Assembly (NCBI GenBank): GCA_902798815.1
Contig: CADBYH010000001.1
Span: 5,554-69,553, forward strand
DNA from: an uncultured Erysipelotrichaceae bacterium
GTDB lineage: Bacteria; Bacillota_I; Bacilli_A; RF39; UBA660
Length of the DNA stretch: 64,000 nucleotides
Direction of reading: 5' to 3'
Below, one piece after another: positions 1 through 64,000 of this stretch. Position 1 is the stretch's first letter; every line of letters begins with the position of its first letter. The position numbers were made by a program, and so were the translations under genes. The notes beneath the pieces are model-generated. The model saw nothing but the letters and a program-made list of their open reading frames with translations, did no database searches and was not told the origin of the DNA.

Positions 1-1
1 A

Positions 2-1444
2 ATGATTGCTACATATTTATTAGACTATGTTGTAAAAGATGATATTAGTTACGTAGCAAGAAGTTTTGATTACTCACTAAAAGAATATGAAGAACTATTT
101 GGTACAGATAAAAGACCAAAAGAAATATCCGATGATATATTAAAAGAAGAAGTATGTGAAAAAGCAAAGTTTATTTATGAAACTAGAAAACAGATACTAG
201 AAAAATTGAAAGAAGAAGGAGAAGAAGAACTATTTACCAAAATTGAGATGCCTCTAACAAGTGTTTTAGCCGATATGGAATTAACAGGTATCAAAGTAGA
301 TAAAAACTATTTAGAACAAGTTCAAAATGAACTAAAAGATAAACTAGATACTGCAAGCGAAGAAATATATGAACTTGCTGGAAAAGAATTCAATATTATG
401 AGTCCATCTCAATTAGGTATAGTTTTGTTTGATGATTTACAAATTAAATATCCAAAGAGAATAAAGGATAATAAAAAGTATTCTACAAACAAAGAAATAT
501 TAGATAAAATAAAAAATGATCATCCAATTGTTAATAAGATTCTTGAATATAGAACGATAGCAAAGATTTATACAAACTATGCAATAGGTTTACAAGAAGA
601 GATTAGAAGTGATCAAAGGATTCATACAATTTTTACACAAACATTAACTAGAACGGGAAGATTATCAAGTATAGAACCAAATTTACAAAACATTCCTGCA
701 AGAAGTGAGTATTCATCAGTTATTAGAAGAGCATTTGTTCCAGATGATGATTCAGTAATACTATCAAGTGATTATTCACAAGTTGAATTAAGAATATTTG
801 CACATATCTCAAAAGAAAAAAATCTTATTCAAGCATTTGTCGAAGATAAAGATATTCACACAAAAACTGCATCAGATATCTTTCATGTTCCTATGTCTGA
901 AGTAACAAAGGATATGAGAAGAAATGCTAAAGCGGTAAATTTTGGGATATTATATGGAATAAGTGGTTTTGGTTTATCAGAAGATTTAGGTATTGACATA
1001 AAAACAGCAAAGAACTTTATTGATAATTATCTAGAAACATATCCTGGAATTACAAAATATATGGAACAAGAAAAACAAAATGCATATAAATATGGTTATG
1101 TTAAGACTTTAATGAATAGAAAAAGAGTCATAGAAGAATTAAAGAGTAAAAACTACATTATAAGAAGTGCTGGTGAAAGAATTGCCCTAAATACTCCAAT
1201 TCAAGGAACTGCTGCTGATATTTTGAAAAAAGCAATGGTAGAAATATATGATGAATTTAATAAACGAAACTTAAAGAGTAAGATGTTAATTCAAGTACAC
1301 GATGAATTAGTATTTAATGTTCTAAAAGATGAATTAGATATTGTAAAGAAAATTGTACGTGATATTATGGAAAATACGTTCAAATTAGATGTTCCACTAA
1401 AAGTAGATATAGAAGTTGGAAATAACTGGTTTGAAGCAAAGTAG
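2..1444 (+). CDS. polA: DNA polymerase I, C-terminal polymerase domain (5-prime partial at window edge)
   Basis: The ORF is open to nt 2 with no start codon. Family A polymerase motifs are present: DYSQVELR (motif A), RRNAKAVNFGILYG (motif B) and QVHDELVF (motif C). Confidence 0.95.
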   Translation: MIATYLLDYVVKDDISYVARSFDYSLKEYEELFGTDKRPKEISDDILKEEVCEKAKFIYETRKQILEKLKEEGEEELFTKIEMPLTSVLADMELTGIKVDKNYLEQVQNELKDKLDTASEEIYELAGKEFNIMSPSQLGIVLFDDLQIKYPKRIKDNKKYSTNKEILDKIKNDHPIVNKILEYRTIAKIYTNYAIGLQEEIRSDQRIHTIFTQTLTRTGRLSSIEPNLQNIPARSEYSSVIRRAFVPDDDSVILSSDYSQVELRIFAHISKEKNLIQAFVEDKDIHTKTASDIFHVPMSEVTKDMRRNAKAVNFGILYGISGFGLSEDLGIDIKTAKNFIDNYLETYPGITKYMEQEKQNAYKYGYVKTLMNRKRVIEELKSKNYIIRSAGERIALNTPIQGTAADILKKAMVEIYDEFNKRNLKSKMLIQVHDELVFNVLKDELDIVKKIVRDIMENTFKLDVPLKVDIEVGNNWFEAK

Positions 1445-1452
1445 GTGATAAT

Positions 1453-2274
1453 ATGCCTGAAAAGCCTGAAGTAATAACAGTTGTTAAAAATTTAATACCT
1501 GAAATAGTTCATAAAGAAATAACTGGTTGTAATGTATATTGGGATAATATAATTGCAACTCCAAGTGTTGTTAATTTTAAAAAAAATATAATTGGTCAAA
1601 GAATAAATGGAATTACTACTAGAGGAAAATTTATTGTTATTGAACTTGACGATTATTCACTCTTAATTCATTTAAGAATGGAAGGAAAATTCTTCTTTAG
1701 AAAACAAAATGATCCAATCACCAAACATGAACACGTTGAACTTATTTTAGATAACAATATTAGTTTTAGATTTCATGATGTTAGAAAATTTGGGAAAATG
1801 TACCTTATAAAGAAAGAAGACACATATAAAGTAAAACCATTGTCAGACTTAGGTTTAGAATATAACGATTCAAATTTAACTGGAGAATATTTAATAGATA
1901 AATTTAAAACAAAAAAACTACCAATAAAAACTGTATTGCTTGATCAAGCAATTATTACAGGAATAGGGAATATATATGATGATGAAATATTGTTTATGAG
2001 TAAAATTAATCCCTATAAAAGAGCATGTGATTTATCTATTAAAGAATGTGATAGTATTATTAAAAATACTAGAATAGTGTTAGAAAAAGCAATAAAACTA
2101 GGAGGAACCACTATAAAAAGTTTTACCTCATCAGAAGGTGTACATGGACTATTTCAAAATGAACTATTAGTTCATGGTAAGGGAGGAGAAAAATGTCCTA
2201 ATTGTGGTTGTATATTGCTTAAAACAAAGATTAATGGAAGAGGAACACATTATTGTGAAAAGTGTCAAAAATAG
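1453..2274 (+). CDS. mutM: formamidopyrimidine-DNA glycosylase
   Basis: It starts MPEKPEV, the Fpg N-terminal catalytic Pro/Glu signature. It has a C-terminal zinc finger (CPNCG...HYCEKC) and a typical length of 273 aa. Confidence 0.9.
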   Translation: MPEKPEVITVVKNLIPEIVHKEITGCNVYWDNIIATPSVVNFKKNIIGQRINGITTRGKFIVIELDDYSLLIHLRMEGKFFFRKQNDPITKHEHVELILDNNISFRFHDVRKFGKMYLIKKEDTYKVKPLSDLGLEYNDSNLTGEYLIDKFKTKKLPIKTVLLDQAIITGIGNIYDDEILFMSKINPYKRACDLSIKECDSIIKNTRIVLEKAIKLGGTTIKSFTSSEGVHGLFQNELLVHGKGGEKCPNCGCILLKTKINGRGTHYCEKCQK

Positions 2275-2276
2275 TC

Positions 2277-2306
2277 AAGAATAAGTTTGTACTTATTCTT
2301 TTTTTA
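2277..2306 (+). terminator. Rho-independent terminator after mutM
   Basis: Stem AAGAATAAGT / ACTTATTCTT with loop TTGT, followed by a T-run. Confidence 0.7.
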
Positions 2307-2349
2307 CACTTATATTGATATAATCATTATAGGAGTGTGAGACTTTTAT

Positions 2350-3759
2350 ATGAAAAAAACTAAAGTAATATGTAGTATTGGACCATCATGTATGAATGAA
2401 GAAGTACTACAACAAATGGTATTAAATGGTATGGATTGCGCTAGAATCAATTTATCTCATGTAAAAAGAGAAGATATTGAAAATATAATTAACTTAATCA
2501 GAGTAACAAGAATTAATACTGGTGTACCAATTGCTATTATGTATGATACAAAAGGACCAGAATTTAGAACCCTAGAATTTGAAAACAATGGTATAAGTAT
2601 TAAAACAGGTGAAACTATAAAAATGGTAAAAAAGAATGTAATTGGTAATAAAGAAGCATTCTCTGTTAATCATCCAGAAGCAATAGATTATATTGATGTA
2701 GGTAGTCATGTCTTAATAGACAACGCATTACTTAATTTAGAAGTTATAGATAAACAAAACGATCATATACTATTAAAAGCTCTAAATGATGGAGAAATAT
2801 GCCGACACAAAACAATTAATGTACCAGGAATAGATTTGAATTTGACTTCCATAAGTGAAGTAGATAAAGATGACATTGCCTTTGCAACAACTCATTCTTG
2901 TGATTATTTAGCATTGTCTTTTGTAAATAATAAAGAGGATGTTTTAACAGCAAGAAAGTTAATTCAAGAATCTGGTGGAGAAGCAATGATTATTTCAAAA
3001 ATAGAGAATAAAACAGGAATAGATAATATAGATGAAATAATATCTGTAAGTGACGGAATAATGATTGCAAGAGGTGATCTAGGTGTTGAAATACCAATGG
3101 AAAGTTTACCAGTTGTTCAAAAAGAAATAATAACAAAATGTAGAGAACAGGGTAAATTTGCCATAGTTGCTACTGAAATGCTAGCATCAATGTATACAAA
3201 TCCAAGACCAACCAGAGCAGAAGTATCAGATATAGCAAGTGCTGTAATAGATGGAACAGACTGTGTTATGCTATCAGGAGAAACAACTATAGGTAAATAT
3301 CCAGCTGAGTCTGTTGAATATATGTCTAGAATATGTGAATATATTGAATCAACTATTGATTACTCAGCAAGCATTGAATATAAAGGACCGGTAGAAATAT
3401 CTGATACAATTGCCAAATTAGTAGAAGAATCTGTTTTATATGATAATGGTATTAAAATGATTGTAACTGCAACAATCAGTGGCTTTACAGCAAGAAAAAT
3501 AAGTAATTTAAGACCAAATTGTATTATATTAGCTATTTGTCCATCAAGTCATATCGCTGAAAAAGTTGCATTAAATTTTGGTGTAAAAACAATTATTACA
3601 GAAACAGTATTCAGAAGTATGGAAGAATTAGTTTATGAAGCAAATAATTTAGCACGAGATGTATTTAATATGGTTCCAGGAGACAAGGTAGTCATAACTG
3701 GAGGTTTCCCATTTGGCCAAACAAGAAATACAAACTTTATCAGAATAGAAAGCATATAA
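2350..3759 (+). CDS. pyk: pyruvate kinase
   Basis: N-terminal TKVICSIGP, then MIARGDLGVEIP and CVMLSGETT motifs. Full-length at 469 aa, including the C-terminal regulatory domain. Confidence 0.93.
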   Translation: MKKTKVICSIGPSCMNEEVLQQMVLNGMDCARINLSHVKREDIENIINLIRVTRINTGVPIAIMYDTKGPEFRTLEFENNGISIKTGETIKMVKKNVIGNKEAFSVNHPEAIDYIDVGSHVLIDNALLNLEVIDKQNDHILLKALNDGEICRHKTINVPGIDLNLTSISEVDKDDIAFATTHSCDYLALSFVNNKEDVLTARKLIQESGGEAMIISKIENKTGIDNIDEIISVSDGIMIARGDLGVEIPMESLPVVQKEIITKCREQGKFAIVATEMLASMYTNPRPTRAEVSDIASAVIDGTDCVMLSGETTIGKYPAESVEYMSRICEYIESTIDYSASIEYKGPVEISDTIAKLVEESVLYDNGIKMIVTATISGFTARKISNLRPNCIILAICPSSHIAEKVALNFGVKTIITETVFRSMEELVYEANNLARDVFNMVPGDKVVITGGFPFGQTRNTNFIRIESI

Positions 3760-3790
3760 AAAATATTGTTCATTTGAACAATATTTTTTT
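3760..3790. terminator. bidirectional terminator between convergent pyk and gmk
   Basis: Near-perfect palindrome AAAATATTGTTCA TT TGAACAATATTTT, flanked by an A-run on one side and a T-run on the other. Confidence 0.75.
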
Positions 3791-4482
3791 TATATCTTAT
3801 CAGCAATTCCAGTATTATCAAATTCATCATTTATTAACATCTCATGAATCTCTTCTTCCTTAGTATCAAGGAAAACTTCTTCAATACGATCAACTCTACA
3901 TTTTTCAGCTTTAATTATAGATTCAATTTTATCTACAGCATTTTCTATTTCATCATTAACGACGACATAGTTATATTTTGTTACTTCATTAACCTCTTTA
4001 TATGCAGCATTAAATCTTTTTATTATTTTTTCATTAGTTTCAGTACCACGACCTTTAAGTCTTTTAACTAACTCTTTTAATGATGGTGGCATAATAAATA
4101 TAAATAAAGCTTCAGGAATAAGTTTTTTAATATTATTAGCTCCTTCAATCTCTATTTCTAATATTACATCTATACCTTTTTTAATTTTATCTTTTATAAA
4201 CTCTCTAGGGGTACCATAGAAATTTCCTGCATAGTTTGTATATTCTAAGAAATAGTCTTCTTTAATTTTATCTTTAAACTCTTTTTCTGATAGATAATAG
4301 TAATTAACACCATCAATTTCTCCTTTTCTAGGTTTTCTACTAGTAGCAGAAACAGATAACCATCTATTACTTGAATCATTTTTTAATAGCTCTTTTATAA
4401 TAGTTCCTTTACCAGCGCCTGAAGGAGCACTAATAACAATAATTTGCCCAGTATTCTTTTTTCTAATCATTTGATTTATCAC
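3790..4482 (-). CDS. gmk: guanylate kinase
   Basis: P-loop ISAPSGAGKGT followed by SVSATSRKPRKGEIDGVNYYY. It has a short C-terminal extension relative to typical Gmk proteins of about 205 aa. Confidence 0.9.
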   Translation of the reverse strand: MINQMIRKKNTGQIIVISAPSGAGKGTIIKELLKNDSSNRWLSVSATSRKPRKGEIDGVNYYYLSEKEFKDKIKEDYFLEYTNYAGNFYGTPREFIKDKIKKGIDVILEIEIEGANNIKKLIPEALFIFIMPPSLKELVKRLKGRGTETNEKIIKRFNAAYKEVNEVTKYNYVVVNDEIENAVDKIESIIKAEKCRVDRIEEVFLDTKEEEIHEMLINDEFDNTGIADKI

Positions 4483-5608
4483 CTCTATAAATTATTCTAT
4501 TAAATTCTTTCTTTACCAAATTATCATTTGTAATAATATCATAAATCTTTGTGGTTTCTATTTCATAGTCCAACATTGAGTCTTTTTCTCTAGTTATTTT
4601 ACTAATAATAGGAACATCTATTTCTTTTTTAATTTTATTTAAGTAATTTCTTCCTTTATTATCAAATCCTAATATCCTAATATACTTAATTTTCTTAAAA
4701 CTATTTGCTTTATCTTTAGTAAAATCACATAATATATGTATTAACATTCTACGTATTTTATTATAAGTATAACGTTTACTTTTAATAGCCATAATAAGTT
4801 CATCAACACTTTTAACATCATTAATAACTTTTTTAAGTTTCTTATCAATGCCTTCATCTATAGTTTGATAAATTGATAAATCCTCAGTTATAATTTTATA
4901 TTTTAAAATGTTAAAATAGTCTTCTAAAAAATGCATATTATTAAAATATTCAATTTCCATATCAGGAACATAACCATTAATTGATTTACCTTCTTTTAGT
5001 GCCTTTCTAATTGCAGAAGCACTACCTAAATCATTTAAATCATTATTATGATAATTATCAAGTCTTTTTATTGTTTCATATTTTATATCAAATTTATTTT
5101 CTAAAATAGTTTTTATATAACTCACTCCAAGTAGATCATTCGGAGTAATTATTTTTTTATTAGTTAAATCAAATATTGCATTAGATATTGCAGTAGGGTA
5201 GTTGTTTCCCAATTTTGAATATATTTTAACTAATTTATCAAAATCTTCATTATCAAGTTGTGTTTTAGCAATTATCTCTAAAGTATTAATATCATCAGAT
5301 TCACTTCCAAATATAATTTTATCTACTTTTAATTTATTTAAGATACATAATGCTCCATAACTAAAAAAATCAGCAGATTGAGTAGCGAATGAAAAAGGTA
5401 GTTCTATTACTAAATTAACCCCCATATTTAAGGCAATTTCACATCTTTTCCATTTGTCTATAATTGAGACATCTCCTCTTTGTGTAAAATTACCATTCAT
5501 AACTAAAACGATTGCATAGTCAGGATATTTTTCTTTAATAGTATTTAAATGATATAAATGACCATTTGTAAAAGGATTATATTCTGCAATAATACCTATA
5601 CTCTTCAT
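4463..5608 (-). CDS. tmcAL: nucleotidyltransferase of the UPF0348 / tRNA(Met) cytidine acetate ligase family
   Basis: N-terminal HIGH-like motif GIIAEYNPFTNGHLYHL. The 381-aa length and layout match this family. Overlaps gmk by 20 nt. Confidence 0.7.
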   Translation of the reverse strand: MKSIGIIAEYNPFTNGHLYHLNTIKEKYPDYAIVLVMNGNFTQRGDVSIIDKWKRCEIALNMGVNLVIELPFSFATQSADFFSYGALCILNKLKVDKIIFGSESDDINTLEIIAKTQLDNEDFDKLVKIYSKLGNNYPTAISNAIFDLTNKKIITPNDLLGVSYIKTILENKFDIKYETIKRLDNYHNNDLNDLGSASAIRKALKEGKSINGYVPDMEIEYFNNMHFLEDYFNILKYKIITEDLSIYQTIDEGIDKKLKKVINDVKSVDELIMAIKSKRYTYNKIRRMLIHILCDFTKDKANSFKKIKYIRILGFDNKGRNYLNKIKKEIDVPIISKITREKDSMLDYEIETTKIYDIITNDNLVKKEFNRIIYRGDKSND

Positions 5609-5804
5609 AATATCCCTCTTTTCTTTGACATGTATTTTATCATAATTCTGGAGTTTTTACAATTGTCTAAAACAATAACTTCTAAATGCTGTTATAATAT
5701 GTAAATGATATTAATAATATATAATGTAAAGTATGTGTTATTTGCATAAAATTATAATAAATAGTATGTAAATATGATATAATTTGTTTAAATGGAGGGA
5801 TTAG

Positions 5805-6881
5805 ATGAAAGTTATTATTGTAGCTGGTGGAACAGGTGGACACATCTATCCCGCAATGGCAATTATTAGAAAGATAAAAGAAAAAGAAAAAGATTCAAAA
5901 TTTTTATATATAGGAACAACAGATAGAATGGAAAAAGACATTATTCCAAAAATGGGAATTGATTTTGTTGGAATTGAGATGACCGGATTAAATAGAAAGA
6001 ATATATTTTCAAACTTTAAAGTGTTTAAAAGATTTAAACAAGCGGTTAAAAAAGCAGAAGAAGAAATAAAAAAATTTAAACCTGATATTGTTATAGGAGC
6101 AGGAGGATATATTACTGCACCAGTTTTATATGCTGCACATAAATTGAATGTTCCAACACTAATTCATGAGCAAAATTCAATACCAGGAATATCTAATAAA
6201 TTTATCAGTAATTTTGCAGATAGAATTTGTGTTTCACTTCCAAATAGTATGAAACTATTTCCTAAAGATAAAGTATGTTATACAGGAAATCCAAGAAGTG
6301 AAGAAATTATCAATGTAAAAGCATTAAAAAAGAGTAAAATTGGTTTTTCTGAAAACAAAAAACTAGTTGTTGTTGTAATGGGATCATTAGGAAGTACAAC
6401 CATGACTAAAAAAATAAAAGAATTAATACCAGGTTTTAATGATAAGAATTATCAAGTGTTAATCATAACTGGAAAAGCATATTATGATGATTATAAAGAT
6501 CTTAAAATAAATGATAACGTTCAAATAGTTCCATTTATGGATAATTTAATAAATTTGCTTAAAGATACTGATTTAATTATATCAAGAGCAGGAGCATCAA
6601 CAATATCAGAAATAACAGCAATCGGACTTCCTGCAATATTAGTACCATCACCATATGTTACTAATAATCATCAGTATAAAAACGCCAAAGAATTATCTGA
6701 CAGTGGAGCATGTATCATTGTAAGTGAAGAAGAATTCTCAAAAGAAAGAATAATTAAAGAAATTGATAAATTATTTGATAATAAAGAAGCATATGAGGAA
6801 ATGTCTAAAAACAGTAGAAAACTAGGTATAGATGATTCTGCAACAAGAATATATGAAGAAGCTAGAAAGATAATTAGGTGA
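5805..6881 (+). CDS. murG: undecaprenyldiphospho-muramoylpentapeptide beta-N-acetylglucosaminyltransferase
   Basis: N-terminal AGGTGGHIYPA motif, a GT28 two-domain layout and an RAGASTISE motif. RBS GGAGGG lies upstream. Confidence 0.92.
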   Translation: MKVIIVAGGTGGHIYPAMAIIRKIKEKEKDSKFLYIGTTDRMEKDIIPKMGIDFVGIEMTGLNRKNIFSNFKVFKRFKQAVKKAEEEIKKFKPDIVIGAGGYITAPVLYAAHKLNVPTLIHEQNSIPGISNKFISNFADRICVSLPNSMKLFPKDKVCYTGNPRSEEIINVKALKKSKIGFSENKKLVVVVMGSLGSTTMTKKIKELIPGFNDKNYQVLIITGKAYYDDYKDLKINDNVQIVPFMDNLINLLKDTDLIISRAGASTISEITAIGLPAILVPSPYVTNNHQYKNAKELSDSGACIIVSEEEFSKERIIKEIDKLFDNKEAYEEMSKNSRKLGIDDSATRIYEEARKIIR

Positions 6882-6887
6882 TTGATA

Positions 6888-7796
6888 ATGGATAAAATTA
6901 TTGAATTAATAAAAGAAAAAAATATAGGAAAAATTGAAGAAAATGTATCATTAAAAAAATATACTACCTATTGTTCAGGAGGAAAAGCAAGAGCAATAGT
7001 ATATCCTAAAGATATTCCATCATTAGTTGAATTATTAAAAATAATTAAAGAAAATAAAATTAAAAGTAAAATAATAGGTAATGGTTCAAATCTATTATTT
7101 AGTGATAAATTGTATGATGGGATTTTAATTAAATTAAATGAATTTAATAAAATAAAATTTATAGGAAAAAATAAAGTACGTGTTGGAGCAGGATATCCAT
7201 TAATAAAACTAAGTTTACAAACAGCAAAAAAATCACTTACAGGACTAGAATTTGCATCAGGAATTCCTGGTAGTGTAGGTGGAGCAGTATACATGAATGC
7301 TGGTGCATATAAATCAGATATGGGATATGTTGTTGAAAGTGTAAAAGTATTAACTCCAGAACTAAAAATAATAAATTTAGTTAATAAAGAATTAGATTTT
7401 CATTATAGATCATCATTTCTTCAGAAACATCCAGGATATATTTGTTTAGAAGTACTTATTCAATTAAAAAATGGTAAAAGAGAAGCAATAGAAGAAGTTA
7501 TCAAAGAAAGAAGAAAAAGAAGAATTGAATCTCAACCATTAGAATACCCTAGTGCTGGAAGTGTTTTTAGAAATCCTGAAGATAATTATGCAGGCAAGTT
7601 AATAGAAGATTGCGGCATCAAAGGTTTAAAACATGGTGGAGCAATGATAAGTGAAAAACATGCAAATTTCATTGTTAATTATAAAAATGCTAAAAGTAGT
7701 GATATAAAATATTTAATAGATTTAGCACATGACAAAGTATTAGAAAACTATGGAATAGATATGAAAATAGAACAAGAATTTGTAAATTGGGAGTAG
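6888..7796 (+). CDS. murB: UDP-N-acetylenolpyruvoylglucosamine reductase
   Basis: FAD-binding domain motifs (GGKARAIV, IGNGSNLL) and C-terminal PSAGSVFRNP. The ORF track starts at a TTG at 6882. The ATG at 6888 has better spacing from the RBS AGGTGA. Confidence 0.9.
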   Translation: MDKIIELIKEKNIGKIEENVSLKKYTTYCSGGKARAIVYPKDIPSLVELLKIIKENKIKSKIIGNGSNLLFSDKLYDGILIKLNEFNKIKFIGKNKVRVGAGYPLIKLSLQTAKKSLTGLEFASGIPGSVGGAVYMNAGAYKSDMGYVVESVKVLTPELKIINLVNKELDFHYRSSFLQKHPGYICLEVLIQLKNGKREAIEEVIKERRKRRIESQPLEYPSAGSVFRNPEDNYAGKLIEDCGIKGLKHGGAMISEKHANFIVNYKNAKSSDIKYLIDLAHDKVLENYGIDMKIEQEFVNWE

Positions 7797-7798
7797 TT

Positions 7799-8488
7799 AT
7801 GGCAAAAAAAGTAGTCAAAAAAACTAAAATAAAATTATTTAGTTTATTAATAGTTCTTTTAGTTTTAACAGGACTATTTTTTGGCGTTAAATGTATTTTA
7901 AATGCTAGAACAAAAAATATTATTGTTAAAGGAACTACCTATTTAAAAGATGATTATATCCTTGAACTAGCAGGTGTAAAAAACTACCCGGGTTTTATTT
8001 CTTTAAATACCTGGAAATGTGAAAAGAAATTAAATAAATCAGATTACATTTCTAAATCGAAAATAAAAAAGAAACTTAATTTTACATTGGAACTAATTAT
8101 TAATGAAAATAAACCATTATTTTATGATACAAATACAAACAAATATGTATTATCAAATAATGAAACCGCAAAAGAAGATAATGTAAATATTAATTTTAGA
8201 ATTCCACGTTTATTAAACTATGTTCCTGATAAAAAATATGAGAAATTTAAACTTGGAATGAATAAGATTGAGAAAAACACATTATCAAAAATAAGTGATA
8301 TTGAATATAAACCAAATGATTATGATAAAGATAGATTCTTACTATATATGGATGATGGGAATTTAGTCTATTTAACTCTAACAAAATTTAAATTAATAAA
8401 TCACTATAATGAAGTAGTAACTCAATTAGAAGGACATAAAGGAATTCTTTACCTAGATAGTGGAAATCATTTTCAAATAATGGAATAA
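7799..8488 (+). CDS. divIB: cell division protein DivIB/FtsQ
   Basis: One N-terminal TM helix followed by a POTRA-like segment (IIVKGTTYLKDDYILELAGV), located after murB. The ATG at 7799 follows RBS GGGAG; the alternative ATG is at 7787. Confidence 0.7.
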   Translation: MAKKVVKKTKIKLFSLLIVLLVLTGLFFGVKCILNARTKNIIVKGTTYLKDDYILELAGVKNYPGFISLNTWKCEKKLNKSDYISKSKIKKKLNFTLELIINENKPLFYDTNTNKYVLSNNETAKEDNVNINFRIPRLLNYVPDKKYEKFKLGMNKIEKNTLSKISDIEYKPNDYDKDRFLLYMDDGNLVYLTLTKFKLINHYNEVVTQLEGHKGILYLDSGNHFQIME

Positions 8489-8537
8489 TATTTTATTATT
8501 TCTTTTTTTTTGATATTATATTTATAGGAGAATAAAT

Positions 8538-9881
8538 ATGAGTAAAGAGTATTTGAAATATATATTTTTATTTATTTATTATTTTGTATGTCTAACTACA
8601 GTTTATTTTGTGTTTAGAATGGATGCTTATAGTAATTATGCCTTTAGTTATGGTATAGTAACAGGTAGTATTCCATATATAGATTTTAACCCGATAGTAC
8701 CACTATTTGGTCCGTTTCTATATAGTGTATTATTAATATTTAATCATTCAATAATTGTTTTTTATTTAGAACAAACAATTCTTTTATTAATAATGACATA
8801 TCTATTATTTAAGATATTAGATGAGAAAGCATGGATAGTAGTAGTATGTTTATTTTCACCATTAATAATTCCATTTGCTTATTGCTTATTTCCAGGATAT
8901 AACTTTCTAATATTATTTGAATTAGTATTATTACTATATCTAAATAAGTATAATAAAAGTGATAAATTAATAGGATTAGTATCAGGAATAACTATTATTA
9001 CTAAACATAACATAGGTATATTTATATTTTTAATTAGTTTACTTTTTAGTATTAAAGATAAAAAAAAATTATTAAATAGATTTTTATTTGGATTAATTCC
9101 AGGAGTATCGTTTTTATTTATAATACTTTTATATGGAAATCTATATGAATTTATAGATTTATGCTTGCTTGGAACATCTGATTTTATAAATAATATAACC
9201 ATAGACTTAATGTCTTTAGTATTATTAATAATATTTATAGTAGTAATGGTTATAAAGTTTATTAAAGATAAGAATAAAAATATAAGTTACTTTTATTTAT
9301 TAACGTATCTATTAGTGGTATTCCCATTATTTGATACCTATCATGTTTCTTTATTTTTAATGTTTTTGGTAATAGTATTTTTATATAATAGTAATTTTAG
9401 TATTAAGAATAAATATATACCAATAATATCATTTGTAATAATAAATATATTTATAGTTTTTTGGTTTATGTTGGGAATAGATTATTATAAAAGATTTAGA
9501 ATATATAATTACAATAATTTTGAAATAGTGTTATTAGAAAAGAAGGAAAAGGAAAATGTTGATAACTTAAATAAATATCTAAAAAATAAAAATTATACTA
9601 TTATAAGTATTCCTTCCAAAACTACATTTTTATTAATTTCTAATAATAAAAAGGTTGATATTTTTTTAGTACTTTTTAGAGGTAATTATGGAAGTAAAGG
9701 AAAATATAAGGTTATGGAGAAAATAAATAATAAAAAAGATTATTATTTTGTAGTAGATACTAGCATTAATTGTAAAGGTAAAGAGAATTGCCAATATTTA
9801 GAAGAAATACAAGAATATATAAGAAAGAAATATAAATTAGTTAAAGAAATAGACTATTATAAAATTTATTATAAAAAGTAA
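8538..9881 (+). CDS. polytopic membrane protein, tandem paralog 1 of 5 (possible GT-C-like glycosyltransferase/polymerase)
   Basis: About 11-13 hydrophobic segments and a soluble C-terminal domain of about 110 aa. Shared family motifs: FSYGIVTGSIPYIDFNP, PGYNF, LIGLVSG..IITKHNIGI, LCLLG, DTYHVS, GNYGSKG, and a C-terminal YKIYYKK. Confidence 0.6.
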   Translation: MSKEYLKYIFLFIYYFVCLTTVYFVFRMDAYSNYAFSYGIVTGSIPYIDFNPIVPLFGPFLYSVLLIFNHSIIVFYLEQTILLLIMTYLLFKILDEKAWIVVVCLFSPLIIPFAYCLFPGYNFLILFELVLLLYLNKYNKSDKLIGLVSGITIITKHNIGIFIFLISLLFSIKDKKKLLNRFLFGLIPGVSFLFIILLYGNLYEFIDLCLLGTSDFINNITIDLMSLVLLIIFIVVMVIKFIKDKNKNISYFYLLTYLLVVFPLFDTYHVSLFLMFLVIVFLYNSNFSIKNKYIPIISFVIINIFIVFWFMLGIDYYKRFRIYNYNNFEIVLLEKKEKENVDNLNKYLKNKNYTIISIPSKTTFLLISNNKKVDIFLVLFRGNYGSKGKYKVMEKINNKKDYYFVVDTSINCKGKENCQYLEEIQEYIRKKYKLVKEIDYYKIYYKK

Positions 9882-9895
9882 ATGGAGGAGATAAT

Positions 9896-11239
9896 ATGAA
9901 TAAAAAAAGAATAATTAAATATATATTATTATTTCTATTCTTTTATGTATCCCTGGTATTTATATTTACTTTATCAAGAAGTGATACATTTGTTAACTTT
10001 GGATTTAGTTATGCAATATCCAAAGGACAAATACCATATAGGGATTTTAATATGGTAATAACTCCATTTGCACCTTTTTTATATTCTATAGGTTTATTAA
10101 TGTGTAATAATATTTTAGTATATTATTTAGAACAAGCATTATTGTTAACATTGTTATTTTATTATATTGATAAAATACTTGGTAAAAAGAGTATATTATT
10201 TTTGTTGATTCTAATAATTCCATATCCTATTGCAATGTCATCTATTTTATTTCCGGGATATAATTATATTGTAGTATTATTGCTTGTTATGTTTATTTAC
10301 TATTTCAAAAATAATAAAAATGACTACCTATTGGGATTAATTTTAGGCTTTATATTTTGTACAAAACAAACTATGGGTATTGTTTTATTTGTTCCTACTT
10401 TTTATTTTTTAATAAAAGATAGAGAAAAATTTAAAAAGATGTTTATTGGATACATTATTCCTATTATTATTTTGTTTATATACTTGATTATTACAAAGAG
10501 TTTATATGTTTTTTATGACTTGTGTTTTTTAGGCCTGTTTGATTTTAATAAAAGTAACAATAATATAGATATTTATTATTTGTTATTATTTATTCTAGGT
10601 GTTGTTTATTTGCTGTTTAGAATTATAAAAGATAAGAATAATATTTTATTATATTATATACTTTTATATAGTTTGGTAGTGTTTCCAATAGTTGATTATT
10701 ATCATACATCTATTTTTTTGATAATAATATTTTTAATTATTCTTGATGATTATAATTTAAAAAGAGATATATTTAAATATATTGTTATTATAATAGCAGC
10801 CATTTCTGTTTTATGGCTTTTCGTAACTTATTATTTTTTGAGACCTATATCTATAAGAAATTATAATAATTTTTCATTAGTAATAAATGAGAAATCATAT
10901 AATGATAATAGTTATAAATTAATAAAATATACTAGTAGATTAGATAAAAAAGTAATATTTTTTATGAGAGGATCAGAAAACTTTTTTTATAAGATTACAT
11001 GTGATAAAAAATTAAATTATTATGATTTGCCAAATTATGGTAATTATGGATATAATGGTATAGAAAAAATTAAGAATAGGATTAAGAATGAACATGATTG
11101 TTATTTTGTAATTGATAGAGTTCTTGTTAAAAACAATAGTTCAGAGCAACAATATATAAAGGAACTTGGACAGTACGTAATTAAACATTCTAGATTAATA
11201 AAATCAATTGGATTATATGATATTTATTACAAGGAGTAA
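9896..11239 (+). CDS. polytopic membrane protein, tandem paralog 2 of 5
   Basis: Same motif set: FSYAISKGQIPYRDFNM, PGYNY, LLGLILG..FCTKQTMGI, LCFLGLFDFN, DYYHTS, GNYGYNG, YDIYYKE. Confidence 0.6.
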   Translation: MNKKRIIKYILLFLFFYVSLVFIFTLSRSDTFVNFGFSYAISKGQIPYRDFNMVITPFAPFLYSIGLLMCNNILVYYLEQALLLTLLFYYIDKILGKKSILFLLILIIPYPIAMSSILFPGYNYIVVLLLVMFIYYFKNNKNDYLLGLILGFIFCTKQTMGIVLFVPTFYFLIKDREKFKKMFIGYIIPIIILFIYLIITKSLYVFYDLCFLGLFDFNKSNNNIDIYYLLLFILGVVYLLFRIIKDKNNILLYYILLYSLVVFPIVDYYHTSIFLIIIFLIILDDYNLKRDIFKYIVIIIAAISVLWLFVTYYFLRPISIRNYNNFSLVINEKSYNDNSYKLIKYTSRLDKKVIFFMRGSENFFYKITCDKKLNYYDLPNYGNYGYNGIEKIKNRIKNEHDCYFVIDRVLVKNNSSEQQYIKELGQYVIKHSRLIKSIGLYDIYYKE

Positions 11240-11241
11240 GT

Positions 11242-12552
11242 ATGGAGATTATTAAAAAGAATTATAAATATTTGTTGTTATTCATCTTTTTTATAAGCGT
11301 ATTGATATTTTTTGGATTTAATAATATGGATAATATTTGGAACTATGGTTTTAGTCATGCTATAAGAATTGGAGAAGTACCATATAAAGACTTTAATATT
11401 ATATCAACCCCATTGTTTTCTTTTATAATGTCATTAGGTTTATTTATATATGATAGTTATATTGTATTTGTTTTAGAACAGGCTTTATTATGTACGTTAT
11501 TATTTTGCTTTTTAGAAAAAATGTTTTCAAAAAACTCAACACTCGTATTAGCTTTTTTTTCATTTCCAATTTTTTATTCATTGTTTCCTAATTATAATTT
11601 TTTAGTTTTATTACTTATGACAATACTTTTATTTTTAGAAAATAATAATAAAGAAAGTGAATATTTAATAGGATTTGTACTTGGTTTATTGATTCTTTCT
11701 AAACACACTATAGGTATAATGATTTTGATATGTAGTTTGATATCATGTTTTGATAAAAAAAAGATAATTAAAAGAATATGCAGCAGCTTTATACCGATAT
11801 TGTTTTTTGTTATCTATTTATTTTTAACGAATTCAATGAATAGTTTTATTAATTTATCTATATTGGGATTATTTGACTTTAATAAAAATAATTTCTCAAT
11901 ATCATTTATATATATAATAATATTACTGGCAATTGGAATTCATTTACTTGTTATGTTTAAAAAAGATATAAATAATAGAAATAATTATTATTTATTATCA
12001 TCATTTGCATTTGTTATTCCAATATGTGACTCATTTCATTTATGTTATCTAATAATTATATATGTTATGGTGATTTTATTAAATTATAATATTAAACCAT
12101 CTAATACAATTATGTATGTATCGGTATTAATTGTTTTTTTAACAATAATACTTAATATAATAGTCAATTATAAAGTGTATAAAAGAATTGATTTATGTAA
12201 ATTAAATCATTTTGAAGGTTTTATAATTGTTAAAGATAATAGGGATTTTTTGGATGATATAAATAGACAATATAGAAGTGGGAATAATAATTTTATGTTT
12301 TCTTTTTCTAATATGTTTTTTGATATTGCTTCTGATCATAAAATCACATATTATGATGTACCATTAAATGGCAATTATGGTTATAAAGGGATGGATATGA
12401 TGAAAACAAAGATTGATTCACTTCATAATATATATTTTTATATAGAAGACAATAAAAATGTTCAATATGCAAGAAAAATATATAAGTATATTAAAGAAAA
12501 AGGTGATAAAAAAGCAACAATTTATAATTACGAGGTATATTACATTAAATAA
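11242..12552 (+). CDS. polytopic membrane protein, tandem paralog 3 of 5
   Basis: Same motif set: FSHAIRIGEVPYKDFNI, PNYNF, LIGFVLG..ILSKHTIGI, LSILGLFDFN, DSFHLC, GNYGYKG, YEVYYIK. Only 2 nt separate it from paralog 2. Confidence 0.6.
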   Translation: MEIIKKNYKYLLLFIFFISVLIFFGFNNMDNIWNYGFSHAIRIGEVPYKDFNIISTPLFSFIMSLGLFIYDSYIVFVLEQALLCTLLFCFLEKMFSKNSTLVLAFFSFPIFYSLFPNYNFLVLLLMTILLFLENNNKESEYLIGFVLGLLILSKHTIGIMILICSLISCFDKKKIIKRICSSFIPILFFVIYLFLTNSMNSFINLSILGLFDFNKNNFSISFIYIIILLAIGIHLLVMFKKDINNRNNYYLLSSFAFVIPICDSFHLCYLIIIYVMVILLNYNIKPSNTIMYVSVLIVFLTIILNIIVNYKVYKRIDLCKLNHFEGFIIVKDNRDFLDDINRQYRSGNNNFMFSFSNMFFDIASDHKITYYDVPLNGNYGYKGMDMMKTKIDSLHNIYFYIEDNKNVQYARKIYKYIKEKGDKKATIYNYEVYYIK

Positions 12553-12599
12553 TATAATTATTGTGATATAATTGATAATAGGAAAGGAGAATAAAATAT

Positions 12600-13931
12600 A
12601 TGAAGAAGATATTACTAGAAAACTATAAATATATTTTATTCTTTATTTTTGTTTTATTTTTGTATTCATATGTATTAGTACCTGATTTAGTATTTGATGC
12701 AACATGGGAATTTGGAATGGCTCATGCTATAAAAATAGGTGAAATCCCATATTTGGATTTTAATACAGTATCAACTCCTTTTTATATTATGTTTCATTCT
12801 ATTTTTTTGCATATAAGTGATTCATTTTATTTTTATTTATTTATTAATGGAATAATATGTACAATTATTTATGCTTTATATGACAAAATAAATGATAATA
12901 ATTCATTTCTTTGTTTATCAATTTCACTTTTATTATTATATAGAATATTTATTCCATCATATAATTTTATGGCTTTTTTTATAATTGTATTATTAATATA
13001 TCTTGAAAAAAAGCAAAAAAATGATTATCTTATTGGATTTGTTTTAGGTTTACTTTTCTTAACTAAACATACGATAGGTTTACCAGTAATTGTTTTATCT
13101 ATGTTTGGACAAAGAGATTATAAGAAAGTAATTAAAAGAATTATAGGAATTATAATTCCTTGTTTTATCTTTTTGATGTTTTTATTTATTACAAATAGTT
13201 TTAAAAGTTTTTTAGATTTGTGTATATTAGGACTATTTAATTTTAATAGTAATAATAAGAATTATATTAATGTTTTTTTAATAATGAGTATTATTGTATT
13301 AATAATATCTTTATTTCACATAGTAAGATATAAAGATATTAAATACTATTATTTAATTGGTGCATTTTCATTTGTAATACCAATATGCGATCTTTCTCAT
13401 TTTTCATTTTTATTTGCATTATTTATGTTATGTGAGTTTGGAAATGTTCCTGGTAGAATAAAATATAGTAATATTATTTCTTTTATAATAATAATAATTC
13501 CAATTATATTTCAATTAATGTTATATAATTATTATTTTAAAAATATAACCTATATGAATGATAAGCATTTTAAATACTGTTTAGTTAACAAAAATAGTTA
13601 TTCCGAATTTAAGAGTATTTTGAATAAATATAAACAATATAAAAGTAATTCTACAATCATTGATTTTTCAGCAATTAAATATGATATTATTTTGGATAAA
13701 AAAATAAATTATTATAATATATTATTAACTGGTAATTATGGATTAAATGGCTCTAAGGTGCTTATTAAAGATATAAATAAATCTAAAGATCATTACTACA
13801 TTATTACGAAGAATATTTATTATAATAGAAATTATATATCACAAATAGATTATGATGTTATTGATTATATATATAGTAATTTAGAAAAAGTCGAGGAGGA
13901 CAATTTATATTATGTTTACTACAAAAAATAA
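12600..13931 (+). CDS. polytopic membrane protein, tandem paralog 4 of 5
   Basis: Same motif set: MAHAIKIGEIPYLDFNT, PSYNF, LIGFVLG..FLTKHTIGL, LCILGLFNFN, DLSHFS, GNYGLNG, YYVYYKK. Confidence 0.6.
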   Translation: MKKILLENYKYILFFIFVLFLYSYVLVPDLVFDATWEFGMAHAIKIGEIPYLDFNTVSTPFYIMFHSIFLHISDSFYFYLFINGIICTIIYALYDKINDNNSFLCLSISLLLLYRIFIPSYNFMAFFIIVLLIYLEKKQKNDYLIGFVLGLLFLTKHTIGLPVIVLSMFGQRDYKKVIKRIIGIIIPCFIFLMFLFITNSFKSFLDLCILGLFNFNSNNKNYINVFLIMSIIVLIISLFHIVRYKDIKYYYLIGAFSFVIPICDLSHFSFLFALFMLCEFGNVPGRIKYSNIISFIIIIIPIIFQLMLYNYYFKNITYMNDKHFKYCLVNKNSYSEFKSILNKYKQYKSNSTIIDFSAIKYDIILDKKINYYNILLTGNYGLNGSKVLIKDINKSKDHYYIITKNIYYNRNYISQIDYDVIDYIYSNLEKVEEDNLYYVYYKK

Positions 13932-15246
13932 AAAAAAAATATTTATTTATATAATTTCGTTTATATTTATATTAATATATTCTTTGTTTTTTGTGCCTTT
14001 AACGGCTAATGAAATATGGAATTATGGATTTAGTTATGCAATTGTAAAAGGTGAAATATTATATAATGATTTTAATTTAATAATAGGACCTTTTTATCCT
14101 TTATTTATGAGTATTTCTTTATTAATTAAAAATTGCTTATTTAATTATCTGTTTTTTAATTCTATAATTATTTTAATGGCATTAATTACTTTATATAAAA
14201 TGTATGATAAAAAAGTTATTATTTCCATTATTATACTTTTGTTTTTTCCTTCTTTAGTTTGTCCGTCATATAATCAGTTTATAATATTTTTAATAATATT
14301 CATTGCATATTTAGAAAAATCGGAAAGTGGGTATAAAGATATACTCATAGGGATTTTATTGTCTATTAGTTTTTTTACTAAACAGAATATAGGTATTTTT
14401 CTTATTTTACCTTCAATATTTTTTTATAAGAAAAACAATAATAAGGAAAGAATTATGGGTTTTATTATTCCTACAATTATTTTTCTATTATATTTTATTA
14501 TTACTAAGTCTTTAAAAAATTATATAAATCTTTGTATATTAGGTTTATTAGAGTTTGGTAATAAGAATAACTTAGTTATTGTGTCTTGTTTAATTGCTTT
14601 TATAATAATCTTAATAATATCAGTTGTGTGTTTGCTAAAGAATAAGTCTAATATATCATTATATTATTATTTAATGGGATACTTGGTTATCCTACCAATA
14701 TTTGATTATATACATTTATATTTTGTTATATTTATTTTTTCGTTATTAATTATAGATGTTTATAAATTTGATGTATTAGATATGAGAGTAATAAGAGTTT
14801 GTTTATATTTTCTAATATTAAATATATTGATCATTGAATCTCAAAGATTATCGCTATCGACATTTAAATATCCTAATAATATAAATCATTTACAACTAAG
14901 ATATATTCCAAGTAATGAATTGAAATATTATAAAAAAGTTATTAATTATTTAAATGGAGAAGATTTTTTGATTTATTCTGACGTTAATTATTTGTATAAA
15001 ATTGCTTTAGATAAAAAAATAAGTAATTATGATATTGTTAATTATGGGAATAATGGTATTGGTAGTAAGGGTAAAATTGTTGACTTTATTAAAAAAAACA
15101 AGCAATTATATTTAATTCCTAATAATCTATCAAAGTGTATTGAAGATAATATATGTCAGGTTGATAAAGAAGGGTATGATTATATAATTAATAATTTGAT
15201 ATTAATTGATAGTATTGGAGAGTTTTATGTTTATGAGAATAAATAG
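13912..15246 (+). CDS. polytopic membrane protein, tandem paralog 5 of 5
   Basis: Same motif set: FSYAIVKGEILYNDFNL, PSYNQ, LIGILLS..FFTKQNIGI, LCILGLLEF, DYIHLY, GNNGIGSKG. Overlaps paralog 4 by 20 nt. RBS GAGGAGGA lies upstream. Confidence 0.6.
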   Translation: MFTTKNKKKIFIYIISFIFILIYSLFFVPLTANEIWNYGFSYAIVKGEILYNDFNLIIGPFYPLFMSISLLIKNCLFNYLFFNSIIILMALITLYKMYDKKVIISIIILLFFPSLVCPSYNQFIIFLIIFIAYLEKSESGYKDILIGILLSISFFTKQNIGIFLILPSIFFYKKNNNKERIMGFIIPTIIFLLYFIITKSLKNYINLCILGLLEFGNKNNLVIVSCLIAFIIILIISVVCLLKNKSNISLYYYLMGYLVILPIFDYIHLYFVIFIFSLLIIDVYKFDVLDMRVIRVCLYFLILNILIIESQRLSLSTFKYPNNINHLQLRYIPSNELKYYKKVINYLNGEDFLIYSDVNYLYKIALDKKISNYDIVNYGNNGIGSKGKIVDFIKKNKQLYLIPNNLSKCIEDNICQVDKEGYDYIINNLILIDSIGEFYVYENK

Positions 15247-16648
15247 AAAAAAAATATTCTTAATAATTGTTTTTATAATTTATATATCTATAATTAGCTT
15301 TATGTTTTTTTACCATGAAAATTGGCGTGATGAAGCTCAAGCATATCTAATATGTAGAGATATGAATTTTTTTCAAATAATAAAAAATGTACATTATGAA
15401 GGACATCCTATTTTTTATTATTCAATATTATATCCTCTAGTAAAATTAGGAGCAGGTCCAAAAATTGTAAATATATTATCTATTATATTTATGTCTATTG
15501 CCGTATTTATTATATTGTTTCTATCTAAGTTAAATAATATCCAAAAATTATGCTTTATAGTATCATATCCTGTGTTATTTGAATTTAGTGTTGTTGGTAG
15601 AAGTTATTCATTGATATTTTTGTTGTTAACGTTAGTAGGTTTAATATATCAATATAAAGATGAATATCCAATTATTTATGCTATTTTATTGGGTTTATTG
15701 CTTAATACTCATTTATTAATGATTGGTTTTGTAGGTATTTGCACATTGTTTTATATAATTGATATGGTTAAGGATAAAAAGTATAATACTAAAAATATAA
15801 TTGGATTAATTATTATTGGTATTTTTGGAGTGTTATTGTTAATACAATTTGTACCAATTTTTATATATAAAGATGGATTAAATACTGGAACTGATTTTAG
15901 TATATTTGAAATTATATCTTATTTTATATTATCTTTATATTATAAATCTTTGAATACCAGTTTTATTAAGTTGGCTATATCTATTATATTTACTAACTTA
16001 ATCTATATGGTTATATATAAAGCAGATAAAAAAGTTTTTTTAATAATTCTAATGAGTTATATTTACATTTCAGTATTACTTTCATACATATTTAATGCGA
16101 TAAGTATTTATAATATTGCTTTAGTATATTCAATTATGCTTTGTTCTTTATTAATGATTGATAGAAAAATATTTGATAATAAACATATAACAATTTATTT
16201 ATCAATATTATCAATATTATCATTAGATTATATAGTATTATCAATAAATAATGAATTAAAGTATAATTATTCTAATAGTATAGAGGTATCAAAATATATA
16301 AATGATAACATTGATAAAAATGCAACAATTATATGTAATTGTGATCATATGTGTTCATCAATAGTTCCTTATGTAAAAAATAAGTTTTATCATACTAATT
16401 CAAAAAAATTCTTTACTTATATAGTATGGACAAGGGATAGAGATTTAGTTCCTGATATGAATGATATATATAATTTTATTGATAATAGTAATGATGATTT
16501 ATATTATATATATACAGGTTATAATAAAGAGGATATTGATATAGTTAATTCATTAAAGAAAAAATATTTGATAGAAAATATATATGAAATATATAAATAT
16601 TCTTATACAGATCGAGAATATATAATATATAAGATAAATAAAGATTAA
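15227..16648 (+). CDS. polytopic membrane protein of a different family, GT-C-like (ArnT/PMT-type first-loop acidic motif)
   Basis: Multi-TM protein with HENWRDEAQAY in the first loop, resembling the DE-containing loop-1 motif of GT-C glycosyltransferases, and a soluble C-terminal tail. Start taken at ATG 15227 after RBS GGAGAG. Alternative starts are 15206 and 15233. Confidence 0.5.
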   Translation: MFMRINRKKIFLIIVFIIYISIISFMFFYHENWRDEAQAYLICRDMNFFQIIKNVHYEGHPIFYYSILYPLVKLGAGPKIVNILSIIFMSIAVFIILFLSKLNNIQKLCFIVSYPVLFEFSVVGRSYSLIFLLLTLVGLIYQYKDEYPIIYAILLGLLLNTHLLMIGFVGICTLFYIIDMVKDKKYNTKNIIGLIIIGIFGVLLLIQFVPIFIYKDGLNTGTDFSIFEIISYFILSLYYKSLNTSFIKLAISIIFTNLIYMVIYKADKKVFLIILMSYIYISVLLSYIFNAISIYNIALVYSIMLCSLLMIDRKIFDNKHITIYLSILSILSLDYIVLSINNELKYNYSNSIEVSKYINDNIDKNATIICNCDHMCSSIVPYVKNKFYHTNSKKFFTYIVWTRDRDLVPDMNDIYNFIDNSNDDLYYIYTGYNKEDIDIVNSLKKKYLIENIYEIYKYSYTDREYIIYKINKD

Positions 16649-16792
16649 TTGTGATTTTATATATTTTTATCTTATTATAATTTAGATATGTATTTCAAAT
16701 AATACTGCTATATATAGATATTTAATGGAAAATAAATATAAAAAAATCTTTAAAAATAAAAAGGTTAATTATTATAGTCAATGTAATAAGTA

Positions 16793-16821
16793 TTGGCAAA
16801 AAAACTAAAGTATTGTATAAT
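16793..16821 (+). promoter_or_regulatory. sigma-A-type promoter upstream of ftsA
   Basis: TTGGCA (16793-16798), a 17-nt spacer, then TATAAT (16816-16821), about 28 nt before the ftsA start. Confidence 0.5.
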
Positions 16822-16848
16822 TAAATTTAAAGATAGGAGATGTATGCT

Positions 16849-18045
16849 ATGGATGATATTTATACTGGAATAGATATTGGAACTGATAGTATCAAAATTG
16901 TTGTATGTGAAAAAACAAATGATAAATATCATGTTTTAGCATCAATATCTTCTAAGTCAGTAGGAATTGAATACGGATTTATAAAAGATATGAAAGCTGC
17001 TGTAAGTAGTATTAAAGAAGCAGTTAAAAAAGTTAATTCAATTCTTGGAATAAAAATTAATAAAGTAATTGCATGTGTTCCACCGGTAGGATGCCAAATG
17101 GATATTGTAAGTGGATCATGTGATATTATTGATTATAATGAAATAACTGGAAAAGATGTTAGTAATGTATTATTAGATGCTTTAAGATATGAAAGACCAG
17201 AAAATTATGAGTTGGTAACTGCTATGCCAATTAATTTTACAATAGATGATGAAGAAAGTGTTAAAGATCCAAAAGGATTAAAAGGATCAAAATTAGATAC
17301 AAGAGTAGTGGTAAGTACTACAGAAAAGGAACCATTATATAGAATTTTAGAAGCATTAAAACTAAGTGGATTAGAAGTTATTGATATATGTTATTCATCA
17401 TTTGGTGATTATTATGCTTTAAGTAGTAAAAAGTATGATAATCTTGTAGGAGCAATTATTAATATAGGTGAAGAATCAACAAATGTATCAGTATTTAATA
17501 GAGGAATTCAAATAAAAAATGGAGTAGTTCCAATAGGAAGTAAAAGTGTCGATAAGGATTTAACATATGTATTTAAATCTAAACTAAGTGAATCAAGAGA
17601 AATAAAAGAAAATTTTGCTGTGGCCTTATCAACATATGCAGATTCCAATGATATTTGGACAATAAAAATAGATAAAACTACAACAAAAGATATAAATCAA
17701 GTAGGAGTTTCTAAAGTAGTTGAAGCAAGAGTTAGAGAGATTCTAAAACTTGCCAAAAATGAAATAAAAAACTTAACAAATAGAGAAATTCGTTATATAA
17801 TTATAACAGGTGGTTTGACCGAACTTGCAGGATTCCAATATCTAGTAGAGCAAGAATTTGGGTTTATTGCCAAAATAGGAAATACAAATACAACTGGAAT
17901 AAGACATAATAAATATAGTAGTTGTTATGGAATTATAAAGTTCTTTAATAACAAATTAGAATTGAGACAAAAAAAATATAGTATGTTTGATATAGAAGAA
18001 ATAGAAAAATTGCGAAGTGCAAAAACAGAACTAAATGGTGATTAA
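16849..18045 (+). CDS. ftsA: cell division protein FtsA
   Basis: Actin-like ATPase motifs ([24 protein letters not shown]), immediately upstream of ftsZ. The ATG at 16849 is well spaced from GGAG at 16836-16839. The track start at 16840 abuts the RBS. Confidence 0.9.
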
Positions 18046-18083
18046 ATAAGTTATTTATTCATCAGACAATAGGAGGAAAAGGT

Positions 18084-19226
18084 ATGATAGGCGGATTAGA
18101 AATGGATCAATTAGCAAAAATCAAAGTCATCGGTCTTGGTGGCGGTGGTGGAAATGCTATTAATAGAATGGTTGAATCTGGCGTTAAAGGAGTAGAATTT
18201 ATAGCTGCCAATACAGATTTACAAGTATTAAATTCATCAAAGGCAGATGTAAAAATCCAAATAGGTGCTACTTTGACAGATGGATTAGGAGCTGGAGGAA
18301 AACCAGAAGTTGGTAAAGAATCTGCTGTAGAATCAAAAAAAGAAATAGAGGATGCCTTATCTGGAGCTGACATGGTTTTTATAACTGCAGGTATGGGAGG
18401 AGGAACTGGTACTGGAGCAGCAGCAATAGTTGCTGAAATAGCTCAAGGACTAGGTGCTCTAACAGTAGCTATAGTAACAAAACCATTCTCATTCGAAGGA
18501 AGAAGAAGAATGGAAAATGCAGAACAAGGTATTGAAGAATTAAAAAAACATGTTGATACTTTAATAGTTATTCCAAACGATAGATTAAGAGAAATAATAG
18601 ATAAATCAACACCAATGTTAGAAGCGTTCAAAGAAGTTGATAACGTATTAAGAAGAGGTGTTCAATCAATCTCTGATTTGATTGCTGTTGTTGGACTTGT
18701 TAACTTAGACTTTGCTGATGTTAAAGCAGTAATGGAGAAGAGTGGACGTGCAATAATTGGTATAGGTATTGGAATGGGAGAAGACAGAGCATTAGAAGCA
18801 GCTAAACAAGCAGTATCATCTCCACTTCTTGATACATCAATTGAAGGAGCAACAGATGCTATAATTAATATTACTGGTGGAGTTAACTTAACTTTATTTG
18901 AAGCAGAACAAGCTGCTGAAGTGGTTAGAAGTGCTAGTAATACTGATATAAACACAATCTTTGGTTCAGTAATTAACGAAAACTTAAGTGATGAAGTAAT
19001 TGTAACTGTAATTGCTACTGGATTTGATAAGAAATCATCATCACCAGAACCAATTTATAGTAATACAACTCAAACTGCTACATCTCAAAGAAGAAGTCAA
19101 ATGGCTCAAAGAGATGAATATGCATATCAAACTGAAGTACTTCAAAATGATGATGAAGATGAAACACCTTCATCAAATAGTAGTAATTATGATGTACCAC
19201 CATTCTTAAGAGAAAGAAATTATTAA
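18084..19226 (+). CDS. ftsZ: cell division protein FtsZ
   Basis: [13 protein letters not shown] plus the tubulin signature [11 protein letters not shown], and a C-terminal conserved peptide DVPPFLR. RBS AGGAGG lies upstream. Confidence 0.97.
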
Positions 19227-19230
19227 TAAA

Positions 19231-19262
19231 AAATATCACTTACAAAGTGATATTTTATTTTT
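19231..19262. terminator. bidirectional terminator after ftsZ
   Basis: Stem AAATATCACT / AGTGATATTT with loop TACAA, followed by a T-run. It also serves the convergent minus-strand ORF ending at 19255. Confidence 0.75.
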
Positions 19263-19569
19263 CTAAAATAAATTCAAGTAATCTCATATCATTACCAATT
19301 AAATAGACATAATTTTCTCCCAAAGATCTTTTAAGAATCATAAGTTTATTTCTAACTATGTTATCATCAATTTCAAATATTTCTAAATAGTTTAGAATTA
19401 TATCATCAATAAAATAGAAATTATTCTCTTTAAAAACATTATATACTTTTATAAATTTATTATAATCTATATTATTTAAATAACTAACATCGTATGAAGA
19501 AAGGAGTAGATTATATTTGTTTTCATCTATATATCTTTTTAACCACATCACAAGCCACCTTACTATCAA
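19255..19569 (-). CDS. hypothetical small protein (about 97-104 aa)
   Basis: Minus-strand ORF downstream of, and overlapping, the 397-aa HTH protein. Start at 19569 or the internal ATG at 19548. No recognisable motif. Confidence 0.45.
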   Translation of the reverse strand: MIVRWLVMWLKRYIDENKYNLLLSSYDVSYLNNIDYNKFIKVYNVFKENNFYFIDDIILNYLEIFEIDDNIVRNKLMILKRSLGENYVYLIGNDMRLLEFILEK

Positions 19570-20716
19570 TTAATCCATTAACATATTTATCAGTTAATTC
19601 TTTAAGAGAAACATTATATTCTGCTTGCATATTCAAATCTGCCATAAACATAATACTATTTATATTTCCATTATTATCAACTATAGGTAATCCATTGTCA
19701 CTTAAAAATCTAATTTTTGCATAGAATTCTCCAAACGATTTAGAAAAAATTATTTTGTTTTTTTCAACATCTATTCCAATAGAACTGGCAATATCCATAA
19801 TTAGCAATTTATTATAAAAAAACTTTTTAGGATAAAAACTCAATACATTATTAATAAGTTTAATAGAAATAAGTTTTTCTTTATCTAGATTAGAAAGAGT
19901 TTCTCCGTTTTCATACTTTTTCCTAATATTATTGGAATTATATCGTAATGCCACATAAAAGTTTCTTTGATCAGTTCCATCAATGAACTTTTTACCAACG
20001 CTAAAAATATCATTATATTTAGATTCTGGTAATTTTCCTGTTTTGTTAATCTCTTCTATAAATTCTACAGTTTTATTTTTTAAGGCATCAACCTCTGAAT
20101 CATATACTAATCTTTTTTTGTGATTTACTATTCTTTTCTTTTTTGAATATTTATTTAATGTCTTTACTATTTCATTATAATCATATAATTTTTGTTCTTC
20201 TAATTTAGTAAGAATTTCACCATTTTGTTGTTTAATTTTGATTATTTTTATGCATGCAAGTAAATGATCATAATAAGATCTTTGATCAGCACCATTAGAA
20301 AAAACTCTTTCTGATACATTATTATTTAGTTTTTTTGTTTTAGGAAGTCGTTTTAATATCTCTATAGATTCAATTAATTCTGCAGCATGAGAACTTAATG
20401 TAATAGTATCTGATTTTTTTCTTTCATTTTTTTTATTAGGTTTATTTGTTTCTACTTTAATATTTAATTGTTTGAATAGAACAATTAATTTCTTATAGAT
20501 TCTATCTAAATCAAAATCAACAGCTTGTCTTGAGATATTAAGTCTATTAGCAATCTCTATTATTTTCATTTTAGCATTACCAGACTCGTCAAATCTCATA
20601 TCATAAATAATAGTTTGTTTTTTACTTAAAACTTTATGTATTTTTTCATTTAATCTCTTTTTACTAACAACTTTTGTTTTAAAAGCATCAGAAACAAAAT
20701 CATCTCTTTTTTTCAT
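19523..20716 (-). CDS. hypothetical protein with N-terminal sigma-70 region-4-like HTH and an internally duplicated module
   Basis: HTH-like segment IIEIANRLNISRQAVDFDLDRIYKKL. Two copies of an approximately 70-aa module: LP.TK..SNGADQRSYY...QQNGEILTKLEEQKL and LPESK..IDGTDQRNFY...YENGETLSNLDKEKL. Confidence 0.6.
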   Translation of the reverse strand: MKKRDDFVSDAFKTKVVSKKRLNEKIHKVLSKKQTIIYDMRFDESGNAKMKIIEIANRLNISRQAVDFDLDRIYKKLIVLFKQLNIKVETNKPNKKNERKKSDTITLSSHAAELIESIEILKRLPKTKKLNNNVSERVFSNGADQRSYYDHLLACIKIIKIKQQNGEILTKLEEQKLYDYNEIVKTLNKYSKKKRIVNHKKRLVYDSEVDALKNKTVEFIEEINKTGKLPESKYNDIFSVGKKFIDGTDQRNFYVALRYNSNNIRKKYENGETLSNLDKEKLISIKLINNVLSFYPKKFFYNKLLIMDIASSIGIDVEKNKIIFSKSFGEFYAKIRFLSDNGLPIVDNNGNINSIMFMADLNMQAEYNVSLKELTDKYVNGLIDSKVACDVVKKIYR

Positions 20717-20788
20717 AGTATCCCCCTTAAAAACAACGCTTATTATATCTTAAACATCCATTTTTGTCCATAAAAAAAATATATTGAA

Positions 20789-21691
20789 TTAATATATTTT
20801 CTTTTCAAATTTTTCTTTCTTTTCAGCAGCCTTAACTACTTGAGTTAAAATATTTAAGGCAATTTGTTCGGTTTTTCTATTTATATCTCTTAATGGATTA
20901 AACTGTACAATATCAAAAGATAGAACTTCTTTTATATTTTTAGCTAGATATTCACTTATTTTCATAGCATCTTCTTCAGTAATACCATCAAATTCAGGAG
21001 TAGAAACTCCAGGTGCAAATTCTGGATCAATAATATCAATGTCGTAGCAAACATGTACACCTTTTGTTTTATACCCAGCAATTTTAAATGCTTCATCTAA
21101 AATTGCTTCTATTCCTTTTTCTTTGATGTCATCTTGAGAGAAAACAGTAATTCCTGAATATCTAACATTATCTTTTTCTTTATCACTAACACCTCTACCA
21201 CCTATAAGAACAGTACGTGAAGGTTGAATAACTTTACCATCATGATAATATCTTAATTCATTACACTTATAACCTGTAATTGCCGCTAAAGACAAACCAT
21301 CTATATTACCAGTTAATGTTGATTCAAATGTATTATAATTAGCATGAGCATCAATCCAAATAATACCAACATCAGTATTTACTTTAGTACAAGCAAGTGC
21401 AGAAGGAATACAAACAGAGTTATCTCCACCAACAACAATAGGGAAGAACTCTTCTTTTGTCTTTTCTACTATATTTTTATACAATTGAGAATTATATTTA
21501 TCAATTTCATATTCATTTTTTCTTCTATCTGAAAGATTTCTACTTTTAATAATAGATTTATCAGCATCTAACATCATTGATTCACCTTTATAGAAGGCAT
21601 TCAAATCATTCATTAATTGTGTAGGTCCAAGACTAGTTCCATCAATATGAACACCTAAATCACTACCTGCACCAAAAATCATCGTTCTCAT
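20789..21691 (-). CDS. arginase/ureohydrolase-family protein with non-canonical active-site residues
   Basis: Aligns by eye with Bacillus RocF, for example FPIVVGGDNSV..IIWIDAHANYNT..TGNIDG..VHVCYDIDIIDPEFAPGVSTP..FNP. However, GGDHS is GGDNS, DAHxD is DAHAN, GNxHG is GNIDG, and the EVNP Glu is Gln. Confidence 0.75.
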   Translation of the reverse strand: MRTMIFGAGSDLGVHIDGTSLGPTQLMNDLNAFYKGESMMLDADKSIIKSRNLSDRRKNEYEIDKYNSQLYKNIVEKTKEEFFPIVVGGDNSVCIPSALACTKVNTDVGIIWIDAHANYNTFESTLTGNIDGLSLAAITGYKCNELRYYHDGKVIQPSRTVLIGGRGVSDKEKDNVRYSGITVFSQDDIKEKGIEAILDEAFKIAGYKTKGVHVCYDIDIIDPEFAPGVSTPEFDGITEEDAMKISEYLAKNIKEVLSFDIVQFNPLRDINRKTEQIALNILTQVVKAAEKKEKFEKKIY

Positions 21692-21858
21692 ATTATCACC
21701 AATTCAATTTTATCTTATAATATAACTAATATCAATAATTTGAAATTAAATTTACTATCGTTTACATAAAAGTGACATTTATAAAAAATAATGATATAAT
21801 TCTTTACTAGTAATGGATTATACTGACTAATTATGATATATTAATAAAGGTGAACATA

Positions 21859-22317
21859 ATGATTAGAAAGATTATAAAATTAATTATAGTTGTTTTATGT
21901 ATGGCAATAATCTTTTCATTTTCAACAGATACAGGTACTGAATCAAATAAAAAGAGTGATGGAGTAATTATTAGTATTTGTAAAACATTTATAAAACATG
22001 ATTTATCAACTAAAGAAAAGGAAAAATATATTAATAAGTACGTAAAGTTAGTTAGAAAATCAGCTCATTTTCTAATATACCTAATATTAGGAATATCAAT
22101 AATAAGTTTAATAAAAGAGTATCAAATAATTAATTCAAAGGCATTACTTATCGCAATAACCATTTCATTTTTATATGCATGTAGTGATGAAATACACCAA
22201 TTATTTGTGAATGGTAGAACAGGAAAGATAATAGATGTCTTAATAGATACTTTAGGTTCAATAGTGGGAGTATATTTATATTACTATATATATAAATTTA
22301 GGAGGAAAAAAGTATGA
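21859..22317 (+). CDS. VanZ family membrane protein
   Basis: Motifs KSAHFLIYLILG and DEIHQLFVNGRTG..DVLIDTLG are typical of VanZ-like proteins. The ATG at 21859 follows RBS AAGGTGA; the track start at 21850 is a GTG. Confidence 0.8.
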   Translation: MIRKIIKLIIVVLCMAIIFSFSTDTGTESNKKSDGVIISICKTFIKHDLSTKEKEKYINKYVKLVRKSAHFLIYLILGISIISLIKEYQIINSKALLIAITISFLYACSDEIHQLFVNGRTGKIIDVLIDTLGSIVGVYLYYYIYKFRRKKV

Positions 22318-23720
22318 ATAAGAAAAAACAACTTGCCAAAAATACAATTATAATATTTTTTGGTAAAGTATGTACTCAATTAATCTCGTTTCTTTTACTT
22401 CCTTTATATACAGCATATCTAAAAACAAGTGAGTATGGAATTGTTGATTTAATTCAAACTTATGTAACTTTACTAGTTCCTATAATAACATTAGAACTAG
22501 AGATGAGTATTTTTAGATGGTTAATAGATTCACGAGGGAAAGAAAAAGATACTGATAAATTAATAAGTAATAATTTTTATGTTTTATTACTAAGTTTAAC
22601 CATCTTCAGTATATTATTCTTTATAGTAACATTATTTGTAGATATACCATTTAAATATATTATTTTAATAGACATAATAGTCTGTGTTTTATCAGGAAAC
22701 TTCTTACAAATATCTCGAGGACTTGGTAAGATAATGGATTTTTCTATTAGTTGTATTTTAACCGGTCTAACAACAGTTCTATCTAATATATTCTTAATAG
22801 TATTTTTACATATGCAAGCAGAAGGTATGATAATATCAATGGCATTAGCTAATTTTATCTGTGCAGCATACTTATTTATAAAGTTGAAATTATATAAAAG
22901 AATTAATTTTAAATTAATAGATCATAAACTTTTAAAGGAAATGTATAAATATTCAATTCCATTAGTACCAAATGGAATAAGTTGGTGGATAGTTAATGTT
23001 TCAGATAGAAGTATAATATCTATTGTTTTGGGAGCAACAGCAAATGGATTTTACGCTATAAGTAATAAATTTCCAACAATCATATCAAGTCTAACAGGTA
23101 TCTTTAATTTAAGTTGGAGTGAATCAGCATCTCTTCATATAAATAGTAAAGATAGAGATGAATTCTTTTCAGATATAACAAATACAATTATTAAATTATT
23201 TTCATCATTAGGAGTAGGTATGATAGCATGTATGCCATTTGTCTTCCCAATAATGATAAATAGTAAATATAATGAAGCATACATGTATATACCACCATTA
23301 GTATTAGCAACAGTATTTAATGTATTAATATGTTTATATAGTCAAATCTACTTAGCAAAGAAAATGTCTAAACAAGTAGCATCAACAACAATTATGGGAG
23401 CAATAATAAATATATTATTAAATATAATATTTATTAGATACATAGGATTATATGCAGCTGCCTTATCAACAACAATATCATATTTAATAATGGCAGTATA
23501 TAGACATTTTGATCTAAAAAAATATGTAAATATCAAACTAGAAAAGTCATTAATTCTTCAGATGATAATAATCTATTCTATAGCAATATCTGCATATTAT
23601 ATAAACAATATCTATCTAAATATAATAAGTTTAATGATGGCATGTTTCTACTCATTTATTATTAATAAAGATTTCTTATATAAAAGTATAAAAACAGTTA
23701 AAAATAAATTAAAAAAATAA
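22314..23720 (+). CDS. oligosaccharide/polysaccharide flippase (Wzx/MOP superfamily)
   Basis: 468 aa with about 12-14 TM segments. The N-terminus (NTIIIFFGKVCTQLISFLLLPLYTAYL) is typical of the polysaccharide biosynthesis protein family. Start overlaps the vanZ stop (ATGA). Confidence 0.7.
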   Translation: MNKKKQLAKNTIIIFFGKVCTQLISFLLLPLYTAYLKTSEYGIVDLIQTYVTLLVPIITLELEMSIFRWLIDSRGKEKDTDKLISNNFYVLLLSLTIFSILFFIVTLFVDIPFKYIILIDIIVCVLSGNFLQISRGLGKIMDFSISCILTGLTTVLSNIFLIVFLHMQAEGMIISMALANFICAAYLFIKLKLYKRINFKLIDHKLLKEMYKYSIPLVPNGISWWIVNVSDRSIISIVLGATANGFYAISNKFPTIISSLTGIFNLSWSESASLHINSKDRDEFFSDITNTIIKLFSSLGVGMIACMPFVFPIMINSKYNEAYMYIPPLVLATVFNVLICLYSQIYLAKKMSKQVASTTIMGAIINILLNIIFIRYIGLYAAALSTTISYLIMAVYRHFDLKKYVNIKLEKSLILQMIIIYSIAISAYYINNIYLNIISLMMACFYSFIINKDFLYKSIKTVKNKLKK

Positions 23721-23744
23721 ACATATAATTACTTAGGTGATTAT

Positions 23745-24428
23745 ATGTTTTTATTTGATTTAATTAGAAGTATTATTTCATTTACAGGTAGCTATTCACA
23801 AGATGCTTTCTTAGAACCATTATCAAAAGAAGAGGAAGATAAATATATTAAACTCAAAAATATAGATAAAAATGCAAGAAATAAATTAATTGAACACAAT
23901 CTAAGGTTGGTAGCGCATATCGTAAAAAAATATGATTCAAAAGAATTAGATAATGATGACTTAATAAGTATTGGAACAATAGGACTAATAAAGGGAGTAG
24001 ATACATTTAAAGAAGGGCATAATGTTAAAATAACTACATATTGTGCAAGATGTATAGAAAATGAAATATTAATGTATTTTAGAAAAAATAATAAATATAG
24101 TGCAGATTTATCAATAAATGAAGCAGTTGGTTATGATAAAGATGGAAATCCTATTGAAATAATAGATATTTTAAAAGTAGAAGATAATGATTTCTCAGAA
24201 AATCTAGAATTAAAAGAAAATATAAAACTATTAATGAAATATATGAATGTTCTTACTAAAAGGGAAAAAGAAATAATAATAGATAGATATGGATTAGATA
24301 ATAAAAAGAGTAAAACGCAAAAAAACATCTCTAATAAATTAGGAATAAGTAGAAGTTATGTATCAAGAATCGAAAAAAGAGCATTAACGAAATTACTAAG
24401 AGAATTTATTAAGAATAATAAAATATAA
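23745..24428 (+). CDS. sigK: RNA polymerase sporulation sigma factor SigK (pro-sigma-K, uninterrupted)
   Basis: Strong match to B. subtilis SigK blocks: LIEHNLRLVAHIVKKY, DLISIGTIGLIKG, TYCARCIENEILM, GISRSYVSRIEKRAL. It also has a hydrophobic N-terminal pro-sequence of about 20 aa. Confidence 0.88.
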   Translation: MFLFDLIRSIISFTGSYSQDAFLEPLSKEEEDKYIKLKNIDKNARNKLIEHNLRLVAHIVKKYDSKELDNDDLISIGTIGLIKGVDTFKEGHNVKITTYCARCIENEILMYFRKNNKYSADLSINEAVGYDKDGNPIEIIDILKVEDNDFSENLELKENIKLLMKYMNVLTKREKEIIIDRYGLDNKKSKTQKNISNKLGISRSYVSRIEKRALTKLLREFIKNNKI

Positions 24429-24508
24429 TAATTTACAAATCTAGTTAAATAACTTATAATATAGGTGAAATATATAGAGTGATAGCGTGTATTATAAGGA
24501 TGGTTATT

Positions 24509-25900
24509 ATGTATAGATTTGGTTTAAACAAGACATTTGTTATTTGGAGTATATTAATACTATGTTTATTTGGATCAATAATCTCTATTGATAGATTATT
24601 ACTACCCCAAATAGAATTAAAAAATGGAGAAAGAGTAGTTATTAATTATAAAGAAAAATACAAAGAAAAAGGTTATGAGGCAACTTTACTAGGAGATGAT
24701 ATTACAGATGATGTAAAAGTAACTGGTAAAGTTAATTCAAATAAACTTGGAGAATATGAACTAACTTATACAGTAAAAAACGGTTTCTTTAAAAGAAAAG
24801 TAAAAAGATATGTCTATGTTTCTGATATTGAAAAACCAAAGATGAGTATTACCAAAGATGATGTATATGTATGTCCTGATGAAAATGTAAAAAAAGAAAA
24901 AGTTAATGCTAAAGATAATTATGATGGAGATATTTCGTCAAAAGTAAAAGTAAAAATTGGAAAAAATAAGATAATATATTCAGTGACAGATTCTAGTGGC
25001 AATAAAACAACTATAGTAAAAAAGGTATATTATAAAGATATAGAAAAACCAACAATTACACTAACAGGAGATGCTGAACAAACAATATATTTAGGTAAAG
25101 AATATAACGATGAGGGATATACTATAACAGACAACTGTGATAAAAACATTAAAGACAAAGTAACAAAAACAGGAGAAGTTAATGTAAATGCCGAAGGAAC
25201 ATATGAAATAGTTTATAAAGCAACAGATGATGCTGGTAATGAAGGTGTTGCTACTAGAAAAGTTAGAGTAGTTGATAATAAGGGAGTAATCTACCTAACA
25301 TTTGATGATGGTCCAAATGATGGAACAACAAATGTAATATTAGATATCTTAAAGGAAGAAGGCGTAAAAGCAACTTTCTTTGTAACATGTAATGGTCCTG
25401 ATTATCTTATAAAAAGAGAATATGATGAAGGACATACAGTTGCTCTACATACTGCAACACATAATTATGCAAGAATCTACTCATCTGATGCAGCATACTT
25501 TGCAGATTTAGAACAAGTAGGAGCAAGAGTTAAAAATATTACTGGTTATGACTCTAAAATAATAAGATTTCCAGGTGGAGCAAGTAATACAATAAGTCGT
25601 AAGTATTCACAAGGAATAATGTCAAGAATAACTAGAGAAGCATTAAATAGAGGTTACAAATATTATGACTGGAATATTTCATCAGGAGATGCTGGAAACA
25701 CAACTGATCCAAATGTTGTATACTCCAATGTTGTTAATAGTTTAAGAACAGACAGAGCAAATATGGTTTTAATGCATGATATTAAAACTTATACAAGAGA
25801 TGCTTTAAGAAATATTATTAGATTTGGTAAAAATAATGGTTATAGATTTGAGAAGATTACTTATGATACTGAAATGATTACTCAAAGAGTTAATAATTAG
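24509..25900 (+). CDS. membrane-anchored polysaccharide deacetylase (NodB/CE4) with three Ig-like modules
   Basis: NodB motifs are TFDDGP, HTVALHTATH, RFPGGA and LMHD. They are preceded by three repeated modules (DD/DN..D..V.V.G.V......G.Y...Y...D..GN). The ATG at 24509 follows AAGGA; the track start is a GTG at 24479. Confidence 0.85.
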   Translation: MYRFGLNKTFVIWSILILCLFGSIISIDRLLLPQIELKNGERVVINYKEKYKEKGYEATLLGDDITDDVKVTGKVNSNKLGEYELTYTVKNGFFKRKVKRYVYVSDIEKPKMSITKDDVYVCPDENVKKEKVNAKDNYDGDISSKVKVKIGKNKIIYSVTDSSGNKTTIVKKVYYKDIEKPTITLTGDAEQTIYLGKEYNDEGYTITDNCDKNIKDKVTKTGEVNVNAEGTYEIVYKATDDAGNEGVATRKVRVVDNKGVIYLTFDDGPNDGTTNVILDILKEEGVKATFFVTCNGPDYLIKREYDEGHTVALHTATHNYARIYSSDAAYFADLEQVGARVKNITGYDSKIIRFPGGASNTISRKYSQGIMSRITREALNRGYKYYDWNISSGDAGNTTDPNVVYSNVVNSLRTDRANMVLMHDIKTYTRDALRNIIRFGKNNGYRFEKITYDTEMITQRVNN

Positions 25901-25908
25901 GTGGTTAT

Positions 25909-26514
25909 ATGGAAGGTGTATTTGCTTTATTTGCTTTTCTTATACTAGTTTATATTTTTTCATTTAAATTTAGAAAAGTAAATGAATATCATAAAAAAAG
26001 AGAAGTTGAACTAAGAGATGAAAATATAAAACATGAAGTGGAATTGAAAAATTCTATAAAAGAATATTTTCCTGGATATACCAGAGAAAGTCTTGAAGAA
26101 GAAATTAAAAATACAATCTATAAAATATTAAATGCATATACGAATTATGACTATGATACTTTAAATAAAATGTGTACAGAAGAATTATTTGATAAATATA
26201 AAATACAATTAGATAAATTGAAAAACAAAAACAAAAAAAATATTTTTAGTGATTTTGAAGAAGAAACAATTGATATTAATAATATATATGAATCAAATGG
26301 TACAGTTACTTTAGAAATTTGGTATTATTCTAAATACTATAATTATATTATCAACAAAAATAATAGAGTTATCAAAGGATCGAAAAAGGAAAAATATAGT
26401 GACTCATTTTCAATGAAATTTATAGTTACTAAAAATGAGGGATTAACTTTATCAGAAGATAATCATTTAATATCAGAAGATGAAGATTATATATTAATAA
26501 AAGGAATTATGTAG
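25909..26514 (+). CDS. membrane-anchored hypothetical protein, possibly Tim44-like domain
   Basis: N-terminal TM helix, then a segment (ILNAYTNYDYDTLNKMCTEELFDKY) reminiscent of Tim44-like/SnoaL-fold proteins. This is weak recognition only. Confidence 0.35.
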   Translation: MEGVFALFAFLILVYIFSFKFRKVNEYHKKREVELRDENIKHEVELKNSIKEYFPGYTRESLEEEIKNTIYKILNAYTNYDYDTLNKMCTEELFDKYKIQLDKLKNKNKKNIFSDFEEETIDINNIYESNGTVTLEIWYYSKYYNYIINKNNRVIKGSKKEKYSDSFSMKFIVTKNEGLTLSEDNHLISEDEDYILIKGIM

Positions 26515-26568
26515 AGATGTTAGACAAATAAATATTAATAATATATAATATCTACCAGGAGTGATTCT

Positions 26569-27087
26569 ATGGATTATTTAAAACCAACAATTTATAGAAA
26601 AAATATTTATGATATTAACTATAAAAAACTAAAGAAGATAGGCATTAAATGTCTAATATTTGATTTAGATAATACATTAGGATTAATTAAAAATAGAGTT
26701 TGTCCCAAAGAAACAAAAAAGTTAATAAATAAATTAAAAAAAGAATTTATTGTTATAGTATGTTCAAATAATACAAAGAAAAGATTAACTCCATATACTG
26801 ATGAATTAGAAATAGATGGAGTTTCATGGAGCTTTAAACCTTCAACAAGAGTTCTTAAAAAAATTCAAAATAAATATAATCTAGAAAAACAAGAAATGTG
26901 TATAATAGGTGATCAATTAGTAACAGATATATTATCAGGCAAAAAATATAATATAATGACTATTTTAGTTGATCCATTAGGAAAAAAAGATCTTAAAATA
27001 ACAATACTAAATAGAGTAATAGAAAATATAATATTAAAAAAATATAAAAAGAATAAAATATTTGAAAGAGGCAATTATTATGAGTAA
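26569..27087 (+). CDS. yqeG: YqeG-family HAD-IIIA phosphatase
   Basis: HAD motif I LIFDLDNTL, later GDQLVTDI. Immediately upstream of yqeH, as in Bacillus. Confidence 0.8.
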   Translation: MDYLKPTIYRKNIYDINYKKLKKIGIKCLIFDLDNTLGLIKNRVCPKETKKLINKLKKEFIVIVCSNNTKKRLTPYTDELEIDGVSWSFKPSTRVLKKIQNKYNLEKQEMCIIGDQLVTDILSGKKYNIMTILVDPLGKKDLKITILNRVIENIILKKYKKNKIFERGNYYE

Positions 27088-28090
27088 TGAAAAAAGATGT
27101 ACAGGATGTGGTGTCCTCCTACAAGATGAAAATATTCTTCAAGAAGGATATACTACAAATATCGAAAATGATTTATGTCAAAGATGCTTTAGAATGAAAA
27201 ATTACGGGGAATATCAGGTTATTACAAAGTCAAATGATGAATACATAGATATATTAAAAGAAGTTGGAAAAACAAAAGATTTAGTTCTATATATCACAGA
27301 TTTATTAAATATCGAAAAAAATATTGAACAAATAAGAAGTATTATAAAAAATAAAATGATACTAGTACTAAACAAAATGGATGTCTTTCCAAAATCAGTA
27401 AAAGAATCTAAGTTAAAGATGTATCTTGCTAGTAAAGATATTAATTTTGAAGAAATTATAGTAATAAGTACTGAGAAAAATTATAATATTGATTATTTAT
27501 TAAAAAGAATAAAATATTTTCAAACTAGTAAAAATGTCTATGTTGTAGGGCATACAAATGCCGGTAAGAGTAGTTTAATAAATAAATTAATAAAAAATTA
27601 TTCAGATAAGTCTCAAGAACTTACAATGAGTCCATTACCATCAACTACATTAAATATGGTAAGTATAGATATTAATAACTATTTAACTCTAATTGACACT
27701 CCAGGATTAGTAGACTATGGTTCAATGCTTAATCATGTTTCTCCAGAAATGGTAAAAAAAATTTCAGCAAAAAAAGAAATAAAACCTCGAACTTATCAAT
27801 TAAGAAAGAATCAATCAATAATAATTGAAGATCTTGTAAGAATCGATTATGTTGAAGGAGAGAAGAATAGTTTTACTTTATTTATATCTAATGATTTAAA
27901 AGTAAAAAGATTACTTAATTTATTTAATAATGATGCATTAAAAGAAAAAAATAAGATTACTTATGAAATGAAATATGATGAGGATTTAGCGATATCTGGT
28001 TTAGGATTCATAAAAATAGTTAATAAAGGAACAATAAATATCTATATAGATAAAGACGTTGATACCTTTACGAGAAAAAGTTTAATATAA
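27080..28090 (+). CDS. yqeH: ribosome biogenesis GTPase YqeH
   Basis: N-terminal zinc knuckle CTGCG...CQRC and a circularly permuted GTPase (NKMD before GHTNAGKSSLIN and DTPG). The ATG at 27080 follows RBS AAGAGG; the track start is a TTG at 27062. Confidence 0.85.
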   Translation: MSNEKRCTGCGVLLQDENILQEGYTTNIENDLCQRCFRMKNYGEYQVITKSNDEYIDILKEVGKTKDLVLYITDLLNIEKNIEQIRSIIKNKMILVLNKMDVFPKSVKESKLKMYLASKDINFEEIIVISTEKNYNIDYLLKRIKYFQTSKNVYVVGHTNAGKSSLINKLIKNYSDKSQELTMSPLPSTTLNMVSIDINNYLTLIDTPGLVDYGSMLNHVSPEMVKKISAKKEIKPRTYQLRKNQSIIIEDLVRIDYVEGEKNSFTLFISNDLKVKRLLNLFNNDALKEKNKITYEMKYDEDLAISGLGFIKIVNKGTINIYIDKDVDTFTRKSLI

Positions 28091-28183
28091 TATTTTATAA
28101 TTGTAAAATTAATGTAAATAGATAAAAAAGTAGATATAAATTATTTACTTTTTTTTTATTATTTTATAATATATATATAGGTA

Positions 28184-28207
28184 GTGGTTGAAAGTGGTGA
28201 AAAGTGG
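28184..28207 (+). promoter_or_regulatory. putative MraZ operator: three GTGG direct repeats with 10-bp phasing
   Basis: GTGG occurs at 28184, 28194 and 28204 (tAGTGGTtg aAAGTGGTga aAAGTGGGgg). The repeats lie just downstream of a TATAAT at 28165-28170 and just upstream of the mraZ ATG. Confidence 0.6.
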
Positions 28208-28219
28208 GGGATTGATAAA

Positions 28220-28657
28220 ATGTATATAGGAGAGTACCATCATACAATTGATGAAAAGGGAAGAATAATAATTCCTGCAAAGTTTAGAGATGAACTAGGT
28301 AGTGAATTTATTGTGACTCGTGGAATTGAGAACTGCCTTTTTGTCTATTCCATGAATAATTGGAATACTATATGTGAAAAGTTAAATTCACTTCCATTCA
28401 CCAGAAAAGATGCGAGAACATTTAATCGTTTCTTTATGTCAGGCGCTACAAACGTAGAATTGGATAAACAAGGACGTATTAATATATCATCTCCATTAAT
28501 AAACTATGCTAATCTAAAAAAAGATTGTGTAGTAATTGGAACAGGAGATAGATTAGAAATATGGTCTAAAGAAGACTGGGATAGTTTCTTCAATTCTAAT
28601 AAAGACAGTATGTCAGACATAGCCGAGAATTTATTTAGTGAAAGTGTGAGTCTATAA
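28220..28657 (+). CDS. mraZ: transcriptional regulator MraZ
   Basis: MYIGEYHHTIDEKGRIIIPAKFR and a second DKQGRINI repeat (duplicated SpoVT-AbrB fold). The track start at 28184 would run through the operator repeats, so ATG 28220 is preferred. Confidence 0.92.
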   Translation: MYIGEYHHTIDEKGRIIIPAKFRDELGSEFIVTRGIENCLFVYSMNNWNTICEKLNSLPFTRKDARTFNRFFMSGATNVELDKQGRINISSPLINYANLKKDCVVIGTGDRLEIWSKEDWDSFFNSNKDSMSDIAENLFSESVSL

Positions 28658-29586
28658 TGGATAAGCATATAAGCGTCTTACTAGAAGAATCTATTTCCTC
28701 CCTAAATTTAGATGAATCTAGTATAATAGTAGATGCAACACTTGGTTATGGTGGACATAGTAGTAACATCTTGGAAAGAATAAAAAGAGGGCATTTATTC
28801 GCCTTTGACCAGGATAGTGAAGCAATTCGGCATAGTACCGATCGCTTAAAAAAGATCGGTACTAACTTCACTATCATTAAGAGCAACTTTGTCCATTTAA
28901 AAGAAGAACTAAATAAATTGAATGTCTATAAGATAGATGGAGCATTATTTGATTTAGGAGTATCATCTCCACAATTAGATGATGAAGAAAGAGGATTCTC
29001 ATTTCATAATGATGCAAAACTTGATATGAGAATGGATAGGGATCAAAAATTAAGTGCTTATGAGGTAGTAAATAATTATTCAAAGGAAGAATTATCAAAA
29101 ATATTTTATAAGTATGGTGAAGATAAATTTGCAAATAATATTGCTAAAAAGATAGTTGAATATAGACAAACTAAACCAATAGAAACAACACTAGAACTTG
29201 TTGAAGTAATAAAAACAGCAGTTCCTATGAAGTTTAGAATTGATAAACATCCAGCAAGACAAATCTTTCAAGCAATAAGAATAGAAGTTAATCATGAATT
29301 AGATGTAATAGAACCAGCAATTAATCAAGCGTTAGAAATGCTAAATGTTGGTGGAAGAGTATGTGTAATTACATTTCATTCATTAGAAGACAGATTAGTA
29401 AAAAATATATTTAAAGAAAAATGCAAGATAGATGATAGAGTAAAAGGACTTCCAAATATACCAGATGAATTCTTACCTGATTTTAAATTGGTATACAATA
29501 AAGCAATAGCACCAAGTGAAGAAGAACTACTTAAAAATCCAAGAGCAAGAAGTTCGAAACTAAGAGTTATAGAAAGAATAAAGTAG
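28657..29586 (+). CDS. rsmH: 16S rRNA (cytosine1402-N4)-methyltransferase
   Basis: HISVLL..DATLGYGGHS...FDLGVSSPQLD...SLEDR motifs. Start overlaps the mraZ stop (TAATG). Confidence 0.95.
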   Translation: MDKHISVLLEESISSLNLDESSIIVDATLGYGGHSSNILERIKRGHLFAFDQDSEAIRHSTDRLKKIGTNFTIIKSNFVHLKEELNKLNVYKIDGALFDLGVSSPQLDDEERGFSFHNDAKLDMRMDRDQKLSAYEVVNNYSKEELSKIFYKYGEDKFANNIAKKIVEYRQTKPIETTLELVEVIKTAVPMKFRIDKHPARQIFQAIRIEVNHELDVIEPAINQALEMLNVGGRVCVITFHSLEDRLVKNIFKEKCKIDDRVKGLPNIPDEFLPDFKLVYNKAIAPSEEELLKNPRARSSKLRVIERIK

Positions 29587-29595
29587 GAGGATAAC

Positions 29596-29895
29596 ATGAA
29601 AAAAGTTAAGAAAAAAGTTAAAATTTCAAAGTTTGAAAAATTACTATATACATTGGCAATCTTTTTAGTTGTTATTGCTCCAATATCTATAGTATTTTCA
29701 AAAGCAACTTTAGCTAAAGTCAATTTTGAAGTTGAAAAACAAAAAAAAGAGATTGAAGCACAAAAGAAAACTAATGAGTCTATAGCAATGACAATAGATG
29801 AACTTGCTTCACTAACAAAGATTCAAGAGGTTGCAGAACAACAAGGATTGAGTTATAATAATAATAATATCAAGACAGTAGTTGAAGATAGTTAA
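29596..29895 (+). CDS. ftsL: cell division protein FtsL
   Basis: 99 aa with one TM helix and a coiled-coil segment, located between rsmH and the class B PBP. Confidence 0.6.
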   Translation: MKKVKKKVKISKFEKLLYTLAIFLVVIAPISIVFSKATLAKVNFEVEKQKKEIEAQKKTNESIAMTIDELASLTKIQEVAEQQGLSYNNNNIKTVVEDS

Positions 29896-29919
29896 ACCTA
29901 TTAGGACGTGATTTATTAT

Positions 29920-32067
29920 ATGAAGAAAAAAAAGAGACTAAAAAATAATATTAAGTATTCTAAACTAGTTATTTTTTCAGCTCTTTTTTTATTTTGCCTT
30001 ATGATTGCAAGGCTAGTTCAATTAGGTTTATCAGAAAAAATAGATGGAATTAATCTTAAAGAATTAGCAAGTAAAAGAACAACAAAAACAGATATAATAA
30101 ATGCTGAAAGAGGAAGAATATATTCATCAGATGGAGATATTTTAGCTCAGAATGTTGCCTCATATACTTTAATTGCATATCTAGATAGTAAAAGAACGAC
30201 AAATGAAAAAAAACCTCAACACGTAGTAGATAAGGAAGATACTGCAGAAAAACTAGCGCCTATATTAGAAATGTCAAAAGAAGAGGTATTAACTTATTTA
30301 AATAAAGAAGGAGTATATCAAACAGAATTTGGTTCTAAAGGAAAAGGATTGAATGAACTTACAAAAACAAAAATTGATGATTTAAATTTACCCGGTATTG
30401 ATTTTATAGAGAGTTTTAAAAGATACTATCCAAAAGGAAGATTCGCATCATATGTGGTTGGATATGCAAAATCAAATGAAGAAGACTCATCTATTAAAGG
30501 AGAAATGGGTATAGAAAAGCAATATGACGCTATTTTAAAAGGAGAAGATGGTTCAAGAACATATCAAAAAGATTTAAAAGGATATAGAATTGCGGATACA
30601 CCTATGTATGTCAAAGATGCTGTTCAGGGAAAAGATATATATTTAACAATTGATTCAAATATTCAATTCTTTATAGAACAAGCAATTAATAATTCAAATA
30701 AAGTATATGACTGGGAATGGTTTACAATAACGATTATGGATGCTAAAACAGGAGCAATTCTAGGTACAGCATCAGATCCTGGGTTTGATCCTAATCTAAG
30801 AGATATATCAAATTATCTAGATATCTTTTGTCAGACTCCATATGAACCTGGTTCAACAATGAAAACATTTACTTATATGGCAGCAATGGAAAATGGTGTT
30901 TATAATGGTTCGGAATCATATAAATCTGGAGTATATACCACAACAGATGGTACAGAAATAGGAGACTGGAATAGAAATGGATGGGGTTACATATCATTTG
31001 ATAAAGGATATGCTCTAAGTAGTAATGTAGGAATTATTAACTTAATTAATAGACATATGAACAGTTTAATGTTAAGGCAATACTTTAAAAGATTAGGTTT
31101 TGGAAGAAAAACAGGAATAGAATTACCAAATGAAAGTAGAGGTAAACTAGACTTTAAATATGAAACAGAAATCTATAATGCAGGATTTGGTCAAGGTATA
31201 ACAACAACAGCAGTCCAAAATGTAAAAGCAATGACACCTATAACAAATGATGGTATGCTACTTGAACCATATCTAATTGATAAAATAGTAGATTCTGATA
31301 CAAAAGAAGTAACACTAAAGAATGAAAGAAAAGAAATAGAAAGAGTTGCCTCAACTAATACAGTACAAAAAATGATTCAACTAATGGATGATACTGTAAA
31401 TGGTATTGGTAATACTGGAAGTGGATATAGAATAGATAGTGGAGAATTAATTGGTAAAACAGGTACAGCACAAATAGCTAATGAAAGAGGCGGAGGATAT
31501 TCACAAGATATAGATGGAATTATTTCATCATTCTCAGGAATATATCCAAAAAGTAACCCACAAGTAATTATATATGCATCTGTAAAAAGACCAACTAACG
31601 GATATCAAAAATCAATAAGTATTCCAGTAAAAGAAATTGTTCAAAATATATCAAAATATTATGGTAATAGTGATTCTATAAATCCTGCTACTGAAACAAA
31701 GAAATATACTCTACCAAATTTAACAAATAAAAAGGTAGAAAACGTACGAACAACTCTTGATACAAATGGTATAAGATATGTATTAATAGGTGGAGGAGAT
31801 AAAGTAATTAAGCAATCACCATCAAAAAAATCTGTCATTACTGCAAATGATACAGTATATTTAATTACAAATGATAGTAATATTACAGTACCAAATGTAA
31901 CTGGTTTATCATCAAAAGTCGCAAAGGATTTACTACAAAAATTAAATATAAAAGTAAATTTAGATGGAGTAGGTTATGTAACAGAACAATCAGTGCCAGA
32001 AGGAAGTCCTATAACACCAGGCATGGAAATGATTCTTAAATTATCTCCAAAGTATGCAACAGAGTAG
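29920..32067 (+). CDS. class B penicillin-binding protein (PBP2B/FtsI type) with two C-terminal PASTA domains
   Basis: Transpeptidase motifs STMK, SSN and KTGTA, followed by two PASTA-like modules (LPNLTNKKVENV..., VPNVTGLSSKVAKDLL...). ATG at 29920; the track start is a GTG at 29908. Confidence 0.9.
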   Translation: MKKKKRLKNNIKYSKLVIFSALFLFCLMIARLVQLGLSEKIDGINLKELASKRTTKTDIINAERGRIYSSDGDILAQNVASYTLIAYLDSKRTTNEKKPQHVVDKEDTAEKLAPILEMSKEEVLTYLNKEGVYQTEFGSKGKGLNELTKTKIDDLNLPGIDFIESFKRYYPKGRFASYVVGYAKSNEEDSSIKGEMGIEKQYDAILKGEDGSRTYQKDLKGYRIADTPMYVKDAVQGKDIYLTIDSNIQFFIEQAINNSNKVYDWEWFTITIMDAKTGAILGTASDPGFDPNLRDISNYLDIFCQTPYEPGSTMKTFTYMAAMENGVYNGSESYKSGVYTTTDGTEIGDWNRNGWGYISFDKGYALSSNVGIINLINRHMNSLMLRQYFKRLGFGRKTGIELPNESRGKLDFKYETEIYNAGFGQGITTTAVQNVKAMTPITNDGMLLEPYLIDKIVDSDTKEVTLKNERKEIERVASTNTVQKMIQLMDDTVNGIGNTGSGYRIDSGELIGKTGTAQIANERGGGYSQDIDGIISSFSGIYPKSNPQVIIYASVKRPTNGYQKSISIPVKEIVQNISKYYGNSDSINPATETKKYTLPNLTNKKVENVRTTLDTNGIRYVLIGGGDKVIKQSPSKKSVITANDTVYLITNDSNITVPNVTGLSSKVAKDLLQKLNIKVNLDGVGYVTEQSVPEGSPITPGMEMILKLSPKYATE

Positions 32068-32075
32068 GTGATTAT

Positions 32076-32951
32076 ATGGAAAAGAAACTAATGATAATTG
32101 CTGAAGTGTTATTTGTTCTAATTGCTATAACGTACTATACTATAAAAGAATTAATTCCTGAATATAAAACAAAATTTGGGTCAAGTGATAAAATAGTAAA
32201 TCCAACAAAATATAAAAATATGGTAGAAATATCTCTAGATAATGGTATAGATTTTGCATTATTAATAGATGAAAATAAAAAAGTATTTCACATATTCTTC
32301 TTTACTGAAGAATCCTATTGCTTATATAATAAAAATATAGAGAACACTACTATAAAGGAATCATCAAATCAAATTATAAAAGAATTAATTGAAAATGATT
32401 ATCTTAAAGCAACTAGTAATATTAAAGTAACAAGATATACAGATGCTTATTATGAATATTTTATAAATAAATGGAAAGAATCATTAAAGAAATATAGTAT
32501 TAATACAGAAGTAATTGAAGAAACAAATACATTAGATAACAAATCTCAAGAATTAAAAATTAATCCGTTAAGTACAAGTTCTATTATTGTAAACATGGAC
32601 TATTATTCTAAAGAGATAATTAGAATGGCAAAATCACACAAAGGTGATAGTATAATACTAGAATTAGATAATAAAACAGCAAAAACTTTATCCAATAATG
32701 TTTATAAGAAGATAGAAGAATACGTTTATAAAAATAAAATTAAAAATTTAGAAAAGAATAATACAGAACTTTTAATAACAATAATACCTGCAGATGAAAA
32801 AGCAAAGTATTATCCAACAAACAATAGTTGGTATTACGTTAAAGATGGTAAAGTATATGCATATATTGAATTTACTCAAAATAAAAATATATATGGATAT
32901 TGTTATACAGGATCTATTGATTATAGAAGTGAAGGGGAGTGTCCACAATGA
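32076..32951 (+). CDS. membrane-anchored hypothetical protein (291 aa)
   Basis: N-terminal TM helix and a Lys/Asn/Glu-rich body. No motif recognised. RBS GTAGGTGA lies upstream. Confidence 0.5.
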   Translation: MEKKLMIIAEVLFVLIAITYYTIKELIPEYKTKFGSSDKIVNPTKYKNMVEISLDNGIDFALLIDENKKVFHIFFFTEESYCLYNKNIENTTIKESSNQIIKELIENDYLKATSNIKVTRYTDAYYEYFINKWKESLKKYSINTEVIEETNTLDNKSQELKINPLSTSSIIVNMDYYSKEIIRMAKSHKGDSIILELDNKTAKTLSNNVYKKIEEYVYKNKIKNLEKNNTELLITIIPADEKAKYYPTNNSWYYVKDGKVYAYIEFTQNKNIYGYCYTGSIDYRSEGECPQ

Positions 32952-33469
32952 AAAAATTATTAAATATTAGAAAATTCATAATTATAATATTATCAGTAAC
33001 TATAGTTATTATGGGAATAGGATTTATTGTTATATCTAATAAATATTATAATCTAAATAATAAAGAAAACTCCTTTAATGTAGAATTTATTAATTCTAAA
33101 AAAGTTAATTCTATTAAAGGAGGTTCTACAGAACCAACAGGTAAAATATCTATCTCCTCATCAGGAAAAATATTAGATATGAAATTAAACTTATATTCCA
33201 AATATGATGAATTAAACTATGAAGTAACCGTAAAGAATACTGGTACAATAGATGCTGAAATTGTAGATATTATGATGAGTCCGGATTTTATTAAAGATTA
33301 TAAAAATACTATAAAACCAGTAGAAATTACTATGAATGATATTTCTGGAAAAATATTAGAAGCAGGTGAAGAAACAACTATTAAGATAAGTGCTAAACAA
33401 AACGATTCATCATCAAATATCAGTAATATTAAATTCAAATTAGGTATTGTTGCATCAAGTAATAAATAA
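32948..33469 (+). CDS. membrane-anchored small beta-rich hypothetical protein
   Basis: N-terminal TM helix, then alternating beta-like segments (FNVEFIN..., YEVTVKNTGTIDAEIV...). ATG at 32948 after GGGGAG; the track start is a GTG at 32939. Confidence 0.5.
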   Translation: MKKLLNIRKFIIIILSVTIVIMGIGFIVISNKYYNLNNKENSFNVEFINSKKVNSIKGGSTEPTGKISISSSGKILDMKLNLYSKYDELNYEVTVKNTGTIDAEIVDIMMSPDFIKDYKNTIKPVEITMNDISGKILEAGEETTIKISAKQNDSSSNISNIKFKLGIVASSNK

Positions 33470-33498
33470 AGAGACAATTTGACATATGTCTCTTTTTT
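33470..33498 (+). terminator. Rho-independent terminator
   Basis: Stem AGAGACA / TGTCTCT with a 10-nt loop, followed by TTTTT. Confidence 0.55.
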
Positions 33499-33546
33499 GA
33501 TATAATTAAATGTAATGATATGAGTTTTAAGGATGTGAAATAATAT

Positions 33547-34908
33547 ATGAAAAAAGCAATTAAAAGGATATTGATTTTTCTATTTTTTGCCTTAATTGCC
33601 GCATCTCTTATTTATATAGGAATATATTTTGAAAAAAGATCTAATCCAATATATATTTATAAAACAGGAATAGATTCTATCACAACAAAAATAGATGAAT
33701 ATGTAAAAGTAGATAATAAATACATTCTGGGTGATAATATTAATATCAGTGGAACAGTTGATGTTGATTTAACTAGTGAAAAATATAGTGAAGAAGCATC
33801 AACAAATATAGATTCATCAAAAAAAAATAATATGATTAACAATTTATCTAGAATGGACATAAAATATGGGTTTATTCAAAGCAAAAAAGATAATAAGTTA
33901 CTTGTATCATTAGATGAAAGAATTAATGATGAAATAATTATTGATGGTAAATATCTAATTGATAATTCAACTAAATATTATTTTGTAAATAACATTTTAA
34001 AAAATTACGTAAATGACGGTAATAATACTTATTTTGAATTATTAAATAATGAGAAAACCTCATTAGATAATGTGGATTACTTATATAGTTTTATAAAAGA
34101 TTCGTTATCTAAAGAATTGGGAGAAAGAGCAAAAAAATATGTTATTAATACAAACGTTAATAATAAACAAGAAGAATTAAATGAGGTATCAATAAGATTA
34201 ACAGATAAAGAGATAAAAAACATATTAAAAGACATATTAAAAAGTCTAAAAAAAGATAAAGAGGCAAACAAAATATTATCAAGCATTGATAATAAATTCT
34301 CCAAAAGAAAAGTAAATGAGAAAAAAGAATATCTTAAGAAAAATGAAAGTTATACAATTAATATCTATAGTACTAAATTGTTTAATAAAATAAAGAAGTA
34401 TGAAATAGTATATATGAATAAAGATAATACAAAGAATTATTCTATAGATGTAAATAAAAATAAAGGGGTATTCTATTATTCTGAAGATAATAATTTAAAA
34501 TATAAGGCAAACTATATTATTACTTCAAAGAAAACTAACATAGATATATATGATAATGTAGATAAAAAGATTGGTAACGTTGTAATAGAAAAAGACGTTA
34601 ATAACTTATTATTTACTTTGACATTAAAAAACAAAGATAAGTCATATGATATAATTGCATCATCAAAATTTAAAAATTATAATAAAAACCAATCATATAC
34701 AAATGAAATAACAATGTCTGTTAAAATAATGGAAAAACAAAAATCAGTATTAAGTGGAACAATAAAATCAATATCCAAAGTAAATAATAAACCAATAATA
34801 ACAGAAGATATAGCAGAAGCAGTGTTAAAATCAACTTTGACGGACGAAGAGAATGACAAAATAGATAATTTATATGATAATATTAAAGGTAGGTTAGAGA
34901 ATGCTTAA
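33547..34908 (+). CDS. membrane-anchored hypothetical protein (453 aa)
   Basis: N-terminal TM helix and a long Lys/Asn-rich ectodomain. No motif recognised. Confidence 0.5.
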   Translation: MKKAIKRILIFLFFALIAASLIYIGIYFEKRSNPIYIYKTGIDSITTKIDEYVKVDNKYILGDNINISGTVDVDLTSEKYSEEASTNIDSSKKNNMINNLSRMDIKYGFIQSKKDNKLLVSLDERINDEIIIDGKYLIDNSTKYYFVNNILKNYVNDGNNTYFELLNNEKTSLDNVDYLYSFIKDSLSKELGERAKKYVINTNVNNKQEELNEVSIRLTDKEIKNILKDILKSLKKDKEANKILSSIDNKFSKRKVNEKKEYLKKNESYTINIYSTKLFNKIKKYEIVYMNKDNTKNYSIDVNKNKGVFYYSEDNNLKYKANYIITSKKTNIDIYDNVDKKIGNVVIEKDVNNLLFTLTLKNKDKSYDIIASSKFKNYNKNQSYTNEITMSVKIMEKQKSVLSGTIKSISKVNNKPIITEDIAEAVLKSTLTDEENDKIDNLYDNIKGRLENA

Positions 34909-35353
34909 TAAGTATTTAGATCTTGCAGCACAAGAAGCAGAATATGGAACATCAATAAAAGATGGAGGACCATTTGGAGCAATTATAACTGATAAAGAAG
35001 GTAATATAATAAGTAAAGGGCATAATATGGTTATAAAAACAAACGATCCAACTGCTCATGCAGAAATAACAGCGATTAGAAATGCCTGTAATAAATTACA
35101 AACAAAAGATCTTTCTAACTGTATACTATATAGTAGTTGTGAACCATGTCCTATGTGCTTATCAGCTATAATTTGGTCAAATATAAAAACCGTATATTAT
35201 GGTGCAACAAGATATGATGCCAGTAAAATAGGATTTAGAGATAATGATATATATGAATATTTGGCAAATAAAAATGAGATTATAAAAAAAGAAGAAGTTT
35301 TAAATGAAAATTGTAAGAAAGTATTAGAAAACTATAAAAACGAGGTGTATTAG
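34901..35353 (+). CDS. guaD: guanine deaminase (CDA-fold nucleoside/nucleotide deaminase)
   Basis: Close block match to B. subtilis GuaD: GGPFGAII, NDPTAHAEITAIRNAC, CILYSSCEPCPMCLSAI. Confidence 0.8.
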   Translation: MLNKYLDLAAQEAEYGTSIKDGGPFGAIITDKEGNIISKGHNMVIKTNDPTAHAEITAIRNACNKLQTKDLSNCILYSSCEPCPMCLSAIIWSNIKTVYYGATRYDASKIGFRDNDIYEYLANKNEIIKKEEVLNENCKKVLENYKNEVY

Positions 35354-35893
35354 ATGGCAAACAAACCTAAAAAGAATGTAACAAAATCAAAGAAAACAAC
35401 AACAACAAAAAAAACAGAGAAGAAATTCTTCATAAATAGTGATAATTATCTATATTATATTTTCTTTGCGCTATTAATATTTGTAATATTTCTAGGAATA
35501 AGAATCCATTATGTTAAAAAAACTAAAAGTGTATATGGTGGAGATTTAATTATCCCAGTTATGGAAAAATCAACTAATGATGAATTAACAATTAATTTAA
35601 AAGAACTTTCTAATAGAAAAGAATATGTTATAAATATAACTAATTTTAAAAACAAAAAAATTAATAAAGAGGAAATTGATTATAAAATAATAGTAACTAA
35701 TCCTACATCATCAAAAATAAAAATAACAAAGAATTATAGTGGAGAAAACCTTATTACTGATCAAAAAGAAACAACTATAGATAATCAAAAATTAAGAGCA
35801 AAAACTAAATATAGTAATAAATATCATATATCAGTAACTGATGCAAAAAAAATCAAAAAAAATGATAAAATTACTATTAAAATATATAGCTAA
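35354..35893 (+). CDS. membrane-anchored small hypothetical protein
   Basis: Basic N-terminus, one TM helix, then a beta-rich body (EYVINITNFKN..., DYKIIVTNPTSSKIKITKN). Confidence 0.5.
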   Translation: MANKPKKNVTKSKKTTTTKKTEKKFFINSDNYLYYIFFALLIFVIFLGIRIHYVKKTKSVYGGDLIIPVMEKSTNDELTINLKELSNRKEYVINITNFKNKKINKEEIDYKIIVTNPTSSKIKITKNYSGENLITDQKETTIDNQKLRAKTKYSNKYHISVTDAKKIKKNDKITIKIYS

Positions 35894-35977
35894 ATAAAGA
35901 GTCATCTGATTGACTTTTTTTTTGTAAAATGATAGAATTGAAGGGAGTATGATATAAAGAGTAAATGGAGGTTTTTT

Positions 35978-36250
35978 ATGGATTATGACTTTGGAAATGA
36001 AAAAATACAAATAGAAAAAGATGGTAAAACAGTAGATTGCGATATTCTATTTACCTTTGATTGTGAACAAACAATGAAGTCTTATATAGGATATACAGAT
36101 AATTCAATTGCAGACAATGGTAGAAAAAATATATATGTTTCATCATTTGATCCATTAAAACCTTTGATGAAGTTAGAAGATATAACTGATGAGAGAGAAC
36201 TTGAAATGATAGATGATGTTTTAAAACAAATAGAAAATGATAGTAAATAG
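35978..36250 (+). CDS. DUF1292-family small protein
   Basis: 90 aa with a pattern typical of DUF1292 (DGKTVDCDILFTF...YIGYTDNS...IYVSSFDP). RBS GGAGG lies upstream. Confidence 0.6.
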   Translation: MDYDFGNEKIQIEKDGKTVDCDILFTFDCEQTMKSYIGYTDNSIADNGRKNIYVSSFDPLKPLMKLEDITDERELEMIDDVLKQIENDSK

Positions 36251-36261
36251 GTGGTGGTTTT

Positions 36262-39159
36262 ATGGAGAATGTAAAAGGAATAAGTTCATTAAATGCAAAT
36301 GATTTTGATAAAATGCAAGAAGTATATGTAGAATTGTGTTCATTAAGATTAAAATTAACTGAAGTTGCTAATAAAGATGAAAGAGAAGAAATTCTAAAAA
36401 AGATAGCAGATTATGAAACAAAATATAATGATGTTGTAGAAAATTTTAGTGAAAAGTATGGATTGTTTGAACAAGAAATTATTAAATATACAGAAATGAT
36501 AACAGAAAAAGAAAAACAATTATTAGTTAATATTTCAAAGTATGAAACAATTTATAATGAAATGAAAAGATTAAAAGAAACTCAAGCAAATAAGTTATCA
36601 GATCCATCAATTACCACAAAAGAAAAAGAACAAATAACAAGAGATTTTGAAAAACAAATACAGGAAAAAACACAAGAATTAAATAAAATAAATATCTCAA
36701 TCTCTGTATTAAGGAAAGAATTAAATTCACTAGTTAAAAATAGAAATAAATCCCAAAAAGATTTAGATGCAGCAATTTCATTAGGATTAACTGCACCTGA
36801 ATATAGAGAGTTTACATCTACTACTAATAGTAGAAATCTTATGAATTCAATACTAGAAAAAAAAGGATTAAAAGAAATTTTAGATATAAAATATTCTGAT
36901 AGAACAAAAGAACAAAGAGATATTCTAGCAGCAGCAAGATTAGAAGTAAAACAAGAAATCGCAGAAGCTATGAAAAGTCTAAGAGCAACGGATGAATCAA
37001 TATCAGTTGAAGATTTGATAGATGTTTTATATTTTGATGATGAAAAAGTTGTTGAACAACAAATGGGAAAAGTACTAGTAATATCTCAAAAAGATATTAT
37101 TGTATTACGAGAAAGAGTAAAAACAGCAACAGTACAAAAAGTAAAAAAGAAAACAACTGGTAATAATCCAACTAAGACACCACAACCAGGACCGAGTGAT
37201 ATGCAATCAACTACAGGAATAACTCCTACACCTAGTGCAACATCAACTCCAACATCTACACCTAGTGGAACTCCAACTCCAACACCATCAATGACACCAA
37301 CACCAAGTGTGTCAATAACTCCAAGTGTAACTCCTTCGATGACACCAACACCTAGTGCTGTTTCAACACCAACTCCGACACCATCAATGACACCTAGTGT
37401 AACACCATCATCAAAAGCTGCAAAAATGGTAACAATTTATTTATCAGATGATGATAAATATTATGTAAAGAAATCAGTTATTGATAAATTTGGACTTGTA
37501 CCAACAGATAGTACTGAATATATAATTGATAAAGAAATCTGTTATATGGTTGATGATGATGTTATGGAAAAAATCAATGAAGCAAGAACAAATAGTCCAT
37601 CATCATTTGTAATATTAACAGAGGTAAAACCAAAAGAAGAAATTATTAGAAAACAAAGAACACAAGATGTGCTAGATGAAATTGAAATATTTAATGATCC
37701 TGTATCAGGAAAATTATATGTTCTAAAAGATATTGCTGATAGATTTAATATCGACAGTGCTAGTATAGAAAAAGTAGATGATGTAGAATATTATGAAATA
37801 AGTGAAAAAGATGCCAAATTTATTGAAAACAACGCAAATAATTCATATTCACCATACAAAGTAAGTAAGAAGGAAATAAATATAGAAAAGCAAATGACTG
37901 AATCAATAATGGTTTTCAAAGCATTAAATGATGAAGGAAATATATACTTACCTGCAAGTGTTATAAATAAATTTGGTTTAGAAAAAGATGGAGAAAAAAC
38001 TTCAATAGGAAGATATGAATGCTATAGAGTATCTCCAGAAGAATATGCTAAATTTGTAGAAAAGGCATCAAAAAGTAAAAATCCTAAGATAGATTTAAAT
38101 ATAATTGATGTTAATTTAAAACAAATTAAGCAACATCAAGAACCAACATTAGATGAAGTACTTAATAAATTAACTACGAATGTAAACATTTCTGAATCAG
38201 ATAAAGATAAGTTAGTTGCAAGTAACTTAAAAGTTGCAAAGAGTTTTAGAGAAGAATTAAGATCTCATTCATTAGGATATAATATAATTCATATAATACC
38301 AATGGCAATAAGAGCTGCAAAAAGATTCCTTAAGAAAATATCATCAAAAATTACACTAAGTATGCAAGGAAAAGCAGCAACAAGAGAAATAGATGATAGA
38401 CTACATGGAAATTCTAGGGATGTATCAAAAAATATTACAAATGAAGAATTAGAAGTATTATTTAAAAATTATAAAGATGGTCCTCCAAATAATAGTTATC
38501 TTAATCCAATAATAACTAATAGATTAAGAGAATATGGTGTTCAAAAGTTAATGAAGCTAAATGGAGAAATAAAAGCTTTATATCAAATACTTGCAGAGGT
38601 TACTGATAATATCTTCGCAGTTCAAAGACTTATTGCAAACTCTAAACCTGAAAATAGAAAAGTATTTGAAGAAAAATTGAATGAACTATATAAACGTAGC
38701 GCAACATGTATCAGATCAATTGTTCGTAAAAGAGAAGAAGCACATGAAATTATTAATTGTAATATAGAGGGTATTAAAGCAGATTATAAACGTCTAGAGT
38801 TTAATACAATAACATATATTAATCCATTAAAGATGGATACAAGAACATTGGATCCAGATTTACAAAATAGATTAAGAACTAATGGTCAAAGAGTAACAGA
38901 GGCACTTAATAAAGATAATGATAGAGAATTATCAAATAGCTTTATGCAATTAGAAAGATGTTATAGTGAGGCAGCAACTAAAACATTCTTTAGACAAAAC
39001 CCACAACAAATGAATCAACAAAGAGTGAACCCGCAACAAAGAGTAAATCCTCAACGACGTCAACCGATGCCTAATAATCGTGCAGAGGTATCTCAAATGA
39101 TGGATGAATACACATTTGTAGAGCCACAAGAACAAGCTCAAACACAATTTATTGCTTAA
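36262..39159 (+). CDS. large multi-domain hypothetical protein (965 aa)
   Basis: No signal peptide. An N-terminal region of about 300 aa is Glu/Lys-rich and looks like coiled coil. A Pro/Thr/Ser linker follows, then three copies of an approximately 65-aa module (YYVKKSVIDKFGL / LYVLKDIADRFNI / IYLPASVINKFGL). The protein ends with a helical region and a Gln/Pro/Asn-rich tail. Confidence 0.6.
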   Translation: MENVKGISSLNANDFDKMQEVYVELCSLRLKLTEVANKDEREEILKKIADYETKYNDVVENFSEKYGLFEQEIIKYTEMITEKEKQLLVNISKYETIYNEMKRLKETQANKLSDPSITTKEKEQITRDFEKQIQEKTQELNKINISISVLRKELNSLVKNRNKSQKDLDAAISLGLTAPEYREFTSTTNSRNLMNSILEKKGLKEILDIKYSDRTKEQRDILAAARLEVKQEIAEAMKSLRATDESISVEDLIDVLYFDDEKVVEQQMGKVLVISQKDIIVLRERVKTATVQKVKKKTTGNNPTKTPQPGPSDMQSTTGITPTPSATSTPTSTPSGTPTPTPSMTPTPSVSITPSVTPSMTPTPSAVSTPTPTPSMTPSVTPSSKAAKMVTIYLSDDDKYYVKKSVIDKFGLVPTDSTEYIIDKEICYMVDDDVMEKINEARTNSPSSFVILTEVKPKEEIIRKQRTQDVLDEIEIFNDPVSGKLYVLKDIADRFNIDSASIEKVDDVEYYEISEKDAKFIENNANNSYSPYKVSKKEINIEKQMTESIMVFKALNDEGNIYLPASVINKFGLEKDGEKTSIGRYECYRVSPEEYAKFVEKASKSKNPKIDLNIIDVNLKQIKQHQEPTLDEVLNKLTTNVNISESDKDKLVASNLKVAKSFREELRSHSLGYNIIHIIPMAIRAAKRFLKKISSKITLSMQGKAATREIDDRLHGNSRDVSKNITNEELEVLFKNYKDGPPNNSYLNPIITNRLREYGVQKLMKLNGEIKALYQILAEVTDNIFAVQRLIANSKPENRKVFEEKLNELYKRSATCIRSIVRKREEAHEIINCNIEGIKADYKRLEFNTITYINPLKMDTRTLDPDLQNRLRTNGQRVTEALNKDNDRELSNSFMQLERCYSEAATKTFFRQNPQQMNQQRVNPQQRVNPQRRQPMPNNRAEVSQMMDEYTFVEPQEQAQTQFIA
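37165..37412 (+). repeat. Pro/Thr/Ser-rich low-complexity coding repeat inside the 965-aa ORF
   Basis: Encodes TPTPSATSTPTSTPSGTPTPTPSMTPTPSVSITPSVTPSMTPTPSAVSTPTPTPSMTPSVTPS. Degenerate ACWCCWAGT/ACACCAACA units make this stretch visibly more GC-rich than its surroundings. Confidence 0.8.
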
Positions 39160-39162
39160 AAC

Positions 39163-39191
39163 AAAAATATGTCCTTATAGACATATTTTTT
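39163..39191 (+). terminator. Rho-independent terminator after the 965-aa ORF
   Basis: Perfect 11-bp stem AAAAATATGTC / GACATATTTTT with a 6-nt loop and a T-run. Confidence 0.8.
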
Positions 39192-39193
39192 CT

Positions 39194-39220
39194 TGCATTT
39201 AAAAAAAAGTATGATATAAT
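39194..39220 (+). promoter_or_regulatory. extended -10 promoter for the ABC transporter operon
   Basis: TGATATAAT at 39212-39220 (TG-n-TATAAT), with a TTGCAT-like -35 at 39194-39199. The spacer is shorter than ideal. Confidence 0.45.
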
Positions 39221-39245
39221 GGTTTTGACGTTTTTGCAATTAAGT

Positions 39246-39289
39246 CAGATACTTGCTATGCCCGGCATACAGAAGTATGTGGCTTTTTT
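39246..39289 (+). promoter_or_regulatory. leader hairpin plus U-tract (possible attenuator) in the 5-prime UTR of the ABC operon
   Basis: Imperfect long hairpin CAGATACTTGCTATGCC / GGCATACAGAAGTATGTG followed by GCTTTTTT. It lies between the promoter and RBS GGAAAGGAG and is locally GC-rich. Confidence 0.35.
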
Positions 39290-39315
39290 GCGTTGGAAAG
39301 GAGTGTGAATTAAAA

Positions 39316-40296
39316 ATGTCATTCATCGAGGTAAGACAGATATCTAAAACCTTCAAACTTGCTAAAAAGAAAAGCGGTTTGAAAGAAGCTATTAAGTCAT
39401 TCTTTAAAAGAGAATACATCTATGTAGAAGCAGTTAAAGATATTTCTTTTTCAATCGAAAAAGGAGAAATAGTAGGATACATTGGTCCCAATGGAGCAGG
39501 AAAATCCACTACAATAAAAATTCTAAGTGGCATTCTAAATCCAGATAAAGGAAAATGTATCATCGATAAAATGGTTCCTTGGGAAGATCGAAAAAGATTT
39601 GTCAAAAAAATAGGAGTTGTCTTTGGACAAAGATCTCAACTATGGTGGGATATTCCAACAGAAGATACTTTTCTCTTACTAAAAGATATCTATGATATTC
39701 CTGAAGAAGAATATCAAAAAACAAAAGAAGATTTAGTAGAAAAATTAAATTTAAAAGATATCATAAACATTCCGGTCAGACAATTAAGTCTTGGTCAGCG
39801 AATGCGCTGTGAAATTGCGGCATCATTATTACATAATCCAGAAATATTATTTTTAGATGAACCAACAATAGGATTAGATGCTGTATCAAAACAACTAGTT
39901 CGTGACTTTATAAAAAGACTTAATAAAGAAAAACAAACAACAATAATTTTAACAAGTCATGACACATCAGATTTAGAAACACTTGCTAAAAGAATCATAT
40001 TAATTGGAAAAGGACAAGTACTATATGATGGTAGTCTAAAGAAATTAAAAAATAAGTATGAAACAGAAAGAATAGTATCAATAAAAACAAAAGAAAAATT
40101 AGAAATAAGAAACAAAGGTATTAAAAGTAAAAAGAAGAATGGTGAAGGTTATGATATAGTTATAGATACAAAAGTAATAACTATTTCAGAATTATTAAAC
40201 ATTATTTCTAAAAAGATAGTAATAGAAGATATAGAAATTGATAATGAAAGTCTAGATAATATTATTGTTAAAATATATAAGGACTATAAAATTTGA
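39316..40296 (+). CDS. ABC transporter ATP-binding protein
   Basis: Walker A GPNGAGKST, signature LSLGQRMR, Walker B ILFLDEPT. ATG at 39316 after RBS AAAGGAG; the track start at 39253 is a TTG inside the leader hairpin. Confidence 0.9.
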   Translation: MSFIEVRQISKTFKLAKKKSGLKEAIKSFFKREYIYVEAVKDISFSIEKGEIVGYIGPNGAGKSTTIKILSGILNPDKGKCIIDKMVPWEDRKRFVKKIGVVFGQRSQLWWDIPTEDTFLLLKDIYDIPEEEYQKTKEDLVEKLNLKDIINIPVRQLSLGQRMRCEIAASLLHNPEILFLDEPTIGLDAVSKQLVRDFIKRLNKEKQTTIILTSHDTSDLETLAKRIILIGKGQVLYDGSLKKLKNKYETERIVSIKTKEKLEIRNKGIKSKKKNGEGYDIVIDTKVITISELLNIISKKIVIEDIEIDNESLDNIIVKIYKDYKI

Positions 40297-41096
40297 AAGC
40301 CTATTATACATATTTTAAATTAAAGTTCATAACAGGACTTCAATATAGAAGTGCAGCAATCGCAGGAATTTCAACTCAATTCTTTTTTGGATTTGTATAT
40401 ATAATGGTTTTTTATGCTTTTTATGAGTCAGGATCTGGATCTCTTCCAATGGAAATAAGTGCCTTATCAACATATTTATGGTTAAATCAATCATTATTTG
40501 CCTTAATAAATCAATTCTATAGAGATCCTGAATTATTTGATTTAATAAAAACAGGTAATATTAGTTATGAAATATCAAGACCTAAAAATCTATATTTAAT
40601 GTGGTATTTTAAATTATTAGGACAAAGATTATCAAATGTAGTATTGAGATTTTTCCCAATAATTATAATAACCTCATTATTACCAAAACCACTTAATTTT
40701 ACACTTCCTGTATCACCACAAGCATTTATACTATTTTTAGTTGCGCTATCTATAGGAACACTATTAGTAGTGTCATTATCAGTTTTATATCCAATAATTG
40801 CATTACTTACAATGAATGAAAAAGGAATAGTTAATATTTTCGCAGTAGTTGCTGATTTATTATCTGGAGTAGTTATACCAATCCCATTCTTCCCACCAAT
40901 ACTTAAAATGATTTCAAGAGTATTACCATTCCAATATATAAGTGATTTATCATTTAGAATATATGTAGGAGATATAAGTATTCAAAATGGTATTTATGGA
41001 ATATTTATTCAATTAATATGGTTATTCATAACAATCACCATTGGTTATTCAATAATGAGACATAATATTAAAAGAGTAGTTGTACAAGGAGGATAA
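40293..41096 (+). CDS. ABC-2 family transporter permease
   Basis: Six-TM protein directly coupled to the ATPase: its TTG start overlaps the TGA stop. Layout is typical of ABC-2 (DUF990-like) permease pairs. Confidence 0.65.
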   Translation: MKAYYTYFKLKFITGLQYRSAAIAGISTQFFFGFVYIMVFYAFYESGSGSLPMEISALSTYLWLNQSLFALINQFYRDPELFDLIKTGNISYEISRPKNLYLMWYFKLLGQRLSNVVLRFFPIIIITSLLPKPLNFTLPVSPQAFILFLVALSIGTLLVVSLSVLYPIIALLTMNEKGIVNIFAVVADLLSGVVIPIPFFPPILKMISRVLPFQYISDLSFRIYVGDISIQNGIYGIFIQLIWLFITITIGYSIMRHNIKRVVVQGG

Positions 41097-41873
41097 ATGA
41101 AGTACTATATAAACGCTTTAGGTATGCACTTAAAGAGTGAATTAGAATATAGAACTTCTTTCATATTTTCGTTTTTCTCTCAAATAATAGTATTCTTCTC
41201 GTATTATTTTGTAATAATATCTTTATTTAGTAAATTTGATAATATTAAAGGATTTACAATGTATGAAGTATTATTATGCTTTGCAGTAATACAATTTGGT
41301 TTTGCATTTAATGAAGTGTTCGCAAGAGGATTAGATAAATTTGATAGTTTAATAGTACATGGAACATTTGATAGAGTATTATTAAGACCAAGAAATATAA
41401 TAATTCAAGTATTATATAATGAAAGTGATTTTGTAAAATCATCAAGATTAATTCAATCAATAATTATTTTAATAATTGCAGTAATAAAACTAAAGATTAA
41501 ATGGAGCATATTAAAAATAATTTGTTTACTATTAATGTTAATATCAGCAGTAGTTATATTCTTTAGTATTTTCCTTCTAGCAGCAAGTTATTGTTTCATA
41601 ACAGTACAAGGTTTAGAAGTAAGAAGTGTTTTTACAGACGGTGGTAAACATATGGCTCAATATCCAATAGGAATTTTTAATAAAGGATTTATTTTCTTCT
41701 TTACATTTATAATTCCATATGCTTTTGTTAATTATTATCCATTATTATATTTCATAGGTAAAAGCAATAAAGTTTATTACGCATTCTCTCCATTACTGTT
41801 ATTTATATATGTAATACCATGTATTTTGATATTCTACTTAGGAGTAAAAAAATATGAAAGTGCAGGTTCTTAA
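41097..41873 (+). CDS. ABC-2 family transporter permease (second subunit)
   Basis: Six-TM protein. RBS GGAGGA. It begins immediately after the stop codon of the upstream permease. Confidence 0.65.
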   Translation: MKYYINALGMHLKSELEYRTSFIFSFFSQIIVFFSYYFVIISLFSKFDNIKGFTMYEVLLCFAVIQFGFAFNEVFARGLDKFDSLIVHGTFDRVLLRPRNIIIQVLYNESDFVKSSRLIQSIIILIIAVIKLKIKWSILKIICLLLMLISAVVIFFSIFLLAASYCFITVQGLEVRSVFTDGGKHMAQYPIGIFNKGFIFFFTFIIPYAFVNYYPLLYFIGKSNKVYYAFSPLLLFIYVIPCILIFYLGVKKYESAGS

Positions 41874-41899
41874 AAAGCAAGGCAAAACCTTGCTTTTTT
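41873..41899 (+). terminator. Rho-independent terminator after the ABC operon
   Basis: Stem AAAGCAAGG / CCTTGCTTT with loop CAAAA, followed by a T-run. Confidence 0.8.
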
Positions 41900-42069
41900 A
41901 ATTTGGAAGAAGGTATAAATGCATGTAAATAAAATGTAAAATATATAAGTAAACTATATGTAAATTTACATTTTTTTAATTATTACTTCAAAAGCCTTTT
42001 TATCTATAGTAAAATATAAGTATGATAGGGAAATCCTAGCCTTATTAAAAATGAAAGGAGTTATGCAGT

Positions 42070-43995
42070 ATGATAAGAAGAAAAATTCGTAGATATCGTA
42101 GACTTTTCATATTGATTATTATAACTTTTATTACTGCAGTAACTCTTGCAGTAGAAACATATGCTTGGTTTGTTGGTCTTTCAACCGCATCAACAAATGA
42201 ATTCACAATTTCAATTTCATCTCCTGATGGACTTGAATTATCTCTTAATGGTTCTTATTGGACAAATGGTAATTCACCATTATTAATAAAAGATACAAAT
42301 CATACCTATATAACAGAAACAGGATGTAGTAATGCTAATTGTGCATATAGTGGAAATACAAATAGATATCCAACATCCTTAGTTCCTGTATCAACCATAG
42401 GTGAAATAGATACAACAACAAGTAAATTAAAACTCTTTGAAGAATCAAGTTTATCTGCTAATGAAGGAGGATATTATGTTAGATCATCTCAAGTATCTAA
42501 TTCATCAACAGAAGAAAATAAATATGTAGCATTTGACCTATTTATAAGAAATGGAAAAAGATCAGGTTATAATGGAACATATAATATGAATGAAGAAGAG
42601 GATGTTTACCTATCAGCAGATTCATTTGCCACAACTAATATAAGCGGAAACACTCCAGATTATGGAGCTGCAAATTCTTTAAGAGTAGGATTCTTTGAAA
42701 TAGGAAGAGTAGCATCAAGTGGATATACAGCATCAGATATCACAGGAGCAACATGTACATCAACAAATTCAAATGTAACAAAACTATGTACAGGATCATC
42801 AAATATGATAAAAACAGGAACAACACTATATACAAATGATGAATTACAAGCAAGTACATGGAATATTTGGGAACCAAACCATGCATCCCATACAACAAAT
42901 TTAGTAAACTATTATAATGCATCATGTAGAGGAAGAGCTACTGCAACAGCATATTCAGCACAATGTTCGCAATTAGATACAGGATCAAGCAAAAAAACAT
43001 ATGGAATGAAAAGTGCAATCAATGTAAGTACAGTAAATGTATATGATGGAGATGATATAAATGGATATACAGCATCATCAACATATTTAAGTGAAGTAAA
43101 AACATATAAGACATCGGATGCAACCACAACAAGTGAAGCAAAACAACCAATTCTAAAACTAGCAGGAAACTCAATTACAAAAGTAAGAGTATATATTTGG
43201 TTAGAAGGACAAGATATAGATAATTATGATATTATTTCTAAAAACCCATCAGTAAAAGTAAAATTTGGATTAACAAAAGATAGATATGGAGTAGATGATA
43301 CAAATAATACATCAATAAATACAAGGACATCATCATTCCAAGATGATTCATGGGCAAAGATAAAATCAAATGTTCAAAATAACAATACAACTCAATATAA
43401 TGTTGGAGATATGAAAACAATAAGAATAAATGGTAATGAATATAGATTAAGATTGGTAAATAAAACATCACCAGTAGATCCATGTCATATTACTTCAAAA
43501 TCACAAACAGCATGTGGATTTGTAGTAGAGTTTGTAGATATCGTAGAAAATAGAAGAATGAATTCAACAAATACAAATGTGGGTGGATGGCCTGCAACGG
43601 AATTATATACATATCTACAAGGAACATTCTATAATAACCTACCAAGTGATTTGAAATCGGCAATAGTTAATACTAGAGTAATATCAGGGTATGGATCAGG
43701 TGACTCATCAAACTTTACAACAACAGATAAATTATATTTATTGTCAAACAAAGAATTGTCTGTATCTGAAGATTATGAGTCATCAGTAAGTGAAACAAGA
43801 ACTTTGGATTATTATGTGGATAAGTCAGCGACTGATAAAACTAAAAAAAATAATCCATATTGGTTACGTTCGGCCTATCATTATAATAGCTCACATTTTT
43901 ATAGTGTACGATCTGCTGGTGGCATTTATTATGGTTATGATGCTCCTATTACTACTACAAGTCTCGGAGTTGCACCAGCTTTCCGTATTGGATAA
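42070..43995 (+). CDS. secreted/anchored protein with TasA/camelysin-like (SipW-type) N-terminal signal region and a C-terminal DUF6273-like domain
   Basis: N-terminus RRKIRRYRRLFILIIITFITAVTLAVETYAWFVG. Ser/Thr/Asn-rich middle. The C-terminal domain of about 220 aa (DSWAKIKSNV...ACGFVVEF...WLRS...APAFRI) is shared with ORF 48914-50170. Confidence 0.6.
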   Translation: MIRRKIRRYRRLFILIIITFITAVTLAVETYAWFVGLSTASTNEFTISISSPDGLELSLNGSYWTNGNSPLLIKDTNHTYITETGCSNANCAYSGNTNRYPTSLVPVSTIGEIDTTTSKLKLFEESSLSANEGGYYVRSSQVSNSSTEENKYVAFDLFIRNGKRSGYNGTYNMNEEEDVYLSADSFATTNISGNTPDYGAANSLRVGFFEIGRVASSGYTASDITGATCTSTNSNVTKLCTGSSNMIKTGTTLYTNDELQASTWNIWEPNHASHTTNLVNYYNASCRGRATATAYSAQCSQLDTGSSKKTYGMKSAINVSTVNVYDGDDINGYTASSTYLSEVKTYKTSDATTTSEAKQPILKLAGNSITKVRVYIWLEGQDIDNYDIISKNPSVKVKFGLTKDRYGVDDTNNTSINTRTSSFQDDSWAKIKSNVQNNNTTQYNVGDMKTIRINGNEYRLRLVNKTSPVDPCHITSKSQTACGFVVEFVDIVENRRMNSTNTNVGGWPATELYTYLQGTFYNNLPSDLKSAIVNTRVISGYGSGDSSNFTTTDKLYLLSNKELSVSEDYESSVSETRTLDYYVDKSATDKTKKNNPYWLRSAYHYNSSHFYSVRSAGGIYYGYDAPITTTSLGVAPAFRIG

Positions 43996-44056
43996 TATTG
44001 GTTTTTAAATAAAACATGCTATAACAACCACATATTAATAGAGATAAGAAATATAT

Positions 44057-44572
44057 TTATAATCCATAACTTCTTGTTATCTGATCTATAAATAAATGTG
44101 TTTTAGGAGGATAATAAGTAAGGTGAGTAAATATAATATAACTAATTAATATTAAAGAAATTCCTATTTCCTTTTGGTTAGGAATTTCTTTTTTATTTAA
44201 TAATTTATAACTAACTATTTCAGAAAAAATATAAGTTAAAAACATAATGATTATCGCAATATAAAAATTATGTGGAACAAATATATCTATAATTAAATAA
44301 ATAACTAAATAAAATATAATTCCACAAACTGCAGAAATAGGTATACTAATTATAAAATTATTAGTAGAAATATCTTTCTTCTTATAAATGAAATATTCAA
44401 TTATACTAGATAATAATATACTGGTATAAATTATTTTCATATGTTCCCAAATACTTTCGTTTACAGGAAACATAATACTTGTTATAAAGCAGGGAAATTT
44501 ATCATAAACAAAATGAATTGGAAATGATAAACAAAACATTATTAATATCATTAAAATCTTAATCTTTTTCAT
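44057..44572 (-). CDS. small polytopic membrane protein (possibly DUF6512-like)
   Basis: 171 aa with about 5 TM segments and an ESIWEHMKI motif. Divergent from the LysR operon. Confidence 0.45.
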   Translation of the reverse strand: MKKIKILMILIMFCLSFPIHFVYDKFPCFITSIMFPVNESIWEHMKIIYTSILLSSIIEYFIYKKKDISTNNFIISIPISAVCGIIFYLVIYLIIDIFVPHNFYIAIIIMFLTYIFSEIVSYKLLNKKEIPNQKEIGISLILISYIIFTHLTYYPPKTHLFIDQITRSYGL

Positions 44573-44627
44573 ATTAAAAATATATAAATATTCTAAATAT
44601 AGTATACATAAACTATTTTTATATTAA

Positions 44628-44656
44628 TTGACTTTTATATAAATGTATAATATAAT
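44628..44656 (+). promoter_or_regulatory. near-consensus sigma-A promoter for the LysR / radical-SAM / NADAR-DHH operon
   Basis: TTGACT (44628-44633), a 17-nt spacer, then TATAAT (44651-44656). RBS GAGGGG lies 5-6 nt before the ATG at 44676. Confidence 0.6.
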
Positions 44657-44675
44657 ATGTCGCGAGGGGATAACT

Positions 44676-45569
44676 ATGAATACTGATTATAACTTATATA
44701 AGATATTTCTTTATTTATATGAAGAAAAAAGTATATCGAAAACAGCTAATAAACTATATGTATCACAACCGGCAATTAGTTATAGTTTAAAAGAATTAGA
44801 AAACCAACTAGGATACACATTGTTTTATAGAAATAGTAAAGGAATAGAGCCAACTTTAGAGGCTAAAGAATTATATTCATATATCTCAACTGCCTTTAAT
44901 ATTTTACATGATGCAGAAGAGCATATTAAGAATTTAAATAGTCTAAACATTGGTTGTATAAGAATAGGTACTCCATCACATATCGGAGTATTCTATCTAT
45001 CAAATTATATAGTAGATTTTAGAAAGATATATCCAGGTATTAAATTTGAAATTGTATGTAAATCAACATCAGATTTAGTAGATATGTTAGAAACAAGAAA
45101 ATTAGATATTATAGTTGATACTTTACCAATTAATAGTAAAAAAGAAGTTACTAAGGTTACATTATCAAAATTACAAAACTGTTTTGCATACAATAAAAAC
45201 ATTATGAAAAATGTTGATATTAAAAGTGTTTCTGATTTAAAGAATTATCCATTAATATTACCAAGTGCAACTTCATCAATCAGACTTAAACTTGATGAAT
45301 ATATGGAATCTCAAAATGCAAAATTAATGCCAATTTTAGAGTCTTGGACAACAGAATTGATGGTTGAAATGGTAAGAAAAGGTGTAGGAATTGGATATTT
45401 TATTAAAAACGTTATTGATACTCAAAATGATAAAGAGAATTTTGAAGTAATAACTTTTGATAATGATCTTCCAGCTGTTGATGTATGTTGTGTCTATATT
45501 TCAGACTTCTTAACAACAGCAACAAAAAAATTTGTAGAAATATTAACAAGTGATAAAGTAGGGGAATAG
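44676..45569 (+). CDS. LysR-family transcriptional regulator
   Basis: N-terminal wHTH (LYKIFLYLYEEKSISKTANKLYVSQPAISYSLKELENQLGYTLF) plus a periplasmic-binding-protein-like effector domain. The track start at 44643 would lie inside the promoter. Confidence 0.88.
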   Translation: MNTDYNLYKIFLYLYEEKSISKTANKLYVSQPAISYSLKELENQLGYTLFYRNSKGIEPTLEAKELYSYISTAFNILHDAEEHIKNLNSLNIGCIRIGTPSHIGVFYLSNYIVDFRKIYPGIKFEIVCKSTSDLVDMLETRKLDIIVDTLPINSKKEVTKVTLSKLQNCFAYNKNIMKNVDIKSVSDLKNYPLILPSATSSIRLKLDEYMESQNAKLMPILESWTTELMVEMVRKGVGIGYFIKNVIDTQNDKENFEVITFDNDLPAVDVCCVYISDFLTTATKKFVEILTSDKVGE

Positions 45570-45572
45570 TAT

Positions 45573-47204
45573 ATGATGGATTTTTTATTAAGTGATGAAA
45601 CAAATATCTCAAAAGAAGATTTAGAGACAAGAAGAAAATTATATGATATATTTATGGATTTACCAGAGAACTTTGTATCAAAAATGAGACATCTTCAACC
45701 ACAAGTAGGATGCTTCAATAATTGTAGTTTTTGTAGTAAATTTTCTGTATGTAAAAGTGAGTATTGGCCATTATCTTCATTAAGAAATATAATAAGTGCC
45801 TTAAAATACACATCAAAGAATTATACATCAGATGATTTATTATTAGCTTATGATAGAAAAGAACATAGAATTGGAGTTATCTTTCCATATTTAAATAATG
45901 ATATAGCAGCATACCCTCATTTATATGAATTTATTGATTTATGTTATAGAGAATTAAGTGTAAGAACTAGAATCTCAACAGTAGGATTCTCTAGACACAA
46001 TAAAGTTTTAAATGAAATGCATAAAAAGATATGTTCTAGTGATTTATTATATGCTCTAGGAGGAGTAAGATTATCAATTAGTCAATATGGTAGAGTATGG
46101 GAAGAACAATCTTCAAAAAACTCTTTAGATGATTATTGTAAAGACATAGCTAACTTTTTAACTATTTATAAACCATATTATGATAAATTTGGATCTGGAT
46201 CTAGAAGAATGTGTTGTGAATTAAGATTTAATCCACTAGTGGAAAATAGTAAAGTACTAACTTTTGAACATAATGATAAATTTGTTATCGCAACAAGTAA
46301 TTATTTATACATATCAGAAGATGATAATATAGCTTTTGAAGAAACCTTTATAAAAGATCCTTATGTTCATTCCTTAGAATTAACTACAAAAGGTATTAAT
46401 TTCACTGAATATAATTTACCATTTAAAGTAGATACAAAAGAAGAATTAATAAAATATATTGATGAAAATGAATTAGAAACCGAAAGAAAAGTTGAAGTAT
46501 ATTTATTTACTAATAAAGATGGACTATATTATTCGATAGATCCAAAACTAACAACTGAAGGAAATTTTGGAATTAATATCTATCCTGAAACTGATATACG
46601 TACTAAATCAGGTTATATTATTACAGAAAGATTTCTTTTAAATGCTTTATATAATTTCAAGAAAACTAAAAATCTAGCTTTAAGAGATTCGTATAAAAAC
46701 GCAACATATGAAGATATAGATGAAGTAATAAGTATCTTAAAAGAGTATTCAAATTACTATCAAGAAAAGAATAAATTAGAAAAAAGCAATTATATAATTA
46801 ATCATGTAATTCCAGTATTAGAAGTATATGTAAAAGCATTAAAACTTGCTAATTACAAACCAGAAGTATTCTTTGATAAGAATTTCACTATAGACACTGG
46901 TATGATATGTAATTTAGGAAGAGCAATAAATCTTTTTAAAGGTATAACTAAATTTATAAACGAACCATTAACTCCAATTCATGAAAGAAACTATGGAAGA
47001 CACTGTTCTACAATGAAACAAGAAAACTATGTATGGTTACTTGGATGTGGTTTCCATGATAATATCTTAATTGAAAAATTAGATTTATTTAATACAGCAT
47101 CAATAGAAGGACAAGTATCTATTAAGAAAAAAATCCAAATAGAAGGATTTAATAATAAAATAAGTGAAGAAGAAAAATACTTATATCCAGGAGAAACAGA
47201 ATAA
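45573..47204 (+). CDS. radical SAM-type protein with long uncharacterised C-terminal extension (543 aa)
   Basis: Canonical CxxxCxxC cluster motif in the expected N-terminal context (QPQVGCFNNCSFCS). Plausible downstream core strands are VIFPYLNNDIAAYP, RISTVGFS and VRLSISQYG. About 340 aa after the core have no recognisable motif. Confidence 0.6.
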   Translation: MMDFLLSDETNISKEDLETRRKLYDIFMDLPENFVSKMRHLQPQVGCFNNCSFCSKFSVCKSEYWPLSSLRNIISALKYTSKNYTSDDLLLAYDRKEHRIGVIFPYLNNDIAAYPHLYEFIDLCYRELSVRTRISTVGFSRHNKVLNEMHKKICSSDLLYALGGVRLSISQYGRVWEEQSSKNSLDDYCKDIANFLTIYKPYYDKFGSGSRRMCCELRFNPLVENSKVLTFEHNDKFVIATSNYLYISEDDNIAFEETFIKDPYVHSLELTTKGINFTEYNLPFKVDTKEELIKYIDENELETERKVEVYLFTNKDGLYYSIDPKLTTEGNFGINIYPETDIRTKSGYIITERFLLNALYNFKKTKNLALRDSYKNATYEDIDEVISILKEYSNYYQEKNKLEKSNYIINHVIPVLEVYVKALKLANYKPEVFFDKNFTIDTGMICNLGRAINLFKGITKFINEPLTPIHERNYGRHCSTMKQENYVWLLGCGFHDNILIEKLDLFNTASIEGQVSIKKKIQIEGFNNKISEEEKYLYPGETE

Positions 47205-48487
47205 TGAGTATAGATTTTTATAAAGAATTTGGAGAATTAGGCTATTTAGCAAATTATTCTAATCATGGTTTTTATAAAGATAACGTATACTATAAAACAG
47301 TAGAGCACTTTTATCAAGCAAGTAAGTTTGATAACAAAAAGATTAAAGAAAAAATAATAAATTGTTCTACTCCAAAAGAAGCATCTAATATAGGTAGAGA
47401 TAGAAATAATATTAGAATTGCTAATTTTAAAGATATTAAATTAGATGTAATGTATGAAGGTATTTATTTAAAATTTACTCAAAATAAAGATATTAGATCA
47501 AAGCTTATTGAAACAAGAAATAATCAAATAAGAGAAATGAGCGTTAAAGAATCATTCTGGGGAATAGGTCCTAATCTTGATGGAGAAAACCATATTGGAA
47601 TAATTTTAGAAAAAGTTAGAGATCAAGTAAAAAAAGATGTGCTTAATAATATTATAAATAATTGTAAAAATAAAAAAGTATATATAATTGGTCATCATAA
47701 ACCAGATGCAGATTCTATCTTTTCAGCATATATATTATCTAATATATTAAAAAGTTTAGGAATTGATGCAGTCTTTTCTGTAAGAGATGAAGAATTAGTT
47801 GATAAAGAATTAATAGATGATTACTTGAAAGAAGATTATGAAGTAATAGATGATTATAATGATAAACACTTTATTTTAGTTGATCATAATAATTTGGATG
47901 GAATACCAAAAGAAAATGTTATAGGAGCAATAGACCATCATAGAATTACAAATGATGTAGATGAATTAATAGAAATAGAATATGCTTCATGCTTATTATT
48001 AATATATGATTTGTTTAAAGATATCTATAAATTTGATGAAAAAGAAAAAGAATTAATTGCTTTAAGCGTTTTATCAGATACAGAATATTTAACTAGTTCA
48101 AGATTTACATCAGAAGATCAATCTTTATACAAAGAATTAAATGTTAGTATAAATGAAAATGAATTAAGAAAAAAATATTTCAAAACTACAGATTTCTCAA
48201 ATAATATTAAAGACAATTTATATAAAGATTATAAAGAATATGATTTTCATAATAAACATATAAAAAGAAGTCTAATAAAAAGCTATTCAAAAGATAAAGA
48301 TGAATATTATGATTCATATACAAATAGTATGAAAAGTAATATTATAAATTTATTAATCTGGTGTGATTACGAGAAATTAATAACATATTTTAATTATAAT
48401 GGTATTAATTTAACATATCCTTCGTTCACAACAAGTACTTATTTAATATTAGATTATTTAGAAAAACAAAAATATCTTAGTAAATAA
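47204..48487 (+). CDS. fusion protein: N-terminal NADAR (YbiA-like) domain plus C-terminal DHH/DHHA2 phosphoesterase
   Basis: NADAR blocks: LANYSNHGF, TVEHFYQASKF, PKEASNIGR, VMYEGIYLKFTQN, ESFWGIG..GENHIGIIL. DHH motifs: IIGHHKPDADSIFSAY, LVDHNN, AIDHHR. A DHHA2-like LSDTEYLTSS also follows. Start overlaps the radical-SAM stop (TAATG). Confidence 0.75.
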   Translation: MSIDFYKEFGELGYLANYSNHGFYKDNVYYKTVEHFYQASKFDNKKIKEKIINCSTPKEASNIGRDRNNIRIANFKDIKLDVMYEGIYLKFTQNKDIRSKLIETRNNQIREMSVKESFWGIGPNLDGENHIGIILEKVRDQVKKDVLNNIINNCKNKKVYIIGHHKPDADSIFSAYILSNILKSLGIDAVFSVRDEELVDKELIDDYLKEDYEVIDDYNDKHFILVDHNNLDGIPKENVIGAIDHHRITNDVDELIEIEYASCLLLIYDLFKDIYKFDEKEKELIALSVLSDTEYLTSSRFTSEDQSLYKELNVSINENELRKKYFKTTDFSNNIKDNLYKDYKEYDFHNKHIKRSLIKSYSKDKDEYYDSYTNSMKSNIINLLIWCDYEKLITYFNYNGINLTYPSFTTSTYLILDYLEKQKYLSK

Positions 48488-48642
48488 GATGTTTTTTTTA
48501 TTATATAAAACTTCATAAAAAAATTTTATCTACTTTTATACATATAAATAATTTTTATAAATACTATCAAAAATATATGTTTGATTTATATAATGAATGT
48601 AGATATTATGTTATTAAGAGAACTTTATGAAAAGGTGATTAT

Positions 48643-48822
48643 ATGAATGGGCAAAGTATATATACTTATTTAGATTCTAAAAAGATATATTTTATTTCTA
48701 AAAGAGGAAAATATATGTTAATAGAAAAAAATAATACTAAAAAAGTATTAAGTTTAGTATCAAGAAATACAGTAGTAATTGATAAAAATAATGGTATTTT
48801 GTTATTTCCAAATGACAAGTAA
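48643..48822 (+). CDS. unannotated small ORF (59 aa), below the ORF-track cutoff
   Basis: ATG at 48643 preceded by RBS AAAGGTGA at a 6-nt spacing. Encodes MNGQSIYTYLDSKKIYFISKRGKYMLIEKNNTKKVLSLVSRNTVVIDKNNGILLFPNDK. Followed by a short hairpin AAAGAG/CTCTTT and a T-run. Confidence 0.4.
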   Translation: MNGQSIYTYLDSKKIYFISKRGKYMLIEKNNTKKVLSLVSRNTVVIDKNNGILLFPNDK

Positions 48823-48852
48823 AAAGAGTTTATCTCTTTTTTTTTATATCGA

Positions 48853-48881
48853 TTGACTAATTTGCATATTTTTTTTATAAT
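48853..48881 (+). promoter_or_regulatory. near-consensus sigma-A promoter for the second DUF6273-like gene
   Basis: TTGACT (48853-48858), a 17-nt spacer, then TATAAT (48876-48881), about 30 nt before the ATG at 48914. Confidence 0.6.
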
Positions 48882-48913
48882 TGTACTAGTAGATAAGGCA
48901 GGAGAGACGTACT

Positions 48914-50170
48914 ATGAAAAAGAGAATGAAGAAAAAAGATGTACAAATACTTTTGTTTATTCTAATAGCATTTGTTTCATTAAGTATAAGTTATGCTGCT
49001 ATTACAAGCATTATTTTAACAATTAATGGTACTGCAAGTGCAGAGGCAGATGATATAAATTTTAAAGTTCATTTTGATAGATCTGTAAGTCCTACTATGA
49101 CCGTAAATAAAGGTAGCGCAGAGATAGACGAATATGATGATAAGATTGCTCATTTTAATGTTAATAATCTTGAAGGTACAGGAGACTCTGCAACAGCTGA
49201 ATACACAGTAATAAATGAATCAAATGGAATAGGAGCACGTATTAATTTAGATTTAACAAATACAAATACAGAATATTTTAGAGTAACAGAAACAATAGAT
49301 GATATAGAACTACAAGCAGGAGATACAACAAAAGTAAGAATAGTTGTAGAATTAATAAAAGAGCCAACCAATCATGAAGAAACAACAGAAATTATTGGTA
49401 CATTAACTGCAAGAGCGGTACAAAATGGATCTGCAAATTCATCAGTAAGCGATACAGTAACAGGACATAAACCAAATTACTTTGCAACAGATTCATGGAG
49501 TACAATTCAGACAAACATAAGAAATAATAATATAGATAGATATAATATAGGAGATACAAAAACTGTAAGTATAGACGGAAATGATTACACAGTTAGAGTA
49601 TCAAACAAATCAACTGCATCAAATTGTAGTAATGCCAATTACTCCCAAACAGCATGTGGATTCGTAGTAGAATTTACTGGAGCAGTTGCAAACTCTCCAA
49701 TGTATGGTAATTCAATAGAAACAGCATCTAATAATATAGGATATCAATCAACGTTAGTATATTCTTATCTTGAAAACACACTTTATAATAAACTTCCTGA
49801 AGATTTACAAAATGTAATATCAAATACAAGACTTATTGAAAATCATGTTGATCAATTAGATGTTAGAGTATATATTTTATCTGCAAAAGAAGTATTTAAT
49901 TATGATCAATCAAGTGAGAATGATCTAAGTACACAACTAGATTATTATTCAGAGAATGAAGTATCTGTTCCAAGTAATGATCCAAATACAGTAAACAACA
50001 ATAGATTCACAATAAAAACTTCTATAGATGACAATAGAATATATTGGTGGTTAAGATCACCATATAAAGATGATAACCAAAGTTTTCAGCAAGTAACAGA
50101 TGGAGGATATTTATATAAGATGTATTCACATTATAATGATTATGTTTCTCCAGCATTCAGAATATCTTAA
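48914..50170 (+). CDS. secreted/anchored protein with C-terminal DUF6273-like domain (paralog of 42070-43995)
   Basis: N-terminal signal/anchor, then a beta-rich domain (INFKVHFD..., AEYTVINESNG...). The C-terminal blocks DSWSTIQTNI, ACGFVVEF, LYNKLPEDLQNVISNTR, WWLRS and SPAFRI parallel those of ORF 42070. Confidence 0.6.
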   Translation: MKKRMKKKDVQILLFILIAFVSLSISYAAITSIILTINGTASAEADDINFKVHFDRSVSPTMTVNKGSAEIDEYDDKIAHFNVNNLEGTGDSATAEYTVINESNGIGARINLDLTNTNTEYFRVTETIDDIELQAGDTTKVRIVVELIKEPTNHEETTEIIGTLTARAVQNGSANSSVSDTVTGHKPNYFATDSWSTIQTNIRNNNIDRYNIGDTKTVSIDGNDYTVRVSNKSTASNCSNANYSQTACGFVVEFTGAVANSPMYGNSIETASNNIGYQSTLVYSYLENTLYNKLPEDLQNVISNTRLIENHVDQLDVRVYILSAKEVFNYDQSSENDLSTQLDYYSENEVSVPSNDPNTVNNNRFTIKTSIDDNRIYWWLRSPYKDDNQSFQQVTDGGYLYKMYSHYNDYVSPAFRIS

Positions 50171-50196
50171 AAGTTCAGTCTAACTGAACTTTTTTA
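50169..50196 (+). terminator. Rho-independent terminator
   Basis: Stem AAGTTCAGT / ACTGAACTT with loop CTA, followed by TTTTT. Confidence 0.8.
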
Positions 50197-50266
50197 AAAC
50201 AAATGTTTTAGTTTTATTTGCTTATAATTAATAATTAGTTTATAATTATATTGGAGATGATTATAA

Positions 50267-50830
50267 ATGTATGATTATATTATAGGTAAAATTACATATA
50301 TAAAAAATAATGCTATTGTAGTAGAAAATAATGGTATAGGTTATTTAGTATATGTATCTAATCCATACTCGTTTGAATTAAATAAAGAATATAAAGTATA
50401 TATATATCAACATATAACAGAAGATGAGAATACATTATATGGTTTTAAAACAATTGAAGAAAAAGAACTATTCTTAAAACTAATTAGTGTAAAAGGATTA
50501 GGATGTAAAATGACTCTTCCTATATTAGCATTAGGTGAGATTGACGGAATAATGGATGCTATCGAAAGAGAAAATATATTATATTTGAAAAAATTTCCAA
50601 AAATTGGAGATAAATTAGCAAGACAAATGGTTCTAGATTTAAAAGGTAAATTAGAATTTATTGGAGTAGGAATAAGTGATGATTCTAATAAGGTGGAAGA
50701 AGAATTAAAAGAAGCATTACTTGCTTTAGGATATAAAGAAAAAGAAATAAAAAATGTAATAAACCAAGTAAATAAAAATAATCCAGTTGAAGATCAAATA
50801 AAAGAAGCATTAAAATTAATGCTTAGATAG
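50267..50830 (+). CDS. ruvA: Holliday junction branch migration complex subunit RuvA
   Basis: MYDYIIGKI...VVENNGIGY OB-fold N-terminus and HhH motifs (LISVKGLGCKMTL, LKKFPKIGDKLARQM). Confidence 0.9.
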   Translation: MYDYIIGKITYIKNNAIVVENNGIGYLVYVSNPYSFELNKEYKVYIYQHITEDENTLYGFKTIEEKELFLKLISVKGLGCKMTLPILALGEIDGIMDAIERENILYLKKFPKIGDKLARQMVLDLKGKLEFIGVGISDDSNKVEEELKEALLALGYKEKEIKNVINQVNKNNPVEDQIKEALKLMLR

Positions 50831-50839
50831 GAGACTTAT

Positions 50840-51271
50840 ATGAATAAAAAAGCATTTATAGTAATAGCGATAATAATTATAATAGTAATATTTTTATTAG
50901 GTTTCTTTAGAAAACCACAAATTATCAAAATAGAAAAAGGATTTAATAAACAATTAGAAGAAAAAGGAGATATTTATTATTATTCAATAATAACTTCTAA
51001 AAAACAATATAATGTTTTAGTAAGAGAACCTAAGAATAATATTAATTTTAATAAGTATAATTATATTCTTATGGAAATAGATAGAGGAGCAGCATGTGAT
51101 GCTGATATCGATATTACAGATGTTGTTGAGAAGAATAACGAATTAATTATTGAATATAAATTATCAAATATTGCATCAGGATGTATGAGATCAACTCCAA
51201 GATACTATGCAATACCAATAGATAAAAAAATTCATACAAATATAAATGTAAAACTAACTGAAGTAAGGTGA
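50840..51271 (+). CDS. membrane-anchored hypothetical protein inserted between ruvA and ruvB
   Basis: 143 aa with an N-terminal TM helix. No motif recognised. Tightly packed: 9 nt after ruvA and 7 nt before ruvB. Confidence 0.5.
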
Positions 51272-51278
51272 TAATTTC

Positions 51279-52274
51279 ATGGAAGAAAACATTATAAGAA
51301 ATATAACAATAGATGATGATAATACATTAGATAATACTATTAGACCAGAAACGATTGATGAGTACGTAGGACAAACTGATGTTAAAGAAAATATCAGAGT
51401 CTTTGTAAGTGCAGCAAAAATGAGAAAAGAATCTCTCGACCACGTATTATTATATGGTCCACCAGGTCTTGGAAAAACAACCCTTGCATATATTATTGCT
51501 CACGAATTAGGAACAAATATTAAAACAGCAAGTGGACCTAGTATTGAAAAAAGTGGAGATCTAGCAGCAATTCTTTCATCATTAGAACCAGGAGATGTAT
51601 TATTTATTGATGAAATTCATAGAATGCCAAGATATATAGAAGAGATATTATATCCTGCTATGGAAGATTTTTCTTTAGATATTATTGTAGGTAGTGAAGG
51701 AAATAGTAGAAATATTAAAATTGATTTGCCACCATTTACTTTAGTAGGTGCAACAACACGAGCAGGAGATTTATCATCACCATTAAGAGACAGATTTGGG
51801 ATTGTTTCAAAATTACAGTTTTATACAATAGAGGAACTAACAGATATAATCAAAAGAACATCTCGTGTATTAGATATGCCAATTACAAATGAGGCAGCAA
51901 TAGAACTAGCAACAAGAAGTAGAGGAACACCAAGAATTGCTAATAGACTATTTAAAAGAGTAAGAGACTTCGCAATGGTAGATAAAAGTAATGAAATAAC
52001 TAAAACAATTACTAAAAAAGCTTTAGATAGATTGAAAGTAGATAAAATAGGTTTAGATAATACTGATAGGGAATTATTACTCGCAATAATAAATAGATTT
52101 AACGGAGGACCAGTTGGAATAGATGCCTTATCAAGTTCTATTGGAGAAGAAGTAACTACAATTGAAGATGTGTATGAACCATACTTATTACAAATAGGTC
52201 TATTAAAAAGAACATCTCGTGGAAGAGTAGCAACAGATAAAGCATATGAAGTATTAGGAATAGAAAAGCAATAA
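51279..52274 (+). CDS. ruvB: Holliday junction branch migration DNA helicase RuvB
   Basis: AAA+ Walker [10 protein letters not shown], Walker B LFIDEIH, sensor [15 protein letters not shown]. Confidence 0.97.
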
Positions 52275-52332
52275 TTGCTTTTTTCTTTTGTAATTGTATG
52301 TTATAATTAATGACAGATTTGGAGTGATACAA

Positions 52333-54491
<2,159 letters not shown>

Positions 54492-54548
54492 CTTTCTTTT
54501 TTTATTATAAAATTTATATTTGTGTTATACTAATAGTGGAGGTATTAT

Positions 54549-55922
54549 ATGAAAGATAATATTTGGAAAAAGTATAGTGATGAAGATATTACTAAGTTAA
54601 ATGAAATATGTGATGAATATCGTAAATTTATTAGTGAAAGCAAAATAGAAAGAGAAGTAACAAGAAATTCTATTAAAATTGCTGAAGAATATGGATTCAT
54701 AAATTTAGATAAATACATAAATGAAGGAAGAAATCTATATCCAGGAGCAAAAGTATATGTAAATAACAGAAATAAAAGTCTAGCATTATTTGTTATTGGA
54801 AAAGAAGATATTACAAAAGGAATAAATATTTTAGGAGCCCATGTTGATTCTCCAAGACTTGATTTAAAAGCATCTCCATTATATGAAGATACTGATTTAG
54901 CTTATTTAGATACACATTATTATGGAGGAATAAAAAAATATCAATGGGTAACTCTTCCTCTTGCACTACATGGTGTAATAGCTAAGAAAAATGGTGATGT
55001 AATAAATGTCGTTATTGGAGAAGATGAATCAGACCCTGTAATTGGTATAACTGATTTATTACCACATTTAGGTGCTGAACAAATGAAAAAAGAAGCATCT
55101 AAAGTAGTTGAAGGAGAAAAACTTGATGTACTAATTGGAAGTATGCCTAATGATGAGGAAGAAAATGCAGTTAAAAATAATATTTTAACTATATTAAAAA
55201 ATAAATATGATATTGAAGAAGAAGACTTTTTATCAGCAGAAATTGAAGTGGTACCTGCAGGAAAAGCAAGAGATTTTGGTCTTGATAGATCAATGGTTAT
55301 GGCATATGGACAAGATGATAAAGTATGCGCATATACATCATTAAGAGCGTTTTTAGATGTTACTGATGTAAACAGAACCACAAGTTGTATTTTAGTAGAT
55401 AAAGAAGAAATAGGTAGTGTTGGTTCCACTGGAATGAGATCTAATTTCTATGAAAATGCAATTGCTGAAATATGTTCATTACTAGGACATAATGAAGTAA
55501 CAGCATTACCAAGAACTCTTAAGAATTCATTTATGTTATCAAGTGATGTTAATGCAGCTTATGATCCACTATACTCAGATGTAATGGATAAAAGAAGTTC
55601 ATCATATTTCAATAATGGAGTTGTTTTCTGTAAATATACAGGAAGTAGAGGAAAAGCTGGAAGCAATGATGCAGATGCAGAATATATTGCAAAACTAAGA
55701 AAAATAATGGATGATAATAATGTATATTTCCAAATATCTGAATTAGGAAAAGTAGATGCTGGAGGAGGAGGTACAATTGCCTATATCCTAGCAAATAAAA
55801 GTGTAAATGTTATTGATTGTGGAGTAGGAGTACTAAGTATGCATGCCCCATGGGAAGTAACAGCAAAAGCAGACATATATGAAGCATATAAATGCTATGT
55901 AGCATTCTTAAAAGAAGCATAA
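54549..55922 (+). CDS. M18-family aminopeptidase
   Basis: GAHVDSPRLDLK, YGGIKKYQW, DKEEIGS and SMHAP blocks are typical of M18 (aspartyl aminopeptidase-like) enzymes. Confidence 0.8.
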   Translation: MKDNIWKKYSDEDITKLNEICDEYRKFISESKIEREVTRNSIKIAEEYGFINLDKYINEGRNLYPGAKVYVNNRNKSLALFVIGKEDITKGINILGAHVDSPRLDLKASPLYEDTDLAYLDTHYYGGIKKYQWVTLPLALHGVIAKKNGDVINVVIGEDESDPVIGITDLLPHLGAEQMKKEASKVVEGEKLDVLIGSMPNDEEENAVKNNILTILKNKYDIEEEDFLSAEIEVVPAGKARDFGLDRSMVMAYGQDDKVCAYTSLRAFLDVTDVNRTTSCILVDKEEIGSVGSTGMRSNFYENAIAEICSLLGHNEVTALPRTLKNSFMLSSDVNAAYDPLYSDVMDKRSSSYFNNGVVFCKYTGSRGKAGSNDADAEYIAKLRKIMDDNNVYFQISELGKVDAGGGGTIAYILANKSVNVIDCGVGVLSMHAPWEVTAKADIYEAYKCYVAFLKEA

Positions 55923-55950
55923 GACGAAAAATTCGTCTTTTTCTTTTTTT
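55921..55950 (+). terminator. Rho-independent terminator
   Basis: Stem AAGACGAA / TTCGTCTT with loop AAA, followed by a T-rich tail. Confidence 0.75.
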
Positions 55951-55991
55951 AATATATTGTTATAATAGTAGATAGAGTAGAGGCGATTTAT

Positions 55992-57884
55992 ATGGATGAA
56001 AAAGAATTCAATGATGCTAGCGAATTATATAATAATCCATCAGTATCAGAAGTAAATAAAATATATTTATGTTTTTCTAGTCGAGCAAAAAAAATATGTA
56101 TCTCAAAAGAAGGAGAATCTACATATTTATATATTAATAAAAATTATTATGAAGAACATAAAGAAGAAATAGATAAATTAATAATAAATATTATCAGAGA
56201 ATATAAAAAAGAAGAAATATGTATTGGATCTGGTAAGTTAATAAATGATGAAGTTATAAAAGAAATATGTAATAATGAAATTATAAAAATAGTGTCTCTA
56301 GCAAAATATGGATTCTTTGATAAATACTCTCTATCAAAAAAACATTTTGAAATGTTTAAAAATTCCAATAAAGAATTAATAAAAACACAGTATATTGATA
56401 AAGAATTAGAAGAAACATTTGATCCTATAATAGATTTTAATAATGAAAAATTTCTATTTTCATATTATAAATATCAAGATTTACAGAAAGAGAAGATAAA
56501 TTTTTTTTCTCCAATTCCTCAAGATAAGTTATACTATCTAAAATATTTAGGAGATAAAACAGTAATAACAATATCAACAAACTGTAATATTAAAGAAATA
56601 ATTGAAACGTTAAAAAAATATAAAAAAAATACTCAAGTAAAAATAGAGGTTTTAGATAAAAACATTTTAAATCAAGCACTTATAGATTTAGGATATTTTG
56701 ATTCTAATTCAGAAAAGTATGATAATATTACTATAATTCCTAAGAGTATAAAAAAAGATAATATATCAATAAAAAAGTACTTAGAATATGAAAGACTATT
56801 ATATAGTATAGTAGAACCTGCAATGAATATGTCACCATTTGAAAAATATATCTACGCTTATGATATTGTTAAAAGGTTCAAGAAGTATAATAAACCTAAG
56901 AAGGATAATAAGAATATAGACAATTTGCCAAGTGAAGTATATATAAACATTAAGAGCTCCTCAAGAGATTTATATCAAATATTAGATAATGATTATATAG
57001 TATGTGTTGGTTTTGCTAATTTTTTAGGTGATTTATTAACAAAACTAGGAATAGATAATATTGGTTTACCTGTATTTGTTGATGTTAGTTCAACAAAAGC
57101 AACAAAACAAATAGACATATCTAAAGATGAATGGAAAAAACTTACGCCAGAAGAAAAACATAGGTTAATCACAAAGCAACAATCTTATATTCCAAAAGAT
57201 GATTTTAGTGGTCATCGAAGACTAATGGTTCATATTAAAGATGAAAAATATGGAATAGATGGAATATATTATTCAGATCCAACTTGGGATAATTTTATAG
57301 ATAGAAATATTTATGCTCATGCTATCATGACAGAAAATGATGTTTCAACTTCGGTATCAACAAATAAATTAGATGATAAATACCTATTATTTTCCGCAAC
57401 AAGTATAGATGAATTTAATGCTATGCTAAATACAATAATGGATACACATTCAAGAAAAAGAAGAAAAGAATATGTAGAAACAAAAAAGAAAGGACGTAAA
57501 ATAACCCCTAATATTATTAATAGAGATGCTATTTTTGACTTTCATTATGTATTCAATAACTTTTTAAAAGAATTCTCTAAATTGTTCCATAAAGAGAGTG
57601 ATAAAATAAAGGAAAAATATTCTTGTTTAAATGAAACCAATTATGGTATTAAAAATATCTATAAGATGGGTGATGAAATAAAAGAAGTTATATATGAAAT
57701 AGCAGTAACTATTGTCTCAAAAAATAATAAAACAATAGATAATGACATGTTAAAAAATGCCATAAGTGAAATATATAAAGATGCCTATGAAGACGGATTA
57801 AGAAAAGAAGAATTAGATAAAATTGTTGAAGATACAGAACAAGCAAGAACAGTTGAATTTGGATCTTCTAAAAGAACTATCTAG
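55992..57884 (+). CDS. hypothetical 630-aa protein with a transglutaminase-like Cys-His-Asp core in its middle
   Basis: No signal peptide. The arrangement YIVCVGFANFLGDLL (Cys338) ... SGHRRLMVHIKDEKYGIDGIYYSDPTWD (His408/His414, Asp429) resembles the transglutaminase-like cysteine protease core. Confidence 0.5.
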   Translation: MDEKEFNDASELYNNPSVSEVNKIYLCFSSRAKKICISKEGESTYLYINKNYYEEHKEEIDKLIINIIREYKKEEICIGSGKLINDEVIKEICNNEIIKIVSLAKYGFFDKYSLSKKHFEMFKNSNKELIKTQYIDKELEETFDPIIDFNNEKFLFSYYKYQDLQKEKINFFSPIPQDKLYYLKYLGDKTVITISTNCNIKEIIETLKKYKKNTQVKIEVLDKNILNQALIDLGYFDSNSEKYDNITIIPKSIKKDNISIKKYLEYERLLYSIVEPAMNMSPFEKYIYAYDIVKRFKKYNKPKKDNKNIDNLPSEVYINIKSSSRDLYQILDNDYIVCVGFANFLGDLLTKLGIDNIGLPVFVDVSSTKATKQIDISKDEWKKLTPEEKHRLITKQQSYIPKDDFSGHRRLMVHIKDEKYGIDGIYYSDPTWDNFIDRNIYAHAIMTENDVSTSVSTNKLDDKYLLFSATSIDEFNAMLNTIMDTHSRKRRKEYVETKKKGRKITPNIINRDAIFDFHYVFNNFLKEFSKLFHKESDKIKEKYSCLNETNYGIKNIYKMGDEIKEVIYEIAVTIVSKNNKTIDNDMLKNAISEIYKDAYEDGLRKEELDKIVEDTEQARTVEFGSSKRTI

Positions 57885-57897
57885 TTCTTTTTTTTAA
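57871..57897 (+). terminator. Rho-independent terminator overlapping the stop codon
   Basis: Stem AAAAGAACTA / TAGTTCTTTT followed by a T-run. Confidence 0.65.
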
Positions 57898-57929
57898 TAA
57901 TAAATAATATATTTTTATAGGTGATTATC

Positions 57930-59009
57930 ATGAAATTTGATAAAACTTTATTTTTTACAGTAATTATTTTATCGTTATTTGGATTACTTATGATATATTC
58001 ATCTTCTAATATATGGGCAGAATACAAGTTTAATGATTCCTTTCATTATTTAAAATATCAAACAGTATTCTTTATATTGGGATTAATTATAATGATATTT
58101 GTATCAAAAATAAATTATCCAATTTATTATAAATATTCAAACAAAATATTATTAGTATCATTAATTCTTCTTATACTAGTTTTAATTCCAGGTATAGGAA
58201 GTATTAGAAATGGAAGTAGAAGTTGGTTTGGTATAGGTCAATTAGGAATTCAACCAAGTGAAGCGGCAAAAATAAGTTTAATAATTTTTACTAGTAAATA
58301 CTTATCTTTAAATGAAAAATATATAAATAACTTTTTAAAAGGAGTAATACCTATATTATTAATAGTAGGAATTTTCTTTTTTCTAATAATGCTTCAACCA
58401 GACTTGGGAACAGGATTAATATTAGTTTTATCAATAATATCAATTTTATTTATTGCTGGTGTATCAATGAAGTTTTTTATTACAGGAGGATTTTTAGGTA
58501 TATTATGTGTAATTGTATTAATTATAATTGCTCCATATAGAATGGATAGAATAACATCATTTATTAATCCTTGGAAAGATTCTTTAGGAACAGGATTTCA
58601 GATGATCCAAAGTTTATATGCTATTGGACCAGGTGGATTACTAGGATTAGGTTTAGGAAACTCTATCCAAAAACATTTTTACTTACCAGAACCACAAACA
58701 GATTTTATATTTTCAATAATTTCAGAAGAGTTTGGAGTTATGGGAGCAATAATTGTAGTAGGTTTATTTTCAATTTTATTATATAGAGGAATAAAAATAT
58801 CTTTAAATACTAAAGACTCATTTTCTAAATATTTATCTTTTGGTATTTTATTTCAAATAATATTTCAAGCAATAATGAATTTATCGGTTGTAGTAGGGTT
58901 AATACCCGTAACAGGAGTGACTCTTCCATTTCTATCTTATGGAGGATCATCTTTACTAGTAAGCATGGGATCTATTGGAATAATTTTAAATATTTCAAAA
59001 CCGAATTAA
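57930..59009 (+). CDS. SEDS-family peptidoglycan glycosyltransferase (FtsW/RodA/SpoVE)
   Basis: Ten-TM layout with QPSE, LQPDLGT, and TDFIFSIISEEFG and LPFLSYGGSS blocks. The ATG at 57930 follows RBS AGGTGA. Confidence 0.88.
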   Translation: MKFDKTLFFTVIILSLFGLLMIYSSSNIWAEYKFNDSFHYLKYQTVFFILGLIIMIFVSKINYPIYYKYSNKILLVSLILLILVLIPGIGSIRNGSRSWFGIGQLGIQPSEAAKISLIIFTSKYLSLNEKYINNFLKGVIPILLIVGIFFFLIMLQPDLGTGLILVLSIISILFIAGVSMKFFITGGFLGILCVIVLIIIAPYRMDRITSFINPWKDSLGTGFQMIQSLYAIGPGGLLGLGLGNSIQKHFYLPEPQTDFIFSIISEEFGVMGAIIVVGLFSILLYRGIKISLNTKDSFSKYLSFGILFQIIFQAIMNLSVVVGLIPVTGVTLPFLSYGGSSLLVSMGSIGIILNISKPN

Positions 59010-59092
59010 GTAGATTCATATTGTTTACATTAATATACAATATATAATATAATTATCATATATAACAATAATCATAGTAAGGAGGATCATCA

Positions 59093-62000
59093 ATGTCAAA
59101 TATATATGATATAGCAAGTAGAATAGTAAATGCAATTGATTTAGAAGAAGCAACACATATACTATATAATGATGAAGGTATAAGTATAAATACAAGTGAA
59201 TACTATCAATCTATTATATCCAATTTTTTAAAGAAAAAAGAGACAATCATAAAAAAAGATAATAATGGTAATTTGATATTTGATCTTAATAATATTAATG
59301 ATTTATATAATATAGTAATTATATCTGAATATATAAAAGAAAAAGATTTATTAATAAAAGAATTCGATAGATTTAGAGAAGAAAGTTCTATTCAAATCGA
59401 AACATATTATCATCAATATAACAAAATAGTTAGTGAACATAGAGGTACTGGAAATGTAGATCATAATGACATAAACATAAGAGCGAATGAAAAAAAAGAT
59501 GAATTAATTAATTATATTAGAAGTATATTCAATGATCCATCAATAGATATAACAGGAAGTTTTACTCTTCATAATATAATGAGATTATATAATAATTTGT
59601 TAAATGAAAAATATAAAAATCAAATCGAAACTTATTATGAATATGATTGGGTTTCTCTTGCAAATTCAAATGGATTAGATGATAGAACAATAAAAAAGTT
59701 AAAACAAGATGTTAATATTTTTCATAAATTTAGAAATTGCTTTGGACATAATTATAATGGAACTAATATAGATAAAAATGTAGAGATAAATAATGATGCA
59801 TTTAAATTAATAATTCCAATCGAATATATCGATGGTTTCAACAAAGGAGAAATAAAAGTAAATGATAATGATAAGATAATAATTGATAGAACAAATTATA
59901 TTATTTCACCATTACTAAGCAAATTAAATTATAATATTTCAAATATTAGAAGTTTTTTCTATAACACTAGCACTGAAAACCTTGAAATGTTATTAAATTA
60001 TTTTGAAAATGATATAGACAAAATATATAAATTACCTCCAATGGCTTTTAAAAATGCCAAATCAACAATCATGTTTATGCAAAATGAAATTGACGTATCA
60101 AAACTAAATTATTTCTCATTTCCAGTTAGAAGTTCATCAGTTGCTAGAGACTTAGAAGATATGGCAATAGATAAAATTCATGCAGCAATTAAAGATGCAG
60201 ATACACCTTTGGATTTTCCAAATGAATCAATAAAACTACATAAAGCAGGAATAGATATATTGAATTTACCATTACCTGCATTTCTAAATCCAGAAAATAC
60301 TATTAAAATGTATGAAAATGGAGTGAATATAAAGAATTTATCAGTATTTGGATATAGCAAACCAAATGAAGTTTTATTATTACAAAAATATTTTAAAAAT
60401 TACAATATTGATATAACAGAATTACCTAATATTGCATTTGAATTTCCTAAAAATGCAATTATGCTAAATCAGTATTTTAAAAATAGCAATAAAGATATCA
60501 CAGAATTCCCAGATTATGTATTTTATAAACCAAAGGAAACTATAAAACTTTTTAAAAAAGGAATAGATATAATTGATACAATAAAAAATGCAGAAGATGA
60601 TTTTAAAAACCTCTTTGTAACATCAATATTTAGGTTAGGGCAAAACAAAAAAATGGATATTACAAAATTATCAGCTACAGCTATAGATGTTCCAAAAATA
60701 GCATTAAAATTAAAAAAACATGGAATTGATGTAAGTGAATTGAATGGCTATGCACTTTATTATTATAAGAATGTTATTAAACTAAAAAAACATGGAATAG
60801 ATGTGACAAAAATAGAAGACTGTTCTTTTGAAATTCCAGATAATATAATAAAATTATATGATTATTTTGAAGGAAAAGAATTGGATATAACAGAATTATC
60901 TCATATTGCTTATAACTATCCAGATGAAGTTATACAGTTATATGAAAATGGTATAAATATAAAAAAACTTGAAAAAAACAACTCATCAGATTTTATTATG
61001 ATGGATATAGAGGAAGTATATAATAATACACAAAATATAATAAAACTACATAATTATTTTAAAGATAAGAATATTGATATTACATATTTTAAATACTATG
61101 CATTTGAATACTATAATGAAACAATTGCTCTTTACGAAAATGGAATAGATATATCTAAATTAAAAAATGATATTCAATTTAAAAACTATAAAACTACAAT
61201 TAAATTATATAATTACTTTAAAGATAAAAATATAGATATAACAGAATTTCCTTCTGCTGCGTATGAAATTCCTGAAGCAGCAATCAAGTTATATGAATAC
61301 TTTTCTCCTAAAAACATTAATATTATAAATTTTGCAGATTCTATTTATAAAAATTATAAATCAGTTATTGAATTATATGAAAGAGGCATAGATTTAACGA
61401 ATTCTGATGAAAATAATAATTTATCTAAATTATTACTAAAAAGTAAAGGTGGTGAAAACAAATTCATAGAAAATGCTATAACACTATCAGAAAATGGTAT
61501 AGATATTAATGATAATTCTTATTCTGAAGGAATATTTTATAATGCATATGCAACAATAGAATTATTAAAATCAGGTGTAGATATTAAAAAATTACCAGAA
61601 TATGCTTTTGAAGATTGCTATAGTGGAGAAGCATCAAATAAAGCATTATGCCTATACAAATATTTTAAAGATAAAAATTTTGATATAACAACATTACCAT
61701 CAGCTGCATTTTATAGAATAGAAAATACAATTAAACTATATGAAGTAGGAATTGATATAACAAAACTAAAAGAGATATCATTTGAACAACCTGAAAATAC
61801 AATAAGACTTTATAAATCAGGAATAGATGTTTTAAGCTTACCAGAAAAATTATTAACAGAGGATAATGCTAATCCAGAAAATATAAAATATATACTTAAT
61901 GTAGTAGATAATAATTATGAAAGATTAGATGAATTTCCAATAGATTTATATATATGTGATACTGTATTATTGGATGAAATGCTTAATAAATATAATGTAA

Positions 62001-62515
62001 ATATTGCAAAGAGTATTTTTGGAACAAATAATCCAAAAATTATAGCATCTCTGATATATTGTAATAGTGTTTTAAGCAGATATGATGAAGATTCAAACAT
62101 ATCTGATTCAATTGATATTAATACATTAAGAATTATATGTGATGGATATCGTAACACATCAAAATATGATAACAATATAACCAATACAAATATAAATCCT
62201 AATAATTATTTTGAACAATATTATATTGATTCTAACAATGGGAATAGAAGAGAACAACCTCAAATAAAAGCATTTATTATAAGAAAAATAAGAAATGCAT
62301 GTATTCACTTTAGATTTAAACCTGTATATGATAAAGAAGGAAACATGGTTGAAGATATGGTTTATTTATATGATAAAAATAATGATTTTTCGCCAACTAA
62401 TTTCAATACAATAATTAAATTAAAAGATTTAATAGAAATAGTTAATAAAGTTGAAACAAAAATTGAACAAGAAGAAATAAGATTAAACCAACAATCTGCA
62501 GTAAGAACAATATAA
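59093..62515 (+). CDS. 1140-aa protein with two terminal HEPN-like RNxxxH motifs flanking a long tandem-repeat array
   Basis: Strong RBS AAGGAGG. Motif 1 is FHKFRNCFGHNYNG (R214-H219, nt 59732-59749). Motif 2 is IIRKIRNACIHFRF (R1067-H1072, nt 62291-62308). About 20 repeats of 24 or 28 aa lie between them. No signal peptide or TM segment. Confidence 0.65.
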   Translation: MSNIYDIASRIVNAIDLEEATHILYNDEGISINTSEYYQSIISNFLKKKETIIKKDNNGNLIFDLNNINDLYNIVIISEYIKEKDLLIKEFDRFREESSIQIETYYHQYNKIVSEHRGTGNVDHNDINIRANEKKDELINYIRSIFNDPSIDITGSFTLHNIMRLYNNLLNEKYKNQIETYYEYDWVSLANSNGLDDRTIKKLKQDVNIFHKFRNCFGHNYNGTNIDKNVEINNDAFKLIIPIEYIDGFNKGEIKVNDNDKIIIDRTNYIISPLLSKLNYNISNIRSFFYNTSTENLEMLLNYFENDIDKIYKLPPMAFKNAKSTIMFMQNEIDVSKLNYFSFPVRSSSVARDLEDMAIDKIHAAIKDADTPLDFPNESIKLHKAGIDILNLPLPAFLNPENTIKMYENGVNIKNLSVFGYSKPNEVLLLQKYFKNYNIDITELPNIAFEFPKNAIMLNQYFKNSNKDITEFPDYVFYKPKETIKLFKKGIDIIDTIKNAEDDFKNLFVTSIFRLGQNKKMDITKLSATAIDVPKIALKLKKHGIDVSELNGYALYYYKNVIKLKKHGIDVTKIEDCSFEIPDNIIKLYDYFEGKELDITELSHIAYNYPDEVIQLYENGINIKKLEKNNSSDFIMMDIEEVYNNTQNIIKLHNYFKDKNIDITYFKYYAFEYYNETIALYENGIDISKLKNDIQFKNYKTTIKLYNYFKDKNIDITEFPSAAYEIPEAAIKLYEYFSPKNINIINFADSIYKNYKSVIELYERGIDLTNSDENNNLSKLLLKSKGGENKFIENAITLSENGIDINDNSYSEGIFYNAYATIELLKSGVDIKKLPEYAFEDCYSGEASNKALCLYKYFKDKNFDITTLPSAAFYRIENTIKLYEVGIDITKLKEISFEQPENTIRLYKSGIDVLSLPEKLLTEDNANPENIKYILNVVDNNYERLDEFPIDLYICDTVLLDEMLNKYNVNIAKSIFGTNNPKIIASLIYCNSVLSRYDEDSNISDSIDINTLRIICDGYRNTSKYDNNITNTNINPNNYFEQYYIDSNNGNRREQPQIKAFIIRKIRNACIHFRFKPVYDKEGNMVEDMVYLYDKNNDFSPTNFNTIIKLKDLIEIVNKVETKIEQEEIRLNQQSAVRTI
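60032..61845 (+). repeat. coding tandem-repeat array (about 20 units of 24/28 aa) inside the HEPN-like ORF
   Basis: The short unit is xxAFxxPxxTIKLYxxGIDIxxLx. The long unit is xxAFxxPxxxIKLYxYFKDKNIDITEFP. Examples: SAAYEIPEAAIKLYEYFSPKNINIINFA, SAAFYRIENTIKLYEVGIDITKLK, EISFEQPENTIRLYKSGIDVLSLP. DNA-level similarity is visible, with TTTTAAAGATAARAATWTWGATATWACA recurring near 61060, 61215 and 61665. Confidence 0.8.
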
Positions 62516-62578
62516 TAATGCTAGTTGTGAAAAATAAAAACATTTGATATAATAACCAGACATCTAGGGGGAATATAA

Positions 62579-63592
62579 ATGAAAGAGGTAAAACCAAATG
62601 TTAAAGAAGATTTCAGGTTAGCAAAAAAAGTTATGATGAATTCAAATCCTACTTTGTTATCTGCAGGAAAATATGAAATATATAGACCGTATTTTGCTTC
62701 AACTCAAAATCTTAATTATATAAGTGATCTAACAAAGAAAATGGATATTAAAAGTGCCTTCACAATATTAGGTAGTGGAGAACCAGTATTTGAATTAATA
62801 AGTCAAGATGTAGATAATATTATCGCAACAGATACCAATCCATTTACTAAGTATATATATTATTTGAAAAAAGCTGCTATAAAAACTTTATCTAATAAAG
62901 AGTATGTATCATTCATGTTAGATCCATATAACAACAATTTTTTATCAAAAAAAATAATATCAGAAAAAGTATCATCAGGATTTTCCAAAAAAGAAAAAGA
63001 CTATTTAGAATTTTGGGATAAAATTCTTAACTATGATAGTAGAGAATTATTAATTTATGGGTTTTTTAGACCAGCATTTAGATATACAACAGCAGAAGAT
63101 AGAAAATTATACTCAACTTATATTCATACAAAAAAATATGATCAATTAAAAGAAAAAATAGATAGTGTTAATATAAAGATTTATCAAGAGGAAGCAAAAG
63201 AACTATTAGATAATTTAGATGAATCTTTTGATTATATAGATATAACTAATATTTTATTGTTTGTAGTACAACAATATGATATAGATTCAAAAGATTTTGA
63301 TACTTATATGAAAGATTTAAAAGCGATAATAAGTAAACGCTTAAATGATAATGGTATATTTATAATAGATTATATGTTTAAAACACATAATCCAAAACAA
63401 TATCTAATAGATAGAACTACCAAAACAAATGACTTAATGTCTAGAATTAATGATATATATTCAATTATTTATAGAACAGTAAATGAATATTTTAATGTTC
63501 AGGCAGTTAAGTATAAAGCAATTCCAAGTACAATAAATAATCCAGTAGAAAATAAAATGCCAGATCAAGTTGTATATACAAAAAAGATATAG
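62579..63592 (+). CDS. putative SAM-dependent enzyme of the DUF3419 (BtaA-like) family
   Basis: The pattern FTILGSGEPVFELISQDVDNIIATDTNPFTKYIYYLKKAAIKTLSNKEYVSFM resembles the DUF3419 N-terminal Rossmann segment (ItSaG.N.ldyL...v.avDlNp.Q..ll.LK.aai). Recognised from memory only. Confidence 0.45.
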   Translation: MKEVKPNVKEDFRLAKKVMMNSNPTLLSAGKYEIYRPYFASTQNLNYISDLTKKMDIKSAFTILGSGEPVFELISQDVDNIIATDTNPFTKYIYYLKKAAIKTLSNKEYVSFMLDPYNNNFLSKKIISEKVSSGFSKKEKDYLEFWDKILNYDSRELLIYGFFRPAFRYTTAEDRKLYSTYIHTKKYDQLKEKIDSVNIKIYQEEAKELLDNLDESFDYIDITNILLFVVQQYDIDSKDFDTYMKDLKAIISKRLNDNGIFIIDYMFKTHNPKQYLIDRTTKTNDLMSRINDIYSIIYRTVNEYFNVQAVKYKAIPSTINNPVENKMPDQVVYTKKI

Positions 63593-63610
63593 GAAACTAT
63601 ATCTTTTTTT
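63581..63610. terminator. bidirectional terminator between convergent genes
   Basis: Stem AAAAGATATAG / CTATATCTTTT with loop GAAA. A-run and T-run flanks. Confidence 0.75.
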
Positions 63611-64000
63611 AACTTATTTTTTTAATAAAATCTTGCATTGTTATATCACTTTGAATTGGATATCTTGGTACTTTATATTTATCACTTGTTCTTCTAGCTT
63701 TAACATTCCCACCAGCAAATGCAACTTTAAAACCTAAATCTTTAACTGCTTTAATTGCTTCATCATCATATGAATAAAATGGATAACAGAATGATGTATT
63801 ATCTTTAATAATATCAAGTGATTTCTGAAGATCTGCTTTTGCTTGATCATAATTAGCACATACTAATTGACCTCTTCCACAATCACCATATTTATGCATA
63901 TCAAATGTATGTGATTGTACCTCTAAATAATCGGATTGATAATTACTTATATCCCACCATCCAGCAATTAAAAATAGAGTAGCGTGCATTTTATATTCTT
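63609..64000 (-). CDS. polysaccharide deacetylase-family protein, C-terminal part (N-terminus beyond window end)
   Basis: The C-terminal region (HTFDMH..., FCYPFYSYDDEAIKAVKDLGFKVAF) resembles CE4/NodB deacetylases. The ORF remains open at the window edge. Confidence 0.55.
   Translation of the reverse strand, partial: EYKMHATLFLIAGWWDISNYQSDYLEVQSHTFDMHKYGDCGRGQLVCANYDQAKADLQKSLDIIKDNTSFCYPFYSYDDEAIKAVKDLGFKVAFAGGNVKARRTSDKYKVPRYPIQSDITMQDFIKKIS

Follow-up and report, generated by a model that had tools for sequence, protein, structure and literature searches.

A variable cassette of predicted GT-C glycosyltransferase genes between divIB and ftsA in RF39-type gut Bacilli

Variable glycan loci of the serotype kind can occupy a fixed chromosomal site: the pneumococcal cps locus lies between dexB and aliA, and in enterobacteria the O-antigen genes are flanked by galF and gnd. 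In Bacillus subtilis, the interval between the division genes divIB and ftsA is occupied by ylxW, ylxX and sbp. Three-component (multi-component) transmembrane glycosylation systems have been described in Firmicutes, including CsbB/GtcA/YfhO, GtlA/GtlB, CsdAB/CD/EF and GacI-L, and GT-C enzymes there decorate wall polymers (PMC8035078). The GT-C(A) class has been defined, and roles for Asp, Lys and His residues have been described in PimE (PMC12041525). Bacteria of the RF39 group are predicted to keep peptidoglycan, to lack the standard teichoic-acid pathways and to have lost most PBPs (PMC10868615).

We analyzed a 64,000-nucleotide contig segment of an RF39-type bacterium (hereafter, the window), in which positions 8538-16648 of the plus strand, with divIB on the left and ftsA on the right, are filled by five tandem paralogs of 436-447 aa (W1-W5) and a sixth polytopic gene of 473 aa (Table 1). 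The array of five homologous genes proposed in the initial annotation was confirmed by the open reading frames, BLAST and a family HMM, and its gene spacing also held, with spacers of 14, 2 and 47 nt and 20-nt overlaps at the two remaining junctions. The proposed start of the sixth gene, ATG 15227, is preceded by a GGAGAG Shine-Dalgarno sequence, whereas the competing TTG 15206 has none, and in an identical contig (L055), the genes called independently are the same six, with the sixth starting at this ATG. For ftsA, gene calls and Shine-Dalgarno spacing point to ATG 16849 as the likely start, giving a protein of 398 aa.

Table 1. Features of the divIB-ftsA region in the window
Feature	Position	Strand	Evidence or remark
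murG	5805-6881		upstream of divIB
murB			upstream of the array
divIB/ftsQ, conserved left flank	7799-8488	+	Pfam POTRA_1, E 1.2e-7; stop codon TAA
Replaceable cassette	8489-16811	+	from divIB stop to -10 box of ftsA
W1 (447 aa), clade A type	8538-9881	+	ORF; AGGAG Shine-Dalgarno
W2 (447 aa), clade A type	9896-11239	+	ORF; protein modelled
W3 (436 aa), clade C type	11242-12552	+	ORF, family alignment
W4 (443 aa), clade C type	12600-13931	+	ORF, family alignment
W5 (444 aa), clade B type	13912-15246	+	ORF; 20-nt overlap with W4
Sixth gene (473 aa)	15227-16648	+	predicted second GT-C(A) family; AF2, Foldseek, hhalign
Promoter-like site TTGGCA-17-TATAAT	16793-16821	+	consensus match only, before ftsA
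ftsA, conserved right flank	16849-18045	+	TIGR01174, 200 bits
ftsZ			downstream, after ftsA

The proteins W1-W5 are mutually 28-37% identical, with 42 invariant columns in their alignment; pairwise BLAST scores range from 137 to 241 bits and the family HMM gives each protein 414-518 bits, so that, at the level of sequence, their paralogy is far beyond chance. The W2 type is the most widely conserved copy, with orthologs 44-66% identical in most loci, and W1 is a subclade duplicate of this type within clade A. The motifs first noticed in the array are indeed shared but not strictly fixed: W1 has YGI in place of AI, the C-terminal YYK is absent from W3 and W5, and W5 further departs from the set with ILY for (I/V)PY, N-E at the loop-1 Asp and GNNGIGS. 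None of the array proteins reached the threshold of any Pfam or NCBIfam model, and no PDB sequence was matched. Among 43 family members, there were weak, sub-threshold Pfam matches to GT87 (7 members), PMT_2 (6) and EpsG (2), with W2 itself matching both PMT_2 and GT87 at this level.

The AF2 model of W2 (pLDDT 93, pTM 0.92) has a GT-C fold according to Foldseek, in which the top 19 matches are all GT-C structures, ArnT being the best listed (E 9e-4, TM 0.55); further matches include ALG9/12, PglB, Pmt4, PimE, EmbA/B and PIGU (9ub7_B). For the model of the sixth protein (pLDDT 92), DPY19 (E 1e-3) is followed by PglB, ALG3, Pmt1/2 and EmbB. With both models, the leading matches are exclusively of the GT-C(A) class. 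Overall, the structural similarity is moderate (TM 0.47-0.55, Foldseek E ~1e-3, probability 1.0). The model and the positive-inside rule narrow the 11-13 transmembrane segments originally counted to 11, with the N-terminus inside and the C-terminal domain outside. In the model, two short helices (W2 residues 31-42 and 58-67) separate TM1 from TM2, and an alpha/beta domain of ~130 residues is located outside the membrane. Most likely, all six genes specify polytopic glycosyltransferases with the GT-C(A) fold, which fall into two related families without annotation so far, in agreement with the GT-C assignment suggested at the outset.

The sixth protein, with 37 homologs, was originally assigned to a different family. 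By sequence it is indeed separate, yet it is not unrelated: hhalign aligns it with the paralog profile at 97.9% (E 6e-13), indicating a remote homolog of W1-W5. In its family, H30, D35-E36 and Q38 of loop 1 are invariant, and the DE motif, part of the RDEAQAY string in which a resemblance to GT-C enzymes had been seen, aligns through D35 with D30 of the paralogs (W2 numbering). The same D30 also aligns with D34 of a third family from the same divIB-ftsA slot.

Across 131 distinct copies of the paralog family, Y122, K157, G161, F217, P264, H270, G382, N383 and G385 are invariant and D30 is kept in 127. The positive-inside rule places all these residues in outer loops, as the initial annotation anticipated for its motifs; the first juxtamembrane helix has D30 at its tip. 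All invariant residues are retained in W1, where the counterpart of D30 is D29. In W5, the loop-1 Asp is lost and N-E is found instead, with the Glu directly after the lost position; N-E is also present in the L041 ortholog. The pattern of D30, K157 and H270, whose placement relative to ArnT or PimE comes from secondary structure and profile alignment rather than superposition, agrees with how GT-C(A) enzymes are defined and with the roles of Asp, Lys and His in PimE. D30 is the putative catalytic Asp, alongside K157 and H270.

The array had been described as an insertion, but it turned out to be a clade-wide slot in uncultivated RF39-type gut Bacilli, not an insertion peculiar to one genome. 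In related species, divIB is directly upstream of the array in all 36 loci with upstream sequence, and 2-5 copies are found between divIB and ftsA in 30 of the 30 complete loci. The first paralog starts 9-53 nt past the divIB stop in relatives with called genes. The comparison of this interval across relatives, suggested originally, thus shows the genes at the same dcw position rather than elsewhere; a distant family member in L007 lies outside dcw, adjoining pilus/T2SS-like genes. Copy number and subtype vary among loci, gene fragments are present, and the interval is filled by 2.7 to ~10 kb of GT-C genes. In relatives, the slot also houses other envelope genes, namely one for a DUF6056 GT-C protein and ones for LtaS-like and pssA-like proteins.

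Shine-Dalgarno sequences precede all the cassette genes, and a scan of the plus strand from position 5500 to 19500 found no terminator-like site, consistent with the original remark that none follows divIB. Together with the short gap after divIB in relatives, these features make co-transcription with divIB plausible, and the cassette is probably expressed with the dcw operon by read-through from murG-murB-divIB. A promoter scan gave 151 matches against 154 expected and is uninformative in such AT-rich DNA, although the site at 16793-16821 ahead of ftsA is among its matches.

Within the species of the window, the cassette exists as at least two non-homologous alleles. In blastn comparisons with samples L049-L052 and L057 of the same species, the flanks are 98.8-99.5% identical to the window and nothing between them is similar. 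In these other samples, a 2.7-kb version stands in place of the entire 8.3-kb cassette and holds two paralogs, which are only 30-36% identical to those of the window and include no clade A copy. On the left, the 99.5% identity with L049/L050 stops at position 8487, and the divIB protein is identical in the contigs with the two-gene allele. Junction alignments place the right breakpoint at ~16812-16814, splitting the promoter-like site of ftsA such that the -35 hexamer belongs to the variable part, and the -10 box and the RBS to the conserved flank. The replacement was observed in this one species; in each of two other species, 10 contigs all had the same array type. GC3 is the same in the cassette and the flanks, so that composition gives no sign of import. 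These strains, holding two very different copies between flanks 99% identical to those of the window, argue against a pathway fixed at five specialised paralogs, in contrast to the battery originally proposed. The cassette content differs as it would in a strain-specific surface-sugar locus.

In our assessment, the best explanation of these observations, and a reasonably probable one, is that the slot harbors a variable envelope-glycan cassette of GT-C(A) enzymes using polyprenyl-phosphate sugars. ArnT, PimE, the PMTs and the Emb enzymes suggest, by analogy, a chemistry in which an acceptor hydroxyl would be activated by the JM1-tip Asp (D30, or the DE motif of the sixth protein). The donor would be a polyprenyl-phosphate sugar whose synthesis is encoded elsewhere in the genome, bound through its phosphate by the invariant K157 and H270. 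Each enzyme would transfer one sugar on the outer face of the membrane, and jointly they might extend, branch or decorate a candidate envelope glycan, perhaps anchored in the wall or membrane. The product would then be a strain-specific surface structure. This retains the fold, the outer face and the dcw position from the initial interpretation, but not the battery of five paralogs or the one-off insertion. Counting against it, the window revealed no gene for a GT-A (GT2) polyprenyl-phosphate-sugar synthase or a GtrA flippase, and in at least eight relatives none lay within 10 kb of the array, whereas characterised systems usually have the GT-A gene adjacent.

Rather unlikely, in our view, is that the enzymes are protein glycosyltransferases like PMT, DPY19 or PglB that modify secreted or surface proteins. 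The best structural matches of the sixth protein, DPY19 and PglB, are protein glycosyltransferases, one of its distant homologs is named Dol-P-Man protein mannosyltransferase in UniRef, and nearby genes encode large surface proteins that either match no family or carry DUF6273; the DE motif also resembles the loop-1 motif of PMTs. However, PMT_2 was matched only below threshold, neither a MIR domain nor another acceptor-peptide-binding motif turned up, and arrays of 2-5 paralogs better suit stepwise glycan building. Furthermore, the characterised PMT_2-type GT-C enzymes of Firmicutes act on wall polymers (PMC8035078).

A role in peptidoglycan synthesis or the divisome, whereby lipid II or nascent septal peptidoglycan is glycosylated or a polymer is attached to it, is unlikely. 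The constant place after divIB and before ftsA-ftsZ in every locus examined, the distance of only 9-53 nt to the first paralog in relatives with called genes, and the predicted lack of most PBPs and standard teichoic-acid pathways in RF39 (PMC10868615) would fit such a role. Under it, the dcw position would be a mechanistic link, not merely a convenient expression site. Yet wholesale exchange for 30-36% identical genes within a species, down to a two-gene allele without clade A, is unexpected for a core divisome function, copy number spans 2 to 5, and the L007 member resides outside dcw; the fixed position can be explained by inheritance within an already highly syntenic cluster.

Quite improbable are Wzy/WaaL-like polymerases or ligases, or oligosaccharyltransferases, acting on undecaprenyl-diphosphate-linked oligosaccharides instead of monophosphate-linked single sugars. 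PglB, with its Und-PP-glycan donor, is among the structural matches (TM 0.5), EpsG is weakly matched in 2 of the 43 members, and here, as in relatives, a gene for a Wzx/MurJ-type flippase follows 3 kb beyond ftsZ on the downstream side. On the other hand, GT-C(B) structures such as WaaL or RodA are absent from the top Foldseek matches, which mostly use monophosphate-linked donors, no Wzy_C match was found, and the locus and its surroundings lack an initiating phosphoglycosyltransferase as well as GT-A or GT-B genes able to build a repeat unit. Non-catalytic scaffolds or receptors, as suggested by the match to PIGU of the GPI transamidase and the lost Asp in W5 and its ortholog, are very improbable given the nine invariant residues, the near-universal Asp, the adjacent Glu in W5 and an outer-face conservation typical of an active site.

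The array proteins resemble the lipid-phosphate-sugar-dependent GT-C(A) enzymes ArnT (GT83), PimE (GT87), PMTs (GT39), EmbA/B/C and the ER ALG mannosyltransferases in predicted fold (probability 1.0, TM 0.47-0.55), the N-terminal transmembrane module, the pair of juxtamembrane helices in outer loop 1, the Asp at the JM1 tip, a Lys and a His comparable to K195/H322 of PimE, and a soluble domain outside the membrane. They differ in lacking a Pfam or NCBIfam model at threshold or a PDB sequence match, in their small size (~440 aa), in their own C-terminal domain with an invariant G-N-x-G motif, and in their tandem arrangement of 2-5 within the dcw cluster of low-GC Bacilli. Several of the paralogs probably work together on a single glycan, as in embCAB or the ALG and PIG series.

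With the three-component systems (PMC8035078), the array would share an extracytoplasmic GT-C enzyme as the last step, a Pfam signal that is often weak or absent (several members have a PMT_2 domain or none), and wall-polymer decoration leading to strain-specific surface structures. In those systems, however, the GT-C gene normally adjoins its GT-A partner, whereas the array consists of 2-6 GT-C genes alone with no GT2 or GtrA gene within 10 kb, and neither a dcw location nor allelism of a whole cassette has been described for them.

The B. subtilis interval occupies the same dcw position and likewise tolerates accessory membrane-protein genes, although these are small and unrelated to the GT-C array. 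Compared with the cps and O-antigen loci, the cassette contains GT-C enzymes only, with no nucleotide-sugar genes, Wzx/Wzy, initiating transferase, or GT-A or GT-B enzymes; it is flanked by essential division genes that belong to one operon, and its GC3 is no different from the rest of the genome. Nevertheless, it shares with these loci the conserved flanks, the sharp breakpoints, the non-homologous cassettes among strains of one species, and a position that is conserved across related species while the content varies.

W1-W5, the five tandem paralogs between divIB and ftsA, and the polytopic sixth gene that follows W5 are six consecutive genes on the + strand in the ORF listing, each preceded by a Shine-Dalgarno sequence, with spacers of 14, 2 and 47 nt followed by two 20-nt overlaps. 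They are flanked by murG, murB and divIB (POTRA_1) upstream and by ftsA (TIGR01174) and ftsZ downstream. The array of five paralogs plus one gene noted in the initial annotation is confirmed by the ORF listing, the neighbours and the paralogy of its members, and its spacing and overlaps are as claimed. A TTG codon at 15206 was rejected as the start of the sixth gene in favour of the ATG at 15227, which has GGAGAG upstream and agrees with the gene calls on L055, a contig identical to the window (100% identity, with the same 6-gene allele) that served as an independent comparison.

Genes of the cassette in the window and other genes sharing the same slot in relatives (L-numbers denote loci or contigs of relatives or other samples)
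Feature	Locus	Position	Strand	Remarks
W1	window	8538-9881	+	447 aa, ORF listing
W2	window	9896-11239	+	447 aa, ORF listing
W3	window	11242-12552	+	436 aa, ORF listing
W4	window	12600-13931	+	443 aa, ORF listing
W5	window	13912-15246	+	444 aa, ORF listing
Sixth gene	window	ATG 15227-16648	+	473 aa; GGAGAG upstream of ATG
DUF6056/GT_STM0557-type GT-C protein and/or PRK07208 flavoprotein	L001; L013; L022; L041	L001 14029-15264, 18082-19617; L013 16778-19737; L022 12797-15765; L041 16658-18232
Third unannotated polytopic family	L004; L017; L013; L022; L073	L004 11344-12756; L017 14088-15494; L013 18319-19737; L022 14338-15765; L073 9660-11072		about 470 aa
pssA-like CDP-alcohol phosphatidyltransferase and LtaS-like sulfatase-domain membrane protein	L047	14013-16528		between array and ftsA; one species

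With 28-37% mutual identity and 42 invariant columns, W1-W5 are, by sequence comparison, clearly paralogous and old. The total GC content of the array (18-20%) is lower than that of its flanks, and GC3 is 0.12-0.15 in the cassette, that is, the content of the divIB-ftsA interval, vs 0.08-0.14 in the flanking genes. The deficit in total GC arises at codon positions 1 and 2, with GC3 equal, and therefore reflects amino acid composition rather than foreign origin; import, as judged by base composition, was rejected because the GC3 of the cassette is not atypical. Scanning for terminators gave no terminator-like site in 5500-19500 of the + strand, and a promoter scan was non-discriminating in DNA of 19-25% GC (151 matches vs 154 expected).

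W1-W5 and the sixth protein matched no curated family: Pfam matches were below threshold, and NCBIfam returned nothing useful. The best window scores for PMT_2 (PF13231; GT39/GT83-type), 20.4 bits for W2 and 18.5 bits for W3, do not reach the gathering threshold of 26.1 bits, nor does W2, at 19.7 bits, reach the 25 bits of GT87 (PF09594; PimE-type). Among 43 family members, E-values below 0.01 were obtained for 6 with PMT_2 (best, 4.9e-5) and for 7 with GT87 (best, 4.7e-5). Neither W1-W5 nor the sixth protein matched YfhO, DUF6056/GT_STM0557 or Wzy_C/O-antigen ligase models in Pfam and NCBIfam, and sequence and profile searches of the PDB yielded only integrase matches at E > 0.1, which were dismissed as spurious. 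A word-indexed search retrieved 95 relatives from MAGs of Bacilli, Mollicutes and Tenericutes, none with a name other than "hypothetical", and an exhaustive profile search found 2670 clusters (50% identity) at E <= 1e-3, of which 819 were at E <= 1e-30.

An AlphaFold model of W2, built from a 43-sequence alignment (pLDDT 93, pTM 0.92), showed the GT-C fold in all top 19 Foldseek matches to the PDB, including ArnT (5f15; E 9e-4, TM 0.55), PglB (TM 0.50), ALG9, Pmt4, ALG12, PimE, EmbA/B and the GT-C-fold protein PIGU. The model of the sixth protein (pLDDT 92) matched DPY19, PglB, ALG3, Pmt1/2, EmbB and AftD. Both predicted structures have the polytopic GT-C fold overall, including its conserved N-terminal transmembrane module. 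A transporter or other non-glycosyltransferase fold, which could have overturned the earlier interpretation, is rejected, as MFS, ABC and GPCR structures matched at TM <= 0.15 and probability <= 0.25. The reading of the array as GT-C enzymes of a glycopolymer system was largely right and was corrected on three points. The first concerns the sixth gene, which had been assigned to a different family: a profile-profile comparison aligned about 270 columns of its family with that of W1-W5 (97.9%, E 6e-13), by which measure the sixth family is a remote homolog of the paralog family.

In GT-C(A) enzymes, a conserved transmembrane module is accompanied by two juxtamembrane helices (JM1 and JM2) in the first outer loop, a catalytic Asp at the tip of JM1, and Lys and His residues that stabilise the leaving phosphate (PMC12041525). 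The W2 model (DSSP; W2 residue numbering throughout) has TM1 at 3-23, JM1 at 31-42, JM2 at 58-67 and TM2 from 73, and the positive-inside rule places loop 1 with both juxtamembrane helices outside the membrane. D30 lies one residue ahead of the helix 31-42, at the N-terminal tip of JM1. In the 131 distinct full-length copies from about 50 loci that were compared, D30 is kept in 127 and is replaced by Glu in two and by N-E in two others, W5 being among these; none of the 131 varies at Y122, K157, G161, F217, P264, H270, G382, N383 or G385. The sixth family carries an invariant "RDEAQAY" motif, of which D35-E36 aligns with D30 (D35 on D30), and its H162 aligns with K157. Secondary structure and alignment together point to D30 as the conserved catalytic Asp/Glu at the JM1 tip.

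Loop charges across the alignment predict 11 membrane passages with the N-terminus inside, and all conserved motifs, along with a C-terminal alpha/beta domain of 130 residues, outside the membrane, as had been anticipated for loop 1 and the C-terminal domain; K157 and H270, the candidates for basic residues binding the donor phosphate, are predicted to lie at the outer or mid-membrane level. The conservation and topology form the pattern of an active, outward-facing transferase that most likely depends on lipid-phosphate-linked sugars. The GT-C(A) family that W1-W5 represent is new, as is its genomic arrangement.

GTDB species representatives were scanned with clade A orthologs (clades A-D are subtypes of the paralog family), an approach biased toward arrays with a clade A copy; the 39 loci obtained were annotated with HMMs of both families and of the dcw proteins of the window. 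These loci, labelled as Bacilli, Tenericutes, Mycoplasma sp. CAG:877, Ca. Faecimonas and Erysipelotrichaceae MAGs, come from goat, rumen, rabbit, chicken and human gut; Ca. Faecimonas corresponds to the GTDB genus CAG-877 of the order RF39 (PMC8035907). The array directly follows divIB in all 36 loci with upstream sequence, the first copy beginning 9-53 nt past the divIB stop in relatives with called genes, and the gene order murG-murB-divIB-[array]-ftsA-ftsZ is found in 30 of 30 loci with both flanks. Protein-identity look-ups showed the same context. There are two full-length copies in 6 of the complete loci, three in 15, four in 3 and five in 6, so that what had been described as an insertion between divIB and ftsA is instead a clade-wide variable slot with 2-5 copies in all 30 complete loci.

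A neighbour-joining tree and best-hit typing resolved old subtypes: clade A (W1/W2 type), found in most arrays and mostly the first gene; clade B (W5 type), mostly the last gene of the array; and clades C (W3/W4) and D, which account for the remaining copies. Recent amplification is rejected because the paralogs sit in old clades common to several species, in agreement with the age initially attributed to the array. The alternative that relatives carry the same genes elsewhere, with no link to dcw, fails for the close family, given the 36 of 36 loci after divIB; only a distant member in L007 lies outside dcw. This most distant member (P0093, 470 aa) ends a run of unannotated genes (L007, 1-11413) that includes a T2SSE/pilus-type ATPase. 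Paralog fragments occur inside two otherwise intact arrays (L012 11581-12279, 232 aa; L017 9287-9799, 170 aa), indicating ongoing gene decay and turnover.

Other genes share the slot. The sixth family is confined to a subclade comprising the window, L001, L013, L038 and L041. L001 encodes a genuine DUF6056 protein (E 2.6e-85) in the same slot, as a gene separate from those of the W1-W5 and sixth families. The flavoprotein found in several loci is a conserved PRK07208-family FAD/NAD protein of 511-524 aa with an amine-oxidase or UDP-galactopyranose-mutase-like fold, which may be a sugar- or lipid-modifying partner. In several species, the third polytopic family comes last in the slot, just ahead of ftsA. 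The motif D-x-D-Y-F-W-H-I-K-A-G-E lies in its loop 1, which together with TM1 aligns with the paralog family (hhalign 92.5%), the invariant D34 of the third family matching D30. The pssA-like/LtaS-like pair of L047 suggests a possible connection to a teichoic-acid-like polymer with a lipid anchor.

Within the species of the window, the cassette is allelic. On contigs of other samples, the DivIB, MurB and Fpg proteins are identical to those of the window, and the flanking DNA is 99.2-99.5% identical on the left (window 1-8487; 5-8.5 kb compared) and 98.8-99.2% identical on the right (window 16812 onward; 1-7.3 kb compared). Between these flanks, the alternative allele spans 2.7 kb with only two paralogs (447 and 448 aa), vs the 8.3-kb, 6-gene allele of the window. 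Nothing in the two-gene allele resembles the window array at the nucleotide level, and its proteins, a clade B and a clade C copy with no clade A copy, are 30-36% identical to W1-W5. The left breakpoint lies directly past the divIB stop codon and the right one just ahead of the ftsA TATAAT and RBS. This is the serotype-type arrangement, in which strains of one species, here that of the window, carry non-homologous cassettes within conserved flanks, and the earlier notion of five specialised paralogs as a fixed pathway does not hold, given the two-copy allele in the same species. Two further species, reached via the DivIB proteins P0300 and P0328, had one array type each in 10 contigs each; strain-level replacement is thus demonstrated for one species only, that of the window. 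The only array difference found there, in one sample of the P0328 species (L076 6735-8095; Logan SRR34912291), is a 1-nt deletion in a T6-A-G-A5 tract that splits the first paralog into ORFs of 99 and 340 aa and may reflect either genuine inactivation or an artefact of assembly. Several short contigs of the species of the window (L053, L054, L058-L062) end at or just past divIB, consistent with mixed strains breaking the assembly at the variable cassette.

The dcw genes of the window do not form one block: 9 kb downstream of ftsZ come mraZ, mraW and a PASTA-domain class B PBP (28184-32067), and an FtsW/RodA-type gene (57921-59009) lies another 26 kb beyond this group; mraY, murD and murE were not among the scanned window ORFs. 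Directly downstream of ftsZ, there is a 397-aa ORF on the - strand (19523-20716), with no Pfam match, that is conserved in L050 of the same species and whose start is overlapped by a small ORF (19255-19569). In a related species, a Flg_new/DUF285 protein directly follows ftsZ and measures 1218 or 1414 aa depending on the sample (L063 vs L064). Five large ORFs without any Pfam match, 33547-34908 (453 aa), 36262-39159 (965 aa), 45573-47204 (543 aa), 55992-57884 (630 aa) and 59093-62515 (1140 aa), may encode lineage-specific surface or envelope proteins. Two proteins (42070-43995 and 48914-50170) have a C-terminal DUF6273 domain, and the product of 47204-48487 is a fusion in which NADAR is the N-terminal part and the other domain is a DHH phosphoesterase.

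The array data are consistent with GT-C glycosyltransferases that act outside the cytoplasm, building or decorating a variable envelope glycan. According to predictions for RF39 genomes (PMC10868615), peptidoglycan is kept while the standard teichoic-acid pathways and most PBPs are missing, which makes a non-canonical polymer plausible. A Polysacc_synt (Wzx/MurJ/SpoVB-type) gene at 22314-23720, in the same place in relatives, may be the Wzx-type flippase of a glycosylation system and could equally be the lipid II flippase. We further consider a bolder joint reading possible, albeit rather unlikely, namely, that RF39-type Bacilli make their main secondary envelope glycopolymer wholly on the outer face of the membrane, by a modular line of small GT-C enzymes that are encoded in dcw and read through from the dcw operon, such that synthesis would be coupled to that of the septal wall, and the exchangeable cassettes would define serotype-like strain types relevant to phage receptors.

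RF39-type Bacilli, which are widespread in the guts of humans and animals, are without cultured representatives in the cited literature, and their cell envelope is essentially uncharacterised. A large unannotated GT-C family at one fixed, recognisable locus provides candidates for enzymes that replace or decorate wall polymers, and the divIB-ftsA interval is directly usable for strain typing in metagenomes. Assemblies of these organisms from metagenomes are prone to break at divIB. A hypervariable glycan cassette would here be hosted by one of the most conserved bacterial operons, a point of relevance to the balance between surface diversity, phage pressure and the expression of division genes.

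A search of the available papers found none connecting GT-C enzymes with the dcw cluster. In function, the array is closest to the multi-component transmembrane glycosylation systems of Firmicutes, by which LTA, WTA and rhamnose polysaccharides are decorated (PMC8035078). In those systems, a GT-A gene usually adjoins the GT-C gene, whereas the 10 kb around the array showed no GT-A synthase or GtrA partner in L001, L004, L006, L050, L063 and L073. Likewise, no Glycos_transf_2 (GT-A/GT2 synthase) domain was detected among the scanned window ORFs or the called genes covering both window ends, and no GtrA gene was seen among the scanned genes of the window and loci. The mycobacterial GT-C assembly lines are also comparable, and an assembly line of such enzymes in RF39 would resemble the way mycobacteria build arabinan and mannan. 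The array differs from both the Firmicutes systems and the mycobacterial lines in that it consists of GT-C genes only, 2-6 in tandem, has no GT-A or GtrA partner gene within 10 kb, and occupies a fixed site inside the dcw operon, with the whole cassette being allelic.

Follow-up and report, generated by a model that had tools for sequence, protein, structure and literature searches.

A divergent, previously unannotated radical-SAM protein linked to a NADAR-DHH fusion in a Bacilli operon: a possible trimmed form of a rare nucleotide-modifying module

The thmABC cluster of Photorhabdus asymbiotica, consisting of a radical-SAM enzyme, a nucleoside kinase and a nucleoside triphosphatase, makes 4'-thiothymidine, with the triphosphatase conferring self-resistance; the ThmA radical-SAM enzymes display no significant homology to those of albomycin (PMC12691670). 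Ophion (OpnABC), a validated defence system, is composed of a radical-SAM protein, a PHP phosphoesterase and a PRTase (bioRxiv 10.1101/2025.09.30.679545). GreA/B-C domains occur in defence proteins, namely TPR-GreA/B-C-PIN and Bab/Agp (bioRxiv 10.1101/2024.11.07.622273). The locus described here lies in a window of 64,000 nucleotides (the whole stretch of DNA that was analysed) from an uncultured Erysipelotrichaceae bacterium, and joins a LysR-family regulator, a middle protein (hereafter X) and a fusion of NADAR and DHH domains. No paper describing an operon of radical-SAM X and NADAR-DHH was found in the searched literature, in agreement with the original prediction, which had not recognised the combination as a described system; nor do the searched papers report a NADAR domain with a radical-SAM partner. 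The locus has the following features:

44607..44625, no strand assigned: dyad of the TATAAA-N6-TTATA type, in the window CATAAACTATTTTTATATT (columns at least 80% conserved in 31 upstream regions)
44628..44656, plus strand: sigma-70-type promoter TTGACT-17 nt-TATAAT (direct read; hexamers kept in 31 loci)
44676..45569, plus strand: LysR-family regulator of 297 aa, gene 1 of the operon (Pfam HTH_1 1.5e-16, LysR_substrate 5.5e-23)
45573..47204, plus strand: X, predicted divergent radical-SAM enzyme of 543 aa (Cys triad, AF2 model, Foldseek)
47204..47650, plus strand: NADAR (YbiA-type N-glycosidase) domain (Pfam NADAR 7e-30; TIGR02464; E. coli YbiA 2b3w)
47669..48487, plus strand: DHH phosphoesterase domain (family II pyrophosphatase-like) with a poorly conserved C-terminal domain (Pfam DHH 1e-12)
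48643..48822, plus strand: conserved 59-aa ORF, possible fourth component (tblastn, 15 related loci)

The near-consensus promoter is located where it had been read, with the -35 hexamer TTGACT at 44628-44633, the -10 hexamer TATAAT at 44651-44656, a spacer of 17 nt and 11 of 12 positions matching. Matches of this quality number just two between 44000 and 49000, the promoter upstream of lysR being one of them, while the consensus scan as a whole does no better than chance, given how AT-rich the DNA is (54 sites vs 49 expected). In an alignment of 31 related loci both hexamers and the upstream dyad are at least 80% conserved, and the intergenic regions outside them are unalignable. The dyad abuts the -35 hexamer on its upstream side in these loci; judged by its T-N11-A-like sequence, it is a candidate site at which LysR may bind. 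The true start of lysR is the ATG at 44676, which is preceded by a ribosome-binding site (GAGGGG, 44665-44670); the first in-frame ATG, at 44643, was rejected, as it falls within the promoter. The regulator passes the Pfam thresholds for both the N-terminal HTH_1 and the LysR substrate-binding domain, and reaches no NCBIfam equivalog at its cut-off. Its stop codon (TAG, 45567-45569) is followed after 3 nt by the ATG of X at 45573, and the stop of X (TAA, 47202-47204) shares 1 nt with the next ATG at 47204 (TAATG), both junctions being as originally described. Because the junctions are this tight and the promoter and dyad are kept in 31 loci, the three genes are read as one operon, which is probably autoregulated by its own LysR protein.

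X carries the sequence GCFNNCSFC, which corresponds to C47-X3-C51-X-F-C54 (CX3CXΦC) and confirms the CxxxCxxC motif claimed before. The radical-SAM core spans about residues 35-250, with the Cys ligand positions at C47, C51 and C54, and the C-terminal 290 residues or so have no recognisable relative. The term "textbook", by which the motif had been introduced, fits the motif only, since no curated model calls X radical SAM: the protein has no match in Pfam, NCBIfam, PADLOC or PDB sequences and thus falls in no characterised family, housekeeping ones included, it scores under every curated radical-SAM threshold, and members of its family are labelled 'hypothetical protein' at NCBI. Pfam PF04055 finds nothing in the window protein even at E<=10. 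In 19 of 49 relatives this model does produce matches, which begin at the Cys triad and are all sub-threshold (best 1e-4; at most 21 bits in ten members scanned individually, vs a cut-off of 29.5), and the miss is a limit of model sensitivity rather than a structural mismatch. Among these 49 divergent members, which are 22-65% identical to the window protein, the only invariant columns are the Cys triad, D110 and D191, and CX3CXΦC is present in almost all members of at least 430 aa among the deep-search matches listed. The AF2 model of X (pLDDT 91.9) displays, by its fold matches, the partial (β/α)6 TIM-barrel core. Foldseek returned DesII, BioB, HydG, PylB and BtrN at probabilities of 0.75-0.97 and phage radical-SAM proteins at up to 0.99; the credible, high-probability matches are exclusively radical-SAM enzymes, at weak E-values (0.003-0.05). 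Motif and predicted structure together place X in the radical-SAM superfamily, as a very divergent member.

The third protein is a fusion of NADAR and DHH domains as foreseen, and the DHHA2 part of that description is undetectable. NADAR scores 104.9 bits with PF08719 (threshold 35.1) and 99.9 bits with TIGR02464, the model for riboflavin-intermediate N-glycosidase (cut-off 73.7); its best PDB match is E. coli YbiA (2b3w, 3e-19), and the domain is nearer to this riboflavin-intermediate N-glycosidase than to DarG-like enzymes. DHH scores 48.8 bits with PF01368 (threshold 28.1) and matches family II PPases in the PDB (4e-9). Its motifs I-IV are intact, with H164, D168, D170, D227, D244-H245-H246 and D292 conserved at 95% or more across 28 orthologues. 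Neither Pfam DHHA2 nor DHHA1 matches the protein at E<=0.01, a GGGH motif is missing, the alignment to pyrophosphatases ends at about residue 218 of 309, and among the same 28 orthologues the C-terminal 120 residues or so (past about 305) hold zero positions conserved at 95%. A number of third-gene orthologues encode truncated proteins (262-335 aa).

The X family comprises 205 clusters among 1.84 billion representatives, and 88 relatives were found in 185,579 species (one genome scanned each), two of them in Veillonella genomes. The pairing with NADAR is conserved: both are adjacent in all 65 NADAR-keeping loci, with NADAR directly 3' of X in 29/29 loci of class C and 36/36 of class A/B, and at 42% identity or more NADAR is next to or fused with X in every locus retaining the downstream gene. 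Fusions were found as X::NADAR and NADAR::X, hence in both orders, as kinase::X and X::NUDIX, and NADAR::Gre fusions also exist; locus L018 is without NADAR. One gut/rumen Bacilli clade is set apart by the DHH fusion and by lysR; in it all three genes are kept and a LysR orthologue lies immediately 5' of X in 29/29 loci. Other Firmicutes carry a viperin-associated-type kinase (29 of the 36 class A/B loci), X, NADAR, a GreA paralogue and CYTH. This kinase matches PADLOC PDC-M51B (3e-30) and VakA, a viperin-associated kinase (5e-17), and the GreA paralogue is full-length and retains the acidic tip motif DLRENPEF. In the X tree, two loci with NADAR, CYTH and kinase (L008 and L013) nest within the clade that carries NADAR::DHH, and they share the ABC-transporter synteny of the window. 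The module is also found in tiny CPR and RF39-like genomes, and an additional aminotransferase, ATP-grasp ligase or AlaRS-like ligase is carried by some loci.

An ABC transporter and ruvAB-queA-tgt, all of them housekeeping genes, flank the operon in the window. The operon of this clade carries no kinase, Gre or CYTH gene, and the rest of the window has none either. The X locus is syntenic across close relatives. Genes for desulfoferrodoxin, an ArsC/Spx-like protein, glyoxalase and NUDIX recur beside the operon in the clade, the first two being oxidative-stress genes. The 59-aa ORF, which has no Pfam match, closely follows the X operon on its 3' side in 15 related loci, including some with CYTH and kinase in place of DHH and one without NADAR, and is a possible fourth component.

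BrxR is a regulator of defence systems. In 6/6 γ-proteobacterial loci it is encoded divergently upstream of X, Gre and kinase, and all six lie in defence islands or mobile elements, near BREX genes, transposases, integrases or P4-like genes. The flanks of X in other Firmicutes are mostly housekeeping (tRNA synthetases, MutS, RuvB), with few defence matches, e.g. Mokosh in Veillonella. A defence-island setting, which had been proposed as a check, thus applies to the distant γ-proteobacterial relatives only, whereas the clade of the window sits among housekeeping genes.

Based on this dataset, we hypothesize, with a probability of about 0.5, that X modifies a nucleoside phosphate, that NADAR::DHH processes the same molecule, and that the trio represents a pared-down version of a larger module. 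In X, a [4Fe-4S] cluster coordinated by C47, C51 and C54 would cleave SAM, and the 5'-deoxyadenosyl radical would modify the nucleoside phosphate. Acting on this same molecule, the YbiA-type NADAR domain may cut the N-glycosidic bond and the DHH domain may strip phosphate or pyrophosphate, steps that would either finish the pathway or check a toxic nucleotide pool. The larger module would combine X and NADAR with the viperin-associated-type nucleotide kinase, the CYTH triphosphatase and the GreA paralogue; in the Bacilli clade of the window the DHH domain may have taken the place of CYTH and kinase in situ, the regulator being LysR in this clade and BrxR in the γ-proteobacteria. The data show how the operon is built, the motif and fold of X, which domains are present, and that linkage and fusions are conserved; the substrate class, the order of the steps and the biological role are what we infer here.

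The original prediction of a modified-nucleotide or ribosyl pathway is supported, as all recurrent partners of X (thymidylate-kinase-like kinase, i.e. Thymidylate_kin, CYTH, NUDIX, GreA_GreB, NADAR and DHH) fit a nucleotide theme. All three outcomes that would have spoken against it failed to appear: the pairing is conserved, X belongs to no housekeeping family, and the Cys triad is invariant. The trio is a regulated operon as had been suggested; rather than self-contained, it appears to be a reduced, lineage-specific form of the module with kinase, GreA paralogue and CYTH. As NADAR is fused to the enzyme that would make the product, successive steps of one pathway are a better fit than self-protection alone. 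For the X family we tentatively favour an inducible, nucleotide-based function in conflict or defence. For the clade of the window the same function is possible and more doubtful, and the LysR regulator, vertical inheritance and oxidative-stress neighbours fit a metabolic role equally well.

Such a metabolic role, in the form of damage control or salvage, appears unlikely. X would be an anaerobic enzyme of cofactor or nucleotide metabolism with no role in conflict, NADAR::DHH a YbiA-like clean-up of reactive ribosylamino-pyrimidines or damaged nucleotides and their pyrophosphate, and LysR a metabolite sensor. The NADAR score above the TIGR02464 cut-off with YbiA as top PDB match, the nearness of DHH to family II pyrophosphatases, the core-chromosome setting, the synteny in close relatives and the four genes recurring beside the operon all suit this proposal, and typical LysR regulators respond to metabolites. 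Yet the family is very rare and patchy, its distant members are BrxR-linked and located on mobile elements or in defence islands, the kinase partner is similar to viperin-associated ones, and simple salvage hardly accounts for a dedicated GreA paralogue.

Synthesis of a nucleoside-analogue antimetabolite with self-resistance, as in thmABC, seems improbable. Making the unusual nucleoside would be the task of X and substrate activation that of the kinase, and CYTH, NADAR, DHH, NUDIX and the GreA paralogue would shield the producer. The precedent of 4'-thiothymidine and the aminotransferase, ATP-grasp or AlaRS-like ligase of some loci, which are typical of peptidyl-nucleoside pathways, speak for it. 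On the other hand, no exporter is consistently linked to X loci, BrxR regulates defence systems, the module occurs in tiny genomes, and the likeness to thmABC is one of gene content, with X-family members bearing no name beyond 'hypothetical protein' at NCBI. Chance adjacency or decay, with functionally unrelated genes and X as an inactive relic with a leftover Cys motif, would suit the truncated third-gene orthologues and the locus without NADAR, and is scarcely tenable, being already contradicted by the conservation of X (63-99% identity and uniform length among the best 120 relatives by score; mean column identity 76%, with many invariant residues), by the three genes staying together throughout the clade, and by multiple independent fusions and a conserved promoter.

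Compared with known systems, our preferred reading of a nucleotide-modifying X followed by NADAR::DHH has several partial counterparts. thmABC likewise is a compact cluster with a host-protecting phosphohydrolase, similar in gene content to kinase-X-CYTH and to X with NADAR::DHH; experiments have shown it to be an antibiotic pathway in Enterobacterales, it has no NADAR, Gre or LysR, and Photorhabdus proteins are not among the X homologues listed. Ophion shares the combination of radical SAM, metal phosphoesterase and ribosyl/nucleotide enzyme, but its radical-SAM protein is viperin-related, PHP and PRTase stand instead of DHH and NADAR, and there is no gene-for-gene homology. The NADAR domain resembles YbiA/COG3236 by the TIGR02464 and YbiA matches and differs in lacking a RibA/RibD fusion. 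Towards the NADAR antitoxins (DarT-NADAR, DS-32) it shows weak matches to PADLOC PDC-M42C and NCBIfam DS32_2 (score 65, far under the cut-off of 240); it has no DarT or PRTase partner here, and its operon neighbours are LysR and X only. With family II pyrophosphatases (DHH-DHHA2) the DHH domain shares intact motifs I-IV and, as best sequence matches, Mn-dependent pyrophosphatases; it differs by a score of 72.8 vs the equivalog cut-off of 283, an unrecognisable DHHA2 and the fused NADAR. TPR-GreA/B-C-PIN and Bab/Agp share with the wider X module the recruitment of an RNA-polymerase-binding Gre module to a conflict system, there as the C-terminal domain of a large sensor, here as a full-length GreA paralogue missing from the window operon.

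Viperin/pVip (with CMPK2 or VakA) shares a radical-SAM protein genetically coupled to a nucleotide kinase of the thymidylate-kinase family, an analogy strengthened by the VakA match of the partner kinase, as well as the defence-island setting of distant members and a presumable nucleotide-level substrate. X exceeds viperin in length by about 250 residues, its C-terminal half is unique, no sequence relation past the superfamily can be detected, and none of the PADLOC models, viperin ones included, matches X from the window or from γ-proteobacteria. In Firmicutes X is obligately tied to NADAR, with GreA paralogue and CYTH in addition. The window version lacks a kinase and has housekeeping neighbours, whereas the γ-proteobacterial relatives have both the viperin-associated-type kinase partner (6/6) and the defence-island setting. 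The previously unannotated X and its operon may hence represent a trimmed form of a rare nucleotide-modifying module that elsewhere resides in defence islands.

The segment from 44628 to 48487 holds three open reading frames (ORFs) in the same direction, which form a compact operon with a conserved promoter and an upstream dyad. The middle gene and its protein are referred to as X, and a double colon denotes a fusion.

Features in and around the operon
8538-16648, forward strand: six tandem paralogous ORFs of about 436-480 aa
42070-43995, forward strand: DUF6273-domain protein flanking the operon, with an N-terminal hydrophobic signal-like segment
44057-44572, reverse strand: DUF6512 membrane protein, between the first DUF6273 gene and the promoter
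about 44607-44625: dyad TATAAA-N6-TTATA, just 5' of the promoter hexamers
44628-44656: promoter as read in the sequence, TTGACT (44628-44633), 17 nt, TATAAT (44651-44656)
44676-45569, forward strand: LysR-family regulator
45573-47204, forward strand: X, 543 aa
47204-48487, forward strand: NADAR::DHH fusion protein
48643-48822, forward strand: 59-aa ORF, MNGQSIYTYLDSKK..., conserved just 3' of the X operon in 15 related loci
48914-50170, forward strand: second flanking DUF6273-domain protein, with the same type of N-terminal segment

A consensus scan lists the operon promoter among two 11/12 matches within 44000-49000; it returned 54 promoter-like sites versus 49 expected, so that a consensus match by itself says little in DNA of 24% GC. 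When the 170 nt 5' of the LysR start were aligned for 31 related loci, conservation of the two hexamers and of the dyad was at least 80%, and the remainder of these regions did not align. The functional LysR start is the ATG at 44676, which is preceded by a GAGGGG ribosome-binding site, while the first in-frame ATG (44643) falls within the promoter. LysR and X are separated by 3 nt (TAG-tat-ATG, 45567-45575), and X overlaps the third gene at TAATG (47202-47206). The near-consensus promoter and the tight gene junctions of the original prediction are thus borne out.

The 59-aa ORF has no Pfam match. It is kept whichever 3' module is present, and may therefore be a fourth component. The six tandem paralogues lie where the GC content of the window is lowest (about 19%), and one of them has a weak GT-C/PMT_2-like match; they look like an expanded family of membrane glycosyltransferase-like proteins. 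Rfam returned no family at gathering score over positions 1-64000, including tRNA, rRNA and riboswitches, which argues that no riboswitch is involved. The same window still contains dcw-type genes (murG, ftsA, PBP) and ruvAB-queA-tgt.

X has no match in NCBIfam, PADLOC, the PDB sequences or Pfam, in the latter even at E<=10. The only PDB profile matches, to designed β-propeller repeats, arise from a blade-like 'DG-YYAI-P' motif and were rejected as spurious. When 1.84 billion representative proteins were searched exhaustively with an HMMER profile, 205 clusters were obtained, which indicates a small isolated family and not the edge of a large one. Among the matches listed, almost all members of at least 430 aa carry C-x-[NHQ]-x-C-x-[FMH]-C near the N-terminus. 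Across 49 members that are 22-65% identical to X of the window, the only invariant columns are C47, C51, C54, D110 and D191, so the cysteine triad read originally as a radical-SAM motif is conserved far beyond close relatives. PF04055 matches 19 of these 49 members below threshold (best E-value 1e-4), beginning at the triad and spanning model positions 3-114. C60, C214, C446 and C492 are invariant only inside the close clade, and some members have only 3-4 cysteines in total, which rules out an auxiliary Fe-S cluster as a family trait.

An initial AF2 model from 20 close sequences (pLDDT 77) had a disordered Cys loop and gave no interpretable Foldseek result. A second model drew on 35 diverse sequences and has pLDDT 91.9 and pTM 0.90. 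Its PDB fold matches are DesII, biotin synthase, HydG, PylB and BtrN (probability 0.75-0.97), and its BFVD matches are phage radical-SAM proteins (probability up to 0.99). The high-probability matches are radical-SAM enzymes only, with modest Foldseek E-values, and each spans about 190-240 alignment columns. The C-terminal 290 residues or so are modelled as a β-rich domain, a helical bundle and a second β unit, and have no fold match. We therefore regard X as a true but strongly divergent member of the radical-SAM enzymes whose C-terminal half is novel; it would presumably cleave SAM.

Gene 1 encodes a LysR-family regulator (HTH_1 1.5e-16, LysR_substrate 5.5e-23) with no NCBIfam equivalog at its cut-off. 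The third protein starts with a NADAR domain (PF08719 7e-30; TIGR02464 99.9 bits, cut-off 73.7; E. coli YbiA 3e-19), followed by a DHH domain nearest to family II pyrophosphatases. The catalytic DHH residues H164, D168, D170, D227, D244-H245-H246 and D292 are at least 95% conserved in 28 orthologues. The NADAR domain and the DHH catalytic core are both intact. In the same orthologues nothing is conserved past about residue 305, and the protein does not match the DHHA2 model; of the proposed DHH/DHHA2 assignment, only the DHH part stands. Four orthologues (L005, L022, L029 and L060) are shortened to 262-335 aa and lack part of the DHH region, although that of L060 stops near a contig end and its truncation could be artefactual. 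In some lineages the phosphoesterase half may be decaying or not needed.

A one-genome-per-species scan for the neighbourhoods of X, seeded with alignment A3 (alignment A2 was too divergent as a seed), found 88 relatives, from which 78 distinct loci were retained; 5 further loci were added through the close homologues P0110, P0084 and P0071. Neighbouring ORFs were called, clustered and labelled, with representatives checked against Pfam. The resulting classes, whose labels depend on our own ORF calls and phmmer searches, are listed here.

Neighbourhood classes of X loci
Class A/B, 36 loci (Clostridia, Veillonella tobetsuensis ATCC BAA-2400, Selenomonadaceae, other Bacilli): X and NADAR 36/36, thymidylate-kinase-like kinase 29/36, GreA_GreB protein 27/36, CYTH 24/36; a class I/II aminotransferase or LysR in some
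Class C, 29 loci (clade of the window, gut and rumen Bacilli MAGs, including Candidatus Coprovivens): LysR, X, NADAR::DHH 29/29
Class D, 5 loci (Saccharibacteria, another CPR lineage, Lonepinella): kinase, Gre, X, with or without CYTH; no NADAR
Class E, 5 loci (Actinobacteria, CPR bacteria, Gemmatimonadaceae): ATP-grasp, X, NUDIX
Class F, 2 loci (Saccharibacteria): X, AlaRS-like

Six loci outside these classes have no recurrent partner detected, and X itself is unlabelled in one of them (L080). The linkage of X to NADAR is obligate in classes A/B and C, and the conservation of this pairing is reinforced by X::NADAR and NADAR::X fusions; kinase::X, X::NUDIX and NADAR::Gre fusions are also present. 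The Gre protein (Pfam GreA_GreB 8e-13) aligns end to end with what we take to be the E. coli GreA sequence, and retains the acidic tip (DLRENPEF vs DLKENAEY). In a rough, distance-based neighbour-joining tree of X, L008 and L013 fall within the NADAR::DHH clade, and their content is LysR, X, NADAR, CYTH and kinase. L008, which has an aminotransferase between NADAR and CYTH, has upstream ABC-transporter synteny in common with L011 and the window. This nesting and synteny indicate that the DHH domain and the CYTH/kinase pair were exchanged in situ, which points to a required phosphate-removal step beside NADAR.

The recurrent partners all act on nucleoside phosphates, and a compound of this kind is therefore the most likely substrate for modification by X. 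Fusions of X to the kinase and to NADAR argue for consecutive steps and suggest the order kinase, X, NADAR, in which CYTH, DHH or NUDIX would remove phosphate. A GreA paralogue in the module implies that the active site of RNA polymerase is reached by an intermediate or product, as it would be by a chain-terminating or mis-incorporated nucleotide. In the variant of the window both hydrolytic steps may be carried out by the single NADAR::DHH protein, and LysR, probably bound at the conserved dyad as a candidate site, would set expression. We give this nucleotide-centred radical-SAM pathway a probability of about 0.6. The original suggestion of a regulated pathway acting on a modified nucleotide or ribosyl metabolite is supported and extended.

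A role in biological conflict is a serious candidate for the X family as a whole, falling slightly short of an even chance, and is more tentative for the Bacilli clade of the window. In favour of it we count the very rare and patchy distribution of the family, the similarity of the kinase to PADLOC PDC-M51B (3e-30) and to the viperin-associated kinase VakA (5e-17), large serine recombinases adjoining some Clostridia cassettes, and a BrxR (WYL) gene that lies 5' of X-Gre-kinase, in divergent orientation, in every one of the six γ-proteobacterial loci inspected (Vibrio vulnificus, Pseudomonas sp. WCS374, P. oryzihabitans, Yersinia enterocolitica, Providencia, Stenotrophomonas). In the vicinity of these six loci are BREX genes, TerB, a UvrD-like helicase, patatin, Fic, transposases, integrases, a relaxase or P4-like genes. 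A conserved unannotated gene of about 264-334 aa is often found 3' of the γ-proteobacterial cassettes (L085-L090), another of about 334-351 aa lies beside BrxR in Pseudomonas and Stenotrophomonas, and a gene downstream of the L090 cassette has NYN and OST-HTH domains.

Metabolite damage control or salvage is the best of the remaining explanations, albeit an unlikely one. It would fit the core chromosomal position of the operon, with murG, ftsA and PBP upstream and ruvA-ruvB-queA-tgt downstream. Most of 115 non-redundant neighbours of Firmicute and CPR loci are housekeeping genes with few defence matches, the clearest being Mokosh beside the Veillonella cassette. A defence-island setting is therefore rejected for the clade of the window, whereas the γ-proteobacterial loci lie in defence islands or mobile elements. 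X is also nearly absent from IMG/VR, where the single distant match is an actinobacterial ATP-grasp, X, NUDIX locus of 74% GC; X is thus not a phage family. Desulfoferrodoxin and ArsC/Spx-like genes often precede class C loci, which may point to a connection with oxidative stress, one not seen in the window itself. In L001-L005, L016, L017 and L019 these genes, glyoxalase and DUF4186 recur directly 5' of LysR on the same strand. Production of a nucleoside antibiotic by the module is improbable, more so than salvage.

The most specific form of the conflict role is unlikely. The X family would represent a new antiviral radical-SAM lineage independent of viperin, turning a kinase-supplied nucleotide into a transcription-poisoning analogue. 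The dedicated GreA paralogue would excise this analogue from the stalled RNA polymerase of the host, and NADAR, CYTH or DHH would destroy the surplus. LysR, X and NADAR::DHH of the window would then be a domesticated minimal immune module of gut Bacilli.

The operon exposes a radical-SAM family that is recognised by no curated library and has a unique C-terminal half of 290 residues. Conserved neighbourhoods and repeated fusions tie it to a NADAR N-glycosidase, a nucleotide kinase of the viperin-associated type, a CYTH triphosphatase and a full-length GreA paralogue, an unusually strong functional linkage. A role in conflict would amount to a second, independent invention of radical-SAM nucleotide immunity, to a new substrate class for NADAR and, to our knowledge, to the first such system that brings its own rescue factor for RNA polymerase. 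A metabolic role would mean that poorly studied gut Bacilli and candidate-phyla-radiation (CPR) bacteria have an anaerobic step of nucleotide or cofactor metabolism that is new. Cultured carriers are Veillonella tobetsuensis ATCC BAA-2400, Vibrio vulnificus, Yersinia enterocolitica and Pseudomonas sp. WCS374.

Full-text literature searches found no description of a radical-SAM enzyme with NADAR, GreA, kinase, CYTH or BrxR, in agreement with the original view that the gene combination is not a described system. Ophion (radical SAM, PHP, PRTase) and DS-32 (NADAR, PRTase) each share only a single theme with the X module; their partners differ, and neither is regarded as the same system. GreA/B-C domains have a precedent in defence proteins. 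The closest functional analogue is viperin with CMPK2/VakA, although X fails the viperin sequence-membership test of the PADLOC models. By architecture, thmABC is a close analogue as well: it combines a radical-SAM enzyme with a nucleoside kinase and with a triphosphatase that confers self-resistance, and its product is 4'-thiothymidine (PMC12691670). Compared with these systems, the operon is a variant of the type that joins a radical-SAM enzyme to nucleotide enzymes, resting on an unannotated enzyme family and new with respect to the searched literature.

Follow-up and report, generated by a model that had tools for sequence, protein, structure and literature searches.

In the window (the whole stretch of DNA analyzed, 64,000 nucleotides long), a gene encoding a NADAR domain joined to a DHH phosphoesterase-like domain is the last of a conserved cassette of three, preceded by genes for a LysR-type regulator and an orphan radical-SAM-like enzyme (Table 1). 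The start codon of the fusion gene and the stop codon of the radical-SAM gene overlap by 1 base (TAATG, 47202-47206), and the two genes are predicted to be translationally coupled. Homologous LysR genes start at the residues MNTDY, so that the true LysR start is probably Met12, near 44676. The promoter-like site upstream of this start is a weak pointer, as the region has no more such sites in total than expected by chance. A site scan found no terminator-like site 3' of the fusion gene, and an Rfam search of 44000-49200 returned no match. The small ORF that follows the cassette is present at the same position in 11 related loci besides the window, with 39-60% identity and indels in multiples of three, and two of these loci are NADAR-only. 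This ORF has no match in Pfam or Rfam and did not turn up in cassettes of more distant origin.

Table 1. Features of the cassette and its flanks, in window coordinates
Feature	Position	Strand	Basis or context
Promoter-like site, TTGACT + 17-nt spacer + TATAAT, 11/12 matches	44628..44656	+	Upstream of probable LysR start
LysR-type transcription regulator, cassette gene 1	44643..45569	+	Pfam HTH_1 and LysR_substrate
Orphan radical-SAM-like enzyme, 543 aa, CX3CX2C at C47/C51/C54	45573..47204	+	Cys motif, structure search
NADAR-DHH/DHHA2-like fusion protein, 427 aa	47204..48487	+	ORF, Pfam, NCBIfam, AlphaFold model
NADAR domain, YbiA subfamily type, aa 11-142	47234..47629	+	Pfam, TIGR02464
DHH catalytic domain, aa 158 to about 317	47675..48154	+	Pfam DHH, invariant residues
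DHHA2-like C-terminal domain, aa about 318-427	48155..48484	+	By fold only
Small ORF, 59 aa, clade-specific, 3' of cassette	48643..48822	+	Conservation across related loci

The NADAR-DHH fusion protein

An earlier note on this DNA had placed NADAR and DHH domains on one polypeptide, and profile searches of the 427-aa ORF bear this out. Pfam NADAR (PF08719) matches at aa 11-142 (E 7e-30, 104.9 bits against a cut-off of 35.1), as does NCBIfam TIGR02464 (99.9 bits against 73.7), and Pfam DHH (PF01368) matches at aa 158-283 (E 1e-12, 48.8 bits against 28.1). All of the motifs that had been quoted are present: EHFYQASKF (aa 34-42), PKEASNIGR (57-65), VMYEGIYLKFTQN (82-94), and FWGIGPNLDGENHIG (118-132) in the N-terminal half, and GHHKPDADS (163-171), VDHN (226-229), DHH (244-246), and LSDTEYLTS (290-298) in the DHH half. 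One spacing needs correction, as the two NADAR blocks within 118-132, given as FWGIG..GENHIG, are separated by four residues, not two. The proposed DHHA2-like domain stands by fold but not by profile. Pfam DHHA2 gives no match at E 0.01, but the AlphaFold model of the fusion (pLDDT 92.8, pTM 0.86) aligns in Foldseek with whole family II pyrophosphatases over ~268 columns (E about 1e-14), well above the roughly 183 of the N-terminal core alone.

The possibility that the fusion is a sequencing or assembly join of two genes near nt 47640-47700 is excluded. The junction is spanned without indels by metagenome contigs from three other studies (X3, 47069-48352; X10, 47069-47752; X2, 47463-47708), and both domains, in proteins of the same length, recur in over 120 clusters with identities of 55-98%. 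That the fusion is uncharacterized also agrees with what we find: its names in source databases do not go beyond "DUF1768 domain-containing protein" and "ribA/ribD-fused uncharacterized protein." A search of a limited library, outside which such a paper may exist, returned none on the pairing of NADAR with radical SAM, DHH, or viperin.

The NADAR domain matches Escherichia coli YbiA (2b3w) at E 4e-20. Seven of its residues, E34, K41, R65, K79, E111, E116, and W119, are invariant among 31 sequences and align, in that order, with E43, K50, R79, R93, E125, D130, and W133 of the P. nicotianae NADAR, which are ADP-ribose-contacting and catalytic residues (PMC11543638). The position that defines subfamilies is Glu in the P. 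nicotianae protein (E125) and Asp in the DarT-associated subfamily (PMC11543638); in the fusion it is the YbiA-type Glu (E111). By profile and residues, the N-terminal domain is thus assigned to the NADAR superfamily and, within it, to the YbiA subfamily. In its first 150 aa, the fusion has the fold and sequence family of YbiA/NADAR proteins (PF08719, TIGR02464; 2b3w, 8bau) and keeps the catalytic Glu and all ribose- and phosphate-contacting residues. In contrast, the NADAR domain here is continuous with a DHH phosphoesterase and linked with a radical-SAM enzyme, in a host lineage that shows no riboflavin pathway and no ADP-ribosyltransferase partner in the genomes and loci searched. To our knowledge, NADAR enzymes are known for two jobs only, clearance of riboflavin by-products and reversal of base ADP-ribosylation. 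No DarT-type ADP-ribosyltransferase gene lies beside the fusion gene, whose only conserved neighbors are the LysR and radical-SAM genes, and an antitoxin role of the DarTG1 type was rejected because there is no adjacent ADP-ribosyltransferase and the residue is the YbiA-type Glu rather than Asp.

The DHH half contains motifs I-IV (DxD, D, DHH, D). Its residues invariant in the family (H164, D168, D170, D227, D244, H245, H246, and D292) align with h9, d13, d15, the VDHN Asp, the DHH triad, and the SD Asp of Bacillus subtilis PpaC, and all of the metal-binding His and Asp residues are present. By profile and motifs, this half belongs to the DHH phosphoesterase superfamily, and both domains of the fusion are intact and look catalytically competent. 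In the C-terminal domain region R300, K344, Y346, R355, W386, S411, and T412 are invariant, and K344 aligns with the Lys of the PpaC DAKEF motif. The fusion therefore resembles PpaC (1k23, 1wpm; NF003877) in its two-domain DHH and DHHA2 fold, its metal-binding residues, and its C-domain Lys. It differs at the SRKK position, which is taken by a conserved TTST/T-ST stretch at 409-412, an equivalence that is positional and inferred, without superposition, from a distance to the C terminus equal to that of SRKK in the genome's own CBS-pyrophosphatase. An SRKK-type basic pair is not conserved, and there is no conserved Arg or Lys among the last 30 residues of the fusion family.

The description of this half as family-II-pyrophosphatase-like thus holds for the fold and metal site but fails for membership, as the protein scores 72.8 bits against a cut-off of 283 with the family II equivalog model NF003877 and lacks the basic pair. 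On another contig (C10), the genome also encodes a distinct family II pyrophosphatase of the CBS type that has the SRKK motif. The DHH half does not appear to be the housekeeping pyrophosphatase, and its substrate is probably not free PPi, given the low NF003877 score, the absence of a DHHA2 match and of an SRKK pair, and the cell's own CBS-pyrophosphatase. At two loci (L044 and L045) the DHH motifs are decayed and the domain is truncated, suggesting that the phosphatase half can be dispensable. The same gut Bacilli also have a stand-alone DHH paralogue of about 295 aa; it shares 41% identity with the last 280 aa of the fusion, and some NADAR-DHH fusions are 55-57% identical to it. Unlike the fusion, it is free of NADAR, and in genome G006 its neighbors are DUF402, NUDIX, and DUF2779 genes, not a radical-SAM gene; the company of DUF402 and NUDIX again appears to be a nucleotide-phosphohydrolase setting.

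The radical-SAM-like partner and its neighborhood

The partner has no sequence match in Pfam, NCBIfam, PADLOC, or the PDB. The three Cys of its motif (C47, C51, and C54) do not vary among close relatives and show at least 90% conservation among distant ones, and PF04055 gives a weak, sub-cut-off match in 4 of 68 relatives (E about 1e-4) and none for the window protein. With the structural model (pLDDT 82.8), the top 24 structure-search hits are all radical-SAM enzymes (Z 5.7-8.8); Foldseek gave no match at E <= 0.001, and only the exhaustive structure aligner returned this consistent list. From the Cys motif and these middling structural scores (best Z 8.8), we consider the partner a putative radical-SAM-like enzyme. 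Its best structural neighbors are EpeE (Z 8.8) and then SkfB, SuiB, and PqqE, all peptide modifying, with the nucleotide enzymes viperin and MoaA also present and OxsB (Z 5.4) and AbmM (Z 6.6) in the list; this mixture of peptide-modifying and nucleotide enzymes counts against a nucleotide reading. No second conserved Cys cluster of the SPASM or twitch type is seen across the family. The family is small, with only 206 representatives among 1.84 billion proteins, and a protein atlas search yielded only "hypothetical protein" clusters and a weak phage radical-SAM lead (0.92). Complex prediction for the radical-SAM protein with the NADAR domain scored 0.02, which counts neither way. Among 68 full-length distant relatives of the partner, four are fused to NADAR, at either end, and one to NUDIX.

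Across about 30 loci, the only conserved genes are LysR, radical-SAM, and NADAR(-DHH), while the flanks vary; in 28 of 30 related loci LysR, at 65-90% identity, is the gene immediately 5' of radical-SAM. The radical-SAM gene was found in exactly the 9 of 41 related genomes with this NADAR gene, and the two are always adjacent. As the loci are related by descent, these counts exaggerate how independent they are. The spread of the cassette is patchy: it is present in 9 of 25 genomes of the genus, with radical-SAM and NADAR together in all nine.

Among 92 nonredundant ORFs within two genes of distant partner relatives, 14 are thymidylate-kinase-like, seven NADAR, seven GreA/GreB-like, four NUDIX, and two deoxynucleoside kinases; CYTH genes also occur beside such relatives. 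Four of five NADAR-only loci (L047-L050) have a CYTH-family gene (TIGR00318, E 8e-13; PDB matches 1yem and 2dc4) and a dTMP-kinase-like gene, and the fifth (L054) has a GreA-like gene in place of both; no DHH-fusion locus has a CYTH or dTMP-kinase-like gene. The window's own cassette has no kinase gene. In the radical-SAM tree, two CYTH-plus-kinase loci are nested within the fusion clade, and strongly supported branches force at least three changes of the fusion label. This alternation, together with the label changes, suggests that the phosphate-chain enzyme is a recurrent, exchangeable slot, but since CYTH proteins can be cyclases instead of hydrolases, exchangeability is no proof of the same reaction.

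Proposed function and alternatives

On balance, we favor the reading that the 427-aa protein is a bifunctional hydrolase, the downstream partner of an orphan radical-SAM enzyme in a LysR-headed three-gene cassette, with a nucleotide-type substrate. The radical-SAM enzyme would take such a molecule as its substrate, for example a nucleoside carrying one, two, or three phosphates or an NDP-linked riboside. At its two-metal site, the DHH/DHHA2-like half would remove the phosphate or pyrophosphate part, and the NADAR half would cut the N-glycosidic bond to leave a free (modified) base and a (modified) sugar, whichever of the two steps comes first. We infer the nucleotide nature of the substrate and both hydrolytic reactions, as well as the part the pathway may play, whether making a product, recycling a by-product, or protecting the producer. 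A regulator of the LysR type would be equally at home in a catabolic, a salvage, or a biosynthetic operon. A phosphorylated N-riboside hydrolyzed in two successive steps, much as the earlier note had suggested from domains that prove real and conserved, is the most economical reading, although that note missed the radical-SAM context. More tentatively, it is possible that the unnamed radical-SAM family makes a new modified nucleotide and that NADAR-DHH converts it to a free modified base or sugar serving as a signal, antimetabolite, or antiviral, with the phosphate slot open to any of DHH/DHHA2, CYTH plus kinase, or NUDIX in exchange for one another.

Partnerships of radical-SAM enzymes with nucleotide kinases and phosphohydrolases have repeatedly proved to make bioactive nucleotide analogues, such as viperin products and oxetanocin. 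In the OxsB-OxsA (oxetanocin A) and AbmM (albomycin) systems, the radical-SAM enzyme rebuilds the sugar moiety of a nucleoside phosphate in concert with a dedicated phosphohydrolase or kinase, OxsA being an HD-domain enzyme and so of a phosphohydrolase family other than DHH. We know of no N-glycosidase step in these pathways and of no detectable homology to them past the radical-SAM core. Likewise, relatives of the cassette pair the radical-SAM gene with thymidylate-kinase-family genes, as viperin and pVip pair with a CMPK2-type kinase, and viperin is among the best structural matches of the partner (Z 8.0 over 216 residues), with a core fold that the two appear to share. Unlike viperin, however, the partner has no relationship to it at the sequence level, contains a large inserted beta-rich and helical region within its 543 aa, and lacks a kinase in the window version; NADAR as a constant partner is, as far as we know, not described for viperins.

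These likenesses raise the question of whether the cassette is a viperin-type anti-phage or conflict system, in which the radical-SAM enzyme makes a toxic nucleotide analogue, such as a chain terminator, and NADAR-DHH destroys or limits it to protect the producer. This alternative concerns biological role, and its chemistry overlaps that of our best explanation. The kinase neighbors, the GreA-like factors that could rescue stalled RNA polymerase, the rank of viperin among the top structural hits, and the patchy spread with unconserved flanks all speak for it, as do matches of the NADAR part to NF053876 (E 5e-18) and PADLOC PDC-M42C (E 7e-18). However, the defense NADAR models score far under cut-off (65 against 240 bits), no other PDC-M42 component was found, the radical-SAM and downstream proteins match no PADLOC model, no defense genes were identified beside the cassette, the window version has neither a kinase nor a Gre gene, and a highly conserved LysR head is commoner in metabolic operons. 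We therefore give a defense role a low but real chance. Removal of an ADP-ribosyl group from a DNA or RNA base by NADAR, followed by splitting of the released ADP-ribose by the DHH half, is an example the earlier note had offered and one that finds no contextual support. Cleavage of ADP-ribose is a classic NUDIX activity, and NUDIX takes the place of DHH in some relatives, but no ADP-ribosyltransferase lies within or beside any of about 30 cassettes, the Glu is not the Asp of the DarT-associated subfamily, and the obligatory radical-SAM partner would be left without a role. This makes the idea unlikely.

The peptide-modifying enzymes at the top of the structural list, together with the conserved 55-70-aa ORF that follows the cassette in 12 loci including the window, could instead point to a RiPP maturase, with the radical-SAM enzyme acting on the small ORF and NADAR-DHH unrelated to that activity. 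Yet the ORF is confined to one shallow clade, the second Cys cluster is missing across the family, and a peptide substrate leaves the NADAR and NUDIX fusions and the kinase neighbors unexplained, so we regard a maturase as very improbable. Least credible of all is pure housekeeping, with a YbiA-type enzyme that clears reactive riboflavin intermediates fused by chance to the cell's inorganic pyrophosphatase. TIGR02464, whose name is "riboflavin biosynthesis intermediates N-glycosidase," does score above its cut-off, and family II pyrophosphatases are the best structural match. Against this, the window's genome (76% complete) yielded neither GTP cyclohydrolase II nor lumazine synthase, five other cassette genomes (90-96% complete) yielded no lumazine synthase, and most genomes in the genus do not have the fusion. 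With these riboflavin genes not found, a CBS-type pyrophosphatase of the cell's own, and the low score with the pyrophosphatase model, both housekeeping roles were rejected.

The cassette gives NADAR a third, strictly conserved setting, in which it shares a polypeptide with a pyrophosphatase-like domain and is bound to a family of radical-SAM enzymes outside the profile libraries. The natural swap between DHH and CYTH plus kinase offers a ready-made comparative experiment, and the precedent of radical-SAM, kinase, and phosphohydrolase partnerships in making nucleotide analogues makes the cassette a specific and compact candidate for new nucleotide chemistry that lends itself to testing. The conserved pairing of radical-SAM and NADAR-DHH in gut bacteria points to an undescribed pathway of nucleotide remodeling or dismantling, and this candidate chemistry would belong to abundant, uncultured bacteria of the gut and rumen.

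The fusion protein and its active sites

All the motifs from which the earlier note had predicted a NADAR-DHH/DHHA2 protein are present in the 427-aa ORF, and Pfam matches both NADAR (residues 11 to 142, E 7e-30) and DHH (residues 158 to 283, E 1e-12). For the YbiA-type N-glycosidase domain, NCBIfam model TIGR02464 gives 99.9 bits, over its cut-off, and residues 157 to 357 score 72.8 bits against PRK05427, a family II pyrophosphatase model with a cut-off of 283. An AlphaFold model from 31 homologues is confident (pLDDT 92.8, pTM 0.86). With Foldseek, its N-terminal part aligns to YbiA (2b3w) and the P. nicotianae NADAR protein (8bau), and its C-terminal half aligns over ~268 columns to whole family II pyrophosphatases (1k23, 1wpm, and others; E ~1e-14). 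Because the latter alignment is to complete enzymes, the DHHA2-like label proposed earlier holds by fold, without a Pfam match.

The fusion is genuine. Both domains occur together, at equal length, in more than 120 protein clusters of 55 to 98% identity, which come from numerous assemblies of uncultured Bacilli of the gut, and the region is present in sequencing runs of 12 studies, mainly of bovine and goat gut. At the domain boundary, where an assembly join had been considered, contigs of three other studies read through without indels.

Residue roles in NADAR come from the P. nicotianae NADAR-ADP-ribose complex (PMC11543638). In our alignments, E34, K41, R65, K79, E111, E116, and W119 of the fusion correspond to P. 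nicotianae E43, K50, R79, R93, E125, D130, and W133, and all seven positions are invariant across the fusion family; Glu at the E125 position is a mark of the YbiA subfamily (PMC11543638). Equally invariant are H164, D168, D170, D227, D244-H245-H246, and D292, aligned with the metal ligands of B. subtilis PpaC, and K344, aligned with its C-domain Lys. The family has no conserved Arg or Lys near the C-terminus of the fusion. A conserved T-ST stretch (residues 409 to 412) lies at exactly the distance from the end that SRKK has in the genome's own pyrophosphatase and, judged by position, would be its equivalent.

The cassette and the radical-SAM family

Genomic context is the key result for the fusion: the 543-aa gene just upstream ends in a stop codon that shares one base with the start codon of the fusion gene. 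The product of that gene has no match in Pfam, NCBIfam, PADLOC, or PDB sequences. When its predicted structure (pLDDT 82.8) was compared exhaustively, the top 24 matches were all radical-SAM enzymes, with middling Z values of 5.7 to 8.8. As these matches are consistent and a CX3CX2C motif is invariant, the protein is probably a radical-SAM enzyme. The LysR, radical-SAM, and NADAR(-DHH) genes are the sole genes conserved over ~30 related loci, and the flanks vary. Of 41 related genomes, nine carry this NADAR gene; the radical-SAM gene occurs in exactly these nine and always adjoins it.

Downstream of the cassette lies a small ORF with the pattern YTY.SAKKIYF...LIEK...SLVSRNTVVISK.NGILLFP. Two of the related loci that share it are NADAR-only; searches of distant cassettes did not find it, and neither Pfam nor Rfam has a match to it.

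Features of the window and of compared loci
Feature	Location	Strand	Remarks
Promoter-like site	44628-44656		11/12 matches; overlaps listed LysR start
LysR gene, as listed	44643-45569		Start probably 11 codons too early; homologues begin MNTDY (Met12, ~44676)
543-aa cassette gene	45573-47204		Putative radical-SAM enzyme
NADAR-DHH fusion gene	47204-48487	+	427 aa
Conserved small ORF	48643-48822	+	59 aa; same position in 11 related loci and the window
Gene after cassette	48914-50170	+	DUF6273 domain, Pfam E 1e-14
Region of a 143-aa ORF	50267-52274	+	From ORF list; N-terminal hydrophobic stretch; between RuvA-like and RuvB-like ORFs
DHH paralogue cluster (genome G006 of the genus)	L018:6265-9695		Paralogue translationally coupled to DUF402 protein, then DUF2779/Cas4-like and NUDIX genes
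CBS-type family II pyrophosphatase (contig C10, window's genome)	L019:601-2238		545 aa, intact SRKK
Decayed fusions (mouse-gut MAG loci)	L044:7001-7900; L045:7001-7970		Truncated before C-terminal domain
GreA/GreB-family (Rnk-like) genes	L071:7481-7966; L079:10076-10537		Directly adjoin distant radical-SAM members

When 1.84 billion representative proteins were searched with a profile of the radical-SAM family, only 206 proved to be members. Of the 68 full-length sequences in this family, NADAR is joined to four (to one C-terminally, to three N-terminally) and NUDIX to one. Genes within two positions of distant members, counted in 38 metagenome loci, are enriched in nucleotide functions, namely thymidylate-kinase-like (14), NADAR (7), GreA/GreB-like (7), NUDIX (4), and deoxynucleoside kinase (2), counts that are not independent because the loci are partly kin. 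The GreA/GreB neighbours suggest that the pathway product is linked to RNA polymerase. One distant relative of 548 aa, P0250, has lost the CX3CX2C cysteines (GSLHKCKENND stands there) and so may be a catalytically dead paralogue.

Genes of the proposed phosphate-handling slot

Five loci (L047-L050 and L054) carry a stand-alone NADAR gene of 147 aa. Alongside it, L047-L050 have a dTMP-kinase-like gene and a CYTH-family gene (TIGR00318, E 8e-13, under cut-off; PDB 1yem and 2dc4), in place of both of which L054 has a GreA-like gene downstream; neither the CYTH nor the dTMP-kinase-like gene occurs in any DHH-fusion locus. When the radical-SAM proteins are placed in a maximum-likelihood tree, two CYTH-plus-kinase loci are nested within the fusion clade, and strongly supported branches require the fusion label to change at least three times; on our reading, one phosphate-chain module has probably been replaced by another repeatedly. 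The DHH half can also be lost, since in L044 and L045 it is truncated and its motifs have decayed (GPKILGIDA for GH..PD.DS; LVNSN or LVNCE for VDHN), a state that indicates relaxed selection on the phosphatase half. The neighbours of a stand-alone DHH paralogue in genome G006 (296 aa, 41% identical to the DHH half) include DUF402 and NUDIX genes, and the group may form a nucleotide-phosphohydrolase cluster of its own.

Possible roles of the cassette

Activity as the housekeeping pyrophosphatase was considered for the fusion and rejected, as the fusion is confined to part of the genus's genomes and the window's genome encodes the separate CBS-type enzyme, likely the organism's housekeeping pyrophosphatase; a family I pyrophosphatase match is present too. 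Any housekeeping role is among the less likely readings. Riboflavin repair was likewise rejected: searches of the window's genome (76% complete) found neither GTP cyclohydrolase II nor lumazine synthase, and five further cassette-bearing genomes (90 to 96% complete) likewise yielded no lumazine synthase.

For the biology of the cassette, a viperin-like role in conflict is a serious alternative. Less likely are peptide maturation by the cassette and reversal of ADP-ribosylation by the fusion; removal of an ADP-ribosyl adduct was part of the example offered in the earlier note. A nucleotide-centred pathway, which may make a product, remove a by-product, or shield its producer, is the most economical mechanism: the radical-SAM enzyme would alter, or use, a phosphorylated N-riboside, and the fusion protein would remove the phosphate chain and cut the glycosidic bond.
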